64,000 nucleotides of DNA, from assembly GCA_002269645.1 (NCBI GenBank), contig NIVC01000038.1, positions 1,446,197 through 1,510,196 of the forward strand, read 5' to 3'. Under the pieces are notes generated by a model that saw only the letters and a list, made by a program, of their open reading frames with translations, was not told where the DNA came from and searched no databases. Made by a program: the position numbers and the translations under genes. Numbering within the stretch: position 1 is the stretch's first letter; every line of letters starts with the position of its first letter. The DNA is from Macrostomum lignano. Lineage: Eukaryota. Positions 1-64,000 of the stretch are shown here, piece by piece.

Positions 1-804
1 AGCCAGGAGGAGGCCGACAAAATGCCTGAGGACGAGCGGCCACTCGAGGTATTGCTATATAAGGAATCTGGAAATTCTGGTGATGACGCTTAGAGATCTT
101 AGTGGAACCGTTAGGATCTTGAGATTTTAGGAATCTGGAAATAAAGGAACCTTGGGATTTTTAGGAACCGTGAATGATAGGGGATCTTGGGGTTACTGGG
201 AACCGTGAATTATAGGGGATCTTGGGATTATTGGAAACCGTGAATGATAGGGGATCTTGGGATTATTTGGAACCGTGAATGATAGGGGATCTTGGAATTA
301 TTGGGAACCGTGAATGATAGGGGATCTTGGGATTATTAGAAACCGTGAATGATAGGGGATCTTGGGATTATTAGAAACCGTGAATGATAGGGGATCTTGG
401 GATTATTGGAAACCGTGAATGATAGGGGATCTTGGGGTTGGAAACCGTGAATGATAGGGGATCTTGGGGTTATTGGGACCATGAGGTTGTAGCTAGGCAT
501 TGAATAAAAAGATTGTTTTTAAAGGATTTTTGTATTCTTGGCATCTAAATATTAGGATCTCGTTAGACTGAGGAAAGTGTTATGGATCTGATATCTTTGT
601 TTTATTTCTTCCAGAGTTTCGATTTAATTGATGATAAAATCCAATCTTTTCCTCAACAAATAATTTCAGGTTCCGTTCGAGATTAGCAGAGACAATTTGC
701 ACCTACTCAAGCAGCAATGGGACCCGGATCTTGGCGGTTCAGTGAAAACTGGCAAGCTGCTCAATTTCCTGCTGTCTGTCAGTCCCGCGTTCCGAGTGGA
801 TTAA
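1..804 (+). CDS. Probable 3' end of a spliced host gene (exon pieces 1-48 and 670-804), product unknown, weak EF-hand-like loop
   Basis: Frame +1 SQEEADKMPEDERPLE ends at GAG|GTATTG (48/49). Acceptor TTTCAG at 669 gives the in-phase exon VPFEISRDNLHLLKQQWDPDLGGSVKTGKLLNFLLSVSPAFRVD* (TAA 802-804). Both junctions are phase 0. Confidence 0.4.
160..480. repeat. 35-bp minisatellite (AACCGTGAATGATAGGGGATCTTGGGATTATTGGA), about 9 copies
   Basis: AACCG recurs at 166, 201, 236, 271, 306, 341, 376 and 411. Confidence 0.95.
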
Positions 805-1407
805 ATATTACTGTTGATTTTAACAAAACATGCTTTGTTTTACTATTTCTACTAATATAAAACTGTGATATACTACTGATTAAAATAGTACCCATATTTC
901 CCTTTCTCTTTGCCAATTGTTACTTTTATTTGTTTTAATGTTTTAATTTAAACGCTTTCTTATAAATTGAAAGCAAAATTGAACCGATCAATGTTCGCGT
1001 TTGAAACGGAACTATGCGCAAAATTGATATATTTAAAAAAGAAAATGTGTTGCTTTTTGCGAGAATGCTGAATTTTTTGCTCGTAAAATATAATCTAAAA
1101 GTACTACTGCTAGTAAAAAGTATTTTAAAAATACGCTTTGACATGCAATTTTCTTCATTTCCAACACTTTAAACACAAGTTTAGTTTATTATCCGCTGGT
1201 AAACGGAAACGCTGATGGAATTATAAATTTAGATACGATTTTCGTGCCTAGTTAAAGCGTCTGCAGAATAGATTCTGAATATACATGTTGCCCGTTTATA
1301 GCAATGACAAATAATTATAAATATGATTAAGTACGCATGCCCTACATAAATATGAACAATTTGACAAAAATAAACTTAATTAAAAATAACTTGACAGAAA
1401 AATTTGA

Positions 1408-2163
1408 CAGTGCTCAGACCAACAGGAGAGTGCTCAGGCCAACAGGAGAGTGCTCAGACCAACAGGAGAGTGCTCAGACTAACAGGAGAGTGCTCAGGCC
1501 AACAGGAGAGTGCTCAGACTAACAGGAGAGTGCTCAGACCAACAGGAGAGTGCTCAGACCAACAGGAGAGTGCTCAGGCCAACAGGAGAGTGCTCAGACC
1601 AACAGGAGAGTGCTCAGGCCAACAGGAGAGTGCTCAGACTAACAGGAGAGTGCTCAGACTAACAGGAGAGTGCTCAGACCAACACGAGAGTGCTCAGACT
1701 AGCAGGAGAGTGCTCAGACTAACAGGAGAGTGCTCAGACCAACAGGAGAGTGCTCAGACTAACAGGAGAGTGCTCAGACCAACAGGAGAGTGCTCAAACT
1801 AACAGGAGAGTGCTCAGACTAACAGGAGAGTGCTCAGACTAACAGGAGAGTGCTCAGACTATCAGGAGAGTGCTCAGACTAACAGGAGAGTGCTCAGACT
1901 AACAGGAGAGTGCTCAGACTAACAGGAGAGTGCTCAGACTAACAGGAGAGTGCTCAGACTAACAGGAGAGTGCTCAGACTAACAGGAGAGTGCTCAGACC
2001 AATATAAAAGTGTTTAGACTAACAGGAGAGTGCTCAGACCAACAGGAGAGTGCTCAGACTAACAAGAGAGTACTCAGACTAACAAGAGAGTACTCAGACC
2101 AACAGGAGAGTACTCAGACTAACAAGAGAGTACTCAGACCAACAGGAGAGTACTCAGACTAAC
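1408..2163. repeat. 20-bp minisatellite (AACAGGAGAGTGCTCAGACT), about 38 copies
   Basis: Exact 20-nt periodicity over 750 bp with few variant positions. ORFs 1337 and 1404 are its translation. Confidence 0.97.
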
Positions 2164-2275
2164 AATATTATTACGCTCGTGATATAACGGCAGTGAATAG
2201 TTTATTGAAAAAAATCGAATTTCGCAAACAATTTTGTGAAACATTCAACAGTGAATTCGGCTGGGCAGCAGCTGG

Positions 2276-5200
2276 CTACATATAGATCTCGCCTTGATCC
2301 TCGTCGCAAGGCTCTGTCGGCGTCAACGGAGGGCCCTCGACATCGTAGTCGTCTTGGGACAGAGCAAGGCTTTGAATTGCAGCCTCGTATCTGGACTGGT
2401 CGGCAGCCGAACTGAATTGTTTGTCTCTGTCAACCTCTTCGGGTAGGATGTAGCCAACTGAAGTGGCGGTGGGTGACAGGAAGTGATTGGGTGATGGGGA
2501 GTGAGTGGGTGATGGAGAGTGAGTGGGTGATTGGGAGTGAGTGGGTGATGGAGAGTGAGTGGGTGATGGCGAGTGAGTGGGTGATGGAGAGTGAGTGGGT
2601 GATGGGGAGTGAGTGGGTGATGGAGAGTGAGTGGGTGATGGGGAGTGAGTGGGTGATGGGGAGTGAGTGGGTGACGGGGAGTGAGTGGGTGACGGGGAGT
2701 GATTGGGTGATGGGGAGTGAGTGGGTGATGGAAAGTGAGTGGGTGATTGGGAGTGAGTGGGTGATGGAGAGTGAGTGGGTGATGGAGAGTGAGTGGGTGA
2801 TGGGGAGTGAGTGGGTGATGGGGAGTGAGTGGGTGATGGGGAGTGAGTGGGTGACGGGGAGTGAGTGGGTGACGGGGAGTGAGTGGGTGATGGGGAGTGA
2901 GTGGGTGATGGGAAGTGAGTGGGTGATGGGGAGTGAGTGGGTGATGGAGAGTAAGTGGGTGATGGGGAGTGAGTGGGTGATGGAGAGTGAGTGGGTGACG
3001 GGGAGTGAGTGGGTGACGGGGAGTGAGTGGGTGATGGAGAGTGAGTGGGTGATGGGGAGTGAGTGGGTGACGGGGAGTGAGTGGGTGACGGGGAGTGAGT
3101 GGGTGACGGGGAGTGAGTGGGTGATGGGGAGTGAGTGGGTGACGGGGAGTGAGTGGGTGACGGGGAGTGAGTGGGTGATGGAGAGTGAGTGGGTGATGGG
3201 GAGTGAGTGGGTGATGGAGAGTGAGTGGGTGATGGGGAGTTAGTGGGTGATGGAGAGTGAGTGGGTGATGGAGAGTAAGTGGGTGATGGGGAGTGAGTGG
3301 GTGATGGAGAGTGAGTGGGTGACGGGGAGTGAGTGGGTGACGGGGAGTGAGTGGGTGATGGTTAGTGAGTGGGTGACGGGGAGTGAGTGGGTGACGGGGA
3401 GTGAGTGGGTGATGGAGAGTGAGTGGGTGATGGGGAGTGAGTGGGTGATGGAGAGTGAGTGGGTGATGGGGAGTGAGTGGGTGATGGGGAGTGAGTGGGT
3501 GATGGAGAGTGAGTGGGTGACGGGGAGTGAGTGGGTGACGGGGAGTGAGTGGGTGATGGAGAGTGAGTGGGTGACGGGGAGTGAGTGGGTGACGGGGAGT
3601 GAGTGGGTGATGGGGAGTGAGTGGGTGACGGGGAGTGAGTGGGTGATGGGGAGTGAGTGGGTGACGGGGAGTGAGTGGGTGACGGGGAGTGAGTAGGTGA
3701 TGGGGAGTGAGTGGGTGATGGGGAGTGAGTGGGTGACGGGGAGTGAGTCGGTGACGGGGAGTGAGTGGGTGATGGGGAGTGAGTGGGTGATGGGGAGTGA
3801 GTGGGTGATGGAGAGTGAGTGGGTGATGGGGAGTGAGTGGGTGACGGGGAGTGAGTGGGTGATGGGGAGTGAGTGGGTGATGGAGAGTGAGTGGGTGATG
3901 GGGAGTGAGATGGGGAGTGAGTGGGTGATGGGGAGTGAGTGGGTGATGGGGAGTGAGATGGGGAGTGAGTGGGTGATGGGGAGTGAGTGGGTGATGGGGA
4001 GTGAGTGGGTGACGGGAACTAAGTCGAATAGAAAACACAGGATTTCAGGGGCATTCAATACTAAATCCATAATCCCAACTTAGATGACCCGAGGGCCACC
4101 GCAGGTTGCAATCCAAATCTGAAACTTATTTCACTGTTTTAAAATTTGAGCCCAGCAATTCTAGCGGACACCACAGTGCCAGCATTGTAGGAACTCACAG
4201 AGGTCAGTGCCGGGCAGCCAGGCCAGCAGTTTCTCGCAGCGATTATCAGCATTGAAGTACAGCTTCCACACCTCGATCTTCTCCCCAGCGGTGGGGCTGA
4301 GCCACACCGAGCGGGATTTGCCTTTGATTTTCATTTTCCGTTTAGAGGAATCGGAGATCAGGGACTCCTTGGTTTGCTTGAGCTGCTTGGCAATTGAGGT
4401 GCAGTCAGCGGCGAATACCCGCGCAACCAGGTGCGTGGCCTGCGTGATCTGGTGAGTGATGAGGATACGTGAGATTCTGGGACCTCATGATAATGATTGA
4501 TGGGGATTCTGGAATACTCTGGGATCTCGCGATGATGATTGAAGAGGATTCCGGGAGATTCTGTTATTTCAATGATAATGATTGATGGAGATTCTGGAAT
4601 ACTCTGGGATCTCATGATAATGATTGATGAGGATTCCGGGAGATTCTGGGATCTCGCGATGATGATTGAAGAGGATTCCGGGAGATTCTGTTATTTCAAT
4701 GATAATGATTGATGGAGACTGGGAGATTTTGAGCAGTGAACGCGTTGACAGAGTAGTCAAATAGTGTGAGCAAAAAAAGCCAACAGACCCCAAAAGTTGG
4801 CCTCAAGCTTTCCGGAACGCAGTCTGGGAACAGAACAGCAGCCGGCTCTGGCTGCTGAGACTGAAGCATGTTTTTTGAAGCTGACCCGCCATCCTGGCCA
4901 GCCCTGTTTCGAATCCTTGAAAACGGATTCCTGCAAATTCGATAGTGTTAAGCTTCTGTTTCATTCTAATATTTCAAATTGAAAGTGGAAAACTCATATT
5001 TAGATTAAATTGGGCAGGTGTGCAACCGACAGCTCAGCCGCAGCTATTTGCGCGGCACATCTGAAGGCTGCGTACGGCTGTTGAGGTAGCCACACACACC
5101 CTCAATTATCCCAGCTAATGCTGGCACCCATTTTACAGCTGGGGTGAACTGAAGCAATGCAGAGTTAAGTGTCTTGCTCATGGACACAGATTGTTGCGAG

Positions 5201-8101
5201 TGGGTCGAGAATCGAACCTCCATGCTTCCAGTCGTGAGTCAGACTCTTTAACCACTAGTCATGAGTCTAACTCCACTGAATGCAATCGTAGTAGGTAAAA
5301 TCTTAACGTGGTATATTGCAAAGTGGAATATACTCGTACCACTTCAATCTCGATTGTCAAAATTGACTTCAAAAATAGAAAACCGATTTACCCTGCCCTG
5401 CTATGTTTAGTCTTCGTTTCTTTCGGCTTTGTTGTCTGAGCTTCTCCTGTCTCGTCACCGGATCGCTGCGGGTGCACGATGTCGCTTTCGATGGTGTTCT
5501 CCTGGCTAGATGACGCCGTAGTCTGTCTCGGCTGCCTCTCGGCATCGCTAAACGTATCGCGATTGCTGCAGTTTTTTATCGATCAATGACTATATCGTTA
5601 CATTTGAATGCATTTTCAAATAAAGTTACTTGCAGACAAGGACCATACAGGACATACATTCAGTAGTGAAAATATTTGAATTACCAGGAGTAGGATAAAG
5701 TTATCAGCTTCATCTATATTCCATCTATAACTTGGGATTTGCAACGCGCAAAAAAATCTGGCCGCTGGGTTTTAGTGCTTATATTCACTGCTATGAGGGC
5801 CAAGGTACAGGGAGTGTCCATGCTTGACGATTAGGAAACCAGAGCCACTGTACATCCAATGCAATCGTAGTAGGTAAAATCTTAGCTTGGTATATTGCTA
5901 AGTGCAATATACACTCAGCAACAGTCAAAACCGCCACCCTACCGAGAGAGGCGACTTTTCTCTCACCTCAACTGCAAGTGACGTAACTTGCGCCACGGCG
6001 TGGCTAAAGCTGGGTGAGAGTGAATTCCAGGGTGAGAGTACAAAAGGGACTGGGGTTGGGGTTGGGGTGCAACAGTACACGTGACAATGGTCAGGCATAT
6101 GACAGACGCTGAACGATGGCGCGCTGTTGGCATGCTAGAAGCTGGTGCATCCATCAGCGCAGTTGCTCGCCAATTTGGCCGATCAGGTTCAACAATTCGA
6201 GCGCTGTTAACGAAGTCCCAAGAGACTGGTAGTGTTCAGCACGCAGCCATAGGCAGCCAGCGCCATGATCACCGCGGCTCAACAGCCAGGGCAAATCGAC
6301 GTCTGCTGCGGATTGTCAGGCGAACTCCGACCGCGCCAGCCACCCTGCTCCGTCTGATGTGGGGTGAAAGAAGCAGATGGGGCAACATCTAATCTGCTAA
6401 GTAAAGTGCATCCCTGATTGCCCTCTCCTGCATTCACTCTCACCCAGCTTTAGCCACGCCGTGGCGCAAGTTACGTCACTTGCAGTTGAGGTGAGAGAGA
6501 AGTCGCCTCTTTCGGTAGGGTGGCGGTTTTGACTGTTGCTGAGTGTACTATTTCAATCTTGACTTTCAAAATTGACTTAAAAAATAGAATTGATTCAGCG
6601 TTACGTCAGGTTGATATCGACTCTCAATTATTTTAATGGGTGTCACCACAGAAACACATATCGACTACTTTATACTCCCCAAAAATTTAACCAACATCTG
6701 AAAAGATGCGCTTGCCATAAAACTCATTTCACATCATTCTAGGTAGGCGATGCAAACACACAGGAGCCTATATAGGAAACATAGTGACATTTTGCCTGCG
6801 CAGATGGAAGGTGCGTACAATGGCTGTACGATTAACAAACAATAATTCGCTTACCCAGCATCGGCATCTGAGCTGCTATTCTGCGCAGCAGCTGCCCCAG
6901 CCGACAGCTGATGGCTATCAGTTGCACATTCCTCAGGCATTTCTAATGTTGGCGTTGTTGGCTCTGCTGGCTCAAAGAATTCGCTACCAATGGATTGCCG
7001 GCTCTTGCCTGGCTTGAATATCCTGTTTGCAGCGCCCAGTATGCTGAGTGCGAAGGGCGGGGGGGGGTTTGGTTGCAAGATAATTTCACGTTAGACATAG
7101 GCAGCGGCTGATACAGTAGTGTTACAGTTAGACGCGAATTTTCGAAACAATCGCTTCCTTTAGGCAGGATAGCAGCATAAGGGCAAGGCGCAGGCGTGTT
7201 TTATAAAGTAGCAAAGCACAATTCAGCAAATTTTGCATGCACTTACTGCAGTTATTAATTCGAAATAAATTTATTGGAATGCGCGGTACGATGGGAATAA
7301 TCTATCATGCTGTCATGCGACGCCTAACGAATTTAGCATGTCACATACACAGCCATACATTGAAAGTTAAACTACTGAATGAAAATGTCCGATACATTAT
7401 AATTGTTTACAAAGATTAAAGGCCTCTTACGCTCGTTTCTGAAACAAATGAATACAAGTTGCATGATTGAATCAAAATTTCAACCACAATTTCAATAAAT
7501 TTCAATAGTACTCATACACAGGCTGATCTATCAAAAGCTTAATGTATGCATGTTTCCACATAGTCGTGTTTTAATCTTGCATTTATAAAAAAACCAAACT
7601 AGTAAGCACTTTTAATAGAAAAATCACAATACTCTTCGGTAAATTCGCAAAACTTACGGAATCCTTAAATGAATTTTTAAGCGACTTAACGTAAGACGTG
7701 TCCTCGCTAATTTGCTTTGCTGGAGCTCCCAGTTCCAGTGATACACTGACGTCCGCCTGTCCAGCCACAGTGGCCACCGAGATATTGGCTCGCGCAATTC
7801 TATACACAACTTTGTTAATCTCTATCGTGAACGACGGTGCTGCCACGCCTGGTTGGGACAGCTGAGGCGACAGCGGTGGTGGCTGCGAGCCAGCAGTGGC
7901 CGTTGCAGGGGCCGCAGGTGCCTCGGACGCTAAGCTTGCAGCATCCTCTGTCGGCTCTGTCCCCGGCTCGTTGAGGTACAGATTTCGGTCGGCCGCATCG
8001 ACAGCTTGCGGATTGACCGGCTCGCGGCTTGGCGGAGTGGGCGGTCGGTCGTCTTCGACGTGAATTCTGGGTGGCTCGAAGTGCTTTTGCTGCTGTTGCA
8101 T
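2276..8101 (-). CDS. Seven-exon host gene, about 455 aa, low-complexity N-terminal two-thirds and a more globular C-terminus; function unknown
   Basis: Exons (minus strand): 8101-7658, 7438-7431, 7022-6855, 5565-5392, 4930-4789, 4448-4199, 2457-2276. All introns are GT-AG, with phases 0,2,2,2,0,1. The total of 1368 nt = 456 codons ending ...DEDQGEIYM-TAG. Donors GTAAGT, GTAAGA, GTAAGC, GTAAAT and GTGAGT are good; GTCTGT (4788) is weak. AATAAA on the minus strand at 2206-2201. Exon 1 may have an upstream exon (acceptor CTAACAG just 5' of the ATG). Confidence 0.75.
2470..4017. repeat. 18-bp G-rich minisatellite (GTGATGGGGAGTGAGTGG), about 86 copies, filling the last intron of the minus-strand gene
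   Basis: 18-nt periodicity with interspersed ATG/ACG and GGG/GAG variants. It explains the ORFs at 2323-4083. Confidence 0.98.
4465..4725. repeat. Degenerate complex tandem repeat (GGGATCTC..GATAATGATTGATGGAGATTC) in an intron
   Basis: A block of about 70 bp at 4521-4590 is repeated at 4649-4718, with shorter related subunits around it. Confidence 0.8.
5005..5265 (-). mobile_element. tRNA-derived SINE with a CORE-like central domain
   Basis: The minus strand has a Pol III A box (TAGTGGTTAAAG, ~5258-5247) and B box (GGTTCGATTCTC, 5218-5207). These are followed by TGTGTCCATGAGCAAGACACTTAACTCTGCATTGCTTCAGTTCACCCCAGCTGTAAAATGGG, which resembles the MIR/CORE-type conserved domain. Confidence 0.8.
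5912..6545 (+). mobile_element. Internally deleted Tc1/mariner element (634 bp)
   Basis: TIRs of about 115 bp start CACTCAGCAACAGTCAAAACCGCCACCC and end GGGTGGCGGTTTTGACTGTTGCTGAGTG. TA flanks both ends (5910-5911, 6546-6547). Confidence 0.93.
6087..6392 (+). CDS. Tc1 transposase N-terminal HTH (paired-like) DNA-binding region only; DDE domain absent
   Basis: MVRHMTDAERWRAVGMLEAGASISAVARQFGRSGSTIRALLTKSQETGSV matches the Tc1 HTH pattern. The ORF stops just before the right TIR. Confidence 0.8.
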   Translation: MVRHMTDAERWRAVGMLEAGASISAVARQFGRSGSTIRALLTKSQETGSVQHAAIGSQRHDHRGSTARANRRLLRIVRRTPTAPATLLRLMWGERSRWGNI

Positions 8102-9833
8102 GTCTGAGCGCTGTTAGTTGAGGGCTTCTTTGATATCTAGTTGATAGATTCCACGACTGGGTAATGATAGACGCCGGCTTTTATCTGCTTCGTGAAGTTG
8201 TTTATTGTACAATCCACTCAAATTTAGCAGCAAATTTAAGTCATGACAGCCAATAAAGTTTGCTTCAACGGATTAAATGCTAGCCATGAAATACTACTAA
8301 CTATATGCATGCATTAGTAGCTTACACTCGAATATCATCATCCGAATCCAATACAATATTGCGGACCATTTACTCAGCTTTCAGCCTAGACATTAGACAC
8401 TACTCTTAGTTACGGGGCGGATAGAGACCTGAATTCCAAAGTTCAGCTCTGCCAATTCGGGACACGCCAAGCCAAGGCTTGCCATACCAGCAACTCCTGA
8501 AGACGCACCAGAGCCACTATGCAAGCACATTATTCTAGGAAAAATTTTGCGTTAAGATGGGGGATTTGTGCTGTTAACATGGCTCAGACAAATACGAGTT
8601 ACGTAACAGTACACTTCTGATTTACTATTCCCAAGTGTTGTGAAGTGAAAGGTGTAGTAGTAAAAGGGCACCCCGTCCTATACTTGTACCAGTAGTAGGG
8701 GTTAGTTCAACTCTGACGCACTTGCACGGGAGAGATAGGCGGCAATGTTAAAGGATAGGCCGCTATGTGGCGCAACACCACAGTAGCCTATAGGTCTAGC
8801 TAGGGGAGAGATAAGGGGCGGAGGGGGGTAGGGGTGCACAGGTACCAAAGCTATAATTGTCTAGCGTGTAAATAAATGGCTGGCCTTTACTGAACACTTA
8901 GAAAAAAGGAAAGGGGCCTTTGATTATCCAATTCTGATGCACTTGCTTACAGAGAGCGGGGTTTAATAAATAAGGAATTATTCTATTGTATGAGAGCACT
9001 TCAATTCGTAAATATGTTTGAATTTGTTTGTATTATTGAATCTTGTATATGATTACATACATGTAGCTCTAAGTAATTTGATAAAACTGGCATAAAAATG
9101 CTTTAAATTTGAGTCCCCTTACAATGGAAAATTGAATACAGTGTTTATGAGCCTGTGTTTGTGGTTAATTACGAGCGTAGGTTTAAAACTTGTGTGTATC
9201 TAGACTTGTTTTTGAGGGCAAAACTTTATGGCGAATGGGGCGGGGAAGCGTTGCTTTCTAGTAATTACCGGGGGTCCGTTTATGACTCGGGGTTAAAATG
9301 GACACCAACGTATGATAATTTAATGAAAATAGTGGGTATAGTTATCAGTGTTGTTATAGTATGAGAGAAATGTGCTCTCTTCTCGGAGAAAGGGGCGAAA
9401 AAGTCCAAGAGCTCTCGTCATCGAGGACATCAGCTGCTGCCCGGTACTGAAAAAGCAGCCCGTTCATTTCGGCGGTTTGTTAGGGCCGCGGCAAGCCGAC
9501 ATAAGGCTCAGCTGGATGCTGCTAAGCAATTACGCTCCAACTTGCTAAGCCAGGTAATTAATGGCCGGCGTCATTCACCCGGCAAGTGTAGACAGAGGTG
9601 GCAGGACAGCATCAACTCAGATGACGACTTTGAACTAATCCCAGGAGAAGCAATGCACAGCCAGGAGGAAGCGGAAAAAGCATGAGTTGAAGCCATTGCA
9701 TTTCCTATCCGTCAGGTGCCGTCAATTCGAGGAAAGCAAATGCTTCAACCCGATAGCCCTATGATTTTTGAAGAAGGCGACCACATTGAGCCTGATGAAA
9801 TCTCATTTTTCTCTGCTGCTGCTGCTGCTGCTG

Positions 9834-10030
9834 CTTTGCTTTGCTTTGCTTTGCAGGGGCAAGGGCGCCACGGCGGTGCTAAAAAACACCGCCGAGCCAG
9901 CGCCACCGAACCCAGGGGATCGGCCGTCAAGATGCTGAGATCAGCTTCAATCTCACTGCCTAGACATATCGAGCGGGCTTGGCGGAGGGCCGGGCAGCTG
10001 AGCCAGTGCGCCAGGTCTTCCTCCTCGAAG
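9834..10030 (-). mobile_element. 5'-truncated Ingi/I-group LINE 3' end (E1)
   Basis: Minus strand encodes RCSFEEEDLAHWLSCPALRQARSICLG...SVALARR, homologous to the C-terminal zinc finger of 13725-14741. Shares the 3' UTR motif GGCGCCyyTGCCCC; tail (GCAAA)4. Confidence 0.85.
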
Positions 10031-10032
10031 CT

Positions 10033-10887
10033 GCACCGGGCTGGCCGCACATGCATATTGATTTTCACGGATGGTTCGATTGATAAGGGAGGCAAAGGAG
10101 GGGGAAGCGTGGTGGTGACGAAGTACGATAACGGCGCGGTGGTCGAGAGGCAAATGGTGGCCGGCGGACAGCTCGCGTCCTCGATGCAGGCGGAGCTGTA
10201 CGCGTTGAAAGAGGCAATCAGGTGGCTGGCGATTAACAACAACTGGCACAAAGCTGTGATTGCGACACACAGCAAAAGCGGGATCCAAGCTATAAAAAAG
10301 ACCAGCAGGAACCCGATCGTCTGCAGCATTAGAAAAGCGCTGAGCGAGATGGAAGGGCGGGAGATGGTGATGCTGTGGATACCGAGCCACTGCGGGATCG
10401 TAGGGAACGAAGTGGCGGACGAATGGGCTAATCGGGCGGTCAGGGAAGTGAGCAATGAATGAATTGGAGTCATGGCGAGCACGATGGCGAAGATGGCGAG
10501 GAGGCGGAGTAGAAGGAAGGTGTGGAGGCACGAGAGGATGAGGGCGACGTACGGCGGCTCGGAGGGACCAAGGAAAGAACCGGAGTTCACGAGCAGGAAG
10601 GAGGAGGTTAGTTTTAGAAGATGGCATACGGGACACTCGCTGGAGCTGGCAGCGTTTAGAAAGAGAATCGGGCTGCAGCAGAATGGAAATTGCAGGCAGT
10701 GTGGCATGGAGGAGGAGACCATCGAGCACGTGGTGGCCTGCCCGGTTCTGGACAGCTGCTGGAGGGGATGGAGGAGCGGAGTTCTGAGTGAGGTTTGCAT
10801 GAAGGCAGAGGAAGCGCTGAAGATGTGGGAGTGGTGGAAGAGGAAACCACCGGAAAGCAGCTAGACATCTACAACAACAACAACAAC
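10033..10887 (+). mobile_element. 5'-truncated Ingi/I-group LINE (E2): RNase H plus C-terminal zinc finger
   Basis: LIFTDGS...ELYAL...THSKS...WIPSHCGIVGNEVADEWA (RNase H), one in-frame TGA at 10460, then RRWHTGHSLELA..CRQCG..EETIEHVVACP. Stop at 10862-10864; (ACA)6 tail. Confidence 0.9.
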
Positions 10888-11819
10888 CTGCTGCTGCTGC
10901 TGCTGACCCCCTGGCTGGTGCCACATCTGCTGCTGCTGACGCCCTCGCTGATGGCACCTCTGATGCTGTTCCAGCTTTTACTGTTCTCAATGGTCAGGAT
11001 GACCTCAACGAGCTACTCGTACTAGCGTCAATTGACTTACCAACGATGGCGCCGACGAATCTTACAGATGCAACTGATTCAAAGGCTACGGGTAATAATC
11101 ATATTAATAACAATAACAATGCTACTAGCTATCTTACTTTGAACCTGGTGTTACCGCCTTTGAATGGAGCTGGCTATGTCGTGCATGTTGATGGTAATAG
11201 AATCACTTTTACTTCAATGTAATTTTCTAGCTTTCTCCTTCTCTCTGAGCAAATTCTCTCCTTCTCTCTGAGCAACACACTCAAATTTACTTTAAATGTT
11301 TGTAAACGATGTAATTTGTATTGGCTGCGATTATAACACCTTTACTTTCAGTTTCGTTAAATATACTTACCTCGCATAATAACATCTCTGTGAAAGAATT
11401 GACTTTTGCTAATTATGAATTCGTCTTTATTAAATTTAAATTTGCAGTTTTGAAGTTACTGTTCCAATTTTTGTTTCCATGGCTGAAAGATTGTTAGCAG
11501 TTCAGGCTATTTTGAAAGTAGTGCTTTTCGTCGAAGGGAATCATTTTAGTTTACAATGAGACATTTTAATTAATCGCTAGATTTATTCAAATATCTCATT
11601 ACTGCATATTTCGCGTTCCAAAATTTCAGTTAATGCAAGGCAATGATCTTGCGGACTATTCAGAGTCCGATAAGATACGGTCTGAATCTGAAACCTCATC
11701 TGAGACGACGGAAAGTGATTGGTCGGAGACGACTAACACTGATTGGTCAGAATTAAGTAGCTCTGATTGGACCGAATCAACTGACTCTGCAGACAATAAT
11801 CTATCTGTAGTAAGCTGAC

Positions 11820-13597
11820 TGTCATTGTCTACATCGACGATCTGCTCAAGCACTTGGAAGGTCTCCAAGGGATTATCGTTTCCGGATTTGCCGACGACCT
11901 GGCTACTTGGACCACCTGCGAGTCTACCTCGGAGGCCGCTGAGCAGCAGAGGAGGGCAGCGGACACCATTCAGAGGTGGAGTCGTTTGTGGCTCCTGCCC
12001 CTGGCCGGCAGCAAATGCACGCTCTTCAGTTGCAGCCCCAGAGGCCAAACGATGGACAGCAGCGGTATCACCATCAATGATGTTGAGCTAAAGTGGTGCA
12101 AGTACCCCAAATTCCTCGGTCTCACCTTCGACCCGCAGCTAAAGTTTCACCGGCACGCAGAATCCGTGATAGCCAGCGCCAGGAGGAAGATGAACTTGCT
12201 CAGACGCGTCGCCGGCACAGACTGGGGCTGGAGTAGCCAACTGCTCAGGCAAACGTATAAGGCAATAATCGAAAGTGGCTTGCTCTACGGCGCCTCGGCG
12301 TGGACCCCCTGAATCACCAAAGAGACCTGGCGCCAGATGGAGGTCACGCAGAGAATGGCCGCTCGTATCATAACCGGATTGATGGCCACCACACCGACGG
12401 ATGCGCTCGAGGCTGAAAGCGGCCTTGTGCCGATTGAGGACCTCTGCCACGCGCGGTGGGCCATCATGTACGACAGGCTTCTCAGGAAAGATAAGGACTC
12501 GCTCAGAGGCAAGCTCTTCCGGAAAGTTCAAGTTAACAGGTGTAAAAGAAAAGGCTGGAGGCATCAGGCTGCGGATATCTTCAATATGAGCGGATTGTCC
12601 GACGCGGTCCTCGAGGATGCCATTGCTGAGGCCCCTTGGGCAGACAGCTGCAAGAACAGGGCCTTCATCTCTGGCTCCAGAGCGTCTACCGACTGCGAAA
12701 ACAGGACCAAGGGCCTGGAAGTCATCGAGAAGCTTGGACACCTTGACTGGCTCATTTACTCTGACGGCTCGGTCAAGGACAATAAGCGGGGCCGGCGGCA
12801 TCGTGGTCTGCACACCCAGCGTGGACGATGTCGAGGGTGTCCAGCAGATCGTGGACAGAGCCAGAGCTGCGGCGGGGAAGCCATGCTCGTCAACGCAGGC
12901 GGAGCTTAGGGCGGCCTGCCTGGGGCTCGACTGGCTGGACGCGCGGAGGGACTGGACCAGCGCCGCCATCATTTGCGACAGCCAAAGCTGCGTCCGGCTG
13001 CTGCAAGGGACCAGCAGACACCCGACGGCCATTTCGGCCAGATTGTGCATGAGGGCGCTCGAGGCCAGGGGCCAGCACGTGAAGGTTGCATGGACACCGG
13101 CGCACTGCGGGCTGACCGGTAACGAGCTGGCAGACGAGGAAGCGGGCAGAGCGTGGGCTGAGGCCAGTGCCGAGGAGCAGGAGGCATGCAAGAGACCGTC
13201 GACCATAAGCAAAGCCTGGATCAACAGACATGTTGCAAAGGACAGGAAAAGAACGCACCCTCGGTCGGTCACGGTCTACAGCACCACAGGACCGGCGAAG
13301 CAGCCAAGGTACAGCATCCGAGAAGAGGCCACCAGCTTCAGGAGGCTCCGCACCGGCCACTCTTTAGAGCTCGCCAGCTATGCGAAGCGCATCGGAAAAA
13401 ATGAGGACAGCAGCTGCCAGGACTGCGGATCGCAAGAGGAAAATGTCGAACATCTGATGGACTGCCCGGCGACCTGGAGGAAGAGAGAAGAGATGGACAT
13501 CAGGGAGCTGGCGGATCTGAACACCAAGGCCGAGAGGGCGCTTGACTTCTGGCGGTGGATGCGTGGCAGAAAGATCGAGAGGATGTAGTCCATGGGC

Positions 13598-13640
<43 letters not shown>
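11820..13640 (+). mobile_element. 5'-truncated Ingi-like LINE (E3): RT C-half, RNase H, zinc finger
   Basis: VYIDDLL and GFADDLATW (RT), FLGLTFDPQLKF, TDWGWSSQLLRQTYKAIIESGLLYG (the WGW pattern typical of Ingi), IYSDGS, WTPAHCGLTGNELADE, RLRTGHS, CQDCG. Premature TGA at 12310, frameshift near 12785, (AC)n tail at 13592-13640. Confidence 0.92.
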
Positions 13641-13642
<2 letters not shown>

Positions 13643-13699
13643 AGCAGCAGCAGCAGCAGCAGCAGCAGCAATATGAATATGTGCTAGCTACCGCACGAC

Positions 13700-14786
13700 C
13701 AGGAGTTGCTGGCGCCACCGTGCCTTGCAGCTCATGGCCAGTATGCCGGGATACCTGGACAGCCGGGAACCTCTGCCGGCGCTCCCCCTCTGCCCCTGGC
13801 AACGACCGCCAGCCACGCGCACGATCCGCTGCAACCTCACCGCGCCCGCTGGCGAGGCCGAGGAGACCGAAGAGCTCTCGACCGAGGTCGCTGCTAAGGA
13901 AACACTTTGGAGGCGCGCCCCGAAGGCCACCCGCAATTGCGCAGCCGATCTAGTGCTCTACACGGATGGCTCGGCCACTGACGGCTGCGCCCGCGGTGGT
14001 GCGGCCTGCGTGGTCACCAGCGGCGACCCGGCCGACCCCGAGATGGTCACGACGATCTCAGCCACCGGCTCGCCGCACACCTGCAGTTTCGATGAAGAGA
14101 GACGGTCTCTACAGCTCGCTACTAACTGGCTCCGCAACCAGCAATTCACAGGACGGGTCCTCATCTGCACGGACAGCCGCGCCCTCCTCATGGCTCTCCT
14201 GAGCGACAGGCCCCGTTGCTCGCTGCTCGACCTGGACTGCCAAGCTGCCGCCCTGGTGCTTCAATGGGTCCTGGCACACTGCGGCATCCCCGGGAACGAG
14301 CTGTCCGATGAGGCTGCCAAGCAGGCGGCCGCTGCTGATTCCGCCCCGGCACCCATCTCCTACCACAGCGCGTTGGCGACGATCAAGCGGCACTTCGGAG
14401 ACCCGCCACTCACGCACGCACGCACCGCCGCGGTTTACAGGGCCCTCAACAGGGACCGCGACCGCGCCGAGCTGCGTAGCCGACAAGACGCGGTGCTATT
14501 GACGAGGCTCCGCTCGGGACACTGCAGTTTTCTCCGCGCCTACTGCAACGTCGTCAACCCCGCCGCCGACCCGACCTGCCCGCGCTACCAAGACGGTCCG
14601 GAGGACCTGGAGCACTGGCTCAGCTGTCCGGCCCTCCGGCCCACCAGGCTCTCTATTTTCGACGAGGACGAGTTGGGCCTTTCGGTTCTGACCGCCGCCC
14701 CTGCGACGTCAGTGGCGCTTGCGAGGCGCAGCCTCCTCTGACTGGCCTCGGCGCCTGTGCCCCAACAAAACAAAACAAAAAACAAA
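13700..14786 (+). mobile_element. 5'-truncated Ingi/I-group LINE (E4): RNase H plus zinc finger
   Basis: LYTDGS, EERRSL, ICTDSR, WVLAHCGIPGNELSDE, RLRSGH, EDLEHWLSCP. Stop at 14739-14741; (AACAA)n tail followed by (GCA)n. Confidence 0.9.
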
Positions 14787-14789
14787 GCA

Positions 14790-15837
14790 GCAGCAGCAAC
14801 AGCAAGATCAAACATCAGGTTCTCGGCTGCTCGCAGAAAATCTTCCAGCAGCTGCCGGATTCACTGTTGTTGCAAAGAGCGATATGAAAGGACCGCCTTT
14901 AAAAGACGAAGGAGTCGTCAAGCTCGACTCAGATCCGAACAAGTGCATAGAAGGTTTCTTTGCGAAATTGACAAAGCCGCCCGTGAAATCTACAATTGGA
15001 ACAGAAGATACAGCTACCAAAAGGTTCATTTGAGTCATGATGATCGCCATGCATTCGAGATTGCTACAGAGTGCCACTACTGCAAGCAGAGCTTCTGAAA
15101 CTCAATAGACAAGCATCTAGACCATGATCATCTTACTGGACTCTTTAAAGGTGCTTCCTGTGCCCGATGCAACATGTCGGCTCAGCTACGGAGGCACTTT
15201 CTACCAGTGTTTTTGCACAATTTAAAAAATTACGACGCACTTAGTTTTTTCTACCGCTCTTGATCGAATACAGGACTGGAGCATCAATGTCGTGCCACAA
15301 ACATCTGAGAGGTATCTTACGATGCGAGCTGAGTTTCCAGTCGCTGAGATTGTTACGCAGAGTGGCAAGAAAAGGGTACTGAATTTCACCATCCAGTTTG
15401 TTGATACGTACCAGTTTATACGTACCATTAGAGGAATTACCTTTGTTAATTATCATTGCGCACGTTTGACCGAAGCTACTTCCTCCAACGAAACTTTTGC
15501 AGCAGCAGATTCGAATGTTCCGACCACTGAATCTCTTGTTCCAATTGACATCAACAATTTGTACGTACATGCGCTATCAATGAGACTTCCAGTGGACTCA
15601 TTTGAATGGGTGTCTAATGAAGAGCTCGAGCGATGGAATGAAATGACAATTCTTCAGTCGAGAGATGACGACGAATTCGCTTATCTATTGGAGCTGGATC
15701 TCGAATATCCAGAAATAATTCACGATGAAACCAAAGAGCTGCCTTGCACCAGAAAAGTCCACTCCAGAATTCGAAGACTTTCCAGACTTTATGAAAGAAC
15801 TGTGGTTCACGTTGCATGCTCATCAAACGTATTGTAG
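14790..15837 (+). pseudogene. polB: Decayed Polinton/Maverick-type protein-primed DNA polymerase B with endonuclease VII-like zinc insert
   Basis: Across frameshifts and stops: AFEIATECHYCKQSF..KHLDHDHLTGLFKGASCARCNM..LPVFLHNLKNYDA, IQFVDTYQF, RGITFV, SLVPIDINNLYVHALSMRLPVDSFEWV (motif A equivalent of D.NNLYG), YLLELDLEYPEIIHD. It has a large internal deletion and is 3'-truncated. Confidence 0.85.
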
Positions 15838-17254
15838 TGACTGGCTGCTAACTGGCTATTCAGCAGCATTCATTAGCTTTCCCTAAGAGTGCTGTGATCC
15901 GCTGCACAGTTGCTCAGTCCACCTCATCAAGTGAGAGAGTTACCCTGTGCTGGGCCTAAGTGTTTACTGTCCGATGACTCATCGCCTGAGCAGGCGTGGG
16001 CAGCCACACTCAATGTCTTCCCACTCGCGCTGAGGAGGCGTAGCAGGATGACTCATCACCTGCACGGAGTGTAATGGCTGCCTAGAGGGAGTAAACAGGA
16101 TGACTTGCCTCATCCGCCCAAGTTCTATTTTTAGCACAGAATAAGCGCGTGACTGTGCACACACACACACTGTACGTGGCCACTGACCTTGAGTCACGCC
16201 ACTGCTGCATGACAGGGTTGCCTTATTTGGAAGTTGGCCTTGGATCACGCGTCGCTCGCATGATTCTGAGGACCAAATAAGGAAGTTTCACGCGCTCACC
16301 ACATGAAACTCACGTGACTTTTGGGGGTCCGCTCGGCTATAAATACGGAGCATCTGGGAGCTTTTTTCTCCAGATCGCGTCGCAGCGCATCCTGCGTCGT
16401 CTCGCGAAGCTTCATGGCTAACTCTTGAAGCCTCCTCCGAGCTCTTCTCTCTCATTTCAGGTTTTTCAGGTTCGAGCAGCATCTACTAGGAACGATCGAC
16501 TGTCGAGACATTTTTCAGATTTGCCTTTGCTTTGGTCACTATGCTTTGTTGAAATCGAACAGCTCGAAGCGTCCACGTCAGGTTCCTACACTAGCGAGCG
16601 ACGTTATTTATTATGACATTTGTCAGTTTATTGAAAGTGAACTAAATTTTCTTTGTAAAGAAAAATCTAAACTATGAGTACCTTGATCAAGCTACGTTCT
16701 AAATATTTTTACAATGCTTATTTCAGAGTTCGCATACTTATTTTCAATCGGGCAATAAATTAGCCTTTCCATGCCTCAACCATTTTTAATGTTTTTACTG
16801 TCAGTGTTGCTTCACTTTTCCTGGCTTTGAAAAGCTCCTCAAGTCGCTTAACTACATGTAGCCTACTGTTAGATATCTTAGGCTCTCTAAACTAATCCAA
16901 AAGTGTGTGCACTTTTTTCAATTTGCTTAATTTGATAAGAATGTGGCCATTATGGCTATTCACCTTTTGCAGTATCTAGTTGAGTAGCTATACTGTCGCA
17001 GTTCTTGAATTACGTGTTTTTGTTTCTTTTATAAATCTTGCTTTGCATTTTACTCTACTGTGCTGCCCTTTATAAATTATCGGACTAACTTTTCATGTAC
17101 CTTACTTTCCGATACTCATTTTATTTTGACCATGTTTATATTGCTTCTTACATGTACTTTCATTTCTATGTAGTTTTTGTTTTACATAATGGTCTTACTA
17201 TCGTAAAGCGTGTCATTTAAAAAAAATAAACCGTGAAACGAACTTCAGTCCTGG

Positions 17255-17703
17255 TGTGACGCGACCCTTCTTGTTCGGTGCTGACGGCTATGCACTTATC
17301 AATAAATGAGTCTACGTAGCAAGAAAGTTTAGAATTTTAACTTCGACTGATTGTATTTAACCGTATTATATTATTTATTTGAAGACAGGAGTTAACTGTT
17401 GCTGTTAAATTATTGGTAGTAAGTACTAAGTATGGCGAATAGGCACAACGCGGCGGACAAACCAACAGCACACACGAGCCCAGCGAGACACGAAACACTA
17501 GAGAACAAAAATGCGATATAACCCACTTTTAAATAATGCAATACCCGTATTTCTATGAATGATACAGTAAAACAAATTTCATGTATAAATATAGAATAAA
17601 TTTAAGATTCGTTTAATAAATAGTAGCTAGAGTAATAATATAATACTAAAAATGCATTAATAACACTAGAATATTTTCAGAAATAAATATCAACATCGTT
17701 ACA
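17255..17703 (-). repeat. 3' LTR of the Gypsy element
   Basis: TGTGACGCG...CGTTACA. By eye it differs from the other LTR at one position (AAAAATGCATT vs AAAAAGGCATT). Confidence 0.98.
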
Positions 17704-17716
17704 CTCGCCTCTCCTC
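17704..17716 (-). other. Polypurine tract (PPT)
   Basis: GAGGAGAGGCGAG on the minus strand, immediately before the 3' LTR. Confidence 0.85.
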
Positions 17717-17849
17717 AAAAAAGCAATACAGCTACTTACAGTAGTATCGAAGCACATGACCAAAATTTAATGACGATATAAACTTATATATTGGCTATCG
17801 ACGGAATTTTAATTATAGGCTCAATTGGCCCGGAAAGTTGGCAACAGCA

Positions 17850-18097
17850 AATCGACACCGTTGGCAAAAATCGACACCATTGGCAAAAATCGAACACATT
17901 GGCAAAAATCGAACACATTGGCAAAAATCGAACACATTGGCAAAAATCGAACACATTGGCAAAATCGAACACATTGGCAAAATCGAACACATTGGCAAAA
18001 TCGAACACATTGGCAAAAATTGAGCACATTGGCAAAAATTGAGCACATTGGCAAAAATCAAACACATTGGCAAAAATCGTACACATTGGCAAAATCG
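17850..18097. repeat. 19/20-bp tandem repeat (AATCGAACACATTGGCAAAA), about 12 copies, in the Gypsy 3' UTR
   Basis: Direct periodicity; explains the ORFs at 17784-18259. Confidence 0.95.
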
Positions 18098-18563
18098 AAG
18101 CAATATTCGAACAACGAACGATCAATAGCTGGTATACCTGTAATAATATTCAATAATCAATATTTTTTTGTATTTTTTAAAAATATTTTAGAACAACTGT
18201 CAAAAGGAAATATAAAATGCAAACGGCCAATAGAGTTAAATACACGGCAGCAACTGTAATTCAACGGTGGCAAATTCAAAAGACCGGCGGCAAATTCGAC
18301 TGTCTCGGCAGCGCGGCGACAGCTTCGCCGACACAGACTGCAGCCCAACGGCCACAGTCAGACTGAACTCCTATCTAACTAAGCCATTTCTAGACAAACC
18401 TAACTAGGATCAAAAAACCCAATCCGAGGATTAAGGGCTATGATCACGGCAATAAACTAGACTAACCTACGATAAATTTAAGATGACATTTGACAATTGA
18501 ATAACGGAACCCTAACCGGCGCACAGAGAACACAGGCACACAGCACACGACACGCCAAAATCC

Positions 18564-21296
18564 CTACTCCCCGCTACCTTTACCAAAAAGATTAGCCAGC
18601 AAGGAACGAAACCTGATGGGCGGTCTAATTGCGCGCCCAGACCTTGTGGTTGTGACAGCTGGCTGTTCTTGAGTGGCTTGCTCGTGCTGTTCTGAAACTT
18701 TCTGTTCTTGTGCTACTGGTGCCTCAGGTTGTGGTTGCTCTGTCGCTTGTGCTTCAGTTCTGACTTTTTCTGGCAAATTTTCTGCAGGTTCCGTGTGTGG
18801 CTGCACGGTGTGTTCTGTGACTGGCTCAATGGCTTGCTCTGTGATTGGCTCAGTGCTTTGCTCTGTGATTGGCTCAGCAACATGTTCTGTGATTGGCTGA
18901 GTGATCTGTTCTGTGATTGGCTCTGTTGCCGAATCTGCTACTGTTCCTATGGCTGGCTCCGTGTCTGGTTCAGATACCGACTGAGCACTCTGATGCTGGA
19001 TGGAGTGCTGACTCGGAGGAGGAACGGTCTGCTGCTCACCCGGACAGACTGGACCCGGATCGAATCCTGACACCCAATCAGAGCAGTCAGAACTACAGCT
19101 CAGCTGCCTAGAGTCTTCATCACCCTGTCCTAACCTCGAGGAATGAGGCATCCTCGCAACCAATTCTAATCCAAACCTGTCGGCGACATCCTGATAACTA
19201 GACTGGCGAATGCACCTTTTCATACGATCTACATTGTAAATCTTGTGGCTCGGATTCGGAGTTTTAAACTGATTCTCACACGCTAACTCAGGAACTAACC
19301 GATAATTTCTCTCTGAAATTTTCTGCGCGACCTTGTACGGCCCAAGCCAGACCGAAGGATCGAGGCCCTTGTGGTCGGGGTTTAACACCCACACGAGCTC
19401 TCCTACCTCAAAACTAGATTTAAACACTGACCGATCGTAGTACCTCTTCTGTCTAGACTGCGCCTTCTTCCTAAAAGCTCTGGCGGTGGCAGAGGCTTCA
19501 ACTAGAGTTCGGTGGAGCAGGTGTGCATAACTGGCTGGGTCATAGCGCTCATGCCTAGGTGGGTTGTACATCAAATCTAGCGGCATCTGGAATTCCCGGC
19601 CTAAGAAAAGCTTGGCAGGCGTCATGCCGGTGGAATCGGATTCTAATGACCTAACGCTCATCCCTGCGCATCTCGCGGCAAAAGGCCAGGTCACATGCCT
19701 TTCAGCAGTGACTGCACGGACTTGACTTTTGATGGTTTGAATCGTACGCTCCACTTTGCCATTGGCCTGAGGGCGACGGGCAGTAATTCTAACAGTGTCA
19801 ATTTCTAACAAGCGGGTTAACTCGGCTACAATGCTATTGATAAACGCTGTCCCATTGTCCGAGACCAATTGCTCCATTGTGCCGTAGCGAGCAATCCACT
19901 CCGTCAGGATCGCTGCTGCGGTTGTCTCAGCAGTTACGTCTCTCACAGGAATGATTTCTAAGAATCCAGAAAATCTGTCTACCATGACAAGCAGATATCT
20001 GAATCCATCCTGTTCCGGAAATGGCCCACAATGGTCTACATGGACAACCTGATTCGGATATCCCGCTAGAGTTGGCAGCATCGGTGCTTTATTCTTGCGT
20101 TTGTTTTTCTTAGTTCTGGCGCAAATCTCGCAACTGGCAACGACACTCTTGACAACTGTTTCCAGGTTGAAAATTTGGAAGTTCTTCTTTAAGATACCTA
20201 ATGTCTTCTTGACTCCGGAATGGTTGATCAATCTGTGGTAAGAGGTCACTAATTCGTCTATGTTTGCACTCTCCGGAATGACAGTCAGTTTAGCGGCAGG
20301 CTTCCTTTTCTTAGCTGGTCTATTTCTAACTAGTACATTTTCTTCCACCGACAGCTCACCAAACATGGCCCATAAGGCTCTCAGCTCCCGGCTATGGCTT
20401 TGAAGCTCCTGCTTGGACAACCTTTCCTCTCTGCCCGCTACCGCGTTTCTAAGGTACACCACGTCAATATTCGATTCCTGCGCGCTGCGAATCCATTCTC
20501 TTTCTTTCTGCTCAGCTTCTTCCTCATCTTCACTCTCACTATCCGACCCAGAGTCTATGGCGGCTACATCGGATCTACCCGGGTCCTCCACTTGAACAGC
20601 ATGAGCCGCAGCTGGGGACCGGGTCTCTGGTTCACTTCCAGCTGTGTCCGTGCCCGCAACAGGAGTTGGGGCGGCTAAGTGCTCGCTGCCGTGGGCTAAC
20701 TCATTAACTTCAGTGAAACGCTCAGTCTGAATAGCTAAATCTACTACCGGCTTGTCCTGCGCTGGGACCGTAAATTGGGACTCAGCTTCCAGGGTCTGAC
20801 TACCCGTGGAGGCGAGGGTCTGGGTGCTACTATCGACGCTGATGCGGTTGGCTTTGACTTCACTAGGCTCCGATGGCGCTACATTTTTACCCTTCTGGAA
20901 CTTGGCTTTGAAATCTGGGATCAAGCTGCAGGTTGGGCAATCGAAATGGTCTGCTCTGAACTTGGGATTTCGACTGAGGATGTCTGCGTTAACGTGATCT
21001 AGACCGGCTCTGTGGTTCACTTGGAAATCGTACTCCGCTATCCTTTCTAGGGGCGTCTGGTCGACCTTAAACGTATACGGTTCCAGGGTGACCAACCACT
21101 GAGCTAGCATGCCGGTTGCGTGCTTCTTTGAGTGCAACCACTTTAAAGCAACGGCATCGGTTCGAACTAGGAACTCACGGTCTAGGAGATAGGTTCGAAA
21201 TTGCTCTAGCATCAAGACCAACCCTAGAAGCTCCCTCATAGTCGCACAATAATTGCGCTGCGCACTACTAAACTTCTTCGACGCGTAGGCAATCAC
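18564..21296 (-). CDS. pol: Gypsy Pol C-terminal part: RNase H remainder, acidic linker, integrase (HHCC, DDE, GPY/F), repetitive tail
   Basis: IAYASK, ELLGLV, FLVRTDA, HVNADILSR; YHRLINH..CEIC; VHVDHCGP, VSDNG, NGKVERT; WLGPYKV; terminal TRSGRAIRPP. Confidence 0.95.
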   Translation of the reverse strand: MIAYASKKFSSAQRNYCATMRELLGLVLMLEQFRTYLLDREFLVRTDAVALKWLHSKKHATGMLAQWLVTLEPYTFKVDQTPLERIAEYDFQVNHRAGLDHVNADILSRNPKFRADHFDCPTCSLIPDFKAKFQKGKNVAPSEPSEVKANRISVDSSTQTLASTGSQTLEAESQFTVPAQDKPVVDLAIQTERFTEVNELAHGSEHLAAPTPVAGTDTAGSEPETRSPAAAHAVQVEDPGRSDVAAIDSGSDSESEDEEEAEQKEREWIRSAQESNIDVVYLRNAVAGREERLSKQELQSHSRELRALWAMFGELSVEENVLVRNRPAKKRKPAAKLTVIPESANIDELVTSYHRLINHSGVKKTLGILKKNFQIFNLETVVKSVVASCEICARTKKNKRKNKAPMLPTLAGYPNQVVHVDHCGPFPEQDGFRYLLVMVDRFSGFLEIIPVRDVTAETTAAAILTEWIARYGTMEQLVSDNGTAFINSIVAELTRLLEIDTVRITARRPQANGKVERTIQTIKSQVRAVTAERHVTWPFAARCAGMSVRSLESDSTGMTPAKLFLGREFQMPLDLMYNPPRHERYDPASYAHLLHRTLVEASATARAFRKKAQSRQKRYYDRSVFKSSFEVGELVWVLNPDHKGLDPSVWLGPYKVAQKISERNYRLVPELACENQFKTPNPSHKIYNVDRMKRCIRQSSYQDVADRFGLELVARMPHSSRLGQGDEDSRQLSCSSDCSDWVSGFDPGPVCPGEQQTVPPPSQHSIQHQSAQSVSEPDTEPAIGTVADSATEPITEQITQPITEHVAEPITEQSTEPITEQAIEPVTEHTVQPHTEPAENLPEKVRTEAQATEQPQPEAPVAQEQKVSEQHEQATQEQPAVTTTRSGRAIRPPIRFRSLLANLFGKGSGE

Positions 21297-21303
21297 CTGT
21301 TCT

Positions 21304-24300
21304 TTACCGTTCCTGTCTAGCTGGGAAAGGACTGGGAAATGGGAAAGGACAGTTCCCTTGCTGAGAAAGGGAACTGTCGCAGTCTAGGATGAAGGTACCC
21401 GCGCTAGGACTCAAGTCTGGGTAGGTCAACACTGGCGGCTCACACAGGCTCGCCTTCAGTTCCTGAAACGCATTCTCGTGAACTTGGCGCCAGACAAATT
21501 TCTCTGAACTTTTGGCTAAGGCGTACAGAGGCGTGGCTATGATAGAAAACCTGGGGACAAACTTTCTGTAATAATTAGCAAACCCCAGAAAGGATAACAG
21601 CTGCTTTTTGTCCCTAGGGGTACACCACTGTCGCACTGCTTCCGTCTTGGTGGGGTCCGCTTCAATCCCTCTCGAGGAGACCACGAATCCCAGAAACCTA
21701 AGCCTGTCTTTGAACAATTCACATTTAGATGGCCTGATCTTCAAGTTGGCTTTCCTAAGCTGCCAGAAAACAAGCGCTAGGTGGGATATCATCTCATCGT
21801 TATTCCTAGCCTTGATGATGATGTCGTCAAGGTAAATCAGGCTGACTCGCAACAGCAGTGGTCTGAAAACCTTATGCATAAGCTTAGCAAAACTGGCTGG
21901 GGCGGTCTTTATCCCGAAGGGAACAACGGTCCAACGGAAAGTCCCCTGAGGGCAGGAAAACGCGGTGAGATCGCGGTCAGCTTCCCTGATTCCTACTTGC
22001 CAGTACGCGCTCGTCAGATCTAAGCTGCTGAATACGCTGGAGCCCGCCAAACTATCGAATGACTCTTCTATCAGCGGCACAGGAAATGAGCACGGCTTTA
22101 TGTGCTTGTTTAGGGCGCGGTAGTCTACGCACAGGCGATACGTACCGTCCTTCTTTTTCACAAGCACAATTGGCGAAGACCAGTCAGAGTCACACTCCTC
22201 AACCACTCCCTGATCTAAAAGCTGGGCAATATGCTTGTCTAAGAACTCTTTCTGGGCCGGCGTTGTCCGCCTGGACGGTTGGGAAATCGGGCGGCAACTC
22301 GGGTCTTTGAGCTCGATCGTCATCTCATGCAGCGTGGTCTTGCCTAGATCTGTTTCGGACTGAGAAATTTGACTAAGGAAATAATTTAACATTTTTACGG
22401 TGGTATCCAGCTGCTTCTTAGTTAGGTTAGAGTCTAGCAAATTGAACTGGTTCATTAGCCACTTGGCTGTTCCTGGGTCTGGGTAGGGTAGTCTTGCCAG
22501 CTTGTCGTTAAGCAGATCTACCTTGTCGAAGCTGAAATCGCTTTCGTTTAGCCGGGTGCACACCACGCTCTCGTCGTCCCCTAGCTTCTTAAATGACGCT
22601 ACCTCCTCACCCTTGGCAACAGTAATCTCTTCTTCACTGCTATTCAGGACCCTAACTAACACGTGGCTGGTGGGGCTGACCTGGTCTAGAGAATTAGCGA
22701 CCACGATGGCCGAATCTGAATTGAACAGCCTCGCGCTGACAACCCCATGGGCGTTGCTCTCGGCGTCTATGGCTCTAGCTGGGACCAGGGCTTCTGAGCG
22801 CGGCGGCAGGACCGTGTCGCAAGCGGCGACCACACGGTTCACGCTACAGATGTCACTAGATCCCCGCAGGGTTGGGACATTCTCCCCTGCGCAAGTCACA
22901 CGGTCACAGGCCATGTCCATGACAATTTGGAAACTGCTGCAGAAATCCAGTCCTAAAAGCGTCTCACTCAGGGAGCCATCGATAACTAGGAAAATATGCT
23001 GCTTCTTCAGTTTGCCTAAGCTCAACTCACACTCGAGCTTTCCCAGGATTTCTGAGCTGGCTCCGTTGAACCCAGTCGCAGTTCGCTGGATTTGGGCGGG
23101 GGTGAAGACATTATTGATGGGATCCGCCTCTACTAGCCTGTCTCTTATCTTGGGGCAAATCAGCGATGCATTGGCTCCAGGATCCAAAAGGGCCACGGTC
23201 TTCGTCTCTCCGACCTCAATCTGAACATAAAATCCCGCCTTGTAGTGGGGCAGGTCGGAAGAGGCCTCCGCACACTTGGGGTCTACCGAATCTGCAGTCA
23301 CGCTGATGGCCCGGTCCCTGGTCTTTCCAGCTTCAGCAACTCGGCCGAAGGTCACATGGGTGCCCACTAGCTGGTGGTTTAAGGCCAGGTCCATCAGGGG
23401 CTGCACTAGCTGGGACAGGTGCACGAAAACTGAGTCTCCGATTTGGGAGGACCGGACGAACCCGTAGGAATCCTTCCAGTGGGTCACTACCCCCCTCTCT
23501 CTGGGCGGTCTCGGGCTCGACTTCCCTCTGTCCTTTGGGTCGACGAACGGCTGCGGAGCCCTGAACTTCGAAGGTGGCGCACTGGCACCCGGCTCTCTGG
23601 GATAGGGACACTCTGCGATCAGATGGTCTGTCTCCCCACACCTAAAGCACTTCGGTGGCCTACGGTTCTTGTGATTATAGTTACTGGAGTTCAGGACATG
23701 CTGCGGTGGCTGAAAACTCTGGGCTCCAGGGTGTCTATTGTCGTTTACTGTCGTTTGCTGCTGACTTGACTGTTTCCTTTCAAGCTCCTTGATCCTTGCC
23801 TTCAGGGCTTGGATCTCGTCTGACTCAACACTACGGACTTTCGGCGGTTCTGCTAATTTGAGTAATTGCCTAGTTTGGGCGGCGTCTCGTGCCCTGTTTA
23901 AAAGTCTTTCGAGAGACGGCCTTGGCTTCTCTTGCAGCAAATTGATTAACTTTTCTGCGATTGACTTGTCAGTTAACCCATAGCAAAATCGCGTCCTAAC
24001 TAAAGGCTCGTACTCATTGCGGCTTAAGTTCGCAGAGTTAGCAAGGCTAACGAGGCGATCGAAATATTCTTGAATACTTTCAGACTGCAGCTGCTGGGCG
24101 GAGGTAAGCTCTATATAAAACTGGTCCACATGCGTTGGTTCGCCGTACCGACCCTTAAGCTGCTTAACACCGGTTTCGAAAACTTTCTCGTGCAGTCTCT
24201 GGTTATAGAAGTACTCTTGGCACTCTGGCGACAACGATGACAGCAGTACAGCTGTCCAGTGCTCGCGTCCTATGTTATTCGCTTCTAAGTACAGGCTGAA

Positions 24301-24648
24301 CTGGGTCCACCAAATTTCGAATTTCATTTTGGGCGAATAGGCGGCTGGGGGCCTGAGCCGAGGGCTCGACTTTGAATACTTCACATTGTCACGGATCTCT
24401 GCCAAAGTTCTGGCCAGATCGCCCAGGGAAGTCTCGCACTCCTGCAGGTCACCTTCATCTGTCTCCGCCTCGTCATCACCAGCTGTCTCTGACAATCTAA
24501 TTTTACTGCCTACTGTCTCGCTTCTACCTCCTAGCTCTGTCTCCCCATTCCCACCTCCTGGCTCTGTCTCTCCACTTCTGCCTGTCCTAGCTCCACTCGC
24601 TGCTGGATCCTCTGTACTTGGCTTGGCTACCGACTCGGACTCTGCCAT
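21304..24648 (-). CDS. gag-pol: Gypsy Gag-Pol N-terminal part: capsid, CCHC knuckle, cold-shock domain, protease, RT, start of RNase H
   Basis: CFRCGETDHLIAECP; LLDPGA; WSSPIVLVKKKDGTYRLCVDYRALN; LDLTSAYWQ; PFGIKTAP; YLDDII; FILDCDSS. Separated from the downstream ORF by a net +19-nt lesion near 21320-21378. Confidence 0.95.
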   Translation of the reverse strand: MAESESVAKPSTEDPAASGARTGRSGETEPGGGNGETELGGRSETVGSKIRLSETAGDDEAETDEGDLQECETSLGDLARTLAEIRDNVKYSKSSPRLRPPAAYSPKMKFEIWWTQFSLYLEANNIGREHWTAVLLSSLSPECQEYFYNQRLHEKVFETGVKQLKGRYGEPTHVDQFYIELTSAQQLQSESIQEYFDRLVSLANSANLSRNEYEPLVRTRFCYGLTDKSIAEKLINLLQEKPRPSLERLLNRARDAAQTRQLLKLAEPPKVRSVESDEIQALKARIKELERKQSSQQQTTVNDNRHPGAQSFQPPQHVLNSSNYNHKNRRPPKCFRCGETDHLIAECPYPREPGASAPPSKFRAPQPFVDPKDRGKSSPRPPRERGVVTHWKDSYGFVRSSQIGDSVFVHLSQLVQPLMDLALNHQLVGTHVTFGRVAEAGKTRDRAISVTADSVDPKCAEASSDLPHYKAGFYVQIEVGETKTVALLDPGANASLICPKIRDRLVEADPINNVFTPAQIQRTATGFNGASSEILGKLECELSLGKLKKQHIFLVIDGSLSETLLGLDFCSSFQIVMDMACDRVTCAGENVPTLRGSSDICSVNRVVAACDTVLPPRSEALVPARAIDAESNAHGVVSARLFNSDSAIVVANSLDQVSPTSHVLVRVLNSSEEEITVAKGEEVASFKKLGDDESVVCTRLNESDFSFDKVDLLNDKLARLPYPDPGTAKWLMNQFNLLDSNLTKKQLDTTVKMLNYFLSQISQSETDLGKTTLHEMTIELKDPSCRPISQPSRRTTPAQKEFLDKHIAQLLDQGVVEECDSDWSSPIVLVKKKDGTYRLCVDYRALNKHIKPCSFPVPLIEESFDSLAGSSVFSSLDLTSAYWQVGIREADRDLTAFSCPQGTFRWTVVPFGIKTAPASFAKLMHKVFRPLLLRVSLIYLDDIIIKARNNDEMISHLALVFWQLRKANLKIRPSKCELFKDRLRFLGFVVSSRGIEADPTKTEAVRQWCTPRDKKQLLSFLGFANYYRKFVPRFSIIATPLYALAKSSEKFVWRQVHENAFQELKASLCEPPVLTYPDLSPSAGTFILDCDSSLSQQGNCPFPFPSPFPARQER

Positions 24649-25737
24649 GACCTTGGCAGCTAAGTATTACAGACACAGAGTACAGACACACTGGCAGGCA
24701 ACTAAAAGAGGGAACCCAGCAAGAAAAGAGCTAAGAATAAGAGAGAAAGTGGCAGCTTATAAAATAACTTAGCTATTGAGTCTCAATCTGTAAGCAATCC
24801 TATTATAGTTACTGCCACAATAGGCCCTATTCTACTTGACAAAAATGATGAATTCAGTCTTAACTGCGACGCTGAACTGCGGGTCCGGCCGTTGAAGGAG
24901 CTCGCCGCTCGCCAGGTCACTCGGTTCACCGCTCGGTTCGGTCTGTCTCAGCTCGGCTCGACTCGACTCGACTCGACTCGACTCGACTCGACTCGACTCA
25001 ACACAGCTCGACTCGCCTCGGTCGCTGACGCTGCCCAGCACTGGCCGGCGTTATCGATGGTCACCGCTGGCTGTAGGCTTAGGCTGAAGTCGCAGGCTGA
25101 TGAGTGATGACAGATTGCACTTGCACTGTTGACTGCAGTAGGCCCTCGCGCAGGTTGCAATCACAGGCAGTGTCCAATTGTAGCTGCAGCGGGCGCTTTA
25201 CCGGTGCGGCGCTCTCAACTCAATTAAAAATGAGGAGTACTCGCAAGCAGACAGACAAAAACACGATCCGATGACTCAGCAGACTTGTTGACAGATTTTG
25301 CAGAATTAGGCTGGCCTTGGGTTGGTACAAAACTGGTAAACAACTTAAGCCTTAGGGTTATTTCTTGACTTGTATTAGCCTCTAGGTCCGACAGACTAGC
25401 AAATTTGTGTTGACGATTGTCACGTGACTAATTGGCTGGCTGGGTTGGCTGCGGGTGGATGGCCTTGGCTTTGATCGCGTGACTTGGGGGTTGTTGTCCA
25501 GTTCAGAGTTGGCCGCCAAAGCGTAAACTGGTTCAGACCGGTTTTCTAGATCGGCAGACAGTACGCTCAGTACTTTGCAGTGGCGCTAGCAGATAGGCGG
25601 CTGACTGAGGTACAGGCAATGTCACTGGCAGTGGCAAGTTGGCTTCCTGTTGTCGACTGCAGATTGCATACGATGCAGATGGTTAGCAATGGTTGTCGGC
25701 GATGTAGATTGCAGGCTGGGTCAATTTTAATTTAGCC

Positions 25738-25755
25738 ATCTCGGTGGGACCTCCA
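25738..25755 (-). other. Primer-binding site complementary to the tRNA-Gln 3' end
   Basis: Minus strand TGGAGGTCCCACCGAGAT is the complement of ATCTCGGTGGGACCTCCA, the conserved metazoan tRNA-Gln 3' end as I recall it. It lies 6 nt from the 5' LTR. Confidence 0.85.
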
Positions 25756-25761
25756 AAATAA

Positions 25762-26210
25762 TGTGACGCGACCCTTCTTGTTCGGTGCTGACGGCTATGC
25801 ACTTATCAATAAATGAGTCTACGTAGCAAGAAAGTTTAGAATTTTAACTTCGACTGATTGTATTTAACCGTATTATATTATTTATTTGAAGACAGGAGTT
25901 AACTGTTGCTGTTAAATTATTGGTAGTAAGTACTAAGTATGGCGAATAGGCACAACGCGGCGGACAAACCAACAGCACACACGAGCCCAGCGAGACACGA
26001 AACACTAGAGAACAAAAATGCGATATAACCCACTTTTAAATAATGCAATACCCGTATTTCTATGAATGATACAGTAAAACAAATTTCATGTATAAATATA
26101 GAATAAATTTAAGATTCGTTTAATAAATAGTAGCTAGAGTAATAATATAATACTAAAAAGGCATTAATAACACTAGAATATTTTCAGAAATAAATATCAA
26201 CATCGTTACA
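25762..26210 (-). repeat. 5' LTR of the Gypsy element
   Basis: 449 bp, near-identical to 17255-17703. Confidence 0.98.
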
Positions 26211-26263
26211 CTGGATTTGCTCAACCATTTTCAAATCACTTAATTTGCAGAAAACCTTCCAGT

Positions 26264-26530
26264 TTATTTATTCATGGACAAACTGAGACAGCAAGCATTG
26301 CAAAAAATTGAATCAGATCGTAGCATACGCATAGATTTCGCGCCACAGAGAATGTAAGACCCAGTGTGAAAAAGTAAGCACTTGTAGTACTGAATTTTGC
26401 AGGAAAGTGCAGAAAAAGTTTCTGGTTTATACTGAACCTTCTGTACCATCATAGCTAAAGCAGAAAGAGGCAGCACATTGTTAATTTCAAGTCTTCCACG
26501 AGCAGTAATAGTTTTAATTCGAACACAAAG
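26264..26530 (-). pseudogene. Divergent TATA-binding-protein-like repeat in the Polinton relic
   Basis: IKTITARGRLEINNVLPLSALAMMVQKVQYKPETFSALSCKIQYYKCLLFHTGSYILCGAKS aligns by eye to a TBP core repeat (..YEPELFPGLIYRM..LLIFVSGKVVLTGAK). Confidence 0.65.
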
Positions 26531-26534
26531 TTAG

Positions 26535-26877
26535 CACATTGAACTCTGTTTATATTGCCTCGGAGCCAAAAGCCATTTGTTTTAATCTCTCGAAACAAAT
26601 TATAAACCAGAGATTAAATTTTAGGTTTCCAGCCGAGGGAGTTGAACAACTCAATGGAATTTCCTTGCCCAACATAGCATACCACCCAGTGACCAAATGA
26701 GCCATTCTGCTGAAGTAGGACAAAAACAAACTTGTTTTCAAGGTAAATTGATGATCGAAATTTTCTTTTTACATTCAAGGGCAGAGAATTTTTATAGCGC
26801 AAATGTAAAGTAACTATGAGAAATTTTTGGCAACACGAAAATTTTCTGACAGGATCAAATAGCTGAATTGCGTCCAT
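26535..26877 (-). pseudogene. Polinton adenain-like cysteine protease, decayed
   Basis: MDAIQL.. and GHWVVCYVGQGNSIELFNSLG (His motif; usual FDS reads FNS), in-frame stop at 26614, then NINRVQC. The ATG is 5 nt after the capsid stop, the MCP-PRO order typical of Polintons. Confidence 0.75.
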
Positions 26878-26882
26878 TCCAG

Positions 26883-27385
26883 TTAAGAGGAATAGTCTAG
26901 CAAAAGCTCTCGGTGCTTGGTGACCTCAATCAGCGATTCATACAGGCACATAACAATCAGGGACACCGCTTCATTCAGAGCCTGTTGGAGGCGAATCTCC
27001 ACCGCAGGTTGCCCTCCTTCTGTCCGTACCACAGAGCCGCTCCCTCGGGTGTGAGATCGAATGCAAACACCGTGTTGTTGTTGGAGGGGATAGGGGATCC
27101 ACGGAACCGAATTCGTGTGGCTTGCAGATTGACAGCTTTTTAGGTAGTGTAAGTAGTATTCTCTTACAAAGGATTTGTTTTCAGGTGTGAAGGCGCCGTG
27201 GCACACTGTTTCTTCACCTTTCTTTAGAGCCAACCGGCTGAGGTTGAAGCTCTGGAACTGGAACGGGCTCGAGTGATGATGACCATTGAATGCTCGGTGG
27301 CTCACGAAGGCCAGCATGATGAACTTCGGCAATTTTTAATGAAAGAATCCTTCAATGTTTTTAGACTTGATACCCTGGGGTCGAT
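26883..27385 (-). pseudogene. Polinton major capsid protein (PY) C-terminal third
   Basis: KLPKFIMLAFVSHRAFNG..SPFQFQSFNLSRLAL..; AVEIRLQQALNEAVSLIVMCLYESLIEVTKHRELLLDY matches the PY C-terminal consensus. One frameshift. Confidence 0.85.
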
Positions 27386-27762
27386 TAGTGAGTGTGGCTG
27401 TGAATGAGGCAGTGAATGAGGCTGTGATAGTGAGTGAGGCATATTGTACCTAATCTACGTTTCATGCTGGTTAATGCGCATGTTTTATTTTGAATATAAG
27501 TAATTTGGTGTCAAAATGAGTCACTACTGAAGTGAGGCAGTCCACCCCTTTGAGTCTAAAAGCATAGTGGATTTGACACGTACTATGAACGTGAAATATT
27601 TTGACCACCCCATTTCGAACCAATGAAAATTAGAGTGAACTTGTTGATGTCGAACATAAAGTCGAACATGATGTCGAATATAAAATGGGACTTCAGTTGG
27701 CCTTTCAAAGAACCAGATTTCTAATTGTCAATTAATTTCACTTTTTCAATAAATTAATCCAA

Positions 27763-30005
27763 ATGTCCAAACAATTGGAGTTCATAAAACAGCTGATAAG
27801 CCGCAAAGGCAAATGCTATGACGTCGCTAAGCGGCAAAAGTCGTTTGAGAAAGAGCTCGCCGCGTCTGATCGATTCCAGTTAATGGTAAGTGAAGGTGAA
27901 GAGCAATATTTTTACCAATAACTGCCCTGTCTCTACCATTCTGCTCTGTCTCTACCATTCTGCCCTGTCTCCACTTCTGCCCTGTCTGTACCAATTTCTA
28001 CCAACAACTGCAATTTTTCTACTCAGACCGATACGTCACAACCCGGCTCAGCTGAGCAGCCGCCCGCCGCAGCTCAGCAGCCGCCCGGTCCAGCTGAGCA
28101 GCCCAAGTCGCGTGCCGGGCAGGAGTACATTTGCCCATTCGGTGACTGCCTGCCAATAAAAGAGTCCCGTTTTAGTGACCACATGAAAAGAGCGCATCTG
28201 AATCTGCTCGAAGAGACGAAACAAAATCTGGCAAAGGATGGGGTTCCTGCATTTCTTCTACACAAAAGAGCCCTCCAGATTCTGCGTGCTTCTGGGAAGC
28301 TCAACACGCATCAGCTGACTGCCGGCCCAATGGCAGAGAAGGCGGTACAGTGCGACATCTGAGGCGAGTGGCGCAACGACAGAAATTTGCTGGCGAGCCA
28401 CACACACAACAGCCACCCAGACGCAGCAAGAGCTGCAAAGGAGCAGAAGCTGGCTGAGGCCAGAAGCAGAGTGCCGGCTAGACCAGCCGTGGCCGAGCAC
28501 CCGTCGACAGACGACGTTTAGGCACTCTGTGCGTTCTTGGCCAGCTCTCTCGGTGGGCGCAAGAAGCCGGCAATGGTACTCGAAATTCGGTGCTACCTGA
28601 AGTGGCTGATGCGTTCACTTGACATAGAGTCATTCAACTCACTGGTCATCGAAGACCAGCGCGACCGAATCAGCGCATATTTGGACAACCAGACCTACCC
28701 GATCCTCAAGCAGAGCGTCTCAGAACTCGAAAAAGTCGGCAACTTTCTGGTCACCCGACGCTATCAGCAAGTGATTGATGATGGGCTGCTGCAGCACCTA
28801 AAATCGTACAGGCAGTCGACAAAAAATTGGACTGCTAGTTCCATGGGTCCCAAGGCGAAATATTACGCGGACCTGATGGACCGGAAAGAAGAAGAGCTCC
28901 TGACCGGCGACCAAATTAAGGCCGTCTTCGAAATGAAGACCACCGTACTGGAGGAGGCTAGGTGCACAAAAGACCGGTGCGTTCTTATAATCTTTGAAAT
29001 GGCACTCAGTTTTGAAAATGGCACTTAGTTTTGAAAATGGCACTTAGTTTTGAAAATGGCACTTAGTTTTGAAAATGGCGCTTAGTTTTGAAAATGGCAC
29101 TTAGATTTTGAAGTGGCACCTAATCTTTGAAATGGCACTTAATCATGGGATTAAAAAATCTTGGCCTCAACATTGACACAGGACGGTGACATTCCTGGCC
29201 ATCAGGATGTGCATTTGTTTCGGCGATGGAAACGCTAAACCGGCAGGGCGTGGCCTCCGCCTGCAAAATTTCGGACGCACGCCGGTGGCTGAAGTCGCCG
29301 AATGAGCCTTTTGAAGTTATAGAGCACAAGTCAAATGAGGGCCACGGCTCAGCGTGGGCAAGTGTAACACCGTGCGCAGATTTGGTGATGCAGGTCCTGG
29401 TGCAACGATTTGCGAAGAGCCCGAGCGACGACGCTCAGGCGTTTGTATTTCGGTACGGCTCATTGGACCGCCTATTTTACCAGGATAGAAAACGGTACTC
29501 ACCGCTGCTGAACAATGTCACTATTTCTAAATTCCGCGAGTGGCTGGAAGTGATGGGCCTGGAAAACGCCACGGCGGAAGAACAGCGCTTGATGGCAGAT
29601 CACCAGAACCACACCGAAGGAGTGCAGCGCCGCTTTTACCATGTGAGAATTAATCAATTTGTCTTTAAAATCGCTTCACGAGCTAGGAATTTCTCAAGCT
29701 CTTTGAAAGGCTTCACTATATAGTATTTTGTGAAGTTTAGTGTTTATGAAACAAAAAGCTCCGAATAAGAATGTATTTTAAAAATTAAGTTTGCTTTTAT
29801 TATTATTAACATTTTCATCCCACCACGCAATCTAATCAGACCCAGACTAAGAAAAGAAGAGAGAATGACCGCCAGCTCACAAAGCGACTGGTCACAGAGG
29901 GCGCCGGCGTGCGTGAAGAGGACGTCAACGCCAAGGCTCCGCTGCTCGGCAATGACCTGCAATCGGCTGCTGGCAGCTTAGCGAGCAGAATTACCAGCGC
30001 CGCCA
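27763..30005 (+). pseudogene. Intron-containing C2H2 zinc finger plus tyrosine recombinase gene (Crypton-like), decayed
   Basis: Exons 27763-27885, 28027-28976, 29182-29642 and 29840-30005 with GT-AG ends. C2H2 motifs YICPFGDC..SDHMKRAH and QCDI*GE..SHTHNSH. YR motifs LNRQG (Arg), EHKSNEGHGSA (Lys), SKFR, HQNHTEGVQRRFY (His, Tyr at 29637). Stops near 28358 and 28518; frameshift near 29200. Confidence 0.75.
28990..29145. repeat. 20-bp tandem repeat (AAATGGCACTTAGTTTTGAA) inside the recombinase intron
   Basis: About 7 copies between donor 28977 and acceptor 29181. Confidence 0.9.
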
Positions 30006-30049
30006 GTGAGTGCATTATTGTTAAATAAGCTTTGTGAATTGAGATTTTC

Positions 30050-30320
30050 GTGAATTTTGACCTCAGTGAACTTTGTCAATTTGGCCAAGTGAATCAGGAC
30101 CTCAGGACCCTAGGTTACTATGAGTTGCTCAGAACTGAGGACGGTGTACGCAAGGTAGACTTATCTATGGGGCAGACTGATCCAAAGGTAGTCTTGCCCA
30201 AGTCTCTGGATAGTGAAGTATTTCACCAAATCCATGATTCACCGTTAGCGGGACACCTAGGTCGAGATAAAACTTTCCAGAAAATTAAAACTCGATTCTG
30301 GAGGCCAGGATTAGCAACAG
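30050..30320 (+). mobile_element. Short fragment of another Gypsy pol (integrase HHCC region)
   Basis: VVLPKSLDSEVFHQIHDSPLAGHLGRDKTFQKIKTRFWRPGL is the His-His half of the integrase zinc-binding domain. Confidence 0.85.
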
Positions 30321-30329
30321 CAGTTATAT

Positions 30330-30666
30330 CGATATATCTGACTCCAGCGATGAGCCGAACGATACGCAGGCTATAATCACTGTACTTCGCTCAAACCAGC
30401 GTCTGTTGCTGCTAAAGCCGGGCAAATTAGTTCTAGCTAAGTCAAAGGGTCACCAATACTGGCCAGCAGAAGTGACGAAGCGCCCAAGGTCAGGAACATA
30501 TTTAAAAAAACATCATAATAAGTCATGCGACTCGATTCACGTGCTCGAGCCTCGCACCCGTGACTGGGTTAACGACTTCAAGCCATTTTTTCCGATTTCG
30601 AGCAGCGAAATGCCCGATGACCTTAAAAAAGCCTTCGACCTGGTCAAGTTAAGAATGAGCAAATAA
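30330..30666 (+). CDS. PWWP-domain exon/ORF, probably the 3' end of the recombinase gene
   Basis: KPGKLVLAKSKGHQYWPAEV...DFKPFF...DLKKAFDLV fits the PWWP pattern (PGDLVWAK..GYPWWPA). Same strand as the YR gene; exact splice join unresolved. Confidence 0.7.
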
Positions 30667-30793
30667 GTTTTCAAAGTCCTTACTTGCATGTACGGGGCCA
30701 CTAGCAAAAAAGAGAAAAAATAGTTTATATAAATGTGAAGTGCACTTTCTAGTCTGAACAGGACCAAAGCTCACACAGCTATCTTTTACATGC

Positions 30794-30927
30794 AGTTTAG
30801 GGAATGGGTTCTGTCACAATTTGCATGGCAGTTTAGTGAATGGGCTCTGTCACAATTTGCATGGCAGTTTAGTGAATGGGTTCTGTCACAATTTGCATGG
30901 CAGTTTAGTGAATGGGTTCTGTCACAG
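30794..30927. repeat. 36-bp tandem repeat (GCAGTTTAGTGAATGGGTTCTGTCACAATTTGCATG), about 3.7 copies
   Basis: Direct periodicity. Confidence 0.9.
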
Positions 30928-33900
30928 TTTTGTTAATTACTTGATATAACGTGAAGTGCACTTTTTAAGTTAAAGTCTGAACAGGTTCATTGTCTCCATC
31001 TTTTTGAAACCGCATTTTGTTAGATTTGATATTAACGTGAAAAGCACTTAAGTTAAAGTCTGAACAGGTTCATTATCTCCATCTTTTAAACTGTTAAAAC
31101 TACATAGTTAATTGTTTCTAATGAAATAAATATTTAAAAATTTACAAGGACAATTTTCGTTGCTTTCAAGGCATTGAATTTTTTTCTTCAGAATTAGAGT
31201 TTTAAATTTTTCATTTGGATAGGATAAAACATAAAATCATGCTTAAAGTTATCTAACGTATATGGCTTTAATGTTTCACACCTACAAAGACTCTATAGCT
31301 AGTTAGCTATTGTGACAAGGTTAAGATATTTACATGTAGGAGTATAATAGGAAGATAAGAAATATAGGATTTCGATCGATTGATGACAAATATTTATTTG
31401 ACACAATTCTCACAGCTCAGGCATTTTAGTGAACAAACAAGTTCTGTTCTGTCACACTTTGCAATGCAGGGGCTAAATCATCTAAATCAACTAGTAGGCA
31501 GCACTGAATCCAGCCTATCAATCCATGTATATTTTAAATAACTGAATATGGTTTTGCTCACTTGCTCATGCAGGATATAATACCCCGCTTTGAGAGAAAA
31601 AGCAATTTTTTCGACTTTTTTAAAGTTCAAAACAGTTTGTTATTGTCAGAGAACAATTTTTTAATCGATTCGAACTCTTTTGTACAGAAGTAGTACTACA
31701 GATAACACAGCTAGCAGATGAGAGATGTTTGTGACGTTGTCAGTTTCAGTAGCCCCGCCAAGGGCCGTTTGGACATACGGTACCAATATTTTAATATTAC
31801 TAGTTCCGTATTCTCACGTTTACTGTAAGTAGTGCCCTAGGAATCTAATCAGCTGCGTACAATTGTAACCCCGCGTTCAGCGCGCGATCAATAATTTCTG
31901 TTCTTGTTTTTCTCAGTCAGCCAATAGAAATACGCCGCATTAATTATACTAATTTCTCTCGCGCGCCACCCCCAGCCCGGTCCTTATCAGTTCTGTCTGG
32001 CCGTGCGCTCGGGCCCCACTCTCCTTTCGTCCCTTTGCCTTAGCTCCGCCGCCACCCCGTCTGGGGCCTTCGCCTGTTTAGACTTCGTTAGACTCTCGCA
32101 CCCTTGCGAGCCCGTGTAGCTTGTAGGCTCTGACTGCCTTTGCTTGATCATTTGCCTTCTCTCCGCCACGATTTTAGCCACGCTATTGCCACTCCAAGTC
32201 ACGCCACTGCTACTACTTAAACTATTTGCTCTATTGTTGCGTGGTTGCCAGCGCATTGTTAATCAAAGTACAAGACGTAATAATAAACTAAATCTGCAGC
32301 CAACGTTCGCAATAACGCTGATCCATTTACTGCCAAGTGCTACCGCTACAATTCCGCTTTCACTACATTATTTGCCTTCGCTTGTTCTCGAGACCACCAC
32401 GACAATATCGTCACAATGTTGAAAGTCAGGCAATGCATTAATAAAATAGAAGTTTTGTTGTTGTCTAAGTGCTATCCAACTATTAAGCGCCCTTTTACGC
32501 TTCAAAATTCTCATTTTAATTTTTTTTGAAATTCTAGAAGCGATCAAATCTAGTTCGTCACATTTAGTTCCTGTTAGCTATATTTATATCTTATTCGTAC
32601 ACTTGCATTTTGACTTAATACGTATTTTGTGCACTTTTTGTTAAGGAAAGGAATTAAAAATTGTTCAAATTATATACGAAAAAATCATATTAGCTTAACT
32701 ATGTGCAACTACGTGAGCCAAACGTGACCAACATAATTACCTAATAATAATGAGAGCTCATTTTCTTAATTGAGCATTCGACGTTTCGATGTTCTGTATG
32801 TTCTCATACAGTCATAAACCAAGAGTTAGAATAAGAGTTCATATAAAACAAACACATTTTTAGCAATAAAATTGTGTGATCATGATCCCAAGAAGCTTAA
32901 TATACTGTAAAATATTTTTAATTCAGCTATCAGAATGAGCTATAGCTACTGGCGAAGTACCATATCATGATTTGTCCTTCCTAAATAGTCTGAAGTAGGC
33001 CAAAAAGGACGGAATTTTATAGCTGAATCTGTAATATTTCGCATTCTGTCATATTCTGCAATAAAGTTTTTCCTATCTATTTTTTTCTGTCACATTGTCA
33101 TATTTCAACATTTCTGTCACAATGTATACCCATGGATTAGTTTAGAGGCTAGACCAGCAAGAGAGCGTCTTGCTCCAGATAGATTAACTGTCAGGCCAAA
33201 TCAGAAAAGTTATTCACAGAGGATAGCGGCGTTGTTTAACCCATTTAACCTATTACAGCCTAAGAACAAATTAACAATGGCCGACGCCCCATTGCGAGTA
33301 TATGCTAAGAAGAAAATCTACGGCCAAAAGAGAAGGCATAAAGAGCAGGAAGACAACGAGCTCCCGCGAGTTAGGGCCGTACACATAGCAAATCAAGAAG
33401 AACAATGTAAGAAGCACAAGCTGAGAGAAGAAGATAGCGAGCCGAAGGGGAATTTAGTTATCAATGTAGATTGATAACGCTCTTCATGGAGGAGATCCGG
33501 TAGCAGGAAGGAGTAGATCCCATCGACGAACAGGACGAGACCAACTGACGTGCCGGCCAGAGTAGAGCCAGCCTGGGCCTGCACCAGACTCGCTCGTAAA
33601 CTACGCAACACTACTCAGTGGACCTGGGCGAGGAGCCAGCCCCTGAGAGGACCGAAAGCAAACGGCAGGACAGCCCCGGCACGCAGGTGCGAAATTTGCG
33701 CAGGTGCCGCCGCGACCTTAAGCGATTTATTCTAACAACGGGACGAACGGGATAATTCAAGGCCGAGTTATCGGAGGCCTGCATTCAATTACTGGCCACT
33801 ACCCCGCCGGCCACTACCCCGCCGAAGCGGTAAGGTGCTTCGAGATCACCTGCTCTTACTGCTTGCAGTACGCGGAAGGAAAGGTGAGAGGTTTAATTTG

Positions 33901-34966
33901 CATGAAGGCGACTACCGAACAACTCGAGTCCATTGCCGGCCAGATTGACCCAACTCACCGACTAATCCCGGTCAACGGGTTACTCTACCTATCTGCCCAG
34001 AATACTCTAAACCTCCGGCCGGCTAAGAAGGACTGGGAAATCCAACTAGATAATTCTTCCGAAACAACATTATTTACACGTGCTCGATGCTATCATATTT
34101 TTCGTTTTTTTACCATCTTTCGGAATTTCTAAGAATAAATACCTTGCCAAAAATTTACCGCTTTTTTGCACCGCATTTTTTCGTGTGTTGTTGTTGTTAG
34201 TATACACTTGCCATTCTGGACATGCTTAGTTGTCATTATTACTATAGAAATAGAAATACTATTCATAATAATTTCAACTTGCTTATGTAAGATGCTCGAC
34301 ATTTAGTATATCCGGCTAAGTATCATCGAAGTGCGCTCATTCATGTACTCATTACGTGACCAAATAATTTTACTGTGCATGTAATTAATATTTTCTTCTC
34401 ACTTACCTATACGCATATTCATAATAATTTCGTATGCTCACAACATTAAGTTATAAATCCAGTATATCGCTGGTAAGTGCATTAATATTTCCTTGTGCTT
34501 AACTAATTTCAAATACTTAAATAAATACAAATAATTAATGTACAAAAGAGGTTTTGCACATTTTGTAGTGAGGGGGAAATGTAGTAGAGCATTATTTTAG
34601 GAGTAGAATTAGACACGAGTTAAATATGCTTTTACGCTACTAACAGTAGTTTCAGCTAGGGGAAATAATTAGAGCAGGGGTAAATCGCTAACTTTGGGGT
34701 TTCTTTACAACTAAAGAGCAGTTGGGCTCCAAGCCCAAGACCAGAGCGGCAACGTTGGTGCGGGGCGTGGCGCAGCACAACGGTCCAACAACCAAGGACG
34801 CTCATACGCGTCAGCTGCGGGTCAAGATAGAAATAGAAATTATCAAATTAATAATAATAATAACAATAATGCTGCACCTGGCCGGCAGAATGTTGTTCCC
34901 GTAGTACTTACTTTTGACGGCGACACCGGCGACAGCAGCTTTTCTCAAATTAGTTTTCTCAAGTGG

Positions 34967-36262
34967 TTGGCGGCCAATTTTCAGGGCAACGCCCGAGCCA
35001 CGCTGACCAGGCCAACTAGCTCGAAAAACGGATATCTAGTCTTCCCAGCGACGCCCAGGGATCACCAGATCTTTCTCCGAGGGCATCTGAGGGAGCCGAA
35101 CTTCAATAGCGTAGCGGTTAACCGTAGGCTGCTAAACGCCAGACCAACGCACAACAGACCCGCTGGCCGGCCACCTCCAGTTCAATCGGTGCACTCCGTG
35201 GTTGTTCGAGGAGTGCCGGTTGAGATCGAGATGCCGGCATTTATCCAGCACCTGCGGGAGGACGTTGGGTTGAAGGTCGTCTCAGCTAGCCGCATCACAT
35301 CGCGAGCAAGTAATGAGCCGACTCACCTCGTCCGACTGTTTTTGCCAAATAAGAGCACTGCGGATGCATGCCTTGCAACAGGCATCGTATCGCAGTTTAC
35401 TAGATATGCCTGCAAACCGAGTAAGACTGCTGCTCCGGCTAGGGCGCTCCAATGCCGTAAGTGCCAGCGATTCGGCCACAGCGCGAACAGATGTCGTGCT
35501 GCTCCGCGCTGCAATATCTGTGCGGCGGCGCATCGCTGGCAAGAGTGCCCGAACCCGGAAGCAGCGAAATATGCCAACTGTGGTGAGGCCCACCGTGCAA
35601 ATCACCGAAACTGCCCGGTAGCGGCCGAGAAGCACGACCAGGCTGCCCGACGCGCTGCAGCCTTTCAAGCCGGTGCCCGGGAAGCCACGGTAGCAACAGC
35701 TCCGCCACAAGCACAGGCAGCAGCAGCAACTGAACGAGCTGCACCAATAGCAACGTCGGCGGCGACGGCAGCAACAGCAGCAGCAGCAGCGCCACCCGCC
35801 CCCGTACCACGACCTGCTTCGATGACTGCGCCTAGGCCGGCCGAGACCGCTGCACGGGCGTCAACGGCGACGGGGGGCAACGATGATGACTCGACCTGGC
35901 TCACAGGCCGTGGCCTCCCTAGTCGAAAGCGCCCTGTGCGCGACTCGGCTGACTCGATTACTCAGACGCAGCCGCCAAGTGACTTGTCGCCAAATAACAG
36001 CGCGATGCCCAATATGCTAGCCGAAATGGAAGCCATGGTAAGTGGGCTCCTTCCCAGGCTGGTTCAAGCACTCGTAGAGGTGCTCACGACCCTCGCGCCG
36101 AACCTAGTCGAACGGCCGCCTACTACTGATGGTACCGGTCATTCGTTGCCGGAAGTAGTAGGTAGGGTTCTGACCCGGGTCCTCGCGGGGGGGTCGGAAG
36201 ATCACCAAGGTTTTGGTCAGCTGCTTGGCGCCCCTCGGCGCTGGGTGGATGGCCAGACCTAG
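34967..36262 (+). CDS. LINE A ORF1: RRM-like region plus three CCHC knuckles (third degenerate)
   Basis: VVVRGVP..LVRLFL..QCRKCQRFGHSANRC..RCNICAAAH..EC..KYANCGEAHRANHRNCP, followed by an Ala/Thr-rich tail. Confidence 0.9.
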   Translation: MAANFQGNARATLTRPTSSKNGYLVFPATPRDHQIFLRGHLREPNFNSVAVNRRLLNARPTHNRPAGRPPPVQSVHSVVVRGVPVEIEMPAFIQHLREDVGLKVVSASRITSRASNEPTHLVRLFLPNKSTADACLATGIVSQFTRYACKPSKTAAPARALQCRKCQRFGHSANRCRAAPRCNICAAAHRWQECPNPEAAKYANCGEAHRANHRNCPVAAEKHDQAARRAAAFQAGAREATVATAPPQAQAAAATERAAPIATSAATAATAAAAAPPAPVPRPASMTAPRPAETAARASTATGGNDDDSTWLTGRGLPSRKRPVRDSADSITQTQPPSDLSPNNSAMPNMLAEMEAMVSGLLPRLVQALVEVLTTLAPNLVERPPTTDGTGHSLPEVVGRVLTRVLAGGSEDHQGFGQLLGAPRRWVDGQT

Positions 36263-36321
36263 ATAAAAATATATAGTGAATAACTTTCGGTAACAATGCG
36301 CAAGATAGCTCTAACCCCACA

Positions 36322-39062
36322 GCCCTAGGGCTTAAGATCGCTCACCTAAACTGCAGGGGGATTAAAAGAATTTCGCTCACCGAAATTAAAAGAACTCAGG
36401 CTCTGGGTCTCAGACCAAAAGTTGGATATAGCTATGTTTTCTGAGACCATCCTGAAAAATACCCAAGTATGCACATTTCCGTGCTATGCTGCAGTGCGGT
36501 TTGACCTTCCGAATACGAAGCGTGGACTCCTCCTTGTTCACTCCCCGAGGGTCAAGGTAGCTGACGTCCAGCTCTCGTATGACAACATCAACCATGAAGT
36601 TCTTACCTGCACAGTCACCCCTCTTGACGGAGCTTGCCCTGCTTTTAAACTGGCCTTAGTCTATCGGTTACCATCGCCGGACAACCTTGATGTCGGACTA
36701 ATGACACGGCTGTCTTCGGCCAGGTTCTCCCTTATTATGGGTGACCTCAACGCCAGGCACAACTTTTTGGGGGGCGAGAGTCGCAACAACAGAGCGGGTC
36801 AACAGCTTCACGATTGGCTCTGCGGCGACACTATTCATCGTCCCACCGTACTCAACCAACCAGGTCAATTTACCAGGATTGCCCACAGGAACGGCACGGT
36901 CTCTCGGAATGTGCTGGACCTTGGTCTGGCCTCCAGTGACCTAGTCCCCTACATCCAGGACTTCAAAGTGGGTGATGACCTGAATAGTGACCACCTTCCA
37001 ATTATTCTCACCCTGGCGAGCAACTCCCCAGACTGGCACGGGCCGGAGAAGGCCCGAAATTTCGCCAAAGCCAACTGGGAGGAGTTTTAGAACTCGTTGA
37101 TGGAGAAACTGGTTAACAAGTGGCCCCCAGACCTCAACACGAGGCAGCAAATCGATGCGGAGGTCGACACCATCGCGAGTGCTATCCAGGAAACCATTGA
37201 GCAAAATGTCCCGGTCAGAAAAGGCCGTAGAGCCCTCCCTCAAAGGATCATTGCAATGATCAAGGAGAGGAGGAGGCTCCGGCGACTCTTTCACAGTACC
37301 AGGGACGATAACTTCAGGCTCCTTGCGAACAGAAAGGCAAATGAGATCAAGAGTGCCATCCACGCATTTGAGCAAAGCTAATTTACTGAGCTGTGCGAAA
37401 AAATTGTAGAAAAAAGTCAATGCCGGAATGTCAAAGATTTCTGGCAGGACACAAAAAACTAATGGGGCGCAACAAGGGCACCACTATCCCGTCCTTGAAT
37501 GATGGCGCTACCCACGCACACACAGACTCTGACAAAGCTGATATGCTTGCGAGAGCACTTGACGCCAAAATGCGCCCGATTCCATCAACGGATGAAGGTC
37601 TGAAAAAGAAGGTTGAGCAGACTATGAAGCTCCCGCTATTCAGGCCTGTCCCACCGGGCAAAAAACCGCATATGGGGCACCCACTTGAGGCTCCCTTCTC
37701 CGTCACTGATACTCTTTGGGAGTTGGATCACCTCAAGACGGACAGTGCTCCGGGCCTGGACAAAGTGCAAAACTGCGTCCTGAAGTATGGCCTGGAGCCC
37801 ATTGCGGTTACGCGCATAACAAAACTCTTCAACGACTGTTACCGGACAGGGATCTTCCCATCGCAGTGGAAGAAAGCGGTAGTCACCATGATACCCAAGC
37901 CGGACAAACCGCCTGAATCCCCAGGTTCCTATCGGCCCATCAGCCTGACCTCCTGCCTTGGCAAGGTCTTCGAGAAGCTATTGGTGAGGAGGCTGATGAA
38001 ACATCTTGAGGGCCAAGGTATCCTCGGAGCGGATCCGTGCGCCTACAGGAAGGTCCACTCGACGTACGACAACCTGGTCCGCCTCGTCCAGGACGTCCAG
38101 GTAGGCAAAGCCAAACACAAAAGATTGCTGGCCATTCTTCTTGACGTGCAAGCGGCGTTCGACTCTGTGTGGTACGACTTCCTAAGGTTTAGGATGCATG
38201 AAGTCGACACACCGGACGCCCTCGTCAGGATCTGCTCTGACTACCTAGCAGACAGGCTAATGCAGGTGAAGGTCAACGGGGCGCTCAGCCAGTTGTACGA
38301 GTTGCAGGCGGGGGTCCCGCAGGGCGGCATTCTAAGCCCCTTCCTTTACCTGCTCTTCATCAGCACCATGCCACGGCCACAACATCCAAACCTTAAACGC
38401 AGCCAATTCGCCGACGACATGGCCATCTGGGCCTCGGCGGACTCCTTTGCTGGCCTCAAAACGCTCCTGCAACCCTACCTTGACCAAGTGTGGAACTGGT
38501 GTGGAGGCAGGGGATCAAGATCAATGCCGGCAAGAGTCAGGCTATCGCATTCAATTATAAGCCAACTCAGCGGCTCGATCTTCGCCCCAAGCTGAAACTT
38601 GGTGGCACGAGTCTTGAATACCAAGAAGAAGTCCGGTTCCTTGGCATGAACCTGGACTCCAGGCTGACCCTGAACTCTCATATTGACAGAGTTGTCAGCC
38701 ACGGCCGGGCGCTTGCCTTGTCGATCAACCGCATTGCTAAGCTAACCCGGCTGAGCAGTAATACCCTAAAGATGCTTTATAGGGCCTATGTGGAGAGTGT
38801 GCTGACATACGGCGCCCCCATTCTCAATATCATCGCCCCTAGCAACCTCAACAAGTTGCAAAAAATCCAAAACCTAGCCCTTAGGATATGTTATGGTGCC
38901 CCCAGCTACACGCAAGTGGCCTACCTTCACGAATTGGCGGCTATCCCCATGCTGGCTGATAGGATCCAGGCCCTTGGTGTAGGATGGCTGTCCAAGATGA
39001 AGGCCGCTGGGCACCATGACTTTCATATCGAGCCAGAGCTTCCTAGGGCGGCTCGCAACTGA
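36322..39062 (+). pseudogene. LINE A ORF2: APE endonuclease plus reverse transcriptase, with stops and frameshifts
   Basis: HLNCRG, FSET, MGDLNARH, VLDLGL, SDHLP; SYRPISLTSCLGKVFEKL, LDVQAAFDSV, GVPQGGILSP, FADD. Stops at 37088 and 37379; frameshifts near 37390 and 38500. Confidence 0.93.
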
Positions 39063-40579
39063 CCTCCAGTGCTGAACCGGCTATCGGACAGCCTGAAAAG
39101 GAGGCAAGTAAGTAAGTTAGCTGCAGTGAGCGCGGCGGCCCGCGCGGATAATAACCCGCCCTAAACTAACCCTAATTAAGCTCCAAACTAGTATGCGCGT
39201 GCCATGCCATCGGCTTCCCCACCTTTTCGGAATTCTAAATCTTCTTCCCCTTTCCACCCTCTTCAGTATAAAAAAATCCATAAAAAATTTCTTGCTTTAT
39301 TTCCTTTGCCTTCTTCTCCCCTTCTCATATAAATGCCGTATGCCAGCGCAAAACTACTCATATCAAAATACATTGCGGCTAAATATAAAATGGTGAGCGA
39401 GTGCTTGGCTGGTTGGGGAGTGGCCTACAACCCGGATGAAATCTGGGGAGCTGAACCAGTACACTTTTCCTACCTGTGATCGCTCCTGCTTATATTGTGA
39501 TGCGCCGCCGCCTTTTGTATTGTTTTATATTTAGTACTGCCGATTTTACAATCCAATATCTACATGCGCGCCTTTTTACAACTTGGCCAAATTGCGCTTT
39601 TTATCAGGCTTTTGCCACTTTTTATACACCCAAATTATTTTTATTCATATACCAATATTGTTTTTATTTACTACATTTTACCCATCTAGGACGCCATACC
39701 CCAACTAAATTATTTTGTGAAATGTCTGCTACTTGTAGTAGTCATTTTTATTCTTATTTCTTATTTCTTTCCAATATATACTTTTTCTTTTTATTCATCA
39801 ATAACTCAAATATCCTTTACTTCTTACTTTTATCCTAAAATGTCTGCACTACTCCCTTTACTGTATGGTCCAGATCTTTGTGAGGACCCCTCTCTACTAG
39901 AATTCCCTCTATTTTAGTTCAAAATAATTTTAGAATCCAAAATGTAAATATCAATATTCATCGTGTTTTTAAACTCGCGTACCAATACTCGTATTAATTT
40001 TAAACATGCATAATAAATCGGCAGAGCCCTACTTGGGCTGATCCGAGGTGCCCATTACTTGCACCATCGTTTAACAACAACAAAGAGCAGTTGGGCTCCT
40101 TAGAGCAGCCCTTGGTCCGTAGTTGCTTTGATAACTTAAAATCAATTAAGTAGTGAGCTACTAAAGGTATCCACAGTGTGGGCCTCGGGTAGCTCTTGCT
40201 TAATTGTGCTTAAGCATCTGGGGTGACTACTCTCCTGGCGTCGGCATCGACCTCGGCAGTGACTTTCGGCGACCTCGGCTTCCGCGGCGACTTCAGCGAC
40301 TCCGGCCTCGTCAGCGGCTTCTCGGCGCCTGTAGCCTCGGCGACTTCGACGGCCCGTTGTCTCGGCGGCTCGGCTGGTCGGCAGCTCGGTGACTCGTCAG
40401 CGCGGCGCCAGGTGCCTGCAATTGTTCGGCCAGCCTCGCGCGACGTCTGCAACACGGCGCCAGGTCTACCTGCCTAGTAGATACCAGAGCATAGCATCGT
40501 TTTAAGGACTTTTCTTGTACTCTCTAGAATTAGCTCTACTTTAAGTAGTATCATTTGATTTTTAAAACTTTTATTAGTT

Positions 40580-40968
40580 TTAGAAATGGCCAGCTTGACA
40601 GAAATGATCAATGGCACCCAGAGATTATCAAACTAGTCACCTGGCTCTACGTTGAACTGGGATTACCACTCTTCAACTCCTGTCTTATCAACTTCTATGA
40701 AGATGGTAACACGACTATTCCATGGAACGCCGACAACGAGCCTGAGCTTGGAGTCAACCCTACTACGCTCGTATAGCCTCTATCTCGTTAGGTGCTCAAA
40801 GAGAGTTAGTAGTCAAGGCCAACACCTCAAAAATATTGTGTTCAAACAACACCTGGCCAGCGGCAGCGTTCTCATTATGAGTGGCTCAACCCAGCAGCAC
40901 TTCTAACATTGCATCACGAAGGACCCAAAGGTCAAAAATATGAGAATCGACTTAACTTTCCGAACAAC
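40580..40968 (+). pseudogene. AlkB-family (ALKBH2/3-like) 2OG-Fe(II) dioxygenase domain, C-terminal two-thirds
   Basis: FNSCLINFYEDGNTTIPWNADNEPELGVNPT / IASISLGAQRE / LASGSVLIMSGSTQQHF*HCI / MRIDLTFR correspond to the HxD, H and RxxxxxR motifs. Two frameshifts and one stop. Confidence 0.9.
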
Positions 40969-41253
40969 TCAAGACCCGGCACCGATCACGCCGCACTTCA
41001 ATCCTTGCGTGTGTCCAGCAGATGATGCCATTGAACAGCAGCCAATCACCTGTGACCTAGACAATGAAGAGTCAATTCGCCTAAAAGCTCAAGAAGAAAA
41101 AGCCAACTTTGAGCGCATTAGACAATTAAGCCAATCCAGCACTAGTTCTTATCGCCAGCACAATCAATCTAACAACCAAACTAAAGCTAAGGGGTCTGCA
41201 CCGGTAATTTTCGAAGTCGCCTAGAAGGGAAGGACCCCATCCAGTTCGAATGG

Positions 41254-42550
41254 TTGCTCAAGACCAATTTTCCTAACATCAGGGTCAAATCTGTCAAAGA
41301 ATTGTACCATTCATCTGGTTACATAGTAATTCCTGAACATCCTAAAGACTTCAATGTACTCCTAAATGGGCCGCTTAAAGTAGACTCCATCAATGGGCAA
41401 AAAGTTACTCGCAGACTTGCCTCTAAACGACCAACCCGTCAAGGCGATGATCGATCACAAATTCTAGGACCTCTCAAGGCACCAAATGTACACTCATTCA
41501 TAGTAAAAATGTAAAAAATGCGGTTGATGTCAGCGGCCTAGCGAAACACCTCTCGGAGGGTGACCAGCAGCTTCCAATTGATGGGGCTGTCCGCATCTAC
41601 TCGAAGGCTACCGGTCAAGCTACCCCCTTTGTCCGCCTCTTCACTAAATGCCGTGGCGCCATGGACCACTGCATTGAATATGGCATCTACCTTGGACTGG
41701 TCCGGTCCGCTGTGAAGCCTCAACCAGCCTTCCACCAGTCAAAGCGATTCAATGCAAACGTTGCCAAGGCTTTGGTCACCTCGAGACTCGATGCACAGCT
41801 GGTTTCAAGTGCAACAAATGTGCTCAAGACCACTACTCTGGCGATTGTCCAAAGGAGCACAAGTTCAAGTGCGCAAATTGCAAAGGATAGTACCCGGCTT
41901 ATTCCTACAAATGTCCAATGGTCAAGAAGGCCAACGAAGCTGCTACAAGTAAAGAACACGAGCGCATTAACAACTTAAAACTAAAACAAAAACAAAAACA
42001 AACTTACCGGAATAACCAGTTGCCATTTGGGAGCCAGACCCTTGGGGAGGTTTTCGGCGTTCCAGGTCCGCAGTCCTATGCCGAGATGTTGCGTCCCAAA
42101 CCAGTTCTGCCATCCATGGGTCCAATTGCCTACTCCAACCGAGCTGCTCAGGCTTTCATCTCAGCCTCGGCTCAGCCTGCTGACTCTCTGGCCGCCGCCG
42201 CTGCCGCCGCTGCCAACCATCAAGCGCTGCTTGGTGCAACCAATCCATCTGAGTTCACAACAGCTGCTCCAGCCAATCCGGTCTCGACGCAATCTGGAGT
42301 TGATTCTACTAATCAATCAGGACCATGTGAGAGGGGCCTTTTCTCTCGGGAAGACGTGCTCGAGGTTGCGTTGCAGGCGCTTGACCGACTCATGAGCATA
42401 GAACCAGGACGGATGTTCACCCCCTGGGAGGCGGGGCAACTTGTCTTCCGGGTGGTGTCTAAAGTCGTAAGGGTGTTCAGGAATCAGAGAGTGCCTGTTG
42501 CAGAGTCAGGGGACACCAAAGTCGCGCAAGCGAACGGAGGTGGAACCTGA
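41254..42550 (+). pseudogene. LINE B ORF1 gag-like part with three CCHC knuckles
   Basis: PFVRLF; frameshifted CKRCQGFGHLETRC, CNKCAQDHYSGDC and CANCKG*YPAYSYKCP; low-complexity tail. Confidence 0.85.
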
Positions 42551-42642
42551 ACTCTCTGATTATAAGTTGCTTAGCTTAGTTCAATACGATATTCAATTCT
42601 ACTCGTAAAACTCCTACGACAAATACCAAAAGTCACTCCGTT

Positions 42643-45600
42643 GTGCGGGACTCCCTCAACATTGGGCATCTGAACTGTAACTGGCTCAGCAACAAAATCT
42701 ATGAAATAATTTCATGGCTAAATAATGAGGACTTAGATATAGAACTATTCTCCGAAATTGGCTTAGTTGATACAAACCCTTTCTTTGTTCAAGACTACGC
42801 TATCCTTAGGTTTGAACAACAACAACAAGGTACTGCTCCCGCCGGCCACGCAGTAGCCAGAAAGGGGGGAGCAGTCAGAAAGCGCGTCTCTGGGCCATTG
42901 CCCTCAGGAAGTCGCATCCCCCTGCTTTGTCCGGGGCGCCAGCGTCACTCAAAAGTCGGTCAGGGTATCGCACCGTTCGCCCTTGGCCTCGCCTCCGCGG
43001 TCCCTGCAGCTTGAGCAGCAGCACGTCGTGTAGCGGCTCAGGACAGCGGGCCTCCGACCGGATGACGTGGCCAGCCAGTCGAAGTCGCCGCCCGCGCAGC
43101 AGGTCAGAAGGCCGCGTCAGGCGCGCCCTAGTGTAGAGCGCGGCATTGGTCTCGCTGCCTCTCCAAGGCGTCCGTCAGGGTCCAAGTCTCGGCGTTGTAC
43201 AACAGGACAGTCTCGACGACTGCCTGAAACAGCCGAGCCTTGAGCCCGTCGTCCAGGGCCTCAGATTGGAGCACGGAGCGCACAGATCGAAATGCGGCCC
43301 AGGCCAGTCCTCGTCGTCTCTTCAGGTCGTCGGCAACGTCCGGCACGGAACCGCCGAGGTACACAAAGCGCTCGCAGCGGGTAAGCATAAATACATTCCC
43401 GACAGCGTCTCGGTAATTGATCTCAGCCGGCAAGTCGGAGGGCACCGTGAACACTACCGTCTTCCGCGCGTTCAGCTTAAGGCCGACCCGCGACGCTGCC
43501 GCCGTCAGGCCATCAAGCAGCCGCTGGGCACCTTCAGCCGTCGATGAAAGTAGCGCGAGGTCGTCCGCGTAGCCGAGAACGGAGAGCCGCTTCTCCGGGT
43601 GCCAAACCTCAAACCTCTAGGTTTGACAAACCTCACTGTAGAAGAGGACTTGCCGTAGCTTATAAAAATAATCTTAACATTATGAATATTAAAAAGTTTT
43701 ATGACAACAGTCACCATGAATACATTAGTTTTGAGGTTTTCTTAAAACATAACAGGTTGAACAAGCTTAATATAGTCCTCTTCTACAGGGCTCCCAACCC
43801 CACCAGGCTAAATTGTGATATTTTAAACAAACTTTTCTCTAATCCCTCCACCCTGGTCATTGGGGACTTTAATTGTAAACATCTTGCCCTAAGTGGAGAT
43901 TCCAATTATAATTACCCTGGCAGACAGCTCTTTGACTGGCTAGAAGAGCACCCCAACCCCCCATCTTACTAAACAACTATGGTGAGTTCACCAGAGTGTG
44001 CAATCGTGGCGGCTCCCACACTGCGAACGTGCTGGACTTGGGGCTTTGCTCTCCCAACCTTGGCCCCCACACCAGTGAGGTCCTTATAGGGGACAACTTG
44101 GACAGTGACCACTTCCCCATCATTATTAAAGTCTACCTTGACCCAAACAGTAAAATATCGAAAAAAACCCAAACGTTTTTGGAGCACTGACTGGGAGACC
44201 TTCAGGGTGGTTCTCCAAGACAAGCTCAGTGACAATCAAATCAGCAATCTTAGGTTAGCCACTCCAGGTGAATTAGATCGAGCTGAAGATCTGTTAACTC
44301 AGAGTCTGAATGACACGATTGAGGAGGTGGTCCCAAACAGGGACCCCCGCGAGCAGCTCCCTCCCGACATAATAGCCAAAATTAAGTACAGGAGAAAACT
44401 TGGGAAGCTTTTTAGGAATACCCGAATAGATAATTTTAGGATTCAGGCGAATCAAGCTGCCAAGGAGATCAGGCTAGCCATTCGTGTGCACAGGTCAAGA
44501 AAGTTTGAAAACTTATGTGAAAAAATTTCCAAGACCAGTTACCGTAAAGAACCAAGAAAATTCTGAGTTGACATAAAAAAATGATAGGTGAGGGTCCCAA
44601 ACCTATCACCTACCCCCCGATTGTTCTCAAAGACTGTCGCTGATACTGAAGCTGAGAAAGCTCAGGCCTTCAAAGAATTCCTCGAGGCTCAGATGCGTCC
44701 CTGCCCAGATAGATCCACCCAGCTCTACAAAAAGATTGAGGCCCAAAAAGATCTTGAGATCTACAAACCTCATAACAACATCTTAGCTGCGTTAGCCTAT
44801 CATAAAGACCATGCTGATCCCGATAATCCGGACAAAGAAGACGTAGAAGCTGATATCCTTAATATCATAGATCAGGATGTTCTATGGGAAAGCAGGAAGC
44901 TCAGGGCAGGGGGGGGCTCCTGGGCCTGACAAGATACCGAATGTTGTCCTCAAATTTAGCCTGAGTCCAGACTCCATCAGGGTGCTTGCGAAAATCTTTA
45001 ATGCTAGTTTCCTCCTTGGATACTTCCCCAAGCGATGGAAAATGGCCACTGTCAAAATGATATCCAAACCTAATAAGCCAAAAAATCTCAATGCTTATTA
45101 TTAGCCTTACCTCTTGTTTAGGTAAACTTTATGAGAAAATCTTAGCAAGGAACCTTCGGGTCATCTTAGAAAATCTAGGGATCATTAATGACGAGCAATG
45201 TGCCTATATGTATGATCATAGTACCTACGATAATATTGTTCGACTCACTGACGACGTGCTAAAAATGCTCCAGCTGAAACAGTACACGTTGGGGGTCTTT
45301 TTTGACGTAAAGGGAGCCTTTGATGGGGTCTGGCACAACTACCTTAAATTCAAAACTCGAAAGTGTGGAGTCCCGCACAACATGACCAGAATCTTAGCAA
45401 ATTATCTTGACGATAGAACTGTCGAGATTGTAGTAGCTGGAGCTCGAAGTGCAGGGTTCCAGCCAAAAGCAGGTGTCCCCCAAGGGGGTGTCCTTTCGCC
45501 CCTACTATTTATTATTTATGTCAGCTCTATACCAAAACCGACAGATAATAAAGTTAAAATTAGTCAGTTCGCTGATGACTTGGCGGTCTGGGTATGTGCA

Positions 45601-46227
45601 AGAAAATCCACCATGTCTGCTAAAAGAATCAACGACTACTTCATCCGTCTCAAAAGGTGGCTTGATGCTGTTGGTATCACTATTAATGCCTCAAAAAGTA
45701 AAGCAATCTCCTTCTTCAAGGCGAACGGCAACAAAACAGGCCCTGGTGAACCCCTAATCAAACTTGGGAACAACAGAATTAGTTATTATGACACTGTCAC
45801 CTTTCTTAGCATGGTCCTAGACAAACAACTTAACTACAAACCTCACGTCGACAAGGTCGTAGGTACTACCACAAAAAAGATTGCTGCGCTAGACAGAATG
45901 GCTAAAAATTCCAGAATTTCCCAACTCGGACTACGACTGATCTATGGGTCTTACATTGAAAGTACCATCGCTTACGGTGCTCCAATTCTTCTTAATCTTT
46001 CCGACTTCCAGGTCAATAGAAATCAGGTGCTCCAAAACAAGGCTCTGCGTATCATCCTTGACGCTCCACCCTACATCAAAATTCCCTACATTCACTTGGT
46101 CACTAACATGCCCATGATCAAAGATCGCCTGCTCAGCCTGGGGAAAAAATGGTTCAAAAAAGCGTTAGAAAGCGGCATACATAATTTTAAAGAAGACACT
46201 AAAGAATGGTCGAGACCCGGCTTTTGA
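42643..46227 (+). pseudogene. LINE B ORF2: APE endonuclease plus RT, interrupted
   Basis: HLNCN, FSE, LFYRAP, IGDFNCKH, VLDLGL, SDHFP; LTSCLGKLYEK, FDVKGAFDGV, GVPQGGVLSP, FADD. Several stops and frameshifts; no RNase H. Confidence 0.92.
42816..43603 (-). mobile_element. 5'-truncated RTE-clade LINE inserted antisense in the element B endonuclease
   Basis: LGYADDLAL, GLKLNARKT, FVYLGG, ETVLLYNAETWTL, RRLRLAGHVIR. Stop at 42877-42875; (TTG)4 tail; 9-bp TSD TAGGTTTGA (42807-42815, 43618-43626). Confidence 0.9.
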
Positions 46228-46516
46228 GTCCCGGTCACAACCGTTCTCAGGAAAAAACTTAATGCCTAAATTATAGCCAGATTCTTGGCTATAAGACTAA
46301 TATTGTGCCCTTTTTGTTGGGGATTGATCTGTCGACCCTCTTCTATTTGTTAATTTTTGAAATTATAAAACAAAAAATTTTGCCGTACAACGGAACGGCT
46401 CCTGAGGTTATCCCCTGCCTTCCTAGGGGTACTAGCATGGGATATGCATGCTATGCTGCATAGCCCTCTCTATCCACAGCTCCCTCAGGACGGGGGACGT
46501 TTTAAACCTGGAACCC

Positions 46517-46787
46517 CAAACCAGGTGGACCAATAGGCCCTTAACTCTGACTGAGTGAGCCGCTTTGGATTGGATTTGGGGTTTGGATTGCTATTTATAG
46601 CTTCAAAAAAATTTGACATGACAGCTATGGAAACTTTGTTTTCGTAGCAGTAGTATGATTTGAATTTGACCAAATGATTATTCTTTGACCAAATCATTTG
46701 ACCAAATGATTATTCTATTGATTATTCTTTGGAATGATCGATTACATTTTGACTCGAGCACCTCTCTCCGGGAGACAGTCCAAACTT
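46517..46787. mobile_element. Possible small non-autonomous element within the 3' UTR of B
   Basis: Distinct composition: a GGATTT/GGGTTT run, internal TTTGACCAAATGATTATTC duplications and the terminus GGAGACAGTCCAAAC, reminiscent of Helentron-associated elements. Boundaries not proven. Confidence 0.25.
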
Positions 46788-47283
46788 TACTGCTGGCTTT
46801 GATTCCAATCAGTTGACCAAATCTTAATGCGACTATCTTCCACTTAAAGTATTAGTCATCAAATAAAATATTTTTCAAATATTGCTAAACGTTTCACTTT
46901 TATTCTTTCCAAATTGCTAAAATTCTTTTATTCTGTTTATATTTAGCTCAAATATTTTCTTTGTGATTTCTTTACTTTGTTTTTACTCCTAATCTTGAAA
47001 TTTTCATTTCAGTTTTAGTTTTATCTCACTTTCTTTATCTCTTGTTTTACTCTTGCTCTCATCTTCTCTATCTTTTATACTCGTATTATTTGTTATATAG
47101 CTACCCCTAAATATTTGTTTTATGTAAATATTTCCTCGTTTTTTACTTTTCCTAAATTGGACGTTCATAATCTAATAATTTGGAACACAAAAATATATAG
47201 TCGCGCAAGAGCCCTTCAAAGGGCTGAGGCGCAGGGCAATTCTATTTTATATTAGCCCCTACCTATCAAGTAAGTAAGTAAGT

Positions 47284-48428
47284 CCTTAGAGCAGTCCTTG
47301 GCTTTTTTGGAAAGTTAAGAAATTGCTGTGCTTTAGACACCACAGGTATCTACAGTGTAGGCCTACAGGTGTTTACTGTGCAGTATATTGACAAGCTTTC
47401 TGGGAAACCCACGTTACCTGGCGTCTTCGGCTTCTGCGGCGATCAACGGGCTCTGCAGCTTCTCCGGCCTCGGCGACTGCTCTTCAGCGACTTCGGCATC
47501 GTCGGCGGCGTCTGCGGCGGCCAGCTTCGACGGCAGCATCGGCGCCTGCGGCTTCGGCGGTTCGACGGCTGGGCCGGGCTCAGCGGCGGCGGGTGCGCGG
47601 CTCTTCAGCGGCGACGGCACGGCACCAGGCACCTCGCGCGGCATCAACACGGCGCCAGACCCGCTCGTCTTATAGAAACTAGGACCTATTATCAGTTGTA
47701 GACTTTATCTTGCATTTAGTTAACTATAGACTACTGACAGTAGGTCAATTAGCATTTTCTTATAGTTTATTAATTTAGTTTTAAGTTTTAAGTTTTAATT
47801 AGCCTACCGTTTTAAGGCTTTATCTTGTATATTAATCTTATTAACAATTTATTGAAAATGGAAATTGAGACTAACAGTAAGAGGGCACGTGAAACCGACT
47901 CGCCACCGGTCACTAAAAAAGCCAACAACCGTACTTCAACTGGCACCGACCGGTCTGTTGCTGCGTCGTCCATTCAAGCGTCGTCTCGTATGCAGCATCA
48001 GCACACTCTTGACGAAGAACCTTCGGTCGGCGTCCAGGATGGTGAGCCCAGGCCTGTTCTGAAAGAGTCACATTTCTCAATCTCAAAGCCAGACTTATCA
48101 GATGACAAAACTTACCAACCAGTTCCAAACTGCAAGATCAGATTTATCCCTAATGAAGGCTAATGAGGCTAAACTCACCAAAATCCTCATGGAGGAGGTA
48201 TACCCGCTGTCCTTCCACCATCAAACTGGGGGTAGACCGGAAGCTAGGAGGGTGGTCTGGTATGGGACAGAATACACCTACGGTGGTAGCAAGCTTGAAA
48301 GTAACGACGACTGGCACCCGGTTGTCACGCACCTTGCCACATGGTTGTGTATCGAGCTCAATCCGCCATTAGCAAATTCCTGTCTCATTAATTTCTACAA
48401 AGACGGGTCAGTAGCCATCCCATGGCAC
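47284..48428 (+). mobile_element. 5' part of a third LINE (element C, same family as B), 3'-truncated inside the AlkB domain
   Basis: 5' UTR shares AGGTATC(C/T)ACAGTGT(G/A)GGCCT and the CpG-rich block with B. ORF1 starts at ATG 47858, frameshifts near 48150, then reads RRVVWYGTEYTYGGSKLESNDDWHPVVTHLATWLCIELNPPLANSCLINFYKDGSVAIPWH and breaks. Confidence 0.88.
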
Positions 48429-48583
48429 TAACTTTTTATAGCCTTCTCTGATAACGTTAAGCCTTGACAGTTCAGTAAGGAATTCAACTACTGTCCTACT
48501 ACGAGCTATCTGATTGCGACTTGAGAGTATTCTGTCCCCCACAATGACAAACTGACTTTCCAAGCACTTGAACTGATGAGCCA

Positions 48584-48688
48584 GCAGATTTCGGCTAGCA
48601 AACTTCGGCTAGCAAATTTCGGCTAGCAGGTTTCGGCTAGCAAATTTCGGCTAGCAGATTTCGGCTAGCAGATTTCCTGCTAGCAAAT
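48584..48688. repeat. 14-bp tandem repeat (TTCGGCTAGCAAAT), about 7 copies
   Basis: Direct periodicity. Confidence 0.9.
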
Positions 48689-49974
48689 CTCCTACTCCCG
48701 TGCGTTCCGTCCAGAGAGCATATAGTCCATTTTAAAACCCCCATTTTATAAGCTAAATGTAGCTTATAACTAAACATATCGCATCTTCCAACTATACTAA
48801 TTATCTAAGATTTGTCTGTCTTGTGTGTCTGACCATACGCTCGTATATATTCTATATATACTAATATACATTCTAAATTCTAGTATATTATATATAGTCG
48901 AATAGTTTTCCCATAAAAGTTTGAACGCTGACTTGCAAGCAGCCTACTAGGAGTTATCGTACATTGAGAGAGGGCCACCGTTCTACACCCACCCCAAAAC
49001 TGAGCACGCGGGCCAATGAGAATTCTCCCACGGAGAGTTAGACAAGCCAACCCCTCCCTTTGATTAATGAGCCTCTCGCTTTTTGATTCTCCGACGGCCA
49101 CCACCCACGGTGTAGGTTAATTTGTGGCTTTATTCACCAGTATCAAGGAGCTTATATAAAGAGCTGGAAAGAAAAGGCTATCCTTGTCTCTCATTTTAAG
49201 CATAGGCCTGCATAGTGTATAAATATTTGAGCGCAAGCTTAACGGCTATACTTGGTTATTTTTAATTTGTCTTTAAATACAGGTAAGTTCAAGGAATCGA
49301 ATAATTTTAAAGCAAAAATGCCACTGTTTGAATAATTCTTAGTAAAATTCAGTTTTGCTGCAGGCGCACGGTATCAAGTTTTTTCAATGGAATATATTCG
49401 ATTCTTACAACGAGCGCCATTAGCTCGTTGAAAGCTACTCTTAAGCAAGGGTATAGTGCCCTCTCCTTTAGAGACCCTAAAATGCCCCAATGCCCCTTTT
49501 TGGGGCCCCCCTTTCGCACACTCATTGGCCCTGAATTACTTTAATTGCTATTGCCGCTTGCACAAATTGTGGGTGGCATTTTGAACTTGAAAATTGTTCG
49601 ATTTCCTAGAACCTTAGCTTGATATTACGCTTCACAATAAGCAATATTTGCTTAGTTATAAGCTATATATATTGAGTTTTAGGCTATGTGCATTTAGTTA
49701 TAAGAGATATATGCAGTTCCTTATAAGCTGTATATATTTTTAGTTTTAAGCTACATATAGTTACAAGCTGTTGCAACCCGCGGATTTTGAACTCATGGAA
49801 TTCCAATCCCTGGAACTATTTTTGCATGTATTCTACCATCTGAAGTCACACTCAAACAAAAACTTGTTAAAAGTTAGGATAGAGATAAACATAAAATGGA
49901 GTAAATTTGTGTGAAATTAAGATTTGACGCAATTATTTATTTTGCTTGTTGGGGTGCTGTGCAGAATATCAGGA

Positions 49975-51200
49975 TCTTCTTTTCTTCTTCTTTCTTCTCT
50001 CGTCTCTTGTCTCTCCTCTCATCTCTTCTCTTTTTCCCTCTCTCCTTTCTACTCTTTTCTCCCTCCTTTCCTCTCCTCTCTCATCTCTTATCTTTTATAT
50101 CTTCTCATTTCTCTCTACTCTCTCTTCTCACTCCTTACTCTCCCCTCTCTTAACACTTCCCTCTTCTCTCTCTTCTCTACTCTCTTATCTCTCCTCTCTA
50201 CTTTTTCCTTTCTCTCTCTATCCTCTCATCTCTTCTCTTCTTTCCTCTCCTCTTTCCTGACTCACTTCTCCCTTTGTCTCTGCTCTCTCTTCTGGTATTT
50301 TAAATCTCATCTCTCTTCTCTCTTATCTCTCCTCTGTTCTCTCTACTCTCCCATCTCTCGTCTGTTCACGCTCATCTCTGCTCTCTCATCTGTCATCTTT
50401 ACTCTCTTATACGTTCTCTCACTTATCTTCTCTGTATTCTTCTCTTTCACCTCTTCTGACTCCTCTCTTTCCTTTCTCCTTTCTCCTTTTTTCTTCTCTT
50501 CTCTTCCCTCTTCTTCTATACTCTCTCCCTCTCTTGTCTTCTCTCTTCTCTCTCCACTCTCTCCTCCTTTATCTCTCTTATCTCACTTCTCATCTCTCCT
50601 TCGTCTGTTCTCTCTCATCCCTCTCGCTCTTCTGTCATCGATCTTTACTCTCCTCTTTCCTGTGTACTCTTCTCTTTCCCCTCTTCTGACTCCTCTCTTT
50701 CCTTACTCCTATCTTCTTTTCTCTTCTCTCTTCTATACTCTCTCTCCTCTATCATCTTCTCTCGTCTCTCTGCATTCTCATCTCACCTTTTTAATCTCTC
50801 ATCTTTACTCGCTCATCTCTCCTTTCATCTGTCTCATCTTTACAATCTCATCTCTTTCCTCTCTCCCCCTCTTATCTCCTCTCTTCTCTATCCTTTCTAC
50901 TCTCTCCTCTCTAATCTCTCCTCTCCTCTTGCCCCTCTGTTATCTTCTTTCTGCTCTCTCGTCTCTACTCTCTTCTAAACATTCTTCACTCTCCTCTCTC
51001 ATCGATCCTCTGTCTCATCTCTCACCTCTTCTCACCTTTACTCTTTCCTCTCCCTTCTTTCTCCCCTCCTCTCGCTTCCTCCTCCCTTCTTCTCTGCTCT
51101 ATCCTCACCACTTGTCTCTCCTCTTATCTTCCATGTTTTCTCTTACCCCCCTTTCGCCTCTCCTCTCTTCTAATAGTATATTCCTTCTCCTTACCACTCT
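49975..51200. repeat. 1.2-kb degenerate polypyrimidine (CT-rich) low-complexity tract
   Basis: Almost purely C/T on the plus strand. The S/L/F-rich ORFs are artefacts. Confidence 0.95.
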
Positions 51201-52019
51201 CATCTGGCCCGCACATAAGCTGGATTCTTTATCTGGCTTTTGAAGTAAAAGTCTGCCGATCCCTGCTTCGAAAGCCAGTTTGTAGGATGTAGCTCGTACT
51301 ACTCTCATTGTTGTTCTCGTGCTTTGATCATGTCATCTTTCTTGCCAATTTGATGTCCTGAAAGGAATTTGTGTATCTTCAGCTTCACTGCAGTCTGCAA
51401 CAGTCTAACAACCAAGGATTAGGAGGCCATTTAAATTTAAAAGTACCTTTAAGAGAAACTTAACATTTTCATGGTGTGACTAATTTAGTAGGGTTGAATC
51501 GCATTGCATCGCCTTTTCATAAATCTTTCGCTTTTACAAACCATGCTGGATTACCTTGATTTGCCAATTGCCATCCACTGTTAAACTGCTGCAGAGTTTG
51601 CCTATACAGAGGACAGTGCTACTCACTAAACTGTTATAGATGGCTAAACGTAGCCTCTCCACGGGTTCGCAGAGAAAGCCATAAACAAAGCTATTCCAAA
51701 ACACTGTACATTGCCATGTACATTCAGCCCTATCGCCTGACCCTTGGTCTGGCTCTAGGGCAATGAGTGAGTGAGTGGTACGAACAACAAAAAGCAGACA
51801 AACATCACATGCTTACAGTTTCTGTTCTGATTGGGTTACAGAGTTGAAACTTTACATTTTGACAGAGAACGAGTCAATGAAGAATTGTGTCAAGTTTGAT
51901 GTCAATCGCTTTATGTGGAACAAACTTATGGCAGCTGAAAGTTGGTCAATTTTGAAACCCCTTTTACTCATCTGGGTTTGGTTGAGCGGTTTGGAAGGCC
52001 ATAGCGATCAAAATTGTCC

Positions 52020-52042
52020 ACAGACAGACAGACAGACAGACA

Positions 52043-52125
<83 letters not shown>
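52020..52125. repeat. (AGAC)n followed by (AC)n microsatellite
   Basis: Seen directly. Confidence 0.97.
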
Positions 52126-52128
<3 letters not shown>

Positions 52129-52204
52129 TTTAATTCTTATATGTTGAGATATCTGTCATATATTTAGTTTTAAGCTATATATAATTATATCTGTCATATC
52201 TGCT

Positions 52205-52405
52205 ATATCTATCTGTCTCGTGTCTCTCTCAGTGTCTGTCTTAGTATCTCTTAGTGTCTGTCTTGATGTCTTTCTCAGTGTCTGTCTCAGTCTTAGTGTC
52301 TTTCTTAGACTGTCTTAGTGTTGCAGTGTCTCTCCTAGTGTCTGTCTCAGTGTCAGTTACAGTCTGTCTTAGTGTCTCAGTGTCTGTCTTAGTGTCTGTC
52401 CTAGT
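52205..52405. repeat. Degenerate (TCTTAGTGTCTG)-like short tandem repeat
   Basis: Recurrent AGTGTCT motifs at 6-12 nt spacing. Confidence 0.8.
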
Positions 52406-52752
52406 GGCTCTCCTTACTCCACTTCTCTCCCATTGTCTACATTGTAGACAACTACGAAGAGTAGGCTACTAAAAGTAGTATGAGGGCAACATGTTCACTA
52501 TGGTCTCTAGACATACACTAGCATCATGTTGTAAATGACGCAATTCATTATTATAGTTTCAAGATGACGCGAAAAAATGGCCCTTTTCCACTCACACCTC
52601 TGGTTTATTTTCCAGATGGACGCTATTCCGCCGCCGCCGCCGCCGCCGCGACGACGACGACGACTCAGGCGTCTCCGCAGCGGCGGCCTTCGGCTGCTGT
52701 CTGTAACTGATTATAACTGATTAACTGATTGTAACTGAAGTCACGAAAGCTG

Positions 52753-53251
52753 CAGTGTTCCCACCCTGGCGCGAATTTGCGCCATGCCCGAAAATAAGGC
52801 AATATGGCGCGAATGCGCAAATAATAAGGTTCGGCGCGAATCTGAAACTGTGGAAAATTCGCGCCTAAATTGTAACCCTTTCGCATTTTTAGATGATTTT
52901 CACGTTAGGTGTTGTTTGTAACAAAACAGACCAGGAATTCAATAAATTTTATAATTGCAGTAGTGGTTTAGAAAAATTAATGTATTTTTTTCATTTTTTC
53001 AACCCATGCTGTTGTTTCCAGTTTTCGACCCATTTTTTGCCAAGCTGTAGTGTTTTATCTTGTCAAAAATTGGATTATTTATGATTGGGGTCCCTGGATG
53101 TTAGGTATTTGAGTTTTTGTAAATATCTCAATGGGCATCACACTGCATTAGAGCCTTAGAGGTAAAGAGTGATAATGACACGAAAAATATCCATGGCGCG
53201 AAAATGAACGGCTTGGCGCGAAAAAATGAAGGTTGCTGAGTGGGAACACTG
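52753..53251. mobile_element. hAT-type MITE (499 bp)
   Basis: 12-bp TIR CAGTGTTCCCAC / GTGGGAACACTG; 8-bp TSD GAAAGCTG / GAGAGCTG (7/8 match); repeated subterminal GGCGCGAA motifs at both ends. Confidence 0.85.
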
Positions 53252-53339
53252 GAGAGCTGTAACTGTAACTGATTGGGCTGGGCTATCTAATTGTAGGGAA
53301 AGTTTTCGGAATTTTAAAAACATTTGAAAATAACTTTTT

Positions 53340-53383
53340 TCAGACAGACAGACAGACAGACAGAGAAAGACAGACAGACAGGC

Positions 53384-53414
<31 letters not shown>

Positions 53415-53570
53415 GAAAGACAGACAGACAGACTAACTGAGAGACAGGACATACAGACAGACAGACCGAGAGACAGACATACAGACCGACAGACATACAA
53501 AAGGAAAGACAGGCAGACGGACAGACAGACAGACAGACCGAGAGACAGACAGACAGACAGACAGACAGAG
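53340..53570. repeat. (AGAC)n microsatellite
   Basis: Seen directly. Confidence 0.97.
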
Positions 53571-53619
53571 AACTTTCCCTATAATCAGATATGAACCCTC
53601 GCGGCGAAGTGAATTAATG

Positions 53620-53705
53620 TTTTGTAATGTAATAATGTAATGTAATTTATGTAATGTAATGTAGTTAATGTAATTTAATTAATTAATTAATTAATTAATT
53701 AATGT
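53620..53705. repeat. (TAATG)n and (TAAT)n simple repeats
   Basis: Seen directly. Confidence 0.9.
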
Positions 53706-53805
53706 TTTCATAATAATTTAATAATAAAACGCATCCTACTGCATCCTACCACAACAGATAAGCACATTCCATCAACAATTGACTCGTTCGTCTTAAGCAA
53801 ATACC

Positions 53806-53930
53806 CTTCAGAATCCACCCCTTGGTCTTTACCCTCCAGAATCCACCCCTGGGTCTTTGCCCTTGAGAATCCACCCCTGGGTCTTTGCCCTCCAGAATCC
53901 ACCCCTGGGTTTTTACCCTCCAGAATCCGC
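53806..53930. repeat. 28-bp tandem repeat (AGAATCCACCCCTGGGTCTTTGCCCTCC), about 4 copies
   Basis: AGAATCC recurs at 53810, 53838, 53866 and 53894. Confidence 0.9.
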
Positions 53931-54004
53931 GCACAGAATCTACAGCAATATGTAACGAAGACAACAAAACTAACCAGCCAAAAACACCTTTTGCACTCAT
54001 TTAG

Positions 54005-54150
54005 ATTCTGCCCGATCGCTACGAGGGCTTCCAGCGCGCTCTGCCGTTGCCGAAGTTCTGGGCTGCCGGCTTTCTTTGTCCAGCCGGACCTGGGGCCCAG
54101 GATGTACAATGCCTATGGCCTGACCGCTGCGACGCCAAAGGGGCACAAGT
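54005..54150 (+). pseudogene. Orphan exon fragment of a KDM3/JMJD1-type JmjC histone demethylase
   Basis: After acceptor TCATTTAG: ILPDRYEGFQRALPLP, a frameshifting deletion, then LPAFFVQPDLGPRMYNAYG. This matches the KDM3 signature (M)MPTRFEDLMENLPLPEY..LPSYFVRPDLGPKMYNAYG. Confidence 0.75.
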
Positions 54151-54666
54151 TCAGTGAAAACAGAATTAACTGACTAAAAATGACGCTTAAAATCTTTCGC
54201 TACAGCTACCAAAAATTAATTCTGGTAAAGAAGATAGTGTCTTTTCTTCGATTTCTGGGTTCTTTGCTTTCATTTTGATTTGTTTTTTTGCGGTTTTCTG
54301 TCCCGAGCGGAGCGCTTACTTTTAGTTATGTTTTGATATTAGAATACACACACAGGTGCAGTCACACGATTTTTGCCGAATTTTTCGGACAAGTTTGTAG
54401 ACAAGTCGTTTACGATGTTACTCGTACATTTTTGAGAGTTTGGCTTGCCTTCATGGTTTGACTTATTTTTTTTTTTGGGGAGAGGGATCATAGGGGAAAG
54501 AGAGATTATCATGGACAGCCAGATACACACAGACAGACAGACAATAAGACGGAGTCTCTCCTCCCTCAAGTTAACCTTGAACAGCTTGTTTGGCAAGAGT
54601 ACTTTATTTATTAATTCATATAAATACAATCCAACAAAGATTTAAACTGATATATTCTAACGGCAA

Positions 54667-55084
54667 TGTTGCAGTTTGTTTCGCGTAATTATTTTTACTT
54701 TTGAATGCACGCTAACGTGTCACGAAGTTATGAACAATCAAATAAGTGAACATTAACAGGACTATAACATCGCTCCTTTGTCACTGAATCCTCAAAAGTA
54801 GATTGGCTGCAGGTACAGCCTCAGCAGGTGGGATTATAAATGATGGTGCAGCTGTACGTCCTGCCATGACTTGCGAAATATTGTAAATCTTAAGCAATTC
54901 TAGGTTTGGGAAATCTTCAGCAGTGTAAAAGATTGCTGCCCTCCTCCCTCACTAAAACTTGCCCTAAAGTGTCTATGGCCTTTTAGGATGACGTGGCATG
55001 ACAAGTCAGCACGAATTTAAACCCTTCGTGACATGTTGGCGTGTATTCAAAAGTAAAAATAATTACGCGAAACAAACTGCAACA
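54667..55084. mobile_element. MITE with about 61-bp terminal inverted repeats (418 bp)
   Basis: TGTTGCAGTTTGTTTCGCGTAATTATTTTTACTTTTGAAT...GTCACGAAG and its reverse complement at 55024-55084 (about 3 mismatches). Flanked by AA; superfamily unclear. Confidence 0.85.
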
Positions 55085-57660
55085 AACTAACTCAAGATTA
55101 TACATGAAACTAAAGGAAGTCAAGTCGTCAAGTCAAGTTAACTTGTCACACGCTGTTGCACCTACTCATCTAACTGAGCGTCTGCTACAGAGTTCAGCAT
55201 AAAAATTATTTGTTGGCTTCCAAAAAATGCGAATAAAAATTAAATATTAGTTTAATTATCTCTGCTAAAAAGTTTAAAGCGGTTCTCATTTCTCCTGTAA
55301 CCCTACTTTAAATAAAGTATGCGTTTTCTTTTTCTATTCTTCTACCTCTTCTGCCTCCGATGAAAATTTCTAGCTTTTGATAAAAAATTTGCTTTCAAGA
55401 CATTTCCACCCTAGCTCAAACTTATGATTTTGCTTTTCGGTTATCCTGCTTCTTAGTTGGATGGTTCTTGCATGGCTTGCCAGTTATGAATTAAGAAATG
55501 TAATAAAAAAATCAATAAAGCTCTCCAATGCTGTAAACTGATTTTGTTGTATTCAGGAATACAACAAATGTCATACTGAAAACATTATAAAACGTTTAGC
55601 TGTAGTCACTTACTTACCTACATGTACATGTAATTTGCTATAGTAACTTTATACTATCTGCATGTATGCGACAGAACGTCCAGATTCAGATTGGAGAAAA
55701 CATAGTCTACAACTCAATATGTATGCATAATTCTGGGAACTGTCCGTATGTGAATTACGAATTTTTATGTAATTTGAATTCTGTTCGCGGCTATATACGA
55801 AGGAAAATCTTTTTCCTTCCCGCCGTGCTCAAGTATATATATACATATATACGACGGGGCTAAAGTATGACTCAACAGACTAGACTCTTGTGTCTAGACA
55901 GACCATAAAGTTCATGTAAACGTCTGAAGGCCTAGTTAGGGCTCTAGCCCTAAGCCCCAGCTGAGACTGCAAAAAGCCGAGACAGTAAAACTGCAAAAGG
56001 ACTTTTAACAGCTTTGTCATACAGACAGATAAACAGACAGACAGACGGCTTTTGCAGCAGCTACTTATCTACATGCACCTAGGCGCTGGGTAAATGTTTT
56101 AGCAGGCAAAATTTCGAAAAATTTTAGCAAGCCTGTTTTTCCTGTCTCCGCAGTGTAATGTTCGATGAATATTAGCCTCCAAAATTATAAAATTGCACGG
56201 CTAATGCACTGCTAGAGGTCTTGAGAAAGTGTCTGAATAATTTTACTTTACATTAAAACTGTATTAAATGCATGACATTTGACAATAACAATGGTATCGC
56301 TGCATTCTCATATGAACTTTAGAAATCATTAATTTACGATACATTATGTGGAAGTTGGGGGCTGCCACTAACAATCCAAAGAACGTTATTATTTTTAATT
56401 TCGAAATTTAATATTATTTTGCGTGACTTATTACACCACCTTTTGACCCATTCCCCGCTGTCCCCAGTTTTGGCTCTGTGTGTTCACCCTGTGCCCCAGT
56501 TGTTGGTTTAATTCGTCAGTTTCCCCCGTTCTTGCGATGGTTTTCCCACTCCTTTATCTGGTCTTTTGCGTCCCTCTTTTGGAAACTTTGTTTATCGCCC
56601 TATCTTTCCGTGTTAATTTTGTCTGTTCTTTGCTTGGTCCCCGTGACCACCTTTTGCCACCAATGTTTGACCCCATTTGTTTATCTTTTGCGTTTTTTAA
56701 TATCTAAATAATGGTGGAGCTGCCCAATTTCGTTACGCATTTCGTTCCGTTTTCCGTTCCGTTTCCCCTTTCCCGCTTTTCCGGTTTTATCCTTCCTGCC
56801 TACCCATTCAATTTAACTACTAATATTTAATCTGCCCAACTTATTTACAACTAGTGTTAAGTCGTTAATTTATCCAGTAGTGCACCGCGGCACCAGCCAA
56901 TCATCCGCCGGAGTAGGGCTCGGTCCCCTCTATTATTTGCTACTTTTAGTTCATTCCGCACACACGCCAAACTATTTATTCTCTGTTGCACTTATTAACT
57001 TAGTATCCTGTCGCTGAACTCTTAATAATAAAACAGTTGATCTGACATTAATTTTCTCATTAATAACCCGAAGCCTAGCTTATTTAGAGTCACCCGGTGT
57101 AAAAAGATAAGTCCGGAGGACCCAGATAGGACTCTGACAAGTCTTTTCCCAGCAGATGTTCAATATTTTTTTATTCTTCTGAAATCAGAAATTCTGTCTG
57201 GCCATGTCCAGTTTGCAGTTTCAAAACCACCAAAAGTACCTATGAGGGTGTTCTTTTTGTGAGTCCGCATTCAGTCCTCTTGGTACTGATGTTTTTTTCT
57301 GAGTCCGTTGCCGGTCCTTTCTAATGGGATTATTTTTAAAAATAAAATTTAAGATCCATAAACAGCATAAACAGCCCAGAATAGCATGAACAAGTTGGTG
57401 GCGAATTCCATTGTTTAATAAATTGATTCTATTTAATTACCATCAGTCCTATCTGAGTCGCCAGCCACCCTATGCATCGGCCCTCACAATTCGTGTCTTA
57501 AAGAAGACTTAAGGTGCTACTGTAAGTAGCATTAGTAGCGAAACATTAGTAGCTAATATAAAATGTATGTTTACAATTACATTCGATCAAAAAGAGTAAT
57601 TAAATCATATTAAAATTTTTATACTTTTTCTCACCAAAGACAACAAAAAAGTATACATTA

Positions 57661-58200
57661 TAGGGGCGCCATAATACACACTAGAGGGGCGCCATAATGC
57701 ACACTAGAGGGGCGCCATAATGCACACTAGAGGGGCGCCAAAATGCACACTAGAGGGGCGCCATAATGCACACTAGAGGGGCGTTATAATACACACTAGA
57801 GGGGCGCCATAATACACACTAGAGGGGCGCCATAATACACACTAGAGGGGCGCCATAATACACACTAGAGTGGCGCCATAATACACACTAGAGTGGCGCC
57901 ATAGTACACACTAGAGGGGCGCCATAATACACACTAGAGGGGCGCCATAATACTTACTAGATGGGTGCCATAGTACACACTAGAGGGGCGCCATAGTACA
58001 CACTAGAGGGGCGCCATAATACACACTAGAGGGGTGCCATAATACACACTAGAGGGGCGCCATAATACTTACTAGATGGGTGCCATAATATACACTAGAG
58101 GGGTGCCATAATACACACTAGAGGGGCGCCATAATACTTACTAGATGGGTGCCATAATACACACTAGAGGGCGCCATAATACTTACTAGATGGGTGCCAT
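57661..58200. repeat. 23-bp minisatellite (CTAGAGGGGCGCCATAATACACA), about 23 copies
   Basis: Direct periodicity with GAGGGG/GAGTGG/GATGGG variants. Confidence 0.97.
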
Positions 58201-59084
58201 ATCTGCAACAGAAATGTTTCTACGAGTATTTCTGCACACAAGAGAAGCCTCCTGGCATGACGTAAAATTTGATGTTTTTGCTTGTTCTGAAAAATGCGTA
58301 CTTTTAACCCTTTAATTTTAAAGGCTCAAAATGTTTCAAATATTTTAAGTTTGTTTAACACTTTTCCTTTTTGCAAGACCAATGATCCCTGAGTCATTGG
58401 ACAGTAGGGTTGTAAGCTGGTTTGTTTGATCGAAAGAAGCAAAATTTTATCTGTGTAGGCCAGTGAGCGCTTCATCATTTTCACTATAAAAAATCTGGGA
58501 AACTGGAGAGGCAGTCAATTACGATTTTTGAGATGAGCTCGAAACATTCGAAGAGCAGTCAGTAGTGTAAAGAGCAGTGAGATGTTGAGAATATATTTGC
58601 TTTAAAAAAGCAGTAAATTGAAATAAGGTTGAACCAGATCTGAGTTTTCTCCGTGGTCTGGACTCTGGTGCCTCCTATCAGCCGTGTGTAATTAAGGCAC
58701 AGCCAATCAATCTCCACGATTCTCCAGTTTCTACATTCAGACTTCAGAGCTTCATACCACATGCCCACAGGGTTTTGACTTCGAGTTGTAAAAGACGATC
58801 GCAAAGAACTATGTGGTGAGAATATTTGTAGGTGGATGTGGGCGCCCAGCTGGAGTTTTCCCACTGACTCGGGTCGGGGATTCACTATTCAGAAAGATAG
58901 AAGGAACTAGGATGATCTAGTGACACTAAAACTGTCATGAGAACACAGACGCATCGATACGTTCGTGAATGTATTTATTAATCTAGAACGGGAGGGCAAA
59001 CTTTGACCTCTTCATCCGGCCCTTGGGTCCTTAGATACTTTGGAATGGCAGTCCGGCCCGCTCAAGTTCTCAGTTATCCCGCTC

Positions 59085-59425
59085 TCCTCTCTCCTCTCCT
59101 CTCCTCTCTTCTCCTCCTCTCCTCTCCTCTCCTCCTCTCCTCTCCTCTCCTCCTCTCCTCTCCTCTCTCTCCTCCTCTCCTCTCCTCTCCTCTCCTCCTC
59201 TCCTCTCCTCTCCTCCTCTCCTCTCCTCTCCTCCTCTCCTCTCCTCTCTTTCCTCCTCTCCTCTCCTCTCCTCTCTCTCCTCTCCTCTCTTCTCCTCCTC
59301 TCCTCTCCTCTCCTCTCCTCCTCTCCTCTCCCTCTCCTCCTCTCCTCTCCTCTCCTCCTCTCCTCTCTCCACTCCTCTCTCCTCTCCTCTCCTCTCCTCT
59401 TTTATCTCCTTTCTTCTCACTCATC
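59085..59425. repeat. (CTCCT/CTC)n pure polypyrimidine microsatellite
   Basis: Seen directly. ORFs 59003-59516 are artefacts. Confidence 0.97.
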
Positions 59426-60204
59426 TCTTGAAGCCAGTAGTCTAGCCGCTAGAACTGAACTAATATCTAGGTTAAAGTTATATGTTTGTTTACTTTATGG
59501 GAGTATGGGATACTGAGTTGGAACAGAGAAGGAATCGTTTCAAAGGCCTGTTTGATCGCCGTAATCGCAAACACGCGGGCAGTGTGTGGTGGGGTACATG
59601 TATCAATTTTATTTCGAACTGAATTGCAAGGACCAACGACCAACTCCTGTGGAGGAGTAAAACAAGGCCTCTTGAGCCTCTCAATCCTTCGACATTTTAT
59701 TGCCCCACCACCCCAACGAGACAGCTGCCTCCTCTGCCTCAGCGGTCTCGGGGGTTACAACCCGCCCGATAAGAAAAAGGCTTTTTTTCGAACCTCTTTG
59801 TTTGATTTATAGGCCAAGGGTTCAGAGACCATGAATACAATATGGCTATAAAAATATATAGAAATAGCTAGATATGGCTATAAATATTGTTTTGATACGT
59901 TAAAAATCGACTATTGACAGTTCCCGGGATTGCAAACCCTAACTCATAGCCTCTCCCTTATTCTCTTTCCTTTCCACTCTCATATGCCCACAGCCATGAG
60001 CTGAATTCTTTATCTGGCCCTGGACATGGACTCCTAAAAAAGCATCAGAAGTGCTAGCTCTAGAAGTCCTGGAGGTAAAAAAGTTGCCGACCCCAGATCT
60101 GGAATAATGGTAAAAGTCGGGTTAGATAATCTCATCTATTCATTCATGATTTTCCTGTCCCACGGAACTCTGAAAAAAAGAAACTGAAGATACGAAATCC
60201 GGAT

Positions 60205-60382
60205 CAGTGGCGTAGCCAGGATTTTCTTCTGCGGAGGGGGTCACAGTAACAGGCTCACAGCGGCAACCGGGGCAGGGGGTGCTAGGCCTCTGCGACGGAA
60301 GAGGGGGGTGCTCGAAAATTTCGAAAATTTGGCCTGGATTAGCCGGCTGGGTCATGATCCCCCCGCCTTGGCTACGCCCCTG
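60205..60382. mobile_element. MITE with CAGTGGCGTAGCCAGG-type TIRs (178 bp), probably hAT-related
   Basis: CAGTGGCGTAGCCAGG ... CCTTGGCTACGCCCCTG. No clean TSD seen. Confidence 0.8.
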
Positions 60383-60985
60383 CCGATCAAGCCTCCTTTA
60401 TAGCAAATGTGGCTGTGTCCAGATTACGCAGTATTGAAATGAACTTTGCTTGCCTTACAGAATCGAAGAAAGAATAACAGGAGCGGGTGTGAGTTGTTAA
60501 AAGTTTTAGAAGGTATTAAAGAAAATTTTCTGTTTTCTGGAGAAGGCTTTCCGAGAAAAAGTTCTGAAATGCCTACTTGAATTTGAATCAGTTTCAGTTT
60601 TTCTTCGTTTGGGCATTGTTTAGAAGTTCTTGTTCGAATAAAAAATCACAAATTTGTTGCTTGATAATACAACTCAATTCAATACGAGTTGATTCAATTA
60701 TTACTGAAGAAAACCCTTCTCGGAATGAATGTGACGAAAGGCCCAGGACAGGAAGGAAGAAGAGGATTGAGAGCCAAGAGGATTGGGGAGCGCCGGAGCG
60801 GGACGGGAGGGAATAGGAGGCAGGCAAGAGGTAAGGAAGAATTTCTATTGGCTGCAGAGATGGCTTTGACTTTGACTCTTAGAACATATAACCAAGACTT
60901 AGACCGTCGTCTGGTCTAGACAGGCATCAAAATCCCATTTCCACCCATTTCTATTCAATTCAATTACTTTTTGACTTGAATCTCA

Positions 60986-63224
60986 ATGGAAGGCATCCGA
61001 TTCCTGGTGTTCTTCATGCGGGACAAACAAGTACTGGAGTTATCTGGCAACAGCGTCTCTCTAGGAGAGTTCCAAGACTTCACAAGAGACGACTGGGAGC
61101 AGTTTGGTGAAGTCGAAGAGAACCGATATAGCGAGGAGCAAATAGAAATCCGAGCGGAGTATGAGGACGACTGGTATTCCGCAGTCGTTTTGCAAGTTGT
61201 CTTGGATGCTGAAACGGACACGGACCCCACAATTAAATTCATTAGAGAATTAATCGAGCAGAAGAAAAGCGTGGAAGGAATTCTTCGGTCGGTTCCACGT
61301 GTGAACAAGGGCGGAAGGAACCGTTTCGTCAGTATGAAGGTAAGCTAGAATCTACTTTGTCGACTTAATAAGTTAAGTAAATATTCTACATGTCTAACTA
61401 CTAGCGGTTAGCAAGCAGAAATTATTAATACTTTTTAATCGAAAGATTAAAGCATACATCTACAACTCCAACCCATGCAGTACATTGCTACGTCAGCCGA
61501 CGAAGAAAACAGCAGCACCGATCGGCGGCTTCGGAAGTCGGGGCGCCCAACCGCCTCAACGTCGCTCAATGCGGAACCAGTAGCTCTTCCAGCGCTCAAC
61601 ACTGCATTGCTACCAGCAAGGCTTGGTGCGACAAGTGAGATGGGGACTCCAAGAGCTGTGGTGGCGCCGCCGCCGGCGGTACCTTCTATGCTGACGCCCA
61701 CAGCAGCGCCTACGTCGACGCTCACAGCAGCGCCTAAGCCGACGCTCACAGCAGCGCCTACGCCGACACTCACAGCAGCGCCTACGCCGACACTCACAGC
61801 AGCGCCTACGCCGACACCATGCGCTGATTCAGTGACGCCAAAGCCGACGTACACACCGCGAAGCGTCGACGGTGAAGGCTTAGATGGCGACTGCGGCATC
61901 GACAGGCTCCATCCAGCTGCAGTGCTTCACATTCGTCAGTACCTGTCCAGTGTCGGAATCGACGCAGAGTCGGCAAGTGATGTTGCACATCTAACAATGC
62001 TGGCTGCTCGCCGCAGTTGCGACGCAGTTCGTCGCATCAAGCAGCTAGAGGATCGGATGCTGCCCTCCTCGAAGGCATCGCAGCTTCATTTGCTAGTCGC
62101 ACAACTACCAGCAACACCGTCCACATTTCGAGCCTATAGACTCCTGGGCGGAGTACATCAAGTTTGTCTCATCAAGGCAGTTGCAGTCTAGCCTTGTAAG
62201 CAGTATTACGTTATTTTGCAACTATATTTAATTTGCAACCATTGGCCTTATGTACGAGCTAGATCGAATTAACTATCATAAGCTAATACCCTTTCCCTTT
62301 GCAATAATACAGTTATTTTAACTCAGTAATACTAGCTCTTACTACTACTACGAGTAGTACACTTATAAGTTATTCCTCAAACCGTATTTTAACAGGGGCC
62401 TCATCTGTTAAGTTGCCGGTGCGATACGCTGTCGGAAACGGTCCGCCGGATGATGAATAAGTGTCTAGCGCCACGAATGCAGGTCGTTGTGAACTGGAGT
62501 GGCCGAGGCATGCTTGAGAAATGCCGGACGGAAGTGTTGGGCTGCCTAATGATAGAGGACCAACTTGCTTTTGAGAATGCCAAGCAAGTTTTCATAGGTA
62601 AGAGTACTGTGGCTATACTCTTGCTTTATTTATTGTCCAAATCCATTCCCGCTCTGACGCTTGCTTACTTAAGTATAAAAAATCAAATATAAAAACAAGA
62701 AATTTAGGAAACCTATGAGCGTATTACTGAATGAAAAAGCAGAAAAGGAAGAAAGAAAAGACATTTAGGTAAAATCTGTTACTCTACTCTACTATTTACT
62801 TAAAGTAGGCAGTATGAAATTATAAACTTCACACCCTATAAAAATTTAAAGTTCTGCCTCCCTAATTCATTCTCAGACGCCCGTGGCCGACATGTTTCCG
62901 CCAGATCCTGTCACGAAGAAGGTCGTGTTCACGGAAAAACAGGTTGAGGCGGCAATAATTGCCGTCCTAAGGCATGCTAGTGAGCGGAATGAAGCCAAAT
63001 TAAAGCGGCTAAAGGTGGCCACGGAATTAGCCGCAGCGTCTGCAGCCACTTCCAGCTCTGCCACCTCCAGTTCCGCGGCCTCCGCTACTGCTCAAGTGCC
63101 CAAGGCTCGCCGCAAAACCTTCGCAAGATCAACAAGAAAAGAGAGCAACGTCAAGATAGCTCGGCCTCGCATCCTCAGTGATGATGAGTTCAACTGTGAG
63201 GACGAATCAGATATGGAGTACTGA
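60986..63224 (+). pseudogene. Four-exon DUF4806-like (BEN-related) gene, typical transposon accessory ORF; at least one frameshift
   Basis: Exons 60986-61339, 61481-62161, 62396-62597 and 62877-63224 (GT-AG). TLSETVRRMMNKCLAPRMQVVVNWSGRG and TEKQVEAAIIAVLRHASER fit DUF4806 as I recall it. TLTAAPTP 24-nt repeats at 61700-61820. An extra C near 62881 shifts the last exon. Confidence 0.65.
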
Positions 63225-64000
63225 AGTTACTGAACCAACGAATGACACTACGTGTTTCTTAAAATTGCCTAATTGTATTTCGCAAATTGCGATTTCGTAA
63301 TGGTATTTTGTATTTGTATTTGTACTTCTATCTTGTATTTTGCATTTAGTGTATGATTTTCATTTTTAGTATATGGGATTATCGTGTTCATTTCGTGTTT
63401 AATACTATAGCCACAGTAATACTATAATCAGTTATAATCAGTTATTACATTATTAAAATGGAGCTGACGTTCTAATTTATTCACAATGTATGGTAACCAT
63501 TACTTCCTTTGTCAACATCTTCAAAAAAATAAAATATCCTCGAGAAATTAAATTCCACAATTCGGCACAAATGCTTAACTGCTTACTTATAGTAGTCAGA
63601 TGAAAATCGAAAGATGAGAGTCCTATTCAGATCCGCCGTGAGCTTGAAATCTGGGTCTGGCGGACTCAGACCACTTTATACCTAAACATATCAGTTGGAG
63701 GCTGACGAATCAGTGTCCGCCGGATTATTTTTTCAACACCGGGCATTTGCCCGTGGGGCGTAAAACAACCCAGTCTCATCTCAAAGCAAGCTCTGAGACC
63801 CCAACGTTCCGTAATACGCAAAAATTACGGTGGTGTCAGCGCAACTCTACTGTTAGTAACAAGTTAAGTCAAGCATACGAGATACGTTAAATTCGGTGTC
63901 TGAGGACCCGCTCTGAACGCTCGCGCCAACGAAGACCGCTCGCCTACGACTAAAACTACCCTCCCCCAGGATTGAGGACCCCGGGCAGTCGGAGTATCTG

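Follow-up and report, generated by a model that had tools for sequence, protein, structure and literature searches.

We found that a truncated open reading frame (ORF) on the minus strand of Macrostomum lignano DNA (positions 26264..26530 of the 64,000-nucleotide stretch analyzed here, hereafter the window) encodes the C-terminal lobe of a TBP (TATA-box-binding protein) family gene, the 5′ half of which is missing, and that this gene is very probably element-borne. Judging from its sequence and its neighbors, the ORF would be the C-terminal half that remains of an accessory gene carried by a Polinton (an adintovirus-type endogenous element), and the intact gene would encode a compact protein of the TBP family, with two lobes and a length of about 190 aa. 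The residue pattern of this protein gives it roughly even chances of having acted as an element-encoded promoter factor with altered specificity that uses the host's TFIIB; granted that the gene is element-borne, such a role becomes the somewhat favored one.

The ORF runs from stop to stop, encodes 88 aa and contains the peptide quoted in the initial annotation of this locus. The Pfam TBP model (PF00352) covers residues 4–71 of the peptide (E = 7.5e-8; 32.5 bits, with a curated cut-off of 22.9), and its PDB matches at E ≤ 1 comprise 35 distinct sequences, all of which are TBP or TBP-containing chains (best E 2.1e-9). The data therefore supports the annotation's assignment of the peptide to the TBP family. 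As a comparison, a TBP profile of 72 rows scored the peptide at 57.4 bits, versus 6.6 bits for the next best of the 1482 window ORFs and 10.1 bits for the best of 2000 shuffled sequences; the control is somewhat favorable, as the 72 rows lie outside the Macrostomum family and yet were retrieved with the peptide as the query. The TBP match is not a chance hit. When the 88-aa peptide was used in a word-index search among longer proteins, none of the 28 candidates passed.

The peptide aligns only to the second lobe of intact relatives (residues 111–181 of the relative P0003, with 53.5% identity over 71 residues; identities to lobe 2 of the intact relatives are 42–46%). A profile built from five two-lobed relatives detected no first lobe in any of the 1482 window ORFs, leaving the window copy with a single lobe and short of a two-lobed saddle. 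Because only lobe 2 aligns, lobe 1 is absent and two reading frames meet at a junction (26527..26541, minus strand; three-frame translation and inspection of the junction bases), the deletion suspected in the initial annotation is supported, and it would have taken the end of a protease-like gene, approximately the first 105 TBP codons and anything between them. The last protease-like codon is a Gln codon at 26541–26539, about ten bases before the TBP frame opens at 26530; the exact breakpoint within 26527..26541 could be fixed only with an intact copy. Thus, the two frames do abut on the same strand, as had been noted, and the description of the TBP-like gene as directly downstream of the protease is correct for the present arrangement. 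However, this adjacency was produced by the deletion, and it is therefore not evidence of the original gene order. Another possibility, in which a short look-alike would mark an earlier start of the TBP frame, farther upstream, was set aside, though not disproved, because the other frame holds, up to the junction, what we take to be the protease's Gln motif.

The protease-like frame itself (26539..26877, minus strand) is a putative adenain-like cysteine protease relic, so designated from presumed motifs, its position after the capsid gene and a weak Pfam match. It begins with an ATG at 26877, 5 nt after the capsid stop codon, and is interrupted by an in-frame stop at 26614–26616. It retains what we take to be the His-Trp and Gln motifs, and the region of the catalytic Cys is missing. 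Its match to Pfam SidE_DUB, presumably a member of the same protease clan, is weak (E 0.09–0.24, below the cut-off). A search for relatives confirmed none of 31 candidates at E ≤ 1, no match was found in PDB, NCBIfam or PHROG, and a single-sequence fold had a pLDDT of 49, making it unusable.

The window copy of the TBP-like gene is a dead pseudogene, because there is no start for its lobe, it sits on a long end branch in both of the trees described below (0.71–0.79) and it carries Lys at the first stirrup Glu site, where all six relatives have Glu. Poly(A)-signal-like AATAAA hexamers extend over its last codons and stop (26263..26272, minus strand), with a putative role as poly(A) signals in this AT-rich region.

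On the other side of the protease-like frame lies the 3′ relic of a double-jelly-roll major capsid protein gene (26883..27335, minus strand), which is frameshifted and lacks its 5′ part. The ESM Atlas relates this relic at 0.95 to a cluster in which 34% of members carry PF21738 and at 0.93 to a Capsid_NCLDV cluster, with a recognition value of 1971, under the tool's mark of 2300, that lends moderate support to the assignment; the relic has no Pfam match. About 50 bp past the TBP stop, the locus is split by the insertion of a young Gypsy-type LTR retrotransposon (17255..26210, minus strand) that carries protease, RT, RNase H and integrase domains. Its LTRs (17255–17703 and 25762–26210) have TG..CA ends and are 99.8% identical over 451 nt, and a 4-bp target duplication, CTGG, is present at 17251–17254 and 26211–26214.

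With the Gypsy element set aside, a putative Polinton-type protein-primed DNA polymerase relic with an endonuclease VII/HNH-like insert (14850..15886, plus strand) ends about 1.4 kb from the TBP stop. The polymerase relic contains stops, frameshifts and an internal deletion. Its exonuclease and polymerase motifs were picked out by eye and are presumed to be such, and neither a PolB profile nor a PDB entry matched. The insert matches Pfam Endonuclease_7 (E 2.7e-5, above the cut-off) and PHROG endonuclease VII (E 2e-5), and HNH inserts in Polinton pPolB have been reported (PMC10748475; this and the other papers are cited from their available portions). The DNA between the polymerase relic and the Gypsy site (15887..17254) gave no Pfam match at E ≤ 0.5 in 12 frames over 15890–17251. 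Within it, at 16290–16620 (plus strand), there are E-box-like and TATA-like words, a splice-acceptor-like stretch and a short frame, again with no Pfam match.

No Polinton integrase or ATPase was found among 74 selected window ORFs, most of them picked from 134 listed, or among 15 flank frames, the only integrase pieces in either set being those of retroelements; the Polinton relic is cut on both sides. No inverted repeat better than E 0.12 was found between 14700–17254 and 26211–31000, and the terminal ends of the Polinton have probably been lost. Overall, the sequence supports a position of the TBP-like gene within what appears to be a Polinton in an advanced state of decay, with the capsid module on one side of the gene and the polymerase relic on the other.

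We then turn to the relatives of the gene. A HMMER search with the window peptide over 1.84 billion representatives returned 76 matches at E ≤ 0.001. The top match, P0001 (named chitin synthase; 3397 aa with 38 repeats), was discarded as an artefact of its repeats. The best matches after it are P0002 (Macrostomum lignano PAA54323.1, 51%) and P0003 (193 aa, 45%), and a search with P0003 added P0079, P0080, P0081 (M. lignano PAA46374.1, 190 aa) and P0082. The two-lobed relatives are stand-alone proteins of 183–202 aa that are mutually 48–73% identical, and the family is represented by four M. lignano records. To obtain the DNA context of the relatives, bacterial and archaeal genomes were scanned twice, and none of 232 and none of 73 pattern matches were confirmed. 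In a third M. lignano model, P0083 (UniRef A0A1I8GZI1), the first TBP-like lobe is fused to residues 1–70, which presumably resemble a Polinton gene; as these N-terminal 70 aa have no Pfam or NCBIfam match and no homolog in the window, the fusion was not counted as a link to Polintons.

A second M. lignano locus provides an indirect link of this kind, through one gene model. In the model of P0002, the TBP-like lobes are joined to a 145-aa domain whose structural neighbors include a 46%-viral cluster, with Preplasmiviricota the commonest (TM 0.86), DEDD exonucleases and a Maelstrom lead at 0.87. Several published maps of adintoviruses bear a MAEL label (Supplementary Fig. S2 of PMC8502044). The initial annotation's proposal that the gene is part of a Polinton is thus supported at two places, by a MAEL-like adintovirus-type gene joined to it at the second locus and, in the window, by the capsid and protease relics flush with it and the polymerase relic beyond. 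The family may also be numerous. M. lignano transcripts clustered at 95% share a name prefix (PMC5730564) and, given the suffix g17 under this naming scheme, Mlig021525g17 would point to 17 or more transcribed loci that are nearly identical.

The same observations bear on whether the gene came to its present position by chance, as a fragment of an unrelated element or a processed pseudogene that landed in Polinton debris. Mobile elements nested in one another crowd the window, and the original order of the genes is obscured by the junction, both of which are compatible with such an event. However, inspection of the bases at the junction between the TBP-like and protease-like frames revealed no spacer DNA, poly(A) tail or target duplication, the GC contents of the TBP-like ORF and the protease relic match (0.375 and 0.36), Polinton genes lie on both sides and the neighbor at the second locus is of adintovirus type. 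Consequently, we consider a chance juxtaposition very unlikely.

The initial annotation had put forward the presence of two repeats as a point to be checked, and the relatives do have two lobes. P0081, P0003 and P0002 each contain two PF00352 stretches, and the AlphaFold2 model of P0081 (40-row alignment; mean pLDDT 96) is two-lobed. The model is closest to cellular TBP (best TM 0.84; Z 20.7, 1.7 Å over 173 residues), with a lower best TM of 0.75 when compared to viral models (BFVD).

Residues were called from a 79-row alignment with a plant TBP as the reference. The C-lobe Phe pair is kept in all seven family rows, the first Asn/Val is kept, and the stirrup Glu-x-Glu, a predicted TFIIB contact, is kept in all six relatives. 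Other positions have changed. The first N-lobe Phe column holds Pro, with an adjacent Trp, in the five complete N-lobes (the register is uncertain by one residue), and this Trp may stand in for the missing Phe. The second N-lobe Phe is replaced by Tyr (6/6), the second central Asn is replaced by Thr (7/7), so that the second Asn-x-Val reads Thr-x-Thr/Ser, the specificity Pro is replaced by Ser or Thr, and both Thr sites hold Cys or Ser. The four Phe sites read Pro-Tyr-Phe-Phe in each of the five complete relatives, while all four are Phe in 56 of the 79 rows. Compared to a canonical TBP, the family therefore has the Glu-x-Glu stirrup (in all six relatives) and lacks the four intercalating Phe residues. 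The suggestion that this Polinton lineage carries its own basal transcription factor holds as far as a TBP-type gene in a Polinton is concerned, but the word basal needs a qualifier, as the DNA-binding face differs from that of canonical TBP.

We compared this pattern to the TBP-related factor TRF2/TBPL1, which has three of its Phe residues changed, including to Trp and His, while the Macrostomum family has two changed and keeps the third Phe (PMC4180970). The TRF2 signature is carried by no row among the 79, and TRF2 membership was ruled out on it, as the family has Tyr at the second site while the third and fourth are both Phe. A trypanosome TBP-family protein has lost the same first two Phe residues (PMC4180970). 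Both TRF2/TBPL1 and the trypanosome protein are cellular genes, unlike the apparently element-borne Macrostomum family.

The 79-row tree combines 75 of the 76 HMMER matches, three further relatives and the window copy; four rows were trimmed, and P0001, near-duplicates and two half-lobe models were left out. In this tree, the family forms one clade (100/100) on a long stem, sister to nine compact proteins (93/84, unstarred), and a 45-row tree groups the family, the compact proteins and one further row at 96/87. Both unconstrained trees place the family apart from the canonical eukaryotic TBP rows, in a sampling with no Macrostomum TBP or TRF2 among the rows, and long-branch attraction may affect them. 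A tree that forces the family together with five canonical eukaryotic rows (one of them named and four labelled by eye) is worse by 10.4 log-likelihood units, a difference that does not lead to its rejection (p-AU 0.121).

That the forced grouping is not rejected, in trees built with no Macrostomum TBP or TRF2, gives some room for a different origin, whereby a fast-evolving host TBP paralog, possibly derived from TRF2, is carried as cargo, or host genes have been domesticated from the element, with no role in the element's cycle in either case. Part of lobe 1 presumably resembles TRF2 as well. Host cargo genes are carried by Polintons (PMC11131425), and the intact M. lignano records come from an RNA-supported annotation (PMC5730564). 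Even so, we consider a host paralog unlikely: Pro-Tyr-Phe-Phe differs from the TRF2 pattern, both free trees place the long-stemmed family beside compact proteins that share its Asn-to-Thr change, and the gene has Polinton-type neighbors at two separate loci.

The nine compact proteins (P0005, P0018, P0026, P0045, P0046, P0047, P0059, P0063 and P0076; 170–176 aa) were picked before the tree was built, as BLAST neighbors of P0005. Thr at the second Asn site is found in all 16 rows of the family and the compact proteins, versus none of the 63 other rows. One compact protein has four near-identical copies, on contigs of 106–645 kb, which fits a mobile gene. A broader, tentative possibility is that the whole Thr-x-Thr/Ser clade, which would so far have gone unrecognized, is carried by animal Polintons across several hosts, to which it might give a private promoter code that their own TBP reads and that the host's TFIIB and RNA polymerase II serve. 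On that reading, a single protein would act as a late-transcription switch, in contrast to the herpesvirus complex of several proteins and to the pairs of viral TBP and TFIIB in giant viruses. P0012 and P0078 (UniRef T1KX62 and T1KP89), two compact TBP-like proteins of Tetranychus urticae that are 97% identical, form a long branch outside the Thr-signature group; they are possibly mobile-element genes too.

Viral TBPs are well known, and TBP is already named in one figure legend for a MELD (Polinton-like) virus (Fig. 5 legend, Starrett et al. 2021, PMC8502044). The likeness is that a TBP-like gene occurs there in a DNA virus of middling size whose polymerase is of the Polinton type. The difference is that, in the available portions of that paper, the abbreviation appears in the legend only, in a section on non-animal datasets, with no residue or functional analysis; the text of its animal adintovirus maps (Fig. 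S2) bears no TBP label. TBP has also been found in mirusvirus-like elements (PMC10675990). Some polintoviruses carry a VLTF3-like late transcription factor (PMC11131425) and, like the element described here, thereby have a transcription factor of their own, but this factor belongs to an unrelated family that is shared with giant viruses. Our literature searches, with most subscription papers and Repbase outside their scope, found no account of a TBP gene in animal Polintons. TBP and TATA are absent from the main texts of PMC11161782, PMC10748475 and PMC11131425, and from part of the supplement of the last, and the available text of PMC12220804 has no relevant mention.

The TBPs of Nucleocytoviricota resemble the Macrostomum family in having a virus-borne two-lobed fold with the C-lobe Phe residues kept (PMC7221094; BFVD). 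In TBPs, the Glu stirrup residues are TFIIB contacts, and Phe-to-Tyr changes alter TATA binding (PMC7221094). In most viral TBPs the glutamates that contact TFIIB are gone, and a virus-encoded TFIIB accompanies them, and the first stirrup Glu is about 40% conserved among TBPs of large dsDNA viruses (PMC7221094). In contrast, the Macrostomum family keeps both Glu residues in all six relatives and occurs in a small element for which neither a TFIIB nor an RNA polymerase is known. Another viral TBP mimic with a changed DNA face is KSHV ORF24, the vTBP of beta/gamma-herpesviruses (PMC12529657), which we propose as a working analogy for late-gene promoters. In ORF24, all four Phe residues are present, the TFIIB-binding Glu residues are absent, and the TBP-like part is a domain of a large protein that binds the polymerase directly (PMC12529657). 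The Macrostomum relatives have the opposite pattern and are stand-alone proteins of about 190 aa. The relatives thus differ from the ORF24 type both in their stand-alone size (183–202 aa) and in having both Glu residues.

Based on these comparisons, we propose a mechanism in which the intact protein would bind the minor groove of an AT-rich DNA element through its intact C-lobe Phe pair and kink the DNA, at least by the C-lobe. The changes in the N-lobe Phe pair, in the second central Asn/Val and in the specificity Pro would make the protein read a non-canonical site instead of the canonical TATA box. Its retained Glu-x-Glu stirrup would then recruit the host's TFIIB and RNA polymerase II, directing the host polymerase to the element's own promoters, most plausibly those of the capsid-module genes. 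To our knowledge, Polintons encode no RNA polymerase.

The same residues could serve a different purpose, as an element-borne decoy that has little affinity for DNA and sequesters host TFIIB, TFIIA or the regulators of TBP (Mot1, NC2, TAF1), with the outcome that host transcription is damped or host TBP is shielded on element promoters. The protein-contact surfaces do look better kept than the DNA face, including the stirrup Glu pair in 6/6 relatives and a basic helix in lobe 1, while changes have occurred at both N-lobe Phe sites, at one Asn, at the Pro and at the two Thr sites; TATA binding has been reported to be lost along with these Phe residues (PMC4180970). However, the C-lobe Phe pair, the first Asn/Val and the basic strand residues have been retained, and across proteins of 48–73% identity the altered sites of the N-lobe are still aromatic (Tyr and a nearby Trp), which looks like a selected DNA surface. 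A decoy is therefore, in our assessment, rather unlikely, and a promoter factor with altered specificity is the reading we prefer.

For Polinton biology, a TBP variant that keeps the contact with host TFIIB while its DNA face is changed would be a direct handle on the timing and direction of Polinton transcription. Intact, apparently transcribed copies exist in M. lignano, which is a model with transgenesis. More generally, entries named "TATA-box-binding protein" in invertebrate annotations can be mobile-element genes.

The window contains several other elements. In the gag-pol frame of the Gypsy retrotransposon (21307–24666, minus strand), residues 391–457 form a cold-shock-domain-like stretch (Pfam CSD, E 7e-4, 19.8 bits, below the cut-off of 27) that sits between the zinc knuckle and the protease. 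Unassigned frames at 28522–30666 (plus strand) end in what we take to be a tyrosine-recombinase-like motif, with no Pfam match; after them come a zinc-binding piece of an integrase and a PWWP domain (E 1.1e-6). Fragments of AlkB-like 2OG-Fe(II) oxygenases occur at 40549–40903 and 48063–48428 (both plus strand; E 1.6e-4 to 4e-3, below the cut-off). A non-LTR reverse transcriptase precedes each fragment by about 2 kb, and the fragments are perhaps parts of LINE families that carry AlkB. At 5910–6547, terminal inverted repeats of 116 nt (98%) surround the remnant of a helix-turn-helix/paired-like transposase, forming a short Tc1/mariner-type element. Long tandem arrays are present at 111–495, 1255–2100, 2343–4080 and 57558–58270, with units of 35, 20, 18 and 23 nt, respectively.

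What the first reader, a model, noticed from the sequence alone, without database searches (positions are those of the whole stretch)
27763..30666. Spliced zinc finger - tyrosine recombinase - PWWP gene: candidate chromatin-guided YR transposon
Seen: four phase-compatible exons with two C2H2 fingers and a complete set of YR-type motifs (R, K, xxFR, H, Y29637), followed on the same strand by a PWWP ORF. A Gypsy integrase fragment lies in between and obscures the join. Established: Cryptons are intron-containing YR transposons, PWWP domains read H3K36 methylation, and LEDGF uses one to steer HIV integration. I do not know of a described YR element with its own PWWP. It begins about 380 bp from the Polinton capsid relic, and some Polinton-like viruses use YR rather than rve integrases, so linkage is possible.
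Basis: partly seen in the sequence, partly recalled or inferred. Interest (0 to 1): 0.75.

Follow-up and report, generated by a model that had tools for sequence, protein, structure and literature searches.

The report
Recombinase transposon carrying a PWWP domain
This is a dead copy of a flatworm jumping-gene family whose DNA cut-and-rejoin enzyme (a tyrosine recombinase) ends in a chromatin-binding PWWP domain likely taken from the host repair gene MSH6; that domain would likely tether the enzyme to chromatin, but steering of insertion sites is untested.

Summary
The gene is real but dead. It has five exons, two stops, a frameshift and a 215-bp Gypsy scrap inside the PWWP exon.
- Recombinase: the family profile hits XerA/XerD, and a relative folds like integron integrase and Cre.
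- Fusion: PWWP lies downstream on the same strand in 17 of 31 paralog regions. One paralog has four open, phase-matched exons. One contig from a guessed-RNA run joins its penultimate exon to the PWWP exon.
- Mobility: ends are sharp across 23 and 15 distinct flanks. There is a young non-autonomous derivative, and empty alleles show one CCCC gained.
- PWWP: under purifying selection and closest to MSH6, but the methyl-lysine cage is incomplete at the aligned positions, so H3K36me targeting is unshown.
- Polinton link rejected: that family carries an rve integrase and no paralog has a capsid nearby.
Verdict: a new variant of Crypton-type transposon. My searches found no YR-PWWP paper. The scan noted YR-PHD elements, not PWWP, on other DNA.

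The parts
27378..28157 (+). Upstream region, exon 1 and intron 1 of the element; also carried (87-92% identical) by a young non-autonomous derivative family
27763..27885 (+). Exon 1 (ATG, 41 codons, phase 0)
28027..28976 (+). Exon 2: low-complexity stretch, two C2H2-like fingers, YR core-binding domain; stops at 28360 (TGA) and 28519 (TAG)
   Evidence: (68% to C2334)
29182..29642 (+). Exon 3: YR catalytic domain (R29241, K29328, R29535, H29610, Y29637); one extra base near 29236
29840..30005 (+). Exon 4: linker, phase-1 donor at the same place as in C2334
30098..30666 (+). Exon 5 with PWWP domain (about 30412-30663), interrupted by the Gypsy fragment
30111..30325 (+). 215-bp Gypsy integrase fragment, 90-95% to most of the 37 non-allelic matches listed; brings stops into the PWWP frame
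26264..27381 (-). Neighbour, not part of the element: Polinton relic (C-terminal third of capsid, protease, TBP-like gene), cut at 27381

Best explanation
The window holds a dead, end-less copy of a Crypton-type DNA transposon family whose single spliced gene encodes zinc fingers, a tyrosine recombinase, a linker and a C-terminal PWWP domain likely captured from host MSH6, and the recombinase would likely excise the element as a circle and reinsert it at C-runs while the PWWP likely tethers it to nucleosomal DNA.
Shown: YR fold and motifs; conserved exon order and phase; one spliced linker-to-PWWP contig; sharp element ends; empty alleles; purifying selection on PWWP.
Inferred: the circle intermediate; crossover inside a CCCC core (filled site = target plus four C); mobilisation of the young non-autonomous family by this recombinase; MSH6 as donor; chromatin tethering. 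A general nucleosome/DNA tether is favoured over strict H3K36me3 reading because the cage is incomplete at the aligned positions.
For: YR identity:
- The family profile hits XerA (E 8e-15), XerD (5.6e-7) and a XerC-like protein, with R, K, R, H, Y aligned. A fourth hit, RaiA at 4.8e-5, is unrelated.
- Window-family exon profile against 10 relatives with Pfam integrase-type hits: hhalign 97.3%, E 2.3e-11.
- AlphaFold model of an intronless relative, pLDDT 93.9, matches integron integrase Z 14.8, XerH 14.3, Cre 13.0.

Fusion:
- C2334 has four open exons in phases 2/0/1 ending in PF00855.
- PWWP lies on the same strand 0.4-3 kb downstream in 17 of 31 YR-bearing paralog regions, and in 12 of the 23 that were chosen by YR alone. 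Some of these regions are allelic.
- A run X1 contig ends at the first base of the PWWP exon and continues with the last 15 nt of the preceding exon.

Mobility:
- 23 distinct 5-prime flanks, 21 starting CCCC; 15 of 15 3-prime flanks ending CCC.
- Empty alleles of the C154 insertion: five C empty, four plus five filled.
- Derivative copies are 98-99% identical at unrelated sites.

PWWP:
- dN/dS 0.08-0.14 in four subfamily pairs with dS 0.57-0.86.
- 32 of 37 database hits are MSH6 by Pfam or name. Best PDB hit is MSH6. The nearest host PWWP in the tree has an MSH6-type N-terminal motif (support only 80/39; motif recalled).
Against: - The splice evidence is one contig (depth 4.5, 8 mismatches in 214) from a run only guessed to be RNA. 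No join between the YR exon and the linker exon was seen, and many contigs were unspliced.
- The fold was predicted for an intronless relative about 24% identical to the window family's catalytic exon, not for the window protein.
- 14 of 31 paralog regions lack a PWWP hit, including the C2184 subfamily, and 0 of 81 database relatives carry one. The recombinase clade therefore exists without it.
- The window's PWWP is only about 30% identical to that of its YR sister C2334, while the YR is 68-77% identical. It falls outside the other 14 in the tree, though the AU test does not reject vertical descent (p 0.42).
- Close pairs give weaker dN/dS (0.31, 0.47).
- No circle was observed. The window copy has no termini.
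Confidence: 0.72

Rival explanations
1. Same element, but the PWWP is a true H3K36me2/3 reader that steers insertion into transcribed gene bodies, a built-in LEDGF.
For: The closest relatives are MSH6 and NSD2/3 PWWP domains. Two of three cage positions stay aromatic in most family members, and a family-specific W lies just upstream. The domain is under purifying selection. That MSH6 reads H3K36me3 is recalled.
Against: The first cage aromatic (Y18 in HDGF2 numbering, PMC3119473 passages) is non-aromatic in all aligned element copies. [quoted passage not shown] No chromatin or gene annotation was available for the insertion sites.
Confidence: 0.25
2. The PWWP exon is captured cargo or acts after insertion (for example keeping the element's own chromatin open), with no role in integration.
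For: Intronless relatives and the C2184 subfamily have no detected PWWP. The window's PWWP is discordant with its YR. Sites are defined by a C-run.
Against: It is retained under purifying selection across two YR subclades with about 40% identity, as the C-terminus of the same reading frame.
Confidence: 0.2
3. The YR is the integrase of the adjacent Polinton (a YR-type Polinton-like virus).
For: Head-to-head position 380 bp from the capsid. 52 of 4,862 coral polintoviruses carry a YR (PMC11131425 passage).
Against: The capsid is 92% identical in DNA to a Polinton copy that encodes an rve integrase. No capsid hit in 31 paralog regions. The element has its own ends. The join has 4 nt of microhomology with both sides truncated.
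Confidence: 0.03
4. A domesticated host gene family rather than a transposon, or a DDE-type element with a 4-bp target duplication.
For: It has introns and shows purifying selection. In 5 of 9 end pairs the last four and first four flank bases are identical.
Against: Sharp ends, many flanks, empty alleles, and most copies broken. No DDE domain. In C4878 the tandem-repeat target appears to have only two C and gives four plus two, which a strict duplication does not produce (single case, and pairing across long arrays may be mis-assembled).
Confidence: 0.05

Closest known systems
Crypton DNA transposons (Kojima and Jurka 2011, PMC3212892, passages read)
   Same: YR as the only transposase, no reverse transcriptase in the element, short (4-6 bp) direct repeat at both termini, proposed circular intermediate, non-autonomous derivatives.
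   Different: C-terminal PWWP and N-terminal fingers instead of GCR1_C or DUF3504. Inverted subterminal 112-118 bp units expanded into arrays of up to about 12 kb, whereas the paper says Cryptons lack terminal inverted repeats. The first H of R-H-R-Y is replaced (S/T/K).
CryptonV (Kapitonov and Jurka 2012, Repbase Reports; seen only as a citation and one sentence in PMC8869645)
   Same: Animal YR transposons with target-site specificity. From memory, the broad NxxRxG / HKT / TxxRK family that my profile reaches resembles them (recalled, untested).
   Different: No enrichment of insertions in tandem repeats here (13 of 37 flanks vs 578 of 1500 control sites, p 0.73).
Integrases with chromatin readers: chromovirus and Polinton rve-chromodomain integrases; LEDGF/p75 PWWP tethering HIV integrase (recalled; LEDGF role also in PMC3119473 passage)
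   Same: A Royal-family reader coupled to an integration enzyme.
   Different: Targeting is not shown.
MSH6 PWWP domain
   Same: Nearest sequence relative.
   Different: First cage aromatic lost; two-residue insertion with a conserved W; moved from N- to C-terminus.

Membership tests
Tyrosine recombinase superfamily | Core-binding plus catalytic fold | tested here: met
   Model of intronless relative matches integron integrase Z 14.8, XerH 14.3, Cre 13.0; profile hits XerA E 8e-15; window family linked by hhalign 97.3%
Tyrosine recombinase superfamily | Catalytic R, K, H-x-x-R, H/W, Y | tested here: met
   R, K, R, H, Y align to XerA; the H of H-x-x-R is S/T/K in this clade
Crypton | YR is the only transposase; no RT or DDE gene inside the element | tested here: met
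   ORF list across the complete 12.7 kb C2334 element shows no other long coding frame; Pfam run on four of its frames
Crypton | Short direct repeats (4-6 bp) at both termini | tested here: met
   CCC(C) at both ends; empty alleles for C154
Crypton | No terminal inverted repeats | tested here: inconclusive
   The very ends are not inverted copies, but a subterminal motif and a 112-bp unit are inverted at both ends
Crypton | Extrachromosomal circular intermediate | not testable with these tools
   Needs junction reads or inverse PCR
CryptonV | YR falls in the CryptonV clade | not testable with these tools
   No Repbase sequences available
CryptonV | Insertion into microsatellites (some families) | tested here: not met
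   13 of 37 flanks vs 578 of 1500 controls
CryptonA / DUF3504 and CryptonF / GCR1_C | DUF3504 or GCR1_C domain | tested here: not met
   No such Pfam hit in window pieces, C2334 frames or 81 relatives
Polinton / Polinton-like virus | YR linked to capsid, ATPase, protease, pPolB in one element | tested here: not met
   0 of 31 paralog regions with capsid; the neighbouring Polinton family has rve
PWWP domain | Pfam PF00855 above cut-off | tested here: met
   Window 29.5 bits, C2334 26.8 bits, cut-off 25.6; Atlas 27 of 30 hits PWWP
Methyl-lysine-reading PWWP | Three-residue aromatic cage | tested here: inconclusive
   By alignment 2 of 3 in most of the family, 1 of 3 in the window; an upstream conserved W could substitute; no structure predicted

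The most novel reading that the evidence does not exclude
An animal tyrosine-recombinase transposon captured the MSH6 PWWP domain and uses it as a built-in LEDGF to aim integration at H3K36-methylated chromatin. The window lineage swapped in or recaptured a second PWWP.
Probability: 0.25. Interest if true: 0.8.

Novelty: new variant of a known kind. Interest (0 to 1): 0.6.

Why it matters
Target choice by eukaryotic YR transposons is thought to rest on short DNA cores. A family that fused a host chromatin reader to its recombinase, has a recently spread derivative (at least 30 genomic matches, empty alleles available) and lives in what is likely a laboratory flatworm makes the role of chromatin in YR integration directly testable. 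It also gives unusually clear ends and a C-run core for an animal Crypton-type element.

Tried and rejected
Searches that found nothing useful:
- Pfam does not see the YR in window or C2334 exons.
- Word-indexed homolog searches found nothing for the YR exon or the window PWWP.
- A single-sequence fold was useless (pLDDT 38). The 9-row profile found no YR in the PDB. Foldseek gave no hit at E<=0.001, though its top ranks were YRs.
- No relatives in viral contigs or metagenome contigs, each with one protein query.
- No holder on record as RNA was listed. The four runs laid are guessed RNA.
- The second empty-site search fell in a multicopy repeat and gave no matching empty allele.
- No element termini in the window.

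Hypotheses rejected or left open:
- Tandem-repeat targeting rejected.
- Independent recapture of the window PWWP neither shown nor excluded (AU p 0.42).
- The two other 98% PWWP hits are alleles or homeologs sharing flanks, not transposed copies.

My frame slips gave junk rows that I did not use: window PWWP, two queries, C2334 exon C, row IL_C903 in the tree. The 217 mismatches most likely come from an ungapped comparison across an indel.

Literature searches for a YR-PWWP element: Polinton+tyrosine recombinase+PWWP (1 listed, not read), Crypton+PWWP, PWWP+transposase terms (listings only, none on topic by title), Macrostomum+Crypton (1 review, not read). Repbase Reports and paper supplements were not seen and may describe such a family.

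Full report
Setting. The window is G000:C38:1446197-1510196 in a 764-Mb genome. NCBI proteins nearly identical to an intronless relative of the gene are named Macrostomum lignano, so the organism is likely that flatworm. Contigs C349 and C1167 share the locus and its flanks at 97-99% and are alleles or homeologs, not transposed copies.

The window gene. Exons are 27763-27885, 28027-28976, 29182-29642, 29840-30005 and 30098-30666, with GT-AG introns. It is dead: stops at 28360 and 28519, one extra base near 29236, and a 215-bp Gypsy fragment at 30111-30325 inside the last exon, whose acceptor at 30097 is in frame with the PWWP. Pfam finds PWWP above cut-off and nothing for the YR or fingers.

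Is it a YR? A search with exon 3 gave 44 matches in the genome, including an intronless 750-aa family at 22-28% identity that aligns at every motif. A profile of these found 81 database relatives. Of those, 8 hit Phage_integrase at E<0.01 (1 above cut-off), 4 hit Phage_int_SAM_1, and 0 hit PWWP. The 62-row profile hits XerA at E 8e-15 and XerD at 5.6e-7, with R, K, R, H and Y in register. The window-family exon profile matches 10 relatives with Pfam integrase-type hits at 97.3%. A model of the intronless relative (pLDDT 93.9) matches integron integrase (Z 14.8, rmsd 3.7, 263 aligned), XerH and Cre. The window protein itself was not folded.

Are YR and PWWP one gene? Paralog C2334 (68-77% identical in the YR exons) has four open exons with phases 2, 0 and 1, about 1134 codons, ending in PF00855. 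Across 31 regions with an intron-type YR hit (window alleles and intronless family left out), 17 have a PWWP on the same strand 0.4-3 kb downstream. Of the 23 chosen by YR alone, 12 do. Several regions are allelic. The genome search gave 68 PF00855 matches in all (a lower bound), so chance adjacency is negligible. In guessed-RNA run X1, one contig stops at the first base of the PWWP exon and continues with the last 15 nt of the preceding exon, across a GT-AG intron. Most other contigs were unspliced, and the YR-to-linker join was not seen.

Is it mobile? Yes, at the family level.
- The upstream end is shared by 40 matches. Among loci held, 23 distinct flanks follow a fixed end, 21 starting CCCC. 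At the other end 15 of 15 flanks end in CCC.
- Most belong to a non-autonomous derivative of about 9-20 kb, largely a 118-bp subterminal array. Four copies compared are 98-99% identical at unrelated sites. It carries window bases 27388-28157 at 87-92%.
- For the C154 insertion three empty alleles exist: five C empty, four plus five filled. C1004 fits the same rule, and C4878 (a two-C target giving four plus two) argues for crossover in a core rather than a strict duplication. That is one case, and end pairing across long arrays may be mis-assembled.
- C2334 has both ends and inverted 112-bp arrays. The window copy has neither end.
- Insertions are not enriched in tandem repeats.

The PWWP. dN/dS is 0.08-0.14 in four subfamily pairs with measurable dS; close pairs give 0.31 and 0.47. 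Of 37 database hits, 32 are MSH6 and none is a YR. MSH6 is also the best PDB hit. All 15 element PWWPs form one side of a branch (90/89, unstarred), nearest to the host's MSH6-like PWWP with weak support. The cage of three aromatics (PMC3119473 passages) is incomplete at the aligned positions: the first is never aromatic, and the window copy also lacks the third. The window PWWP is only 31% identical to C2334's, although the YRs are sisters (100/100). Fast change and domain swap are both open (AU p 0.42).

The Polinton. The capsid piece is the C-terminal third, 92% identical to a copy on C6. That family carries an rve integrase. A search of 61 held regions found capsid only in the window, one allele and the two reference Polintons. 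Capsid and element meet over 4 shared bases with both truncated, which fits a deletion junction. The link is incidental.

Mechanism. Most likely the recombinase excises the element as a circle and reinserts it by crossover in a CCCC core, as proposed for Cryptons (PMC3212892 passages), with fingers and subterminal repeats for end recognition and the PWWP as a chromatin tether. Circle, tethering and MSH6 donation are inferred.

Comparison and novelty. It works like a Crypton and meets the testable Crypton features, except for inverted subterminal arrays. CryptonV membership could not be tested (PMC8869645 and PMC5753468 passages; PMC13465315 passages have no PWWP). Searches found no YR-PWWP element. 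Repbase and supplements were not seen. Earlier scan notes describe YR-PHD elements in another genome (unchecked) and nothing in this genome. Verdict: new variant of a known kind, interest 0.6. The architecture and mobility are well supported; chromatin guidance is the open part.

Noticed in passing
window 26264-26530 (-); L171:1405-1965 (-): This Polinton family encodes a TATA-binding-protein-like gene (Pfam TBP E 7e-8 in the window, 1.6e-21 with two repeats on C1545) between the packaging module and the polymerase.
   Followed up: partly
L171:7330-8097 (-): The Polinton rve integrase has a weak C-terminal chromodomain hit (E 6e-5, under cut-off), a second reader-integrase pairing in the same genome.
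   Followed up: no
G000 genome-wide: Polinton capsid genes are very abundant: 389 candidates, 150 scored, many with open frames of 450 aa or more.
   Followed up: no
window about 17254-26211: Near-complete Gypsy element inserted into the Polinton relic, absent from allele C1167; its gag region has a cold-shock-like stretch (read by eye, not tested).
   Followed up: no
L131-L134, L140-L141, L136-L137: The non-autonomous derivative carries a 118-bp unit expanded to about 12 kb, so the transposon spreads a satellite; C2334 has 112-bp arrays of about 11 and 48 units in inverted orientation.
   Followed up: partly
L052 / L175 (G000:C903:390694-397720): An intronless finger-YR frame and an adjacent endonuclease-RT-RNase H frame begin with the same roughly 40 residues.
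   Followed up: no
L053:756-1556 (G000:C3262): A packaging-ATPase-like frame (read by eye; no Pfam hit) lies about 3 kb upstream of an intronless YR; the only hint of a virus-like context for this YR clade.
   Followed up: no
protein P0086: An unnamed 727-aa protein joins an MSH6-type N-terminus and PWWP to a DDE_1 (Tigger/pogo) domain; chimeric contig or a second MSH6-PWWP/transposase fusion.
   Followed up: no
window 31729-32416: A separate 690-bp dispersed repeat with many genomic copies at 73-89%.
   Followed up: no
window 14742-15837 (+): Fragments that look like a protein-primed DNA polymerase B (by eye; no Pfam hit for the one tested), probably the far part of the Polinton relic.
   Followed up: partly
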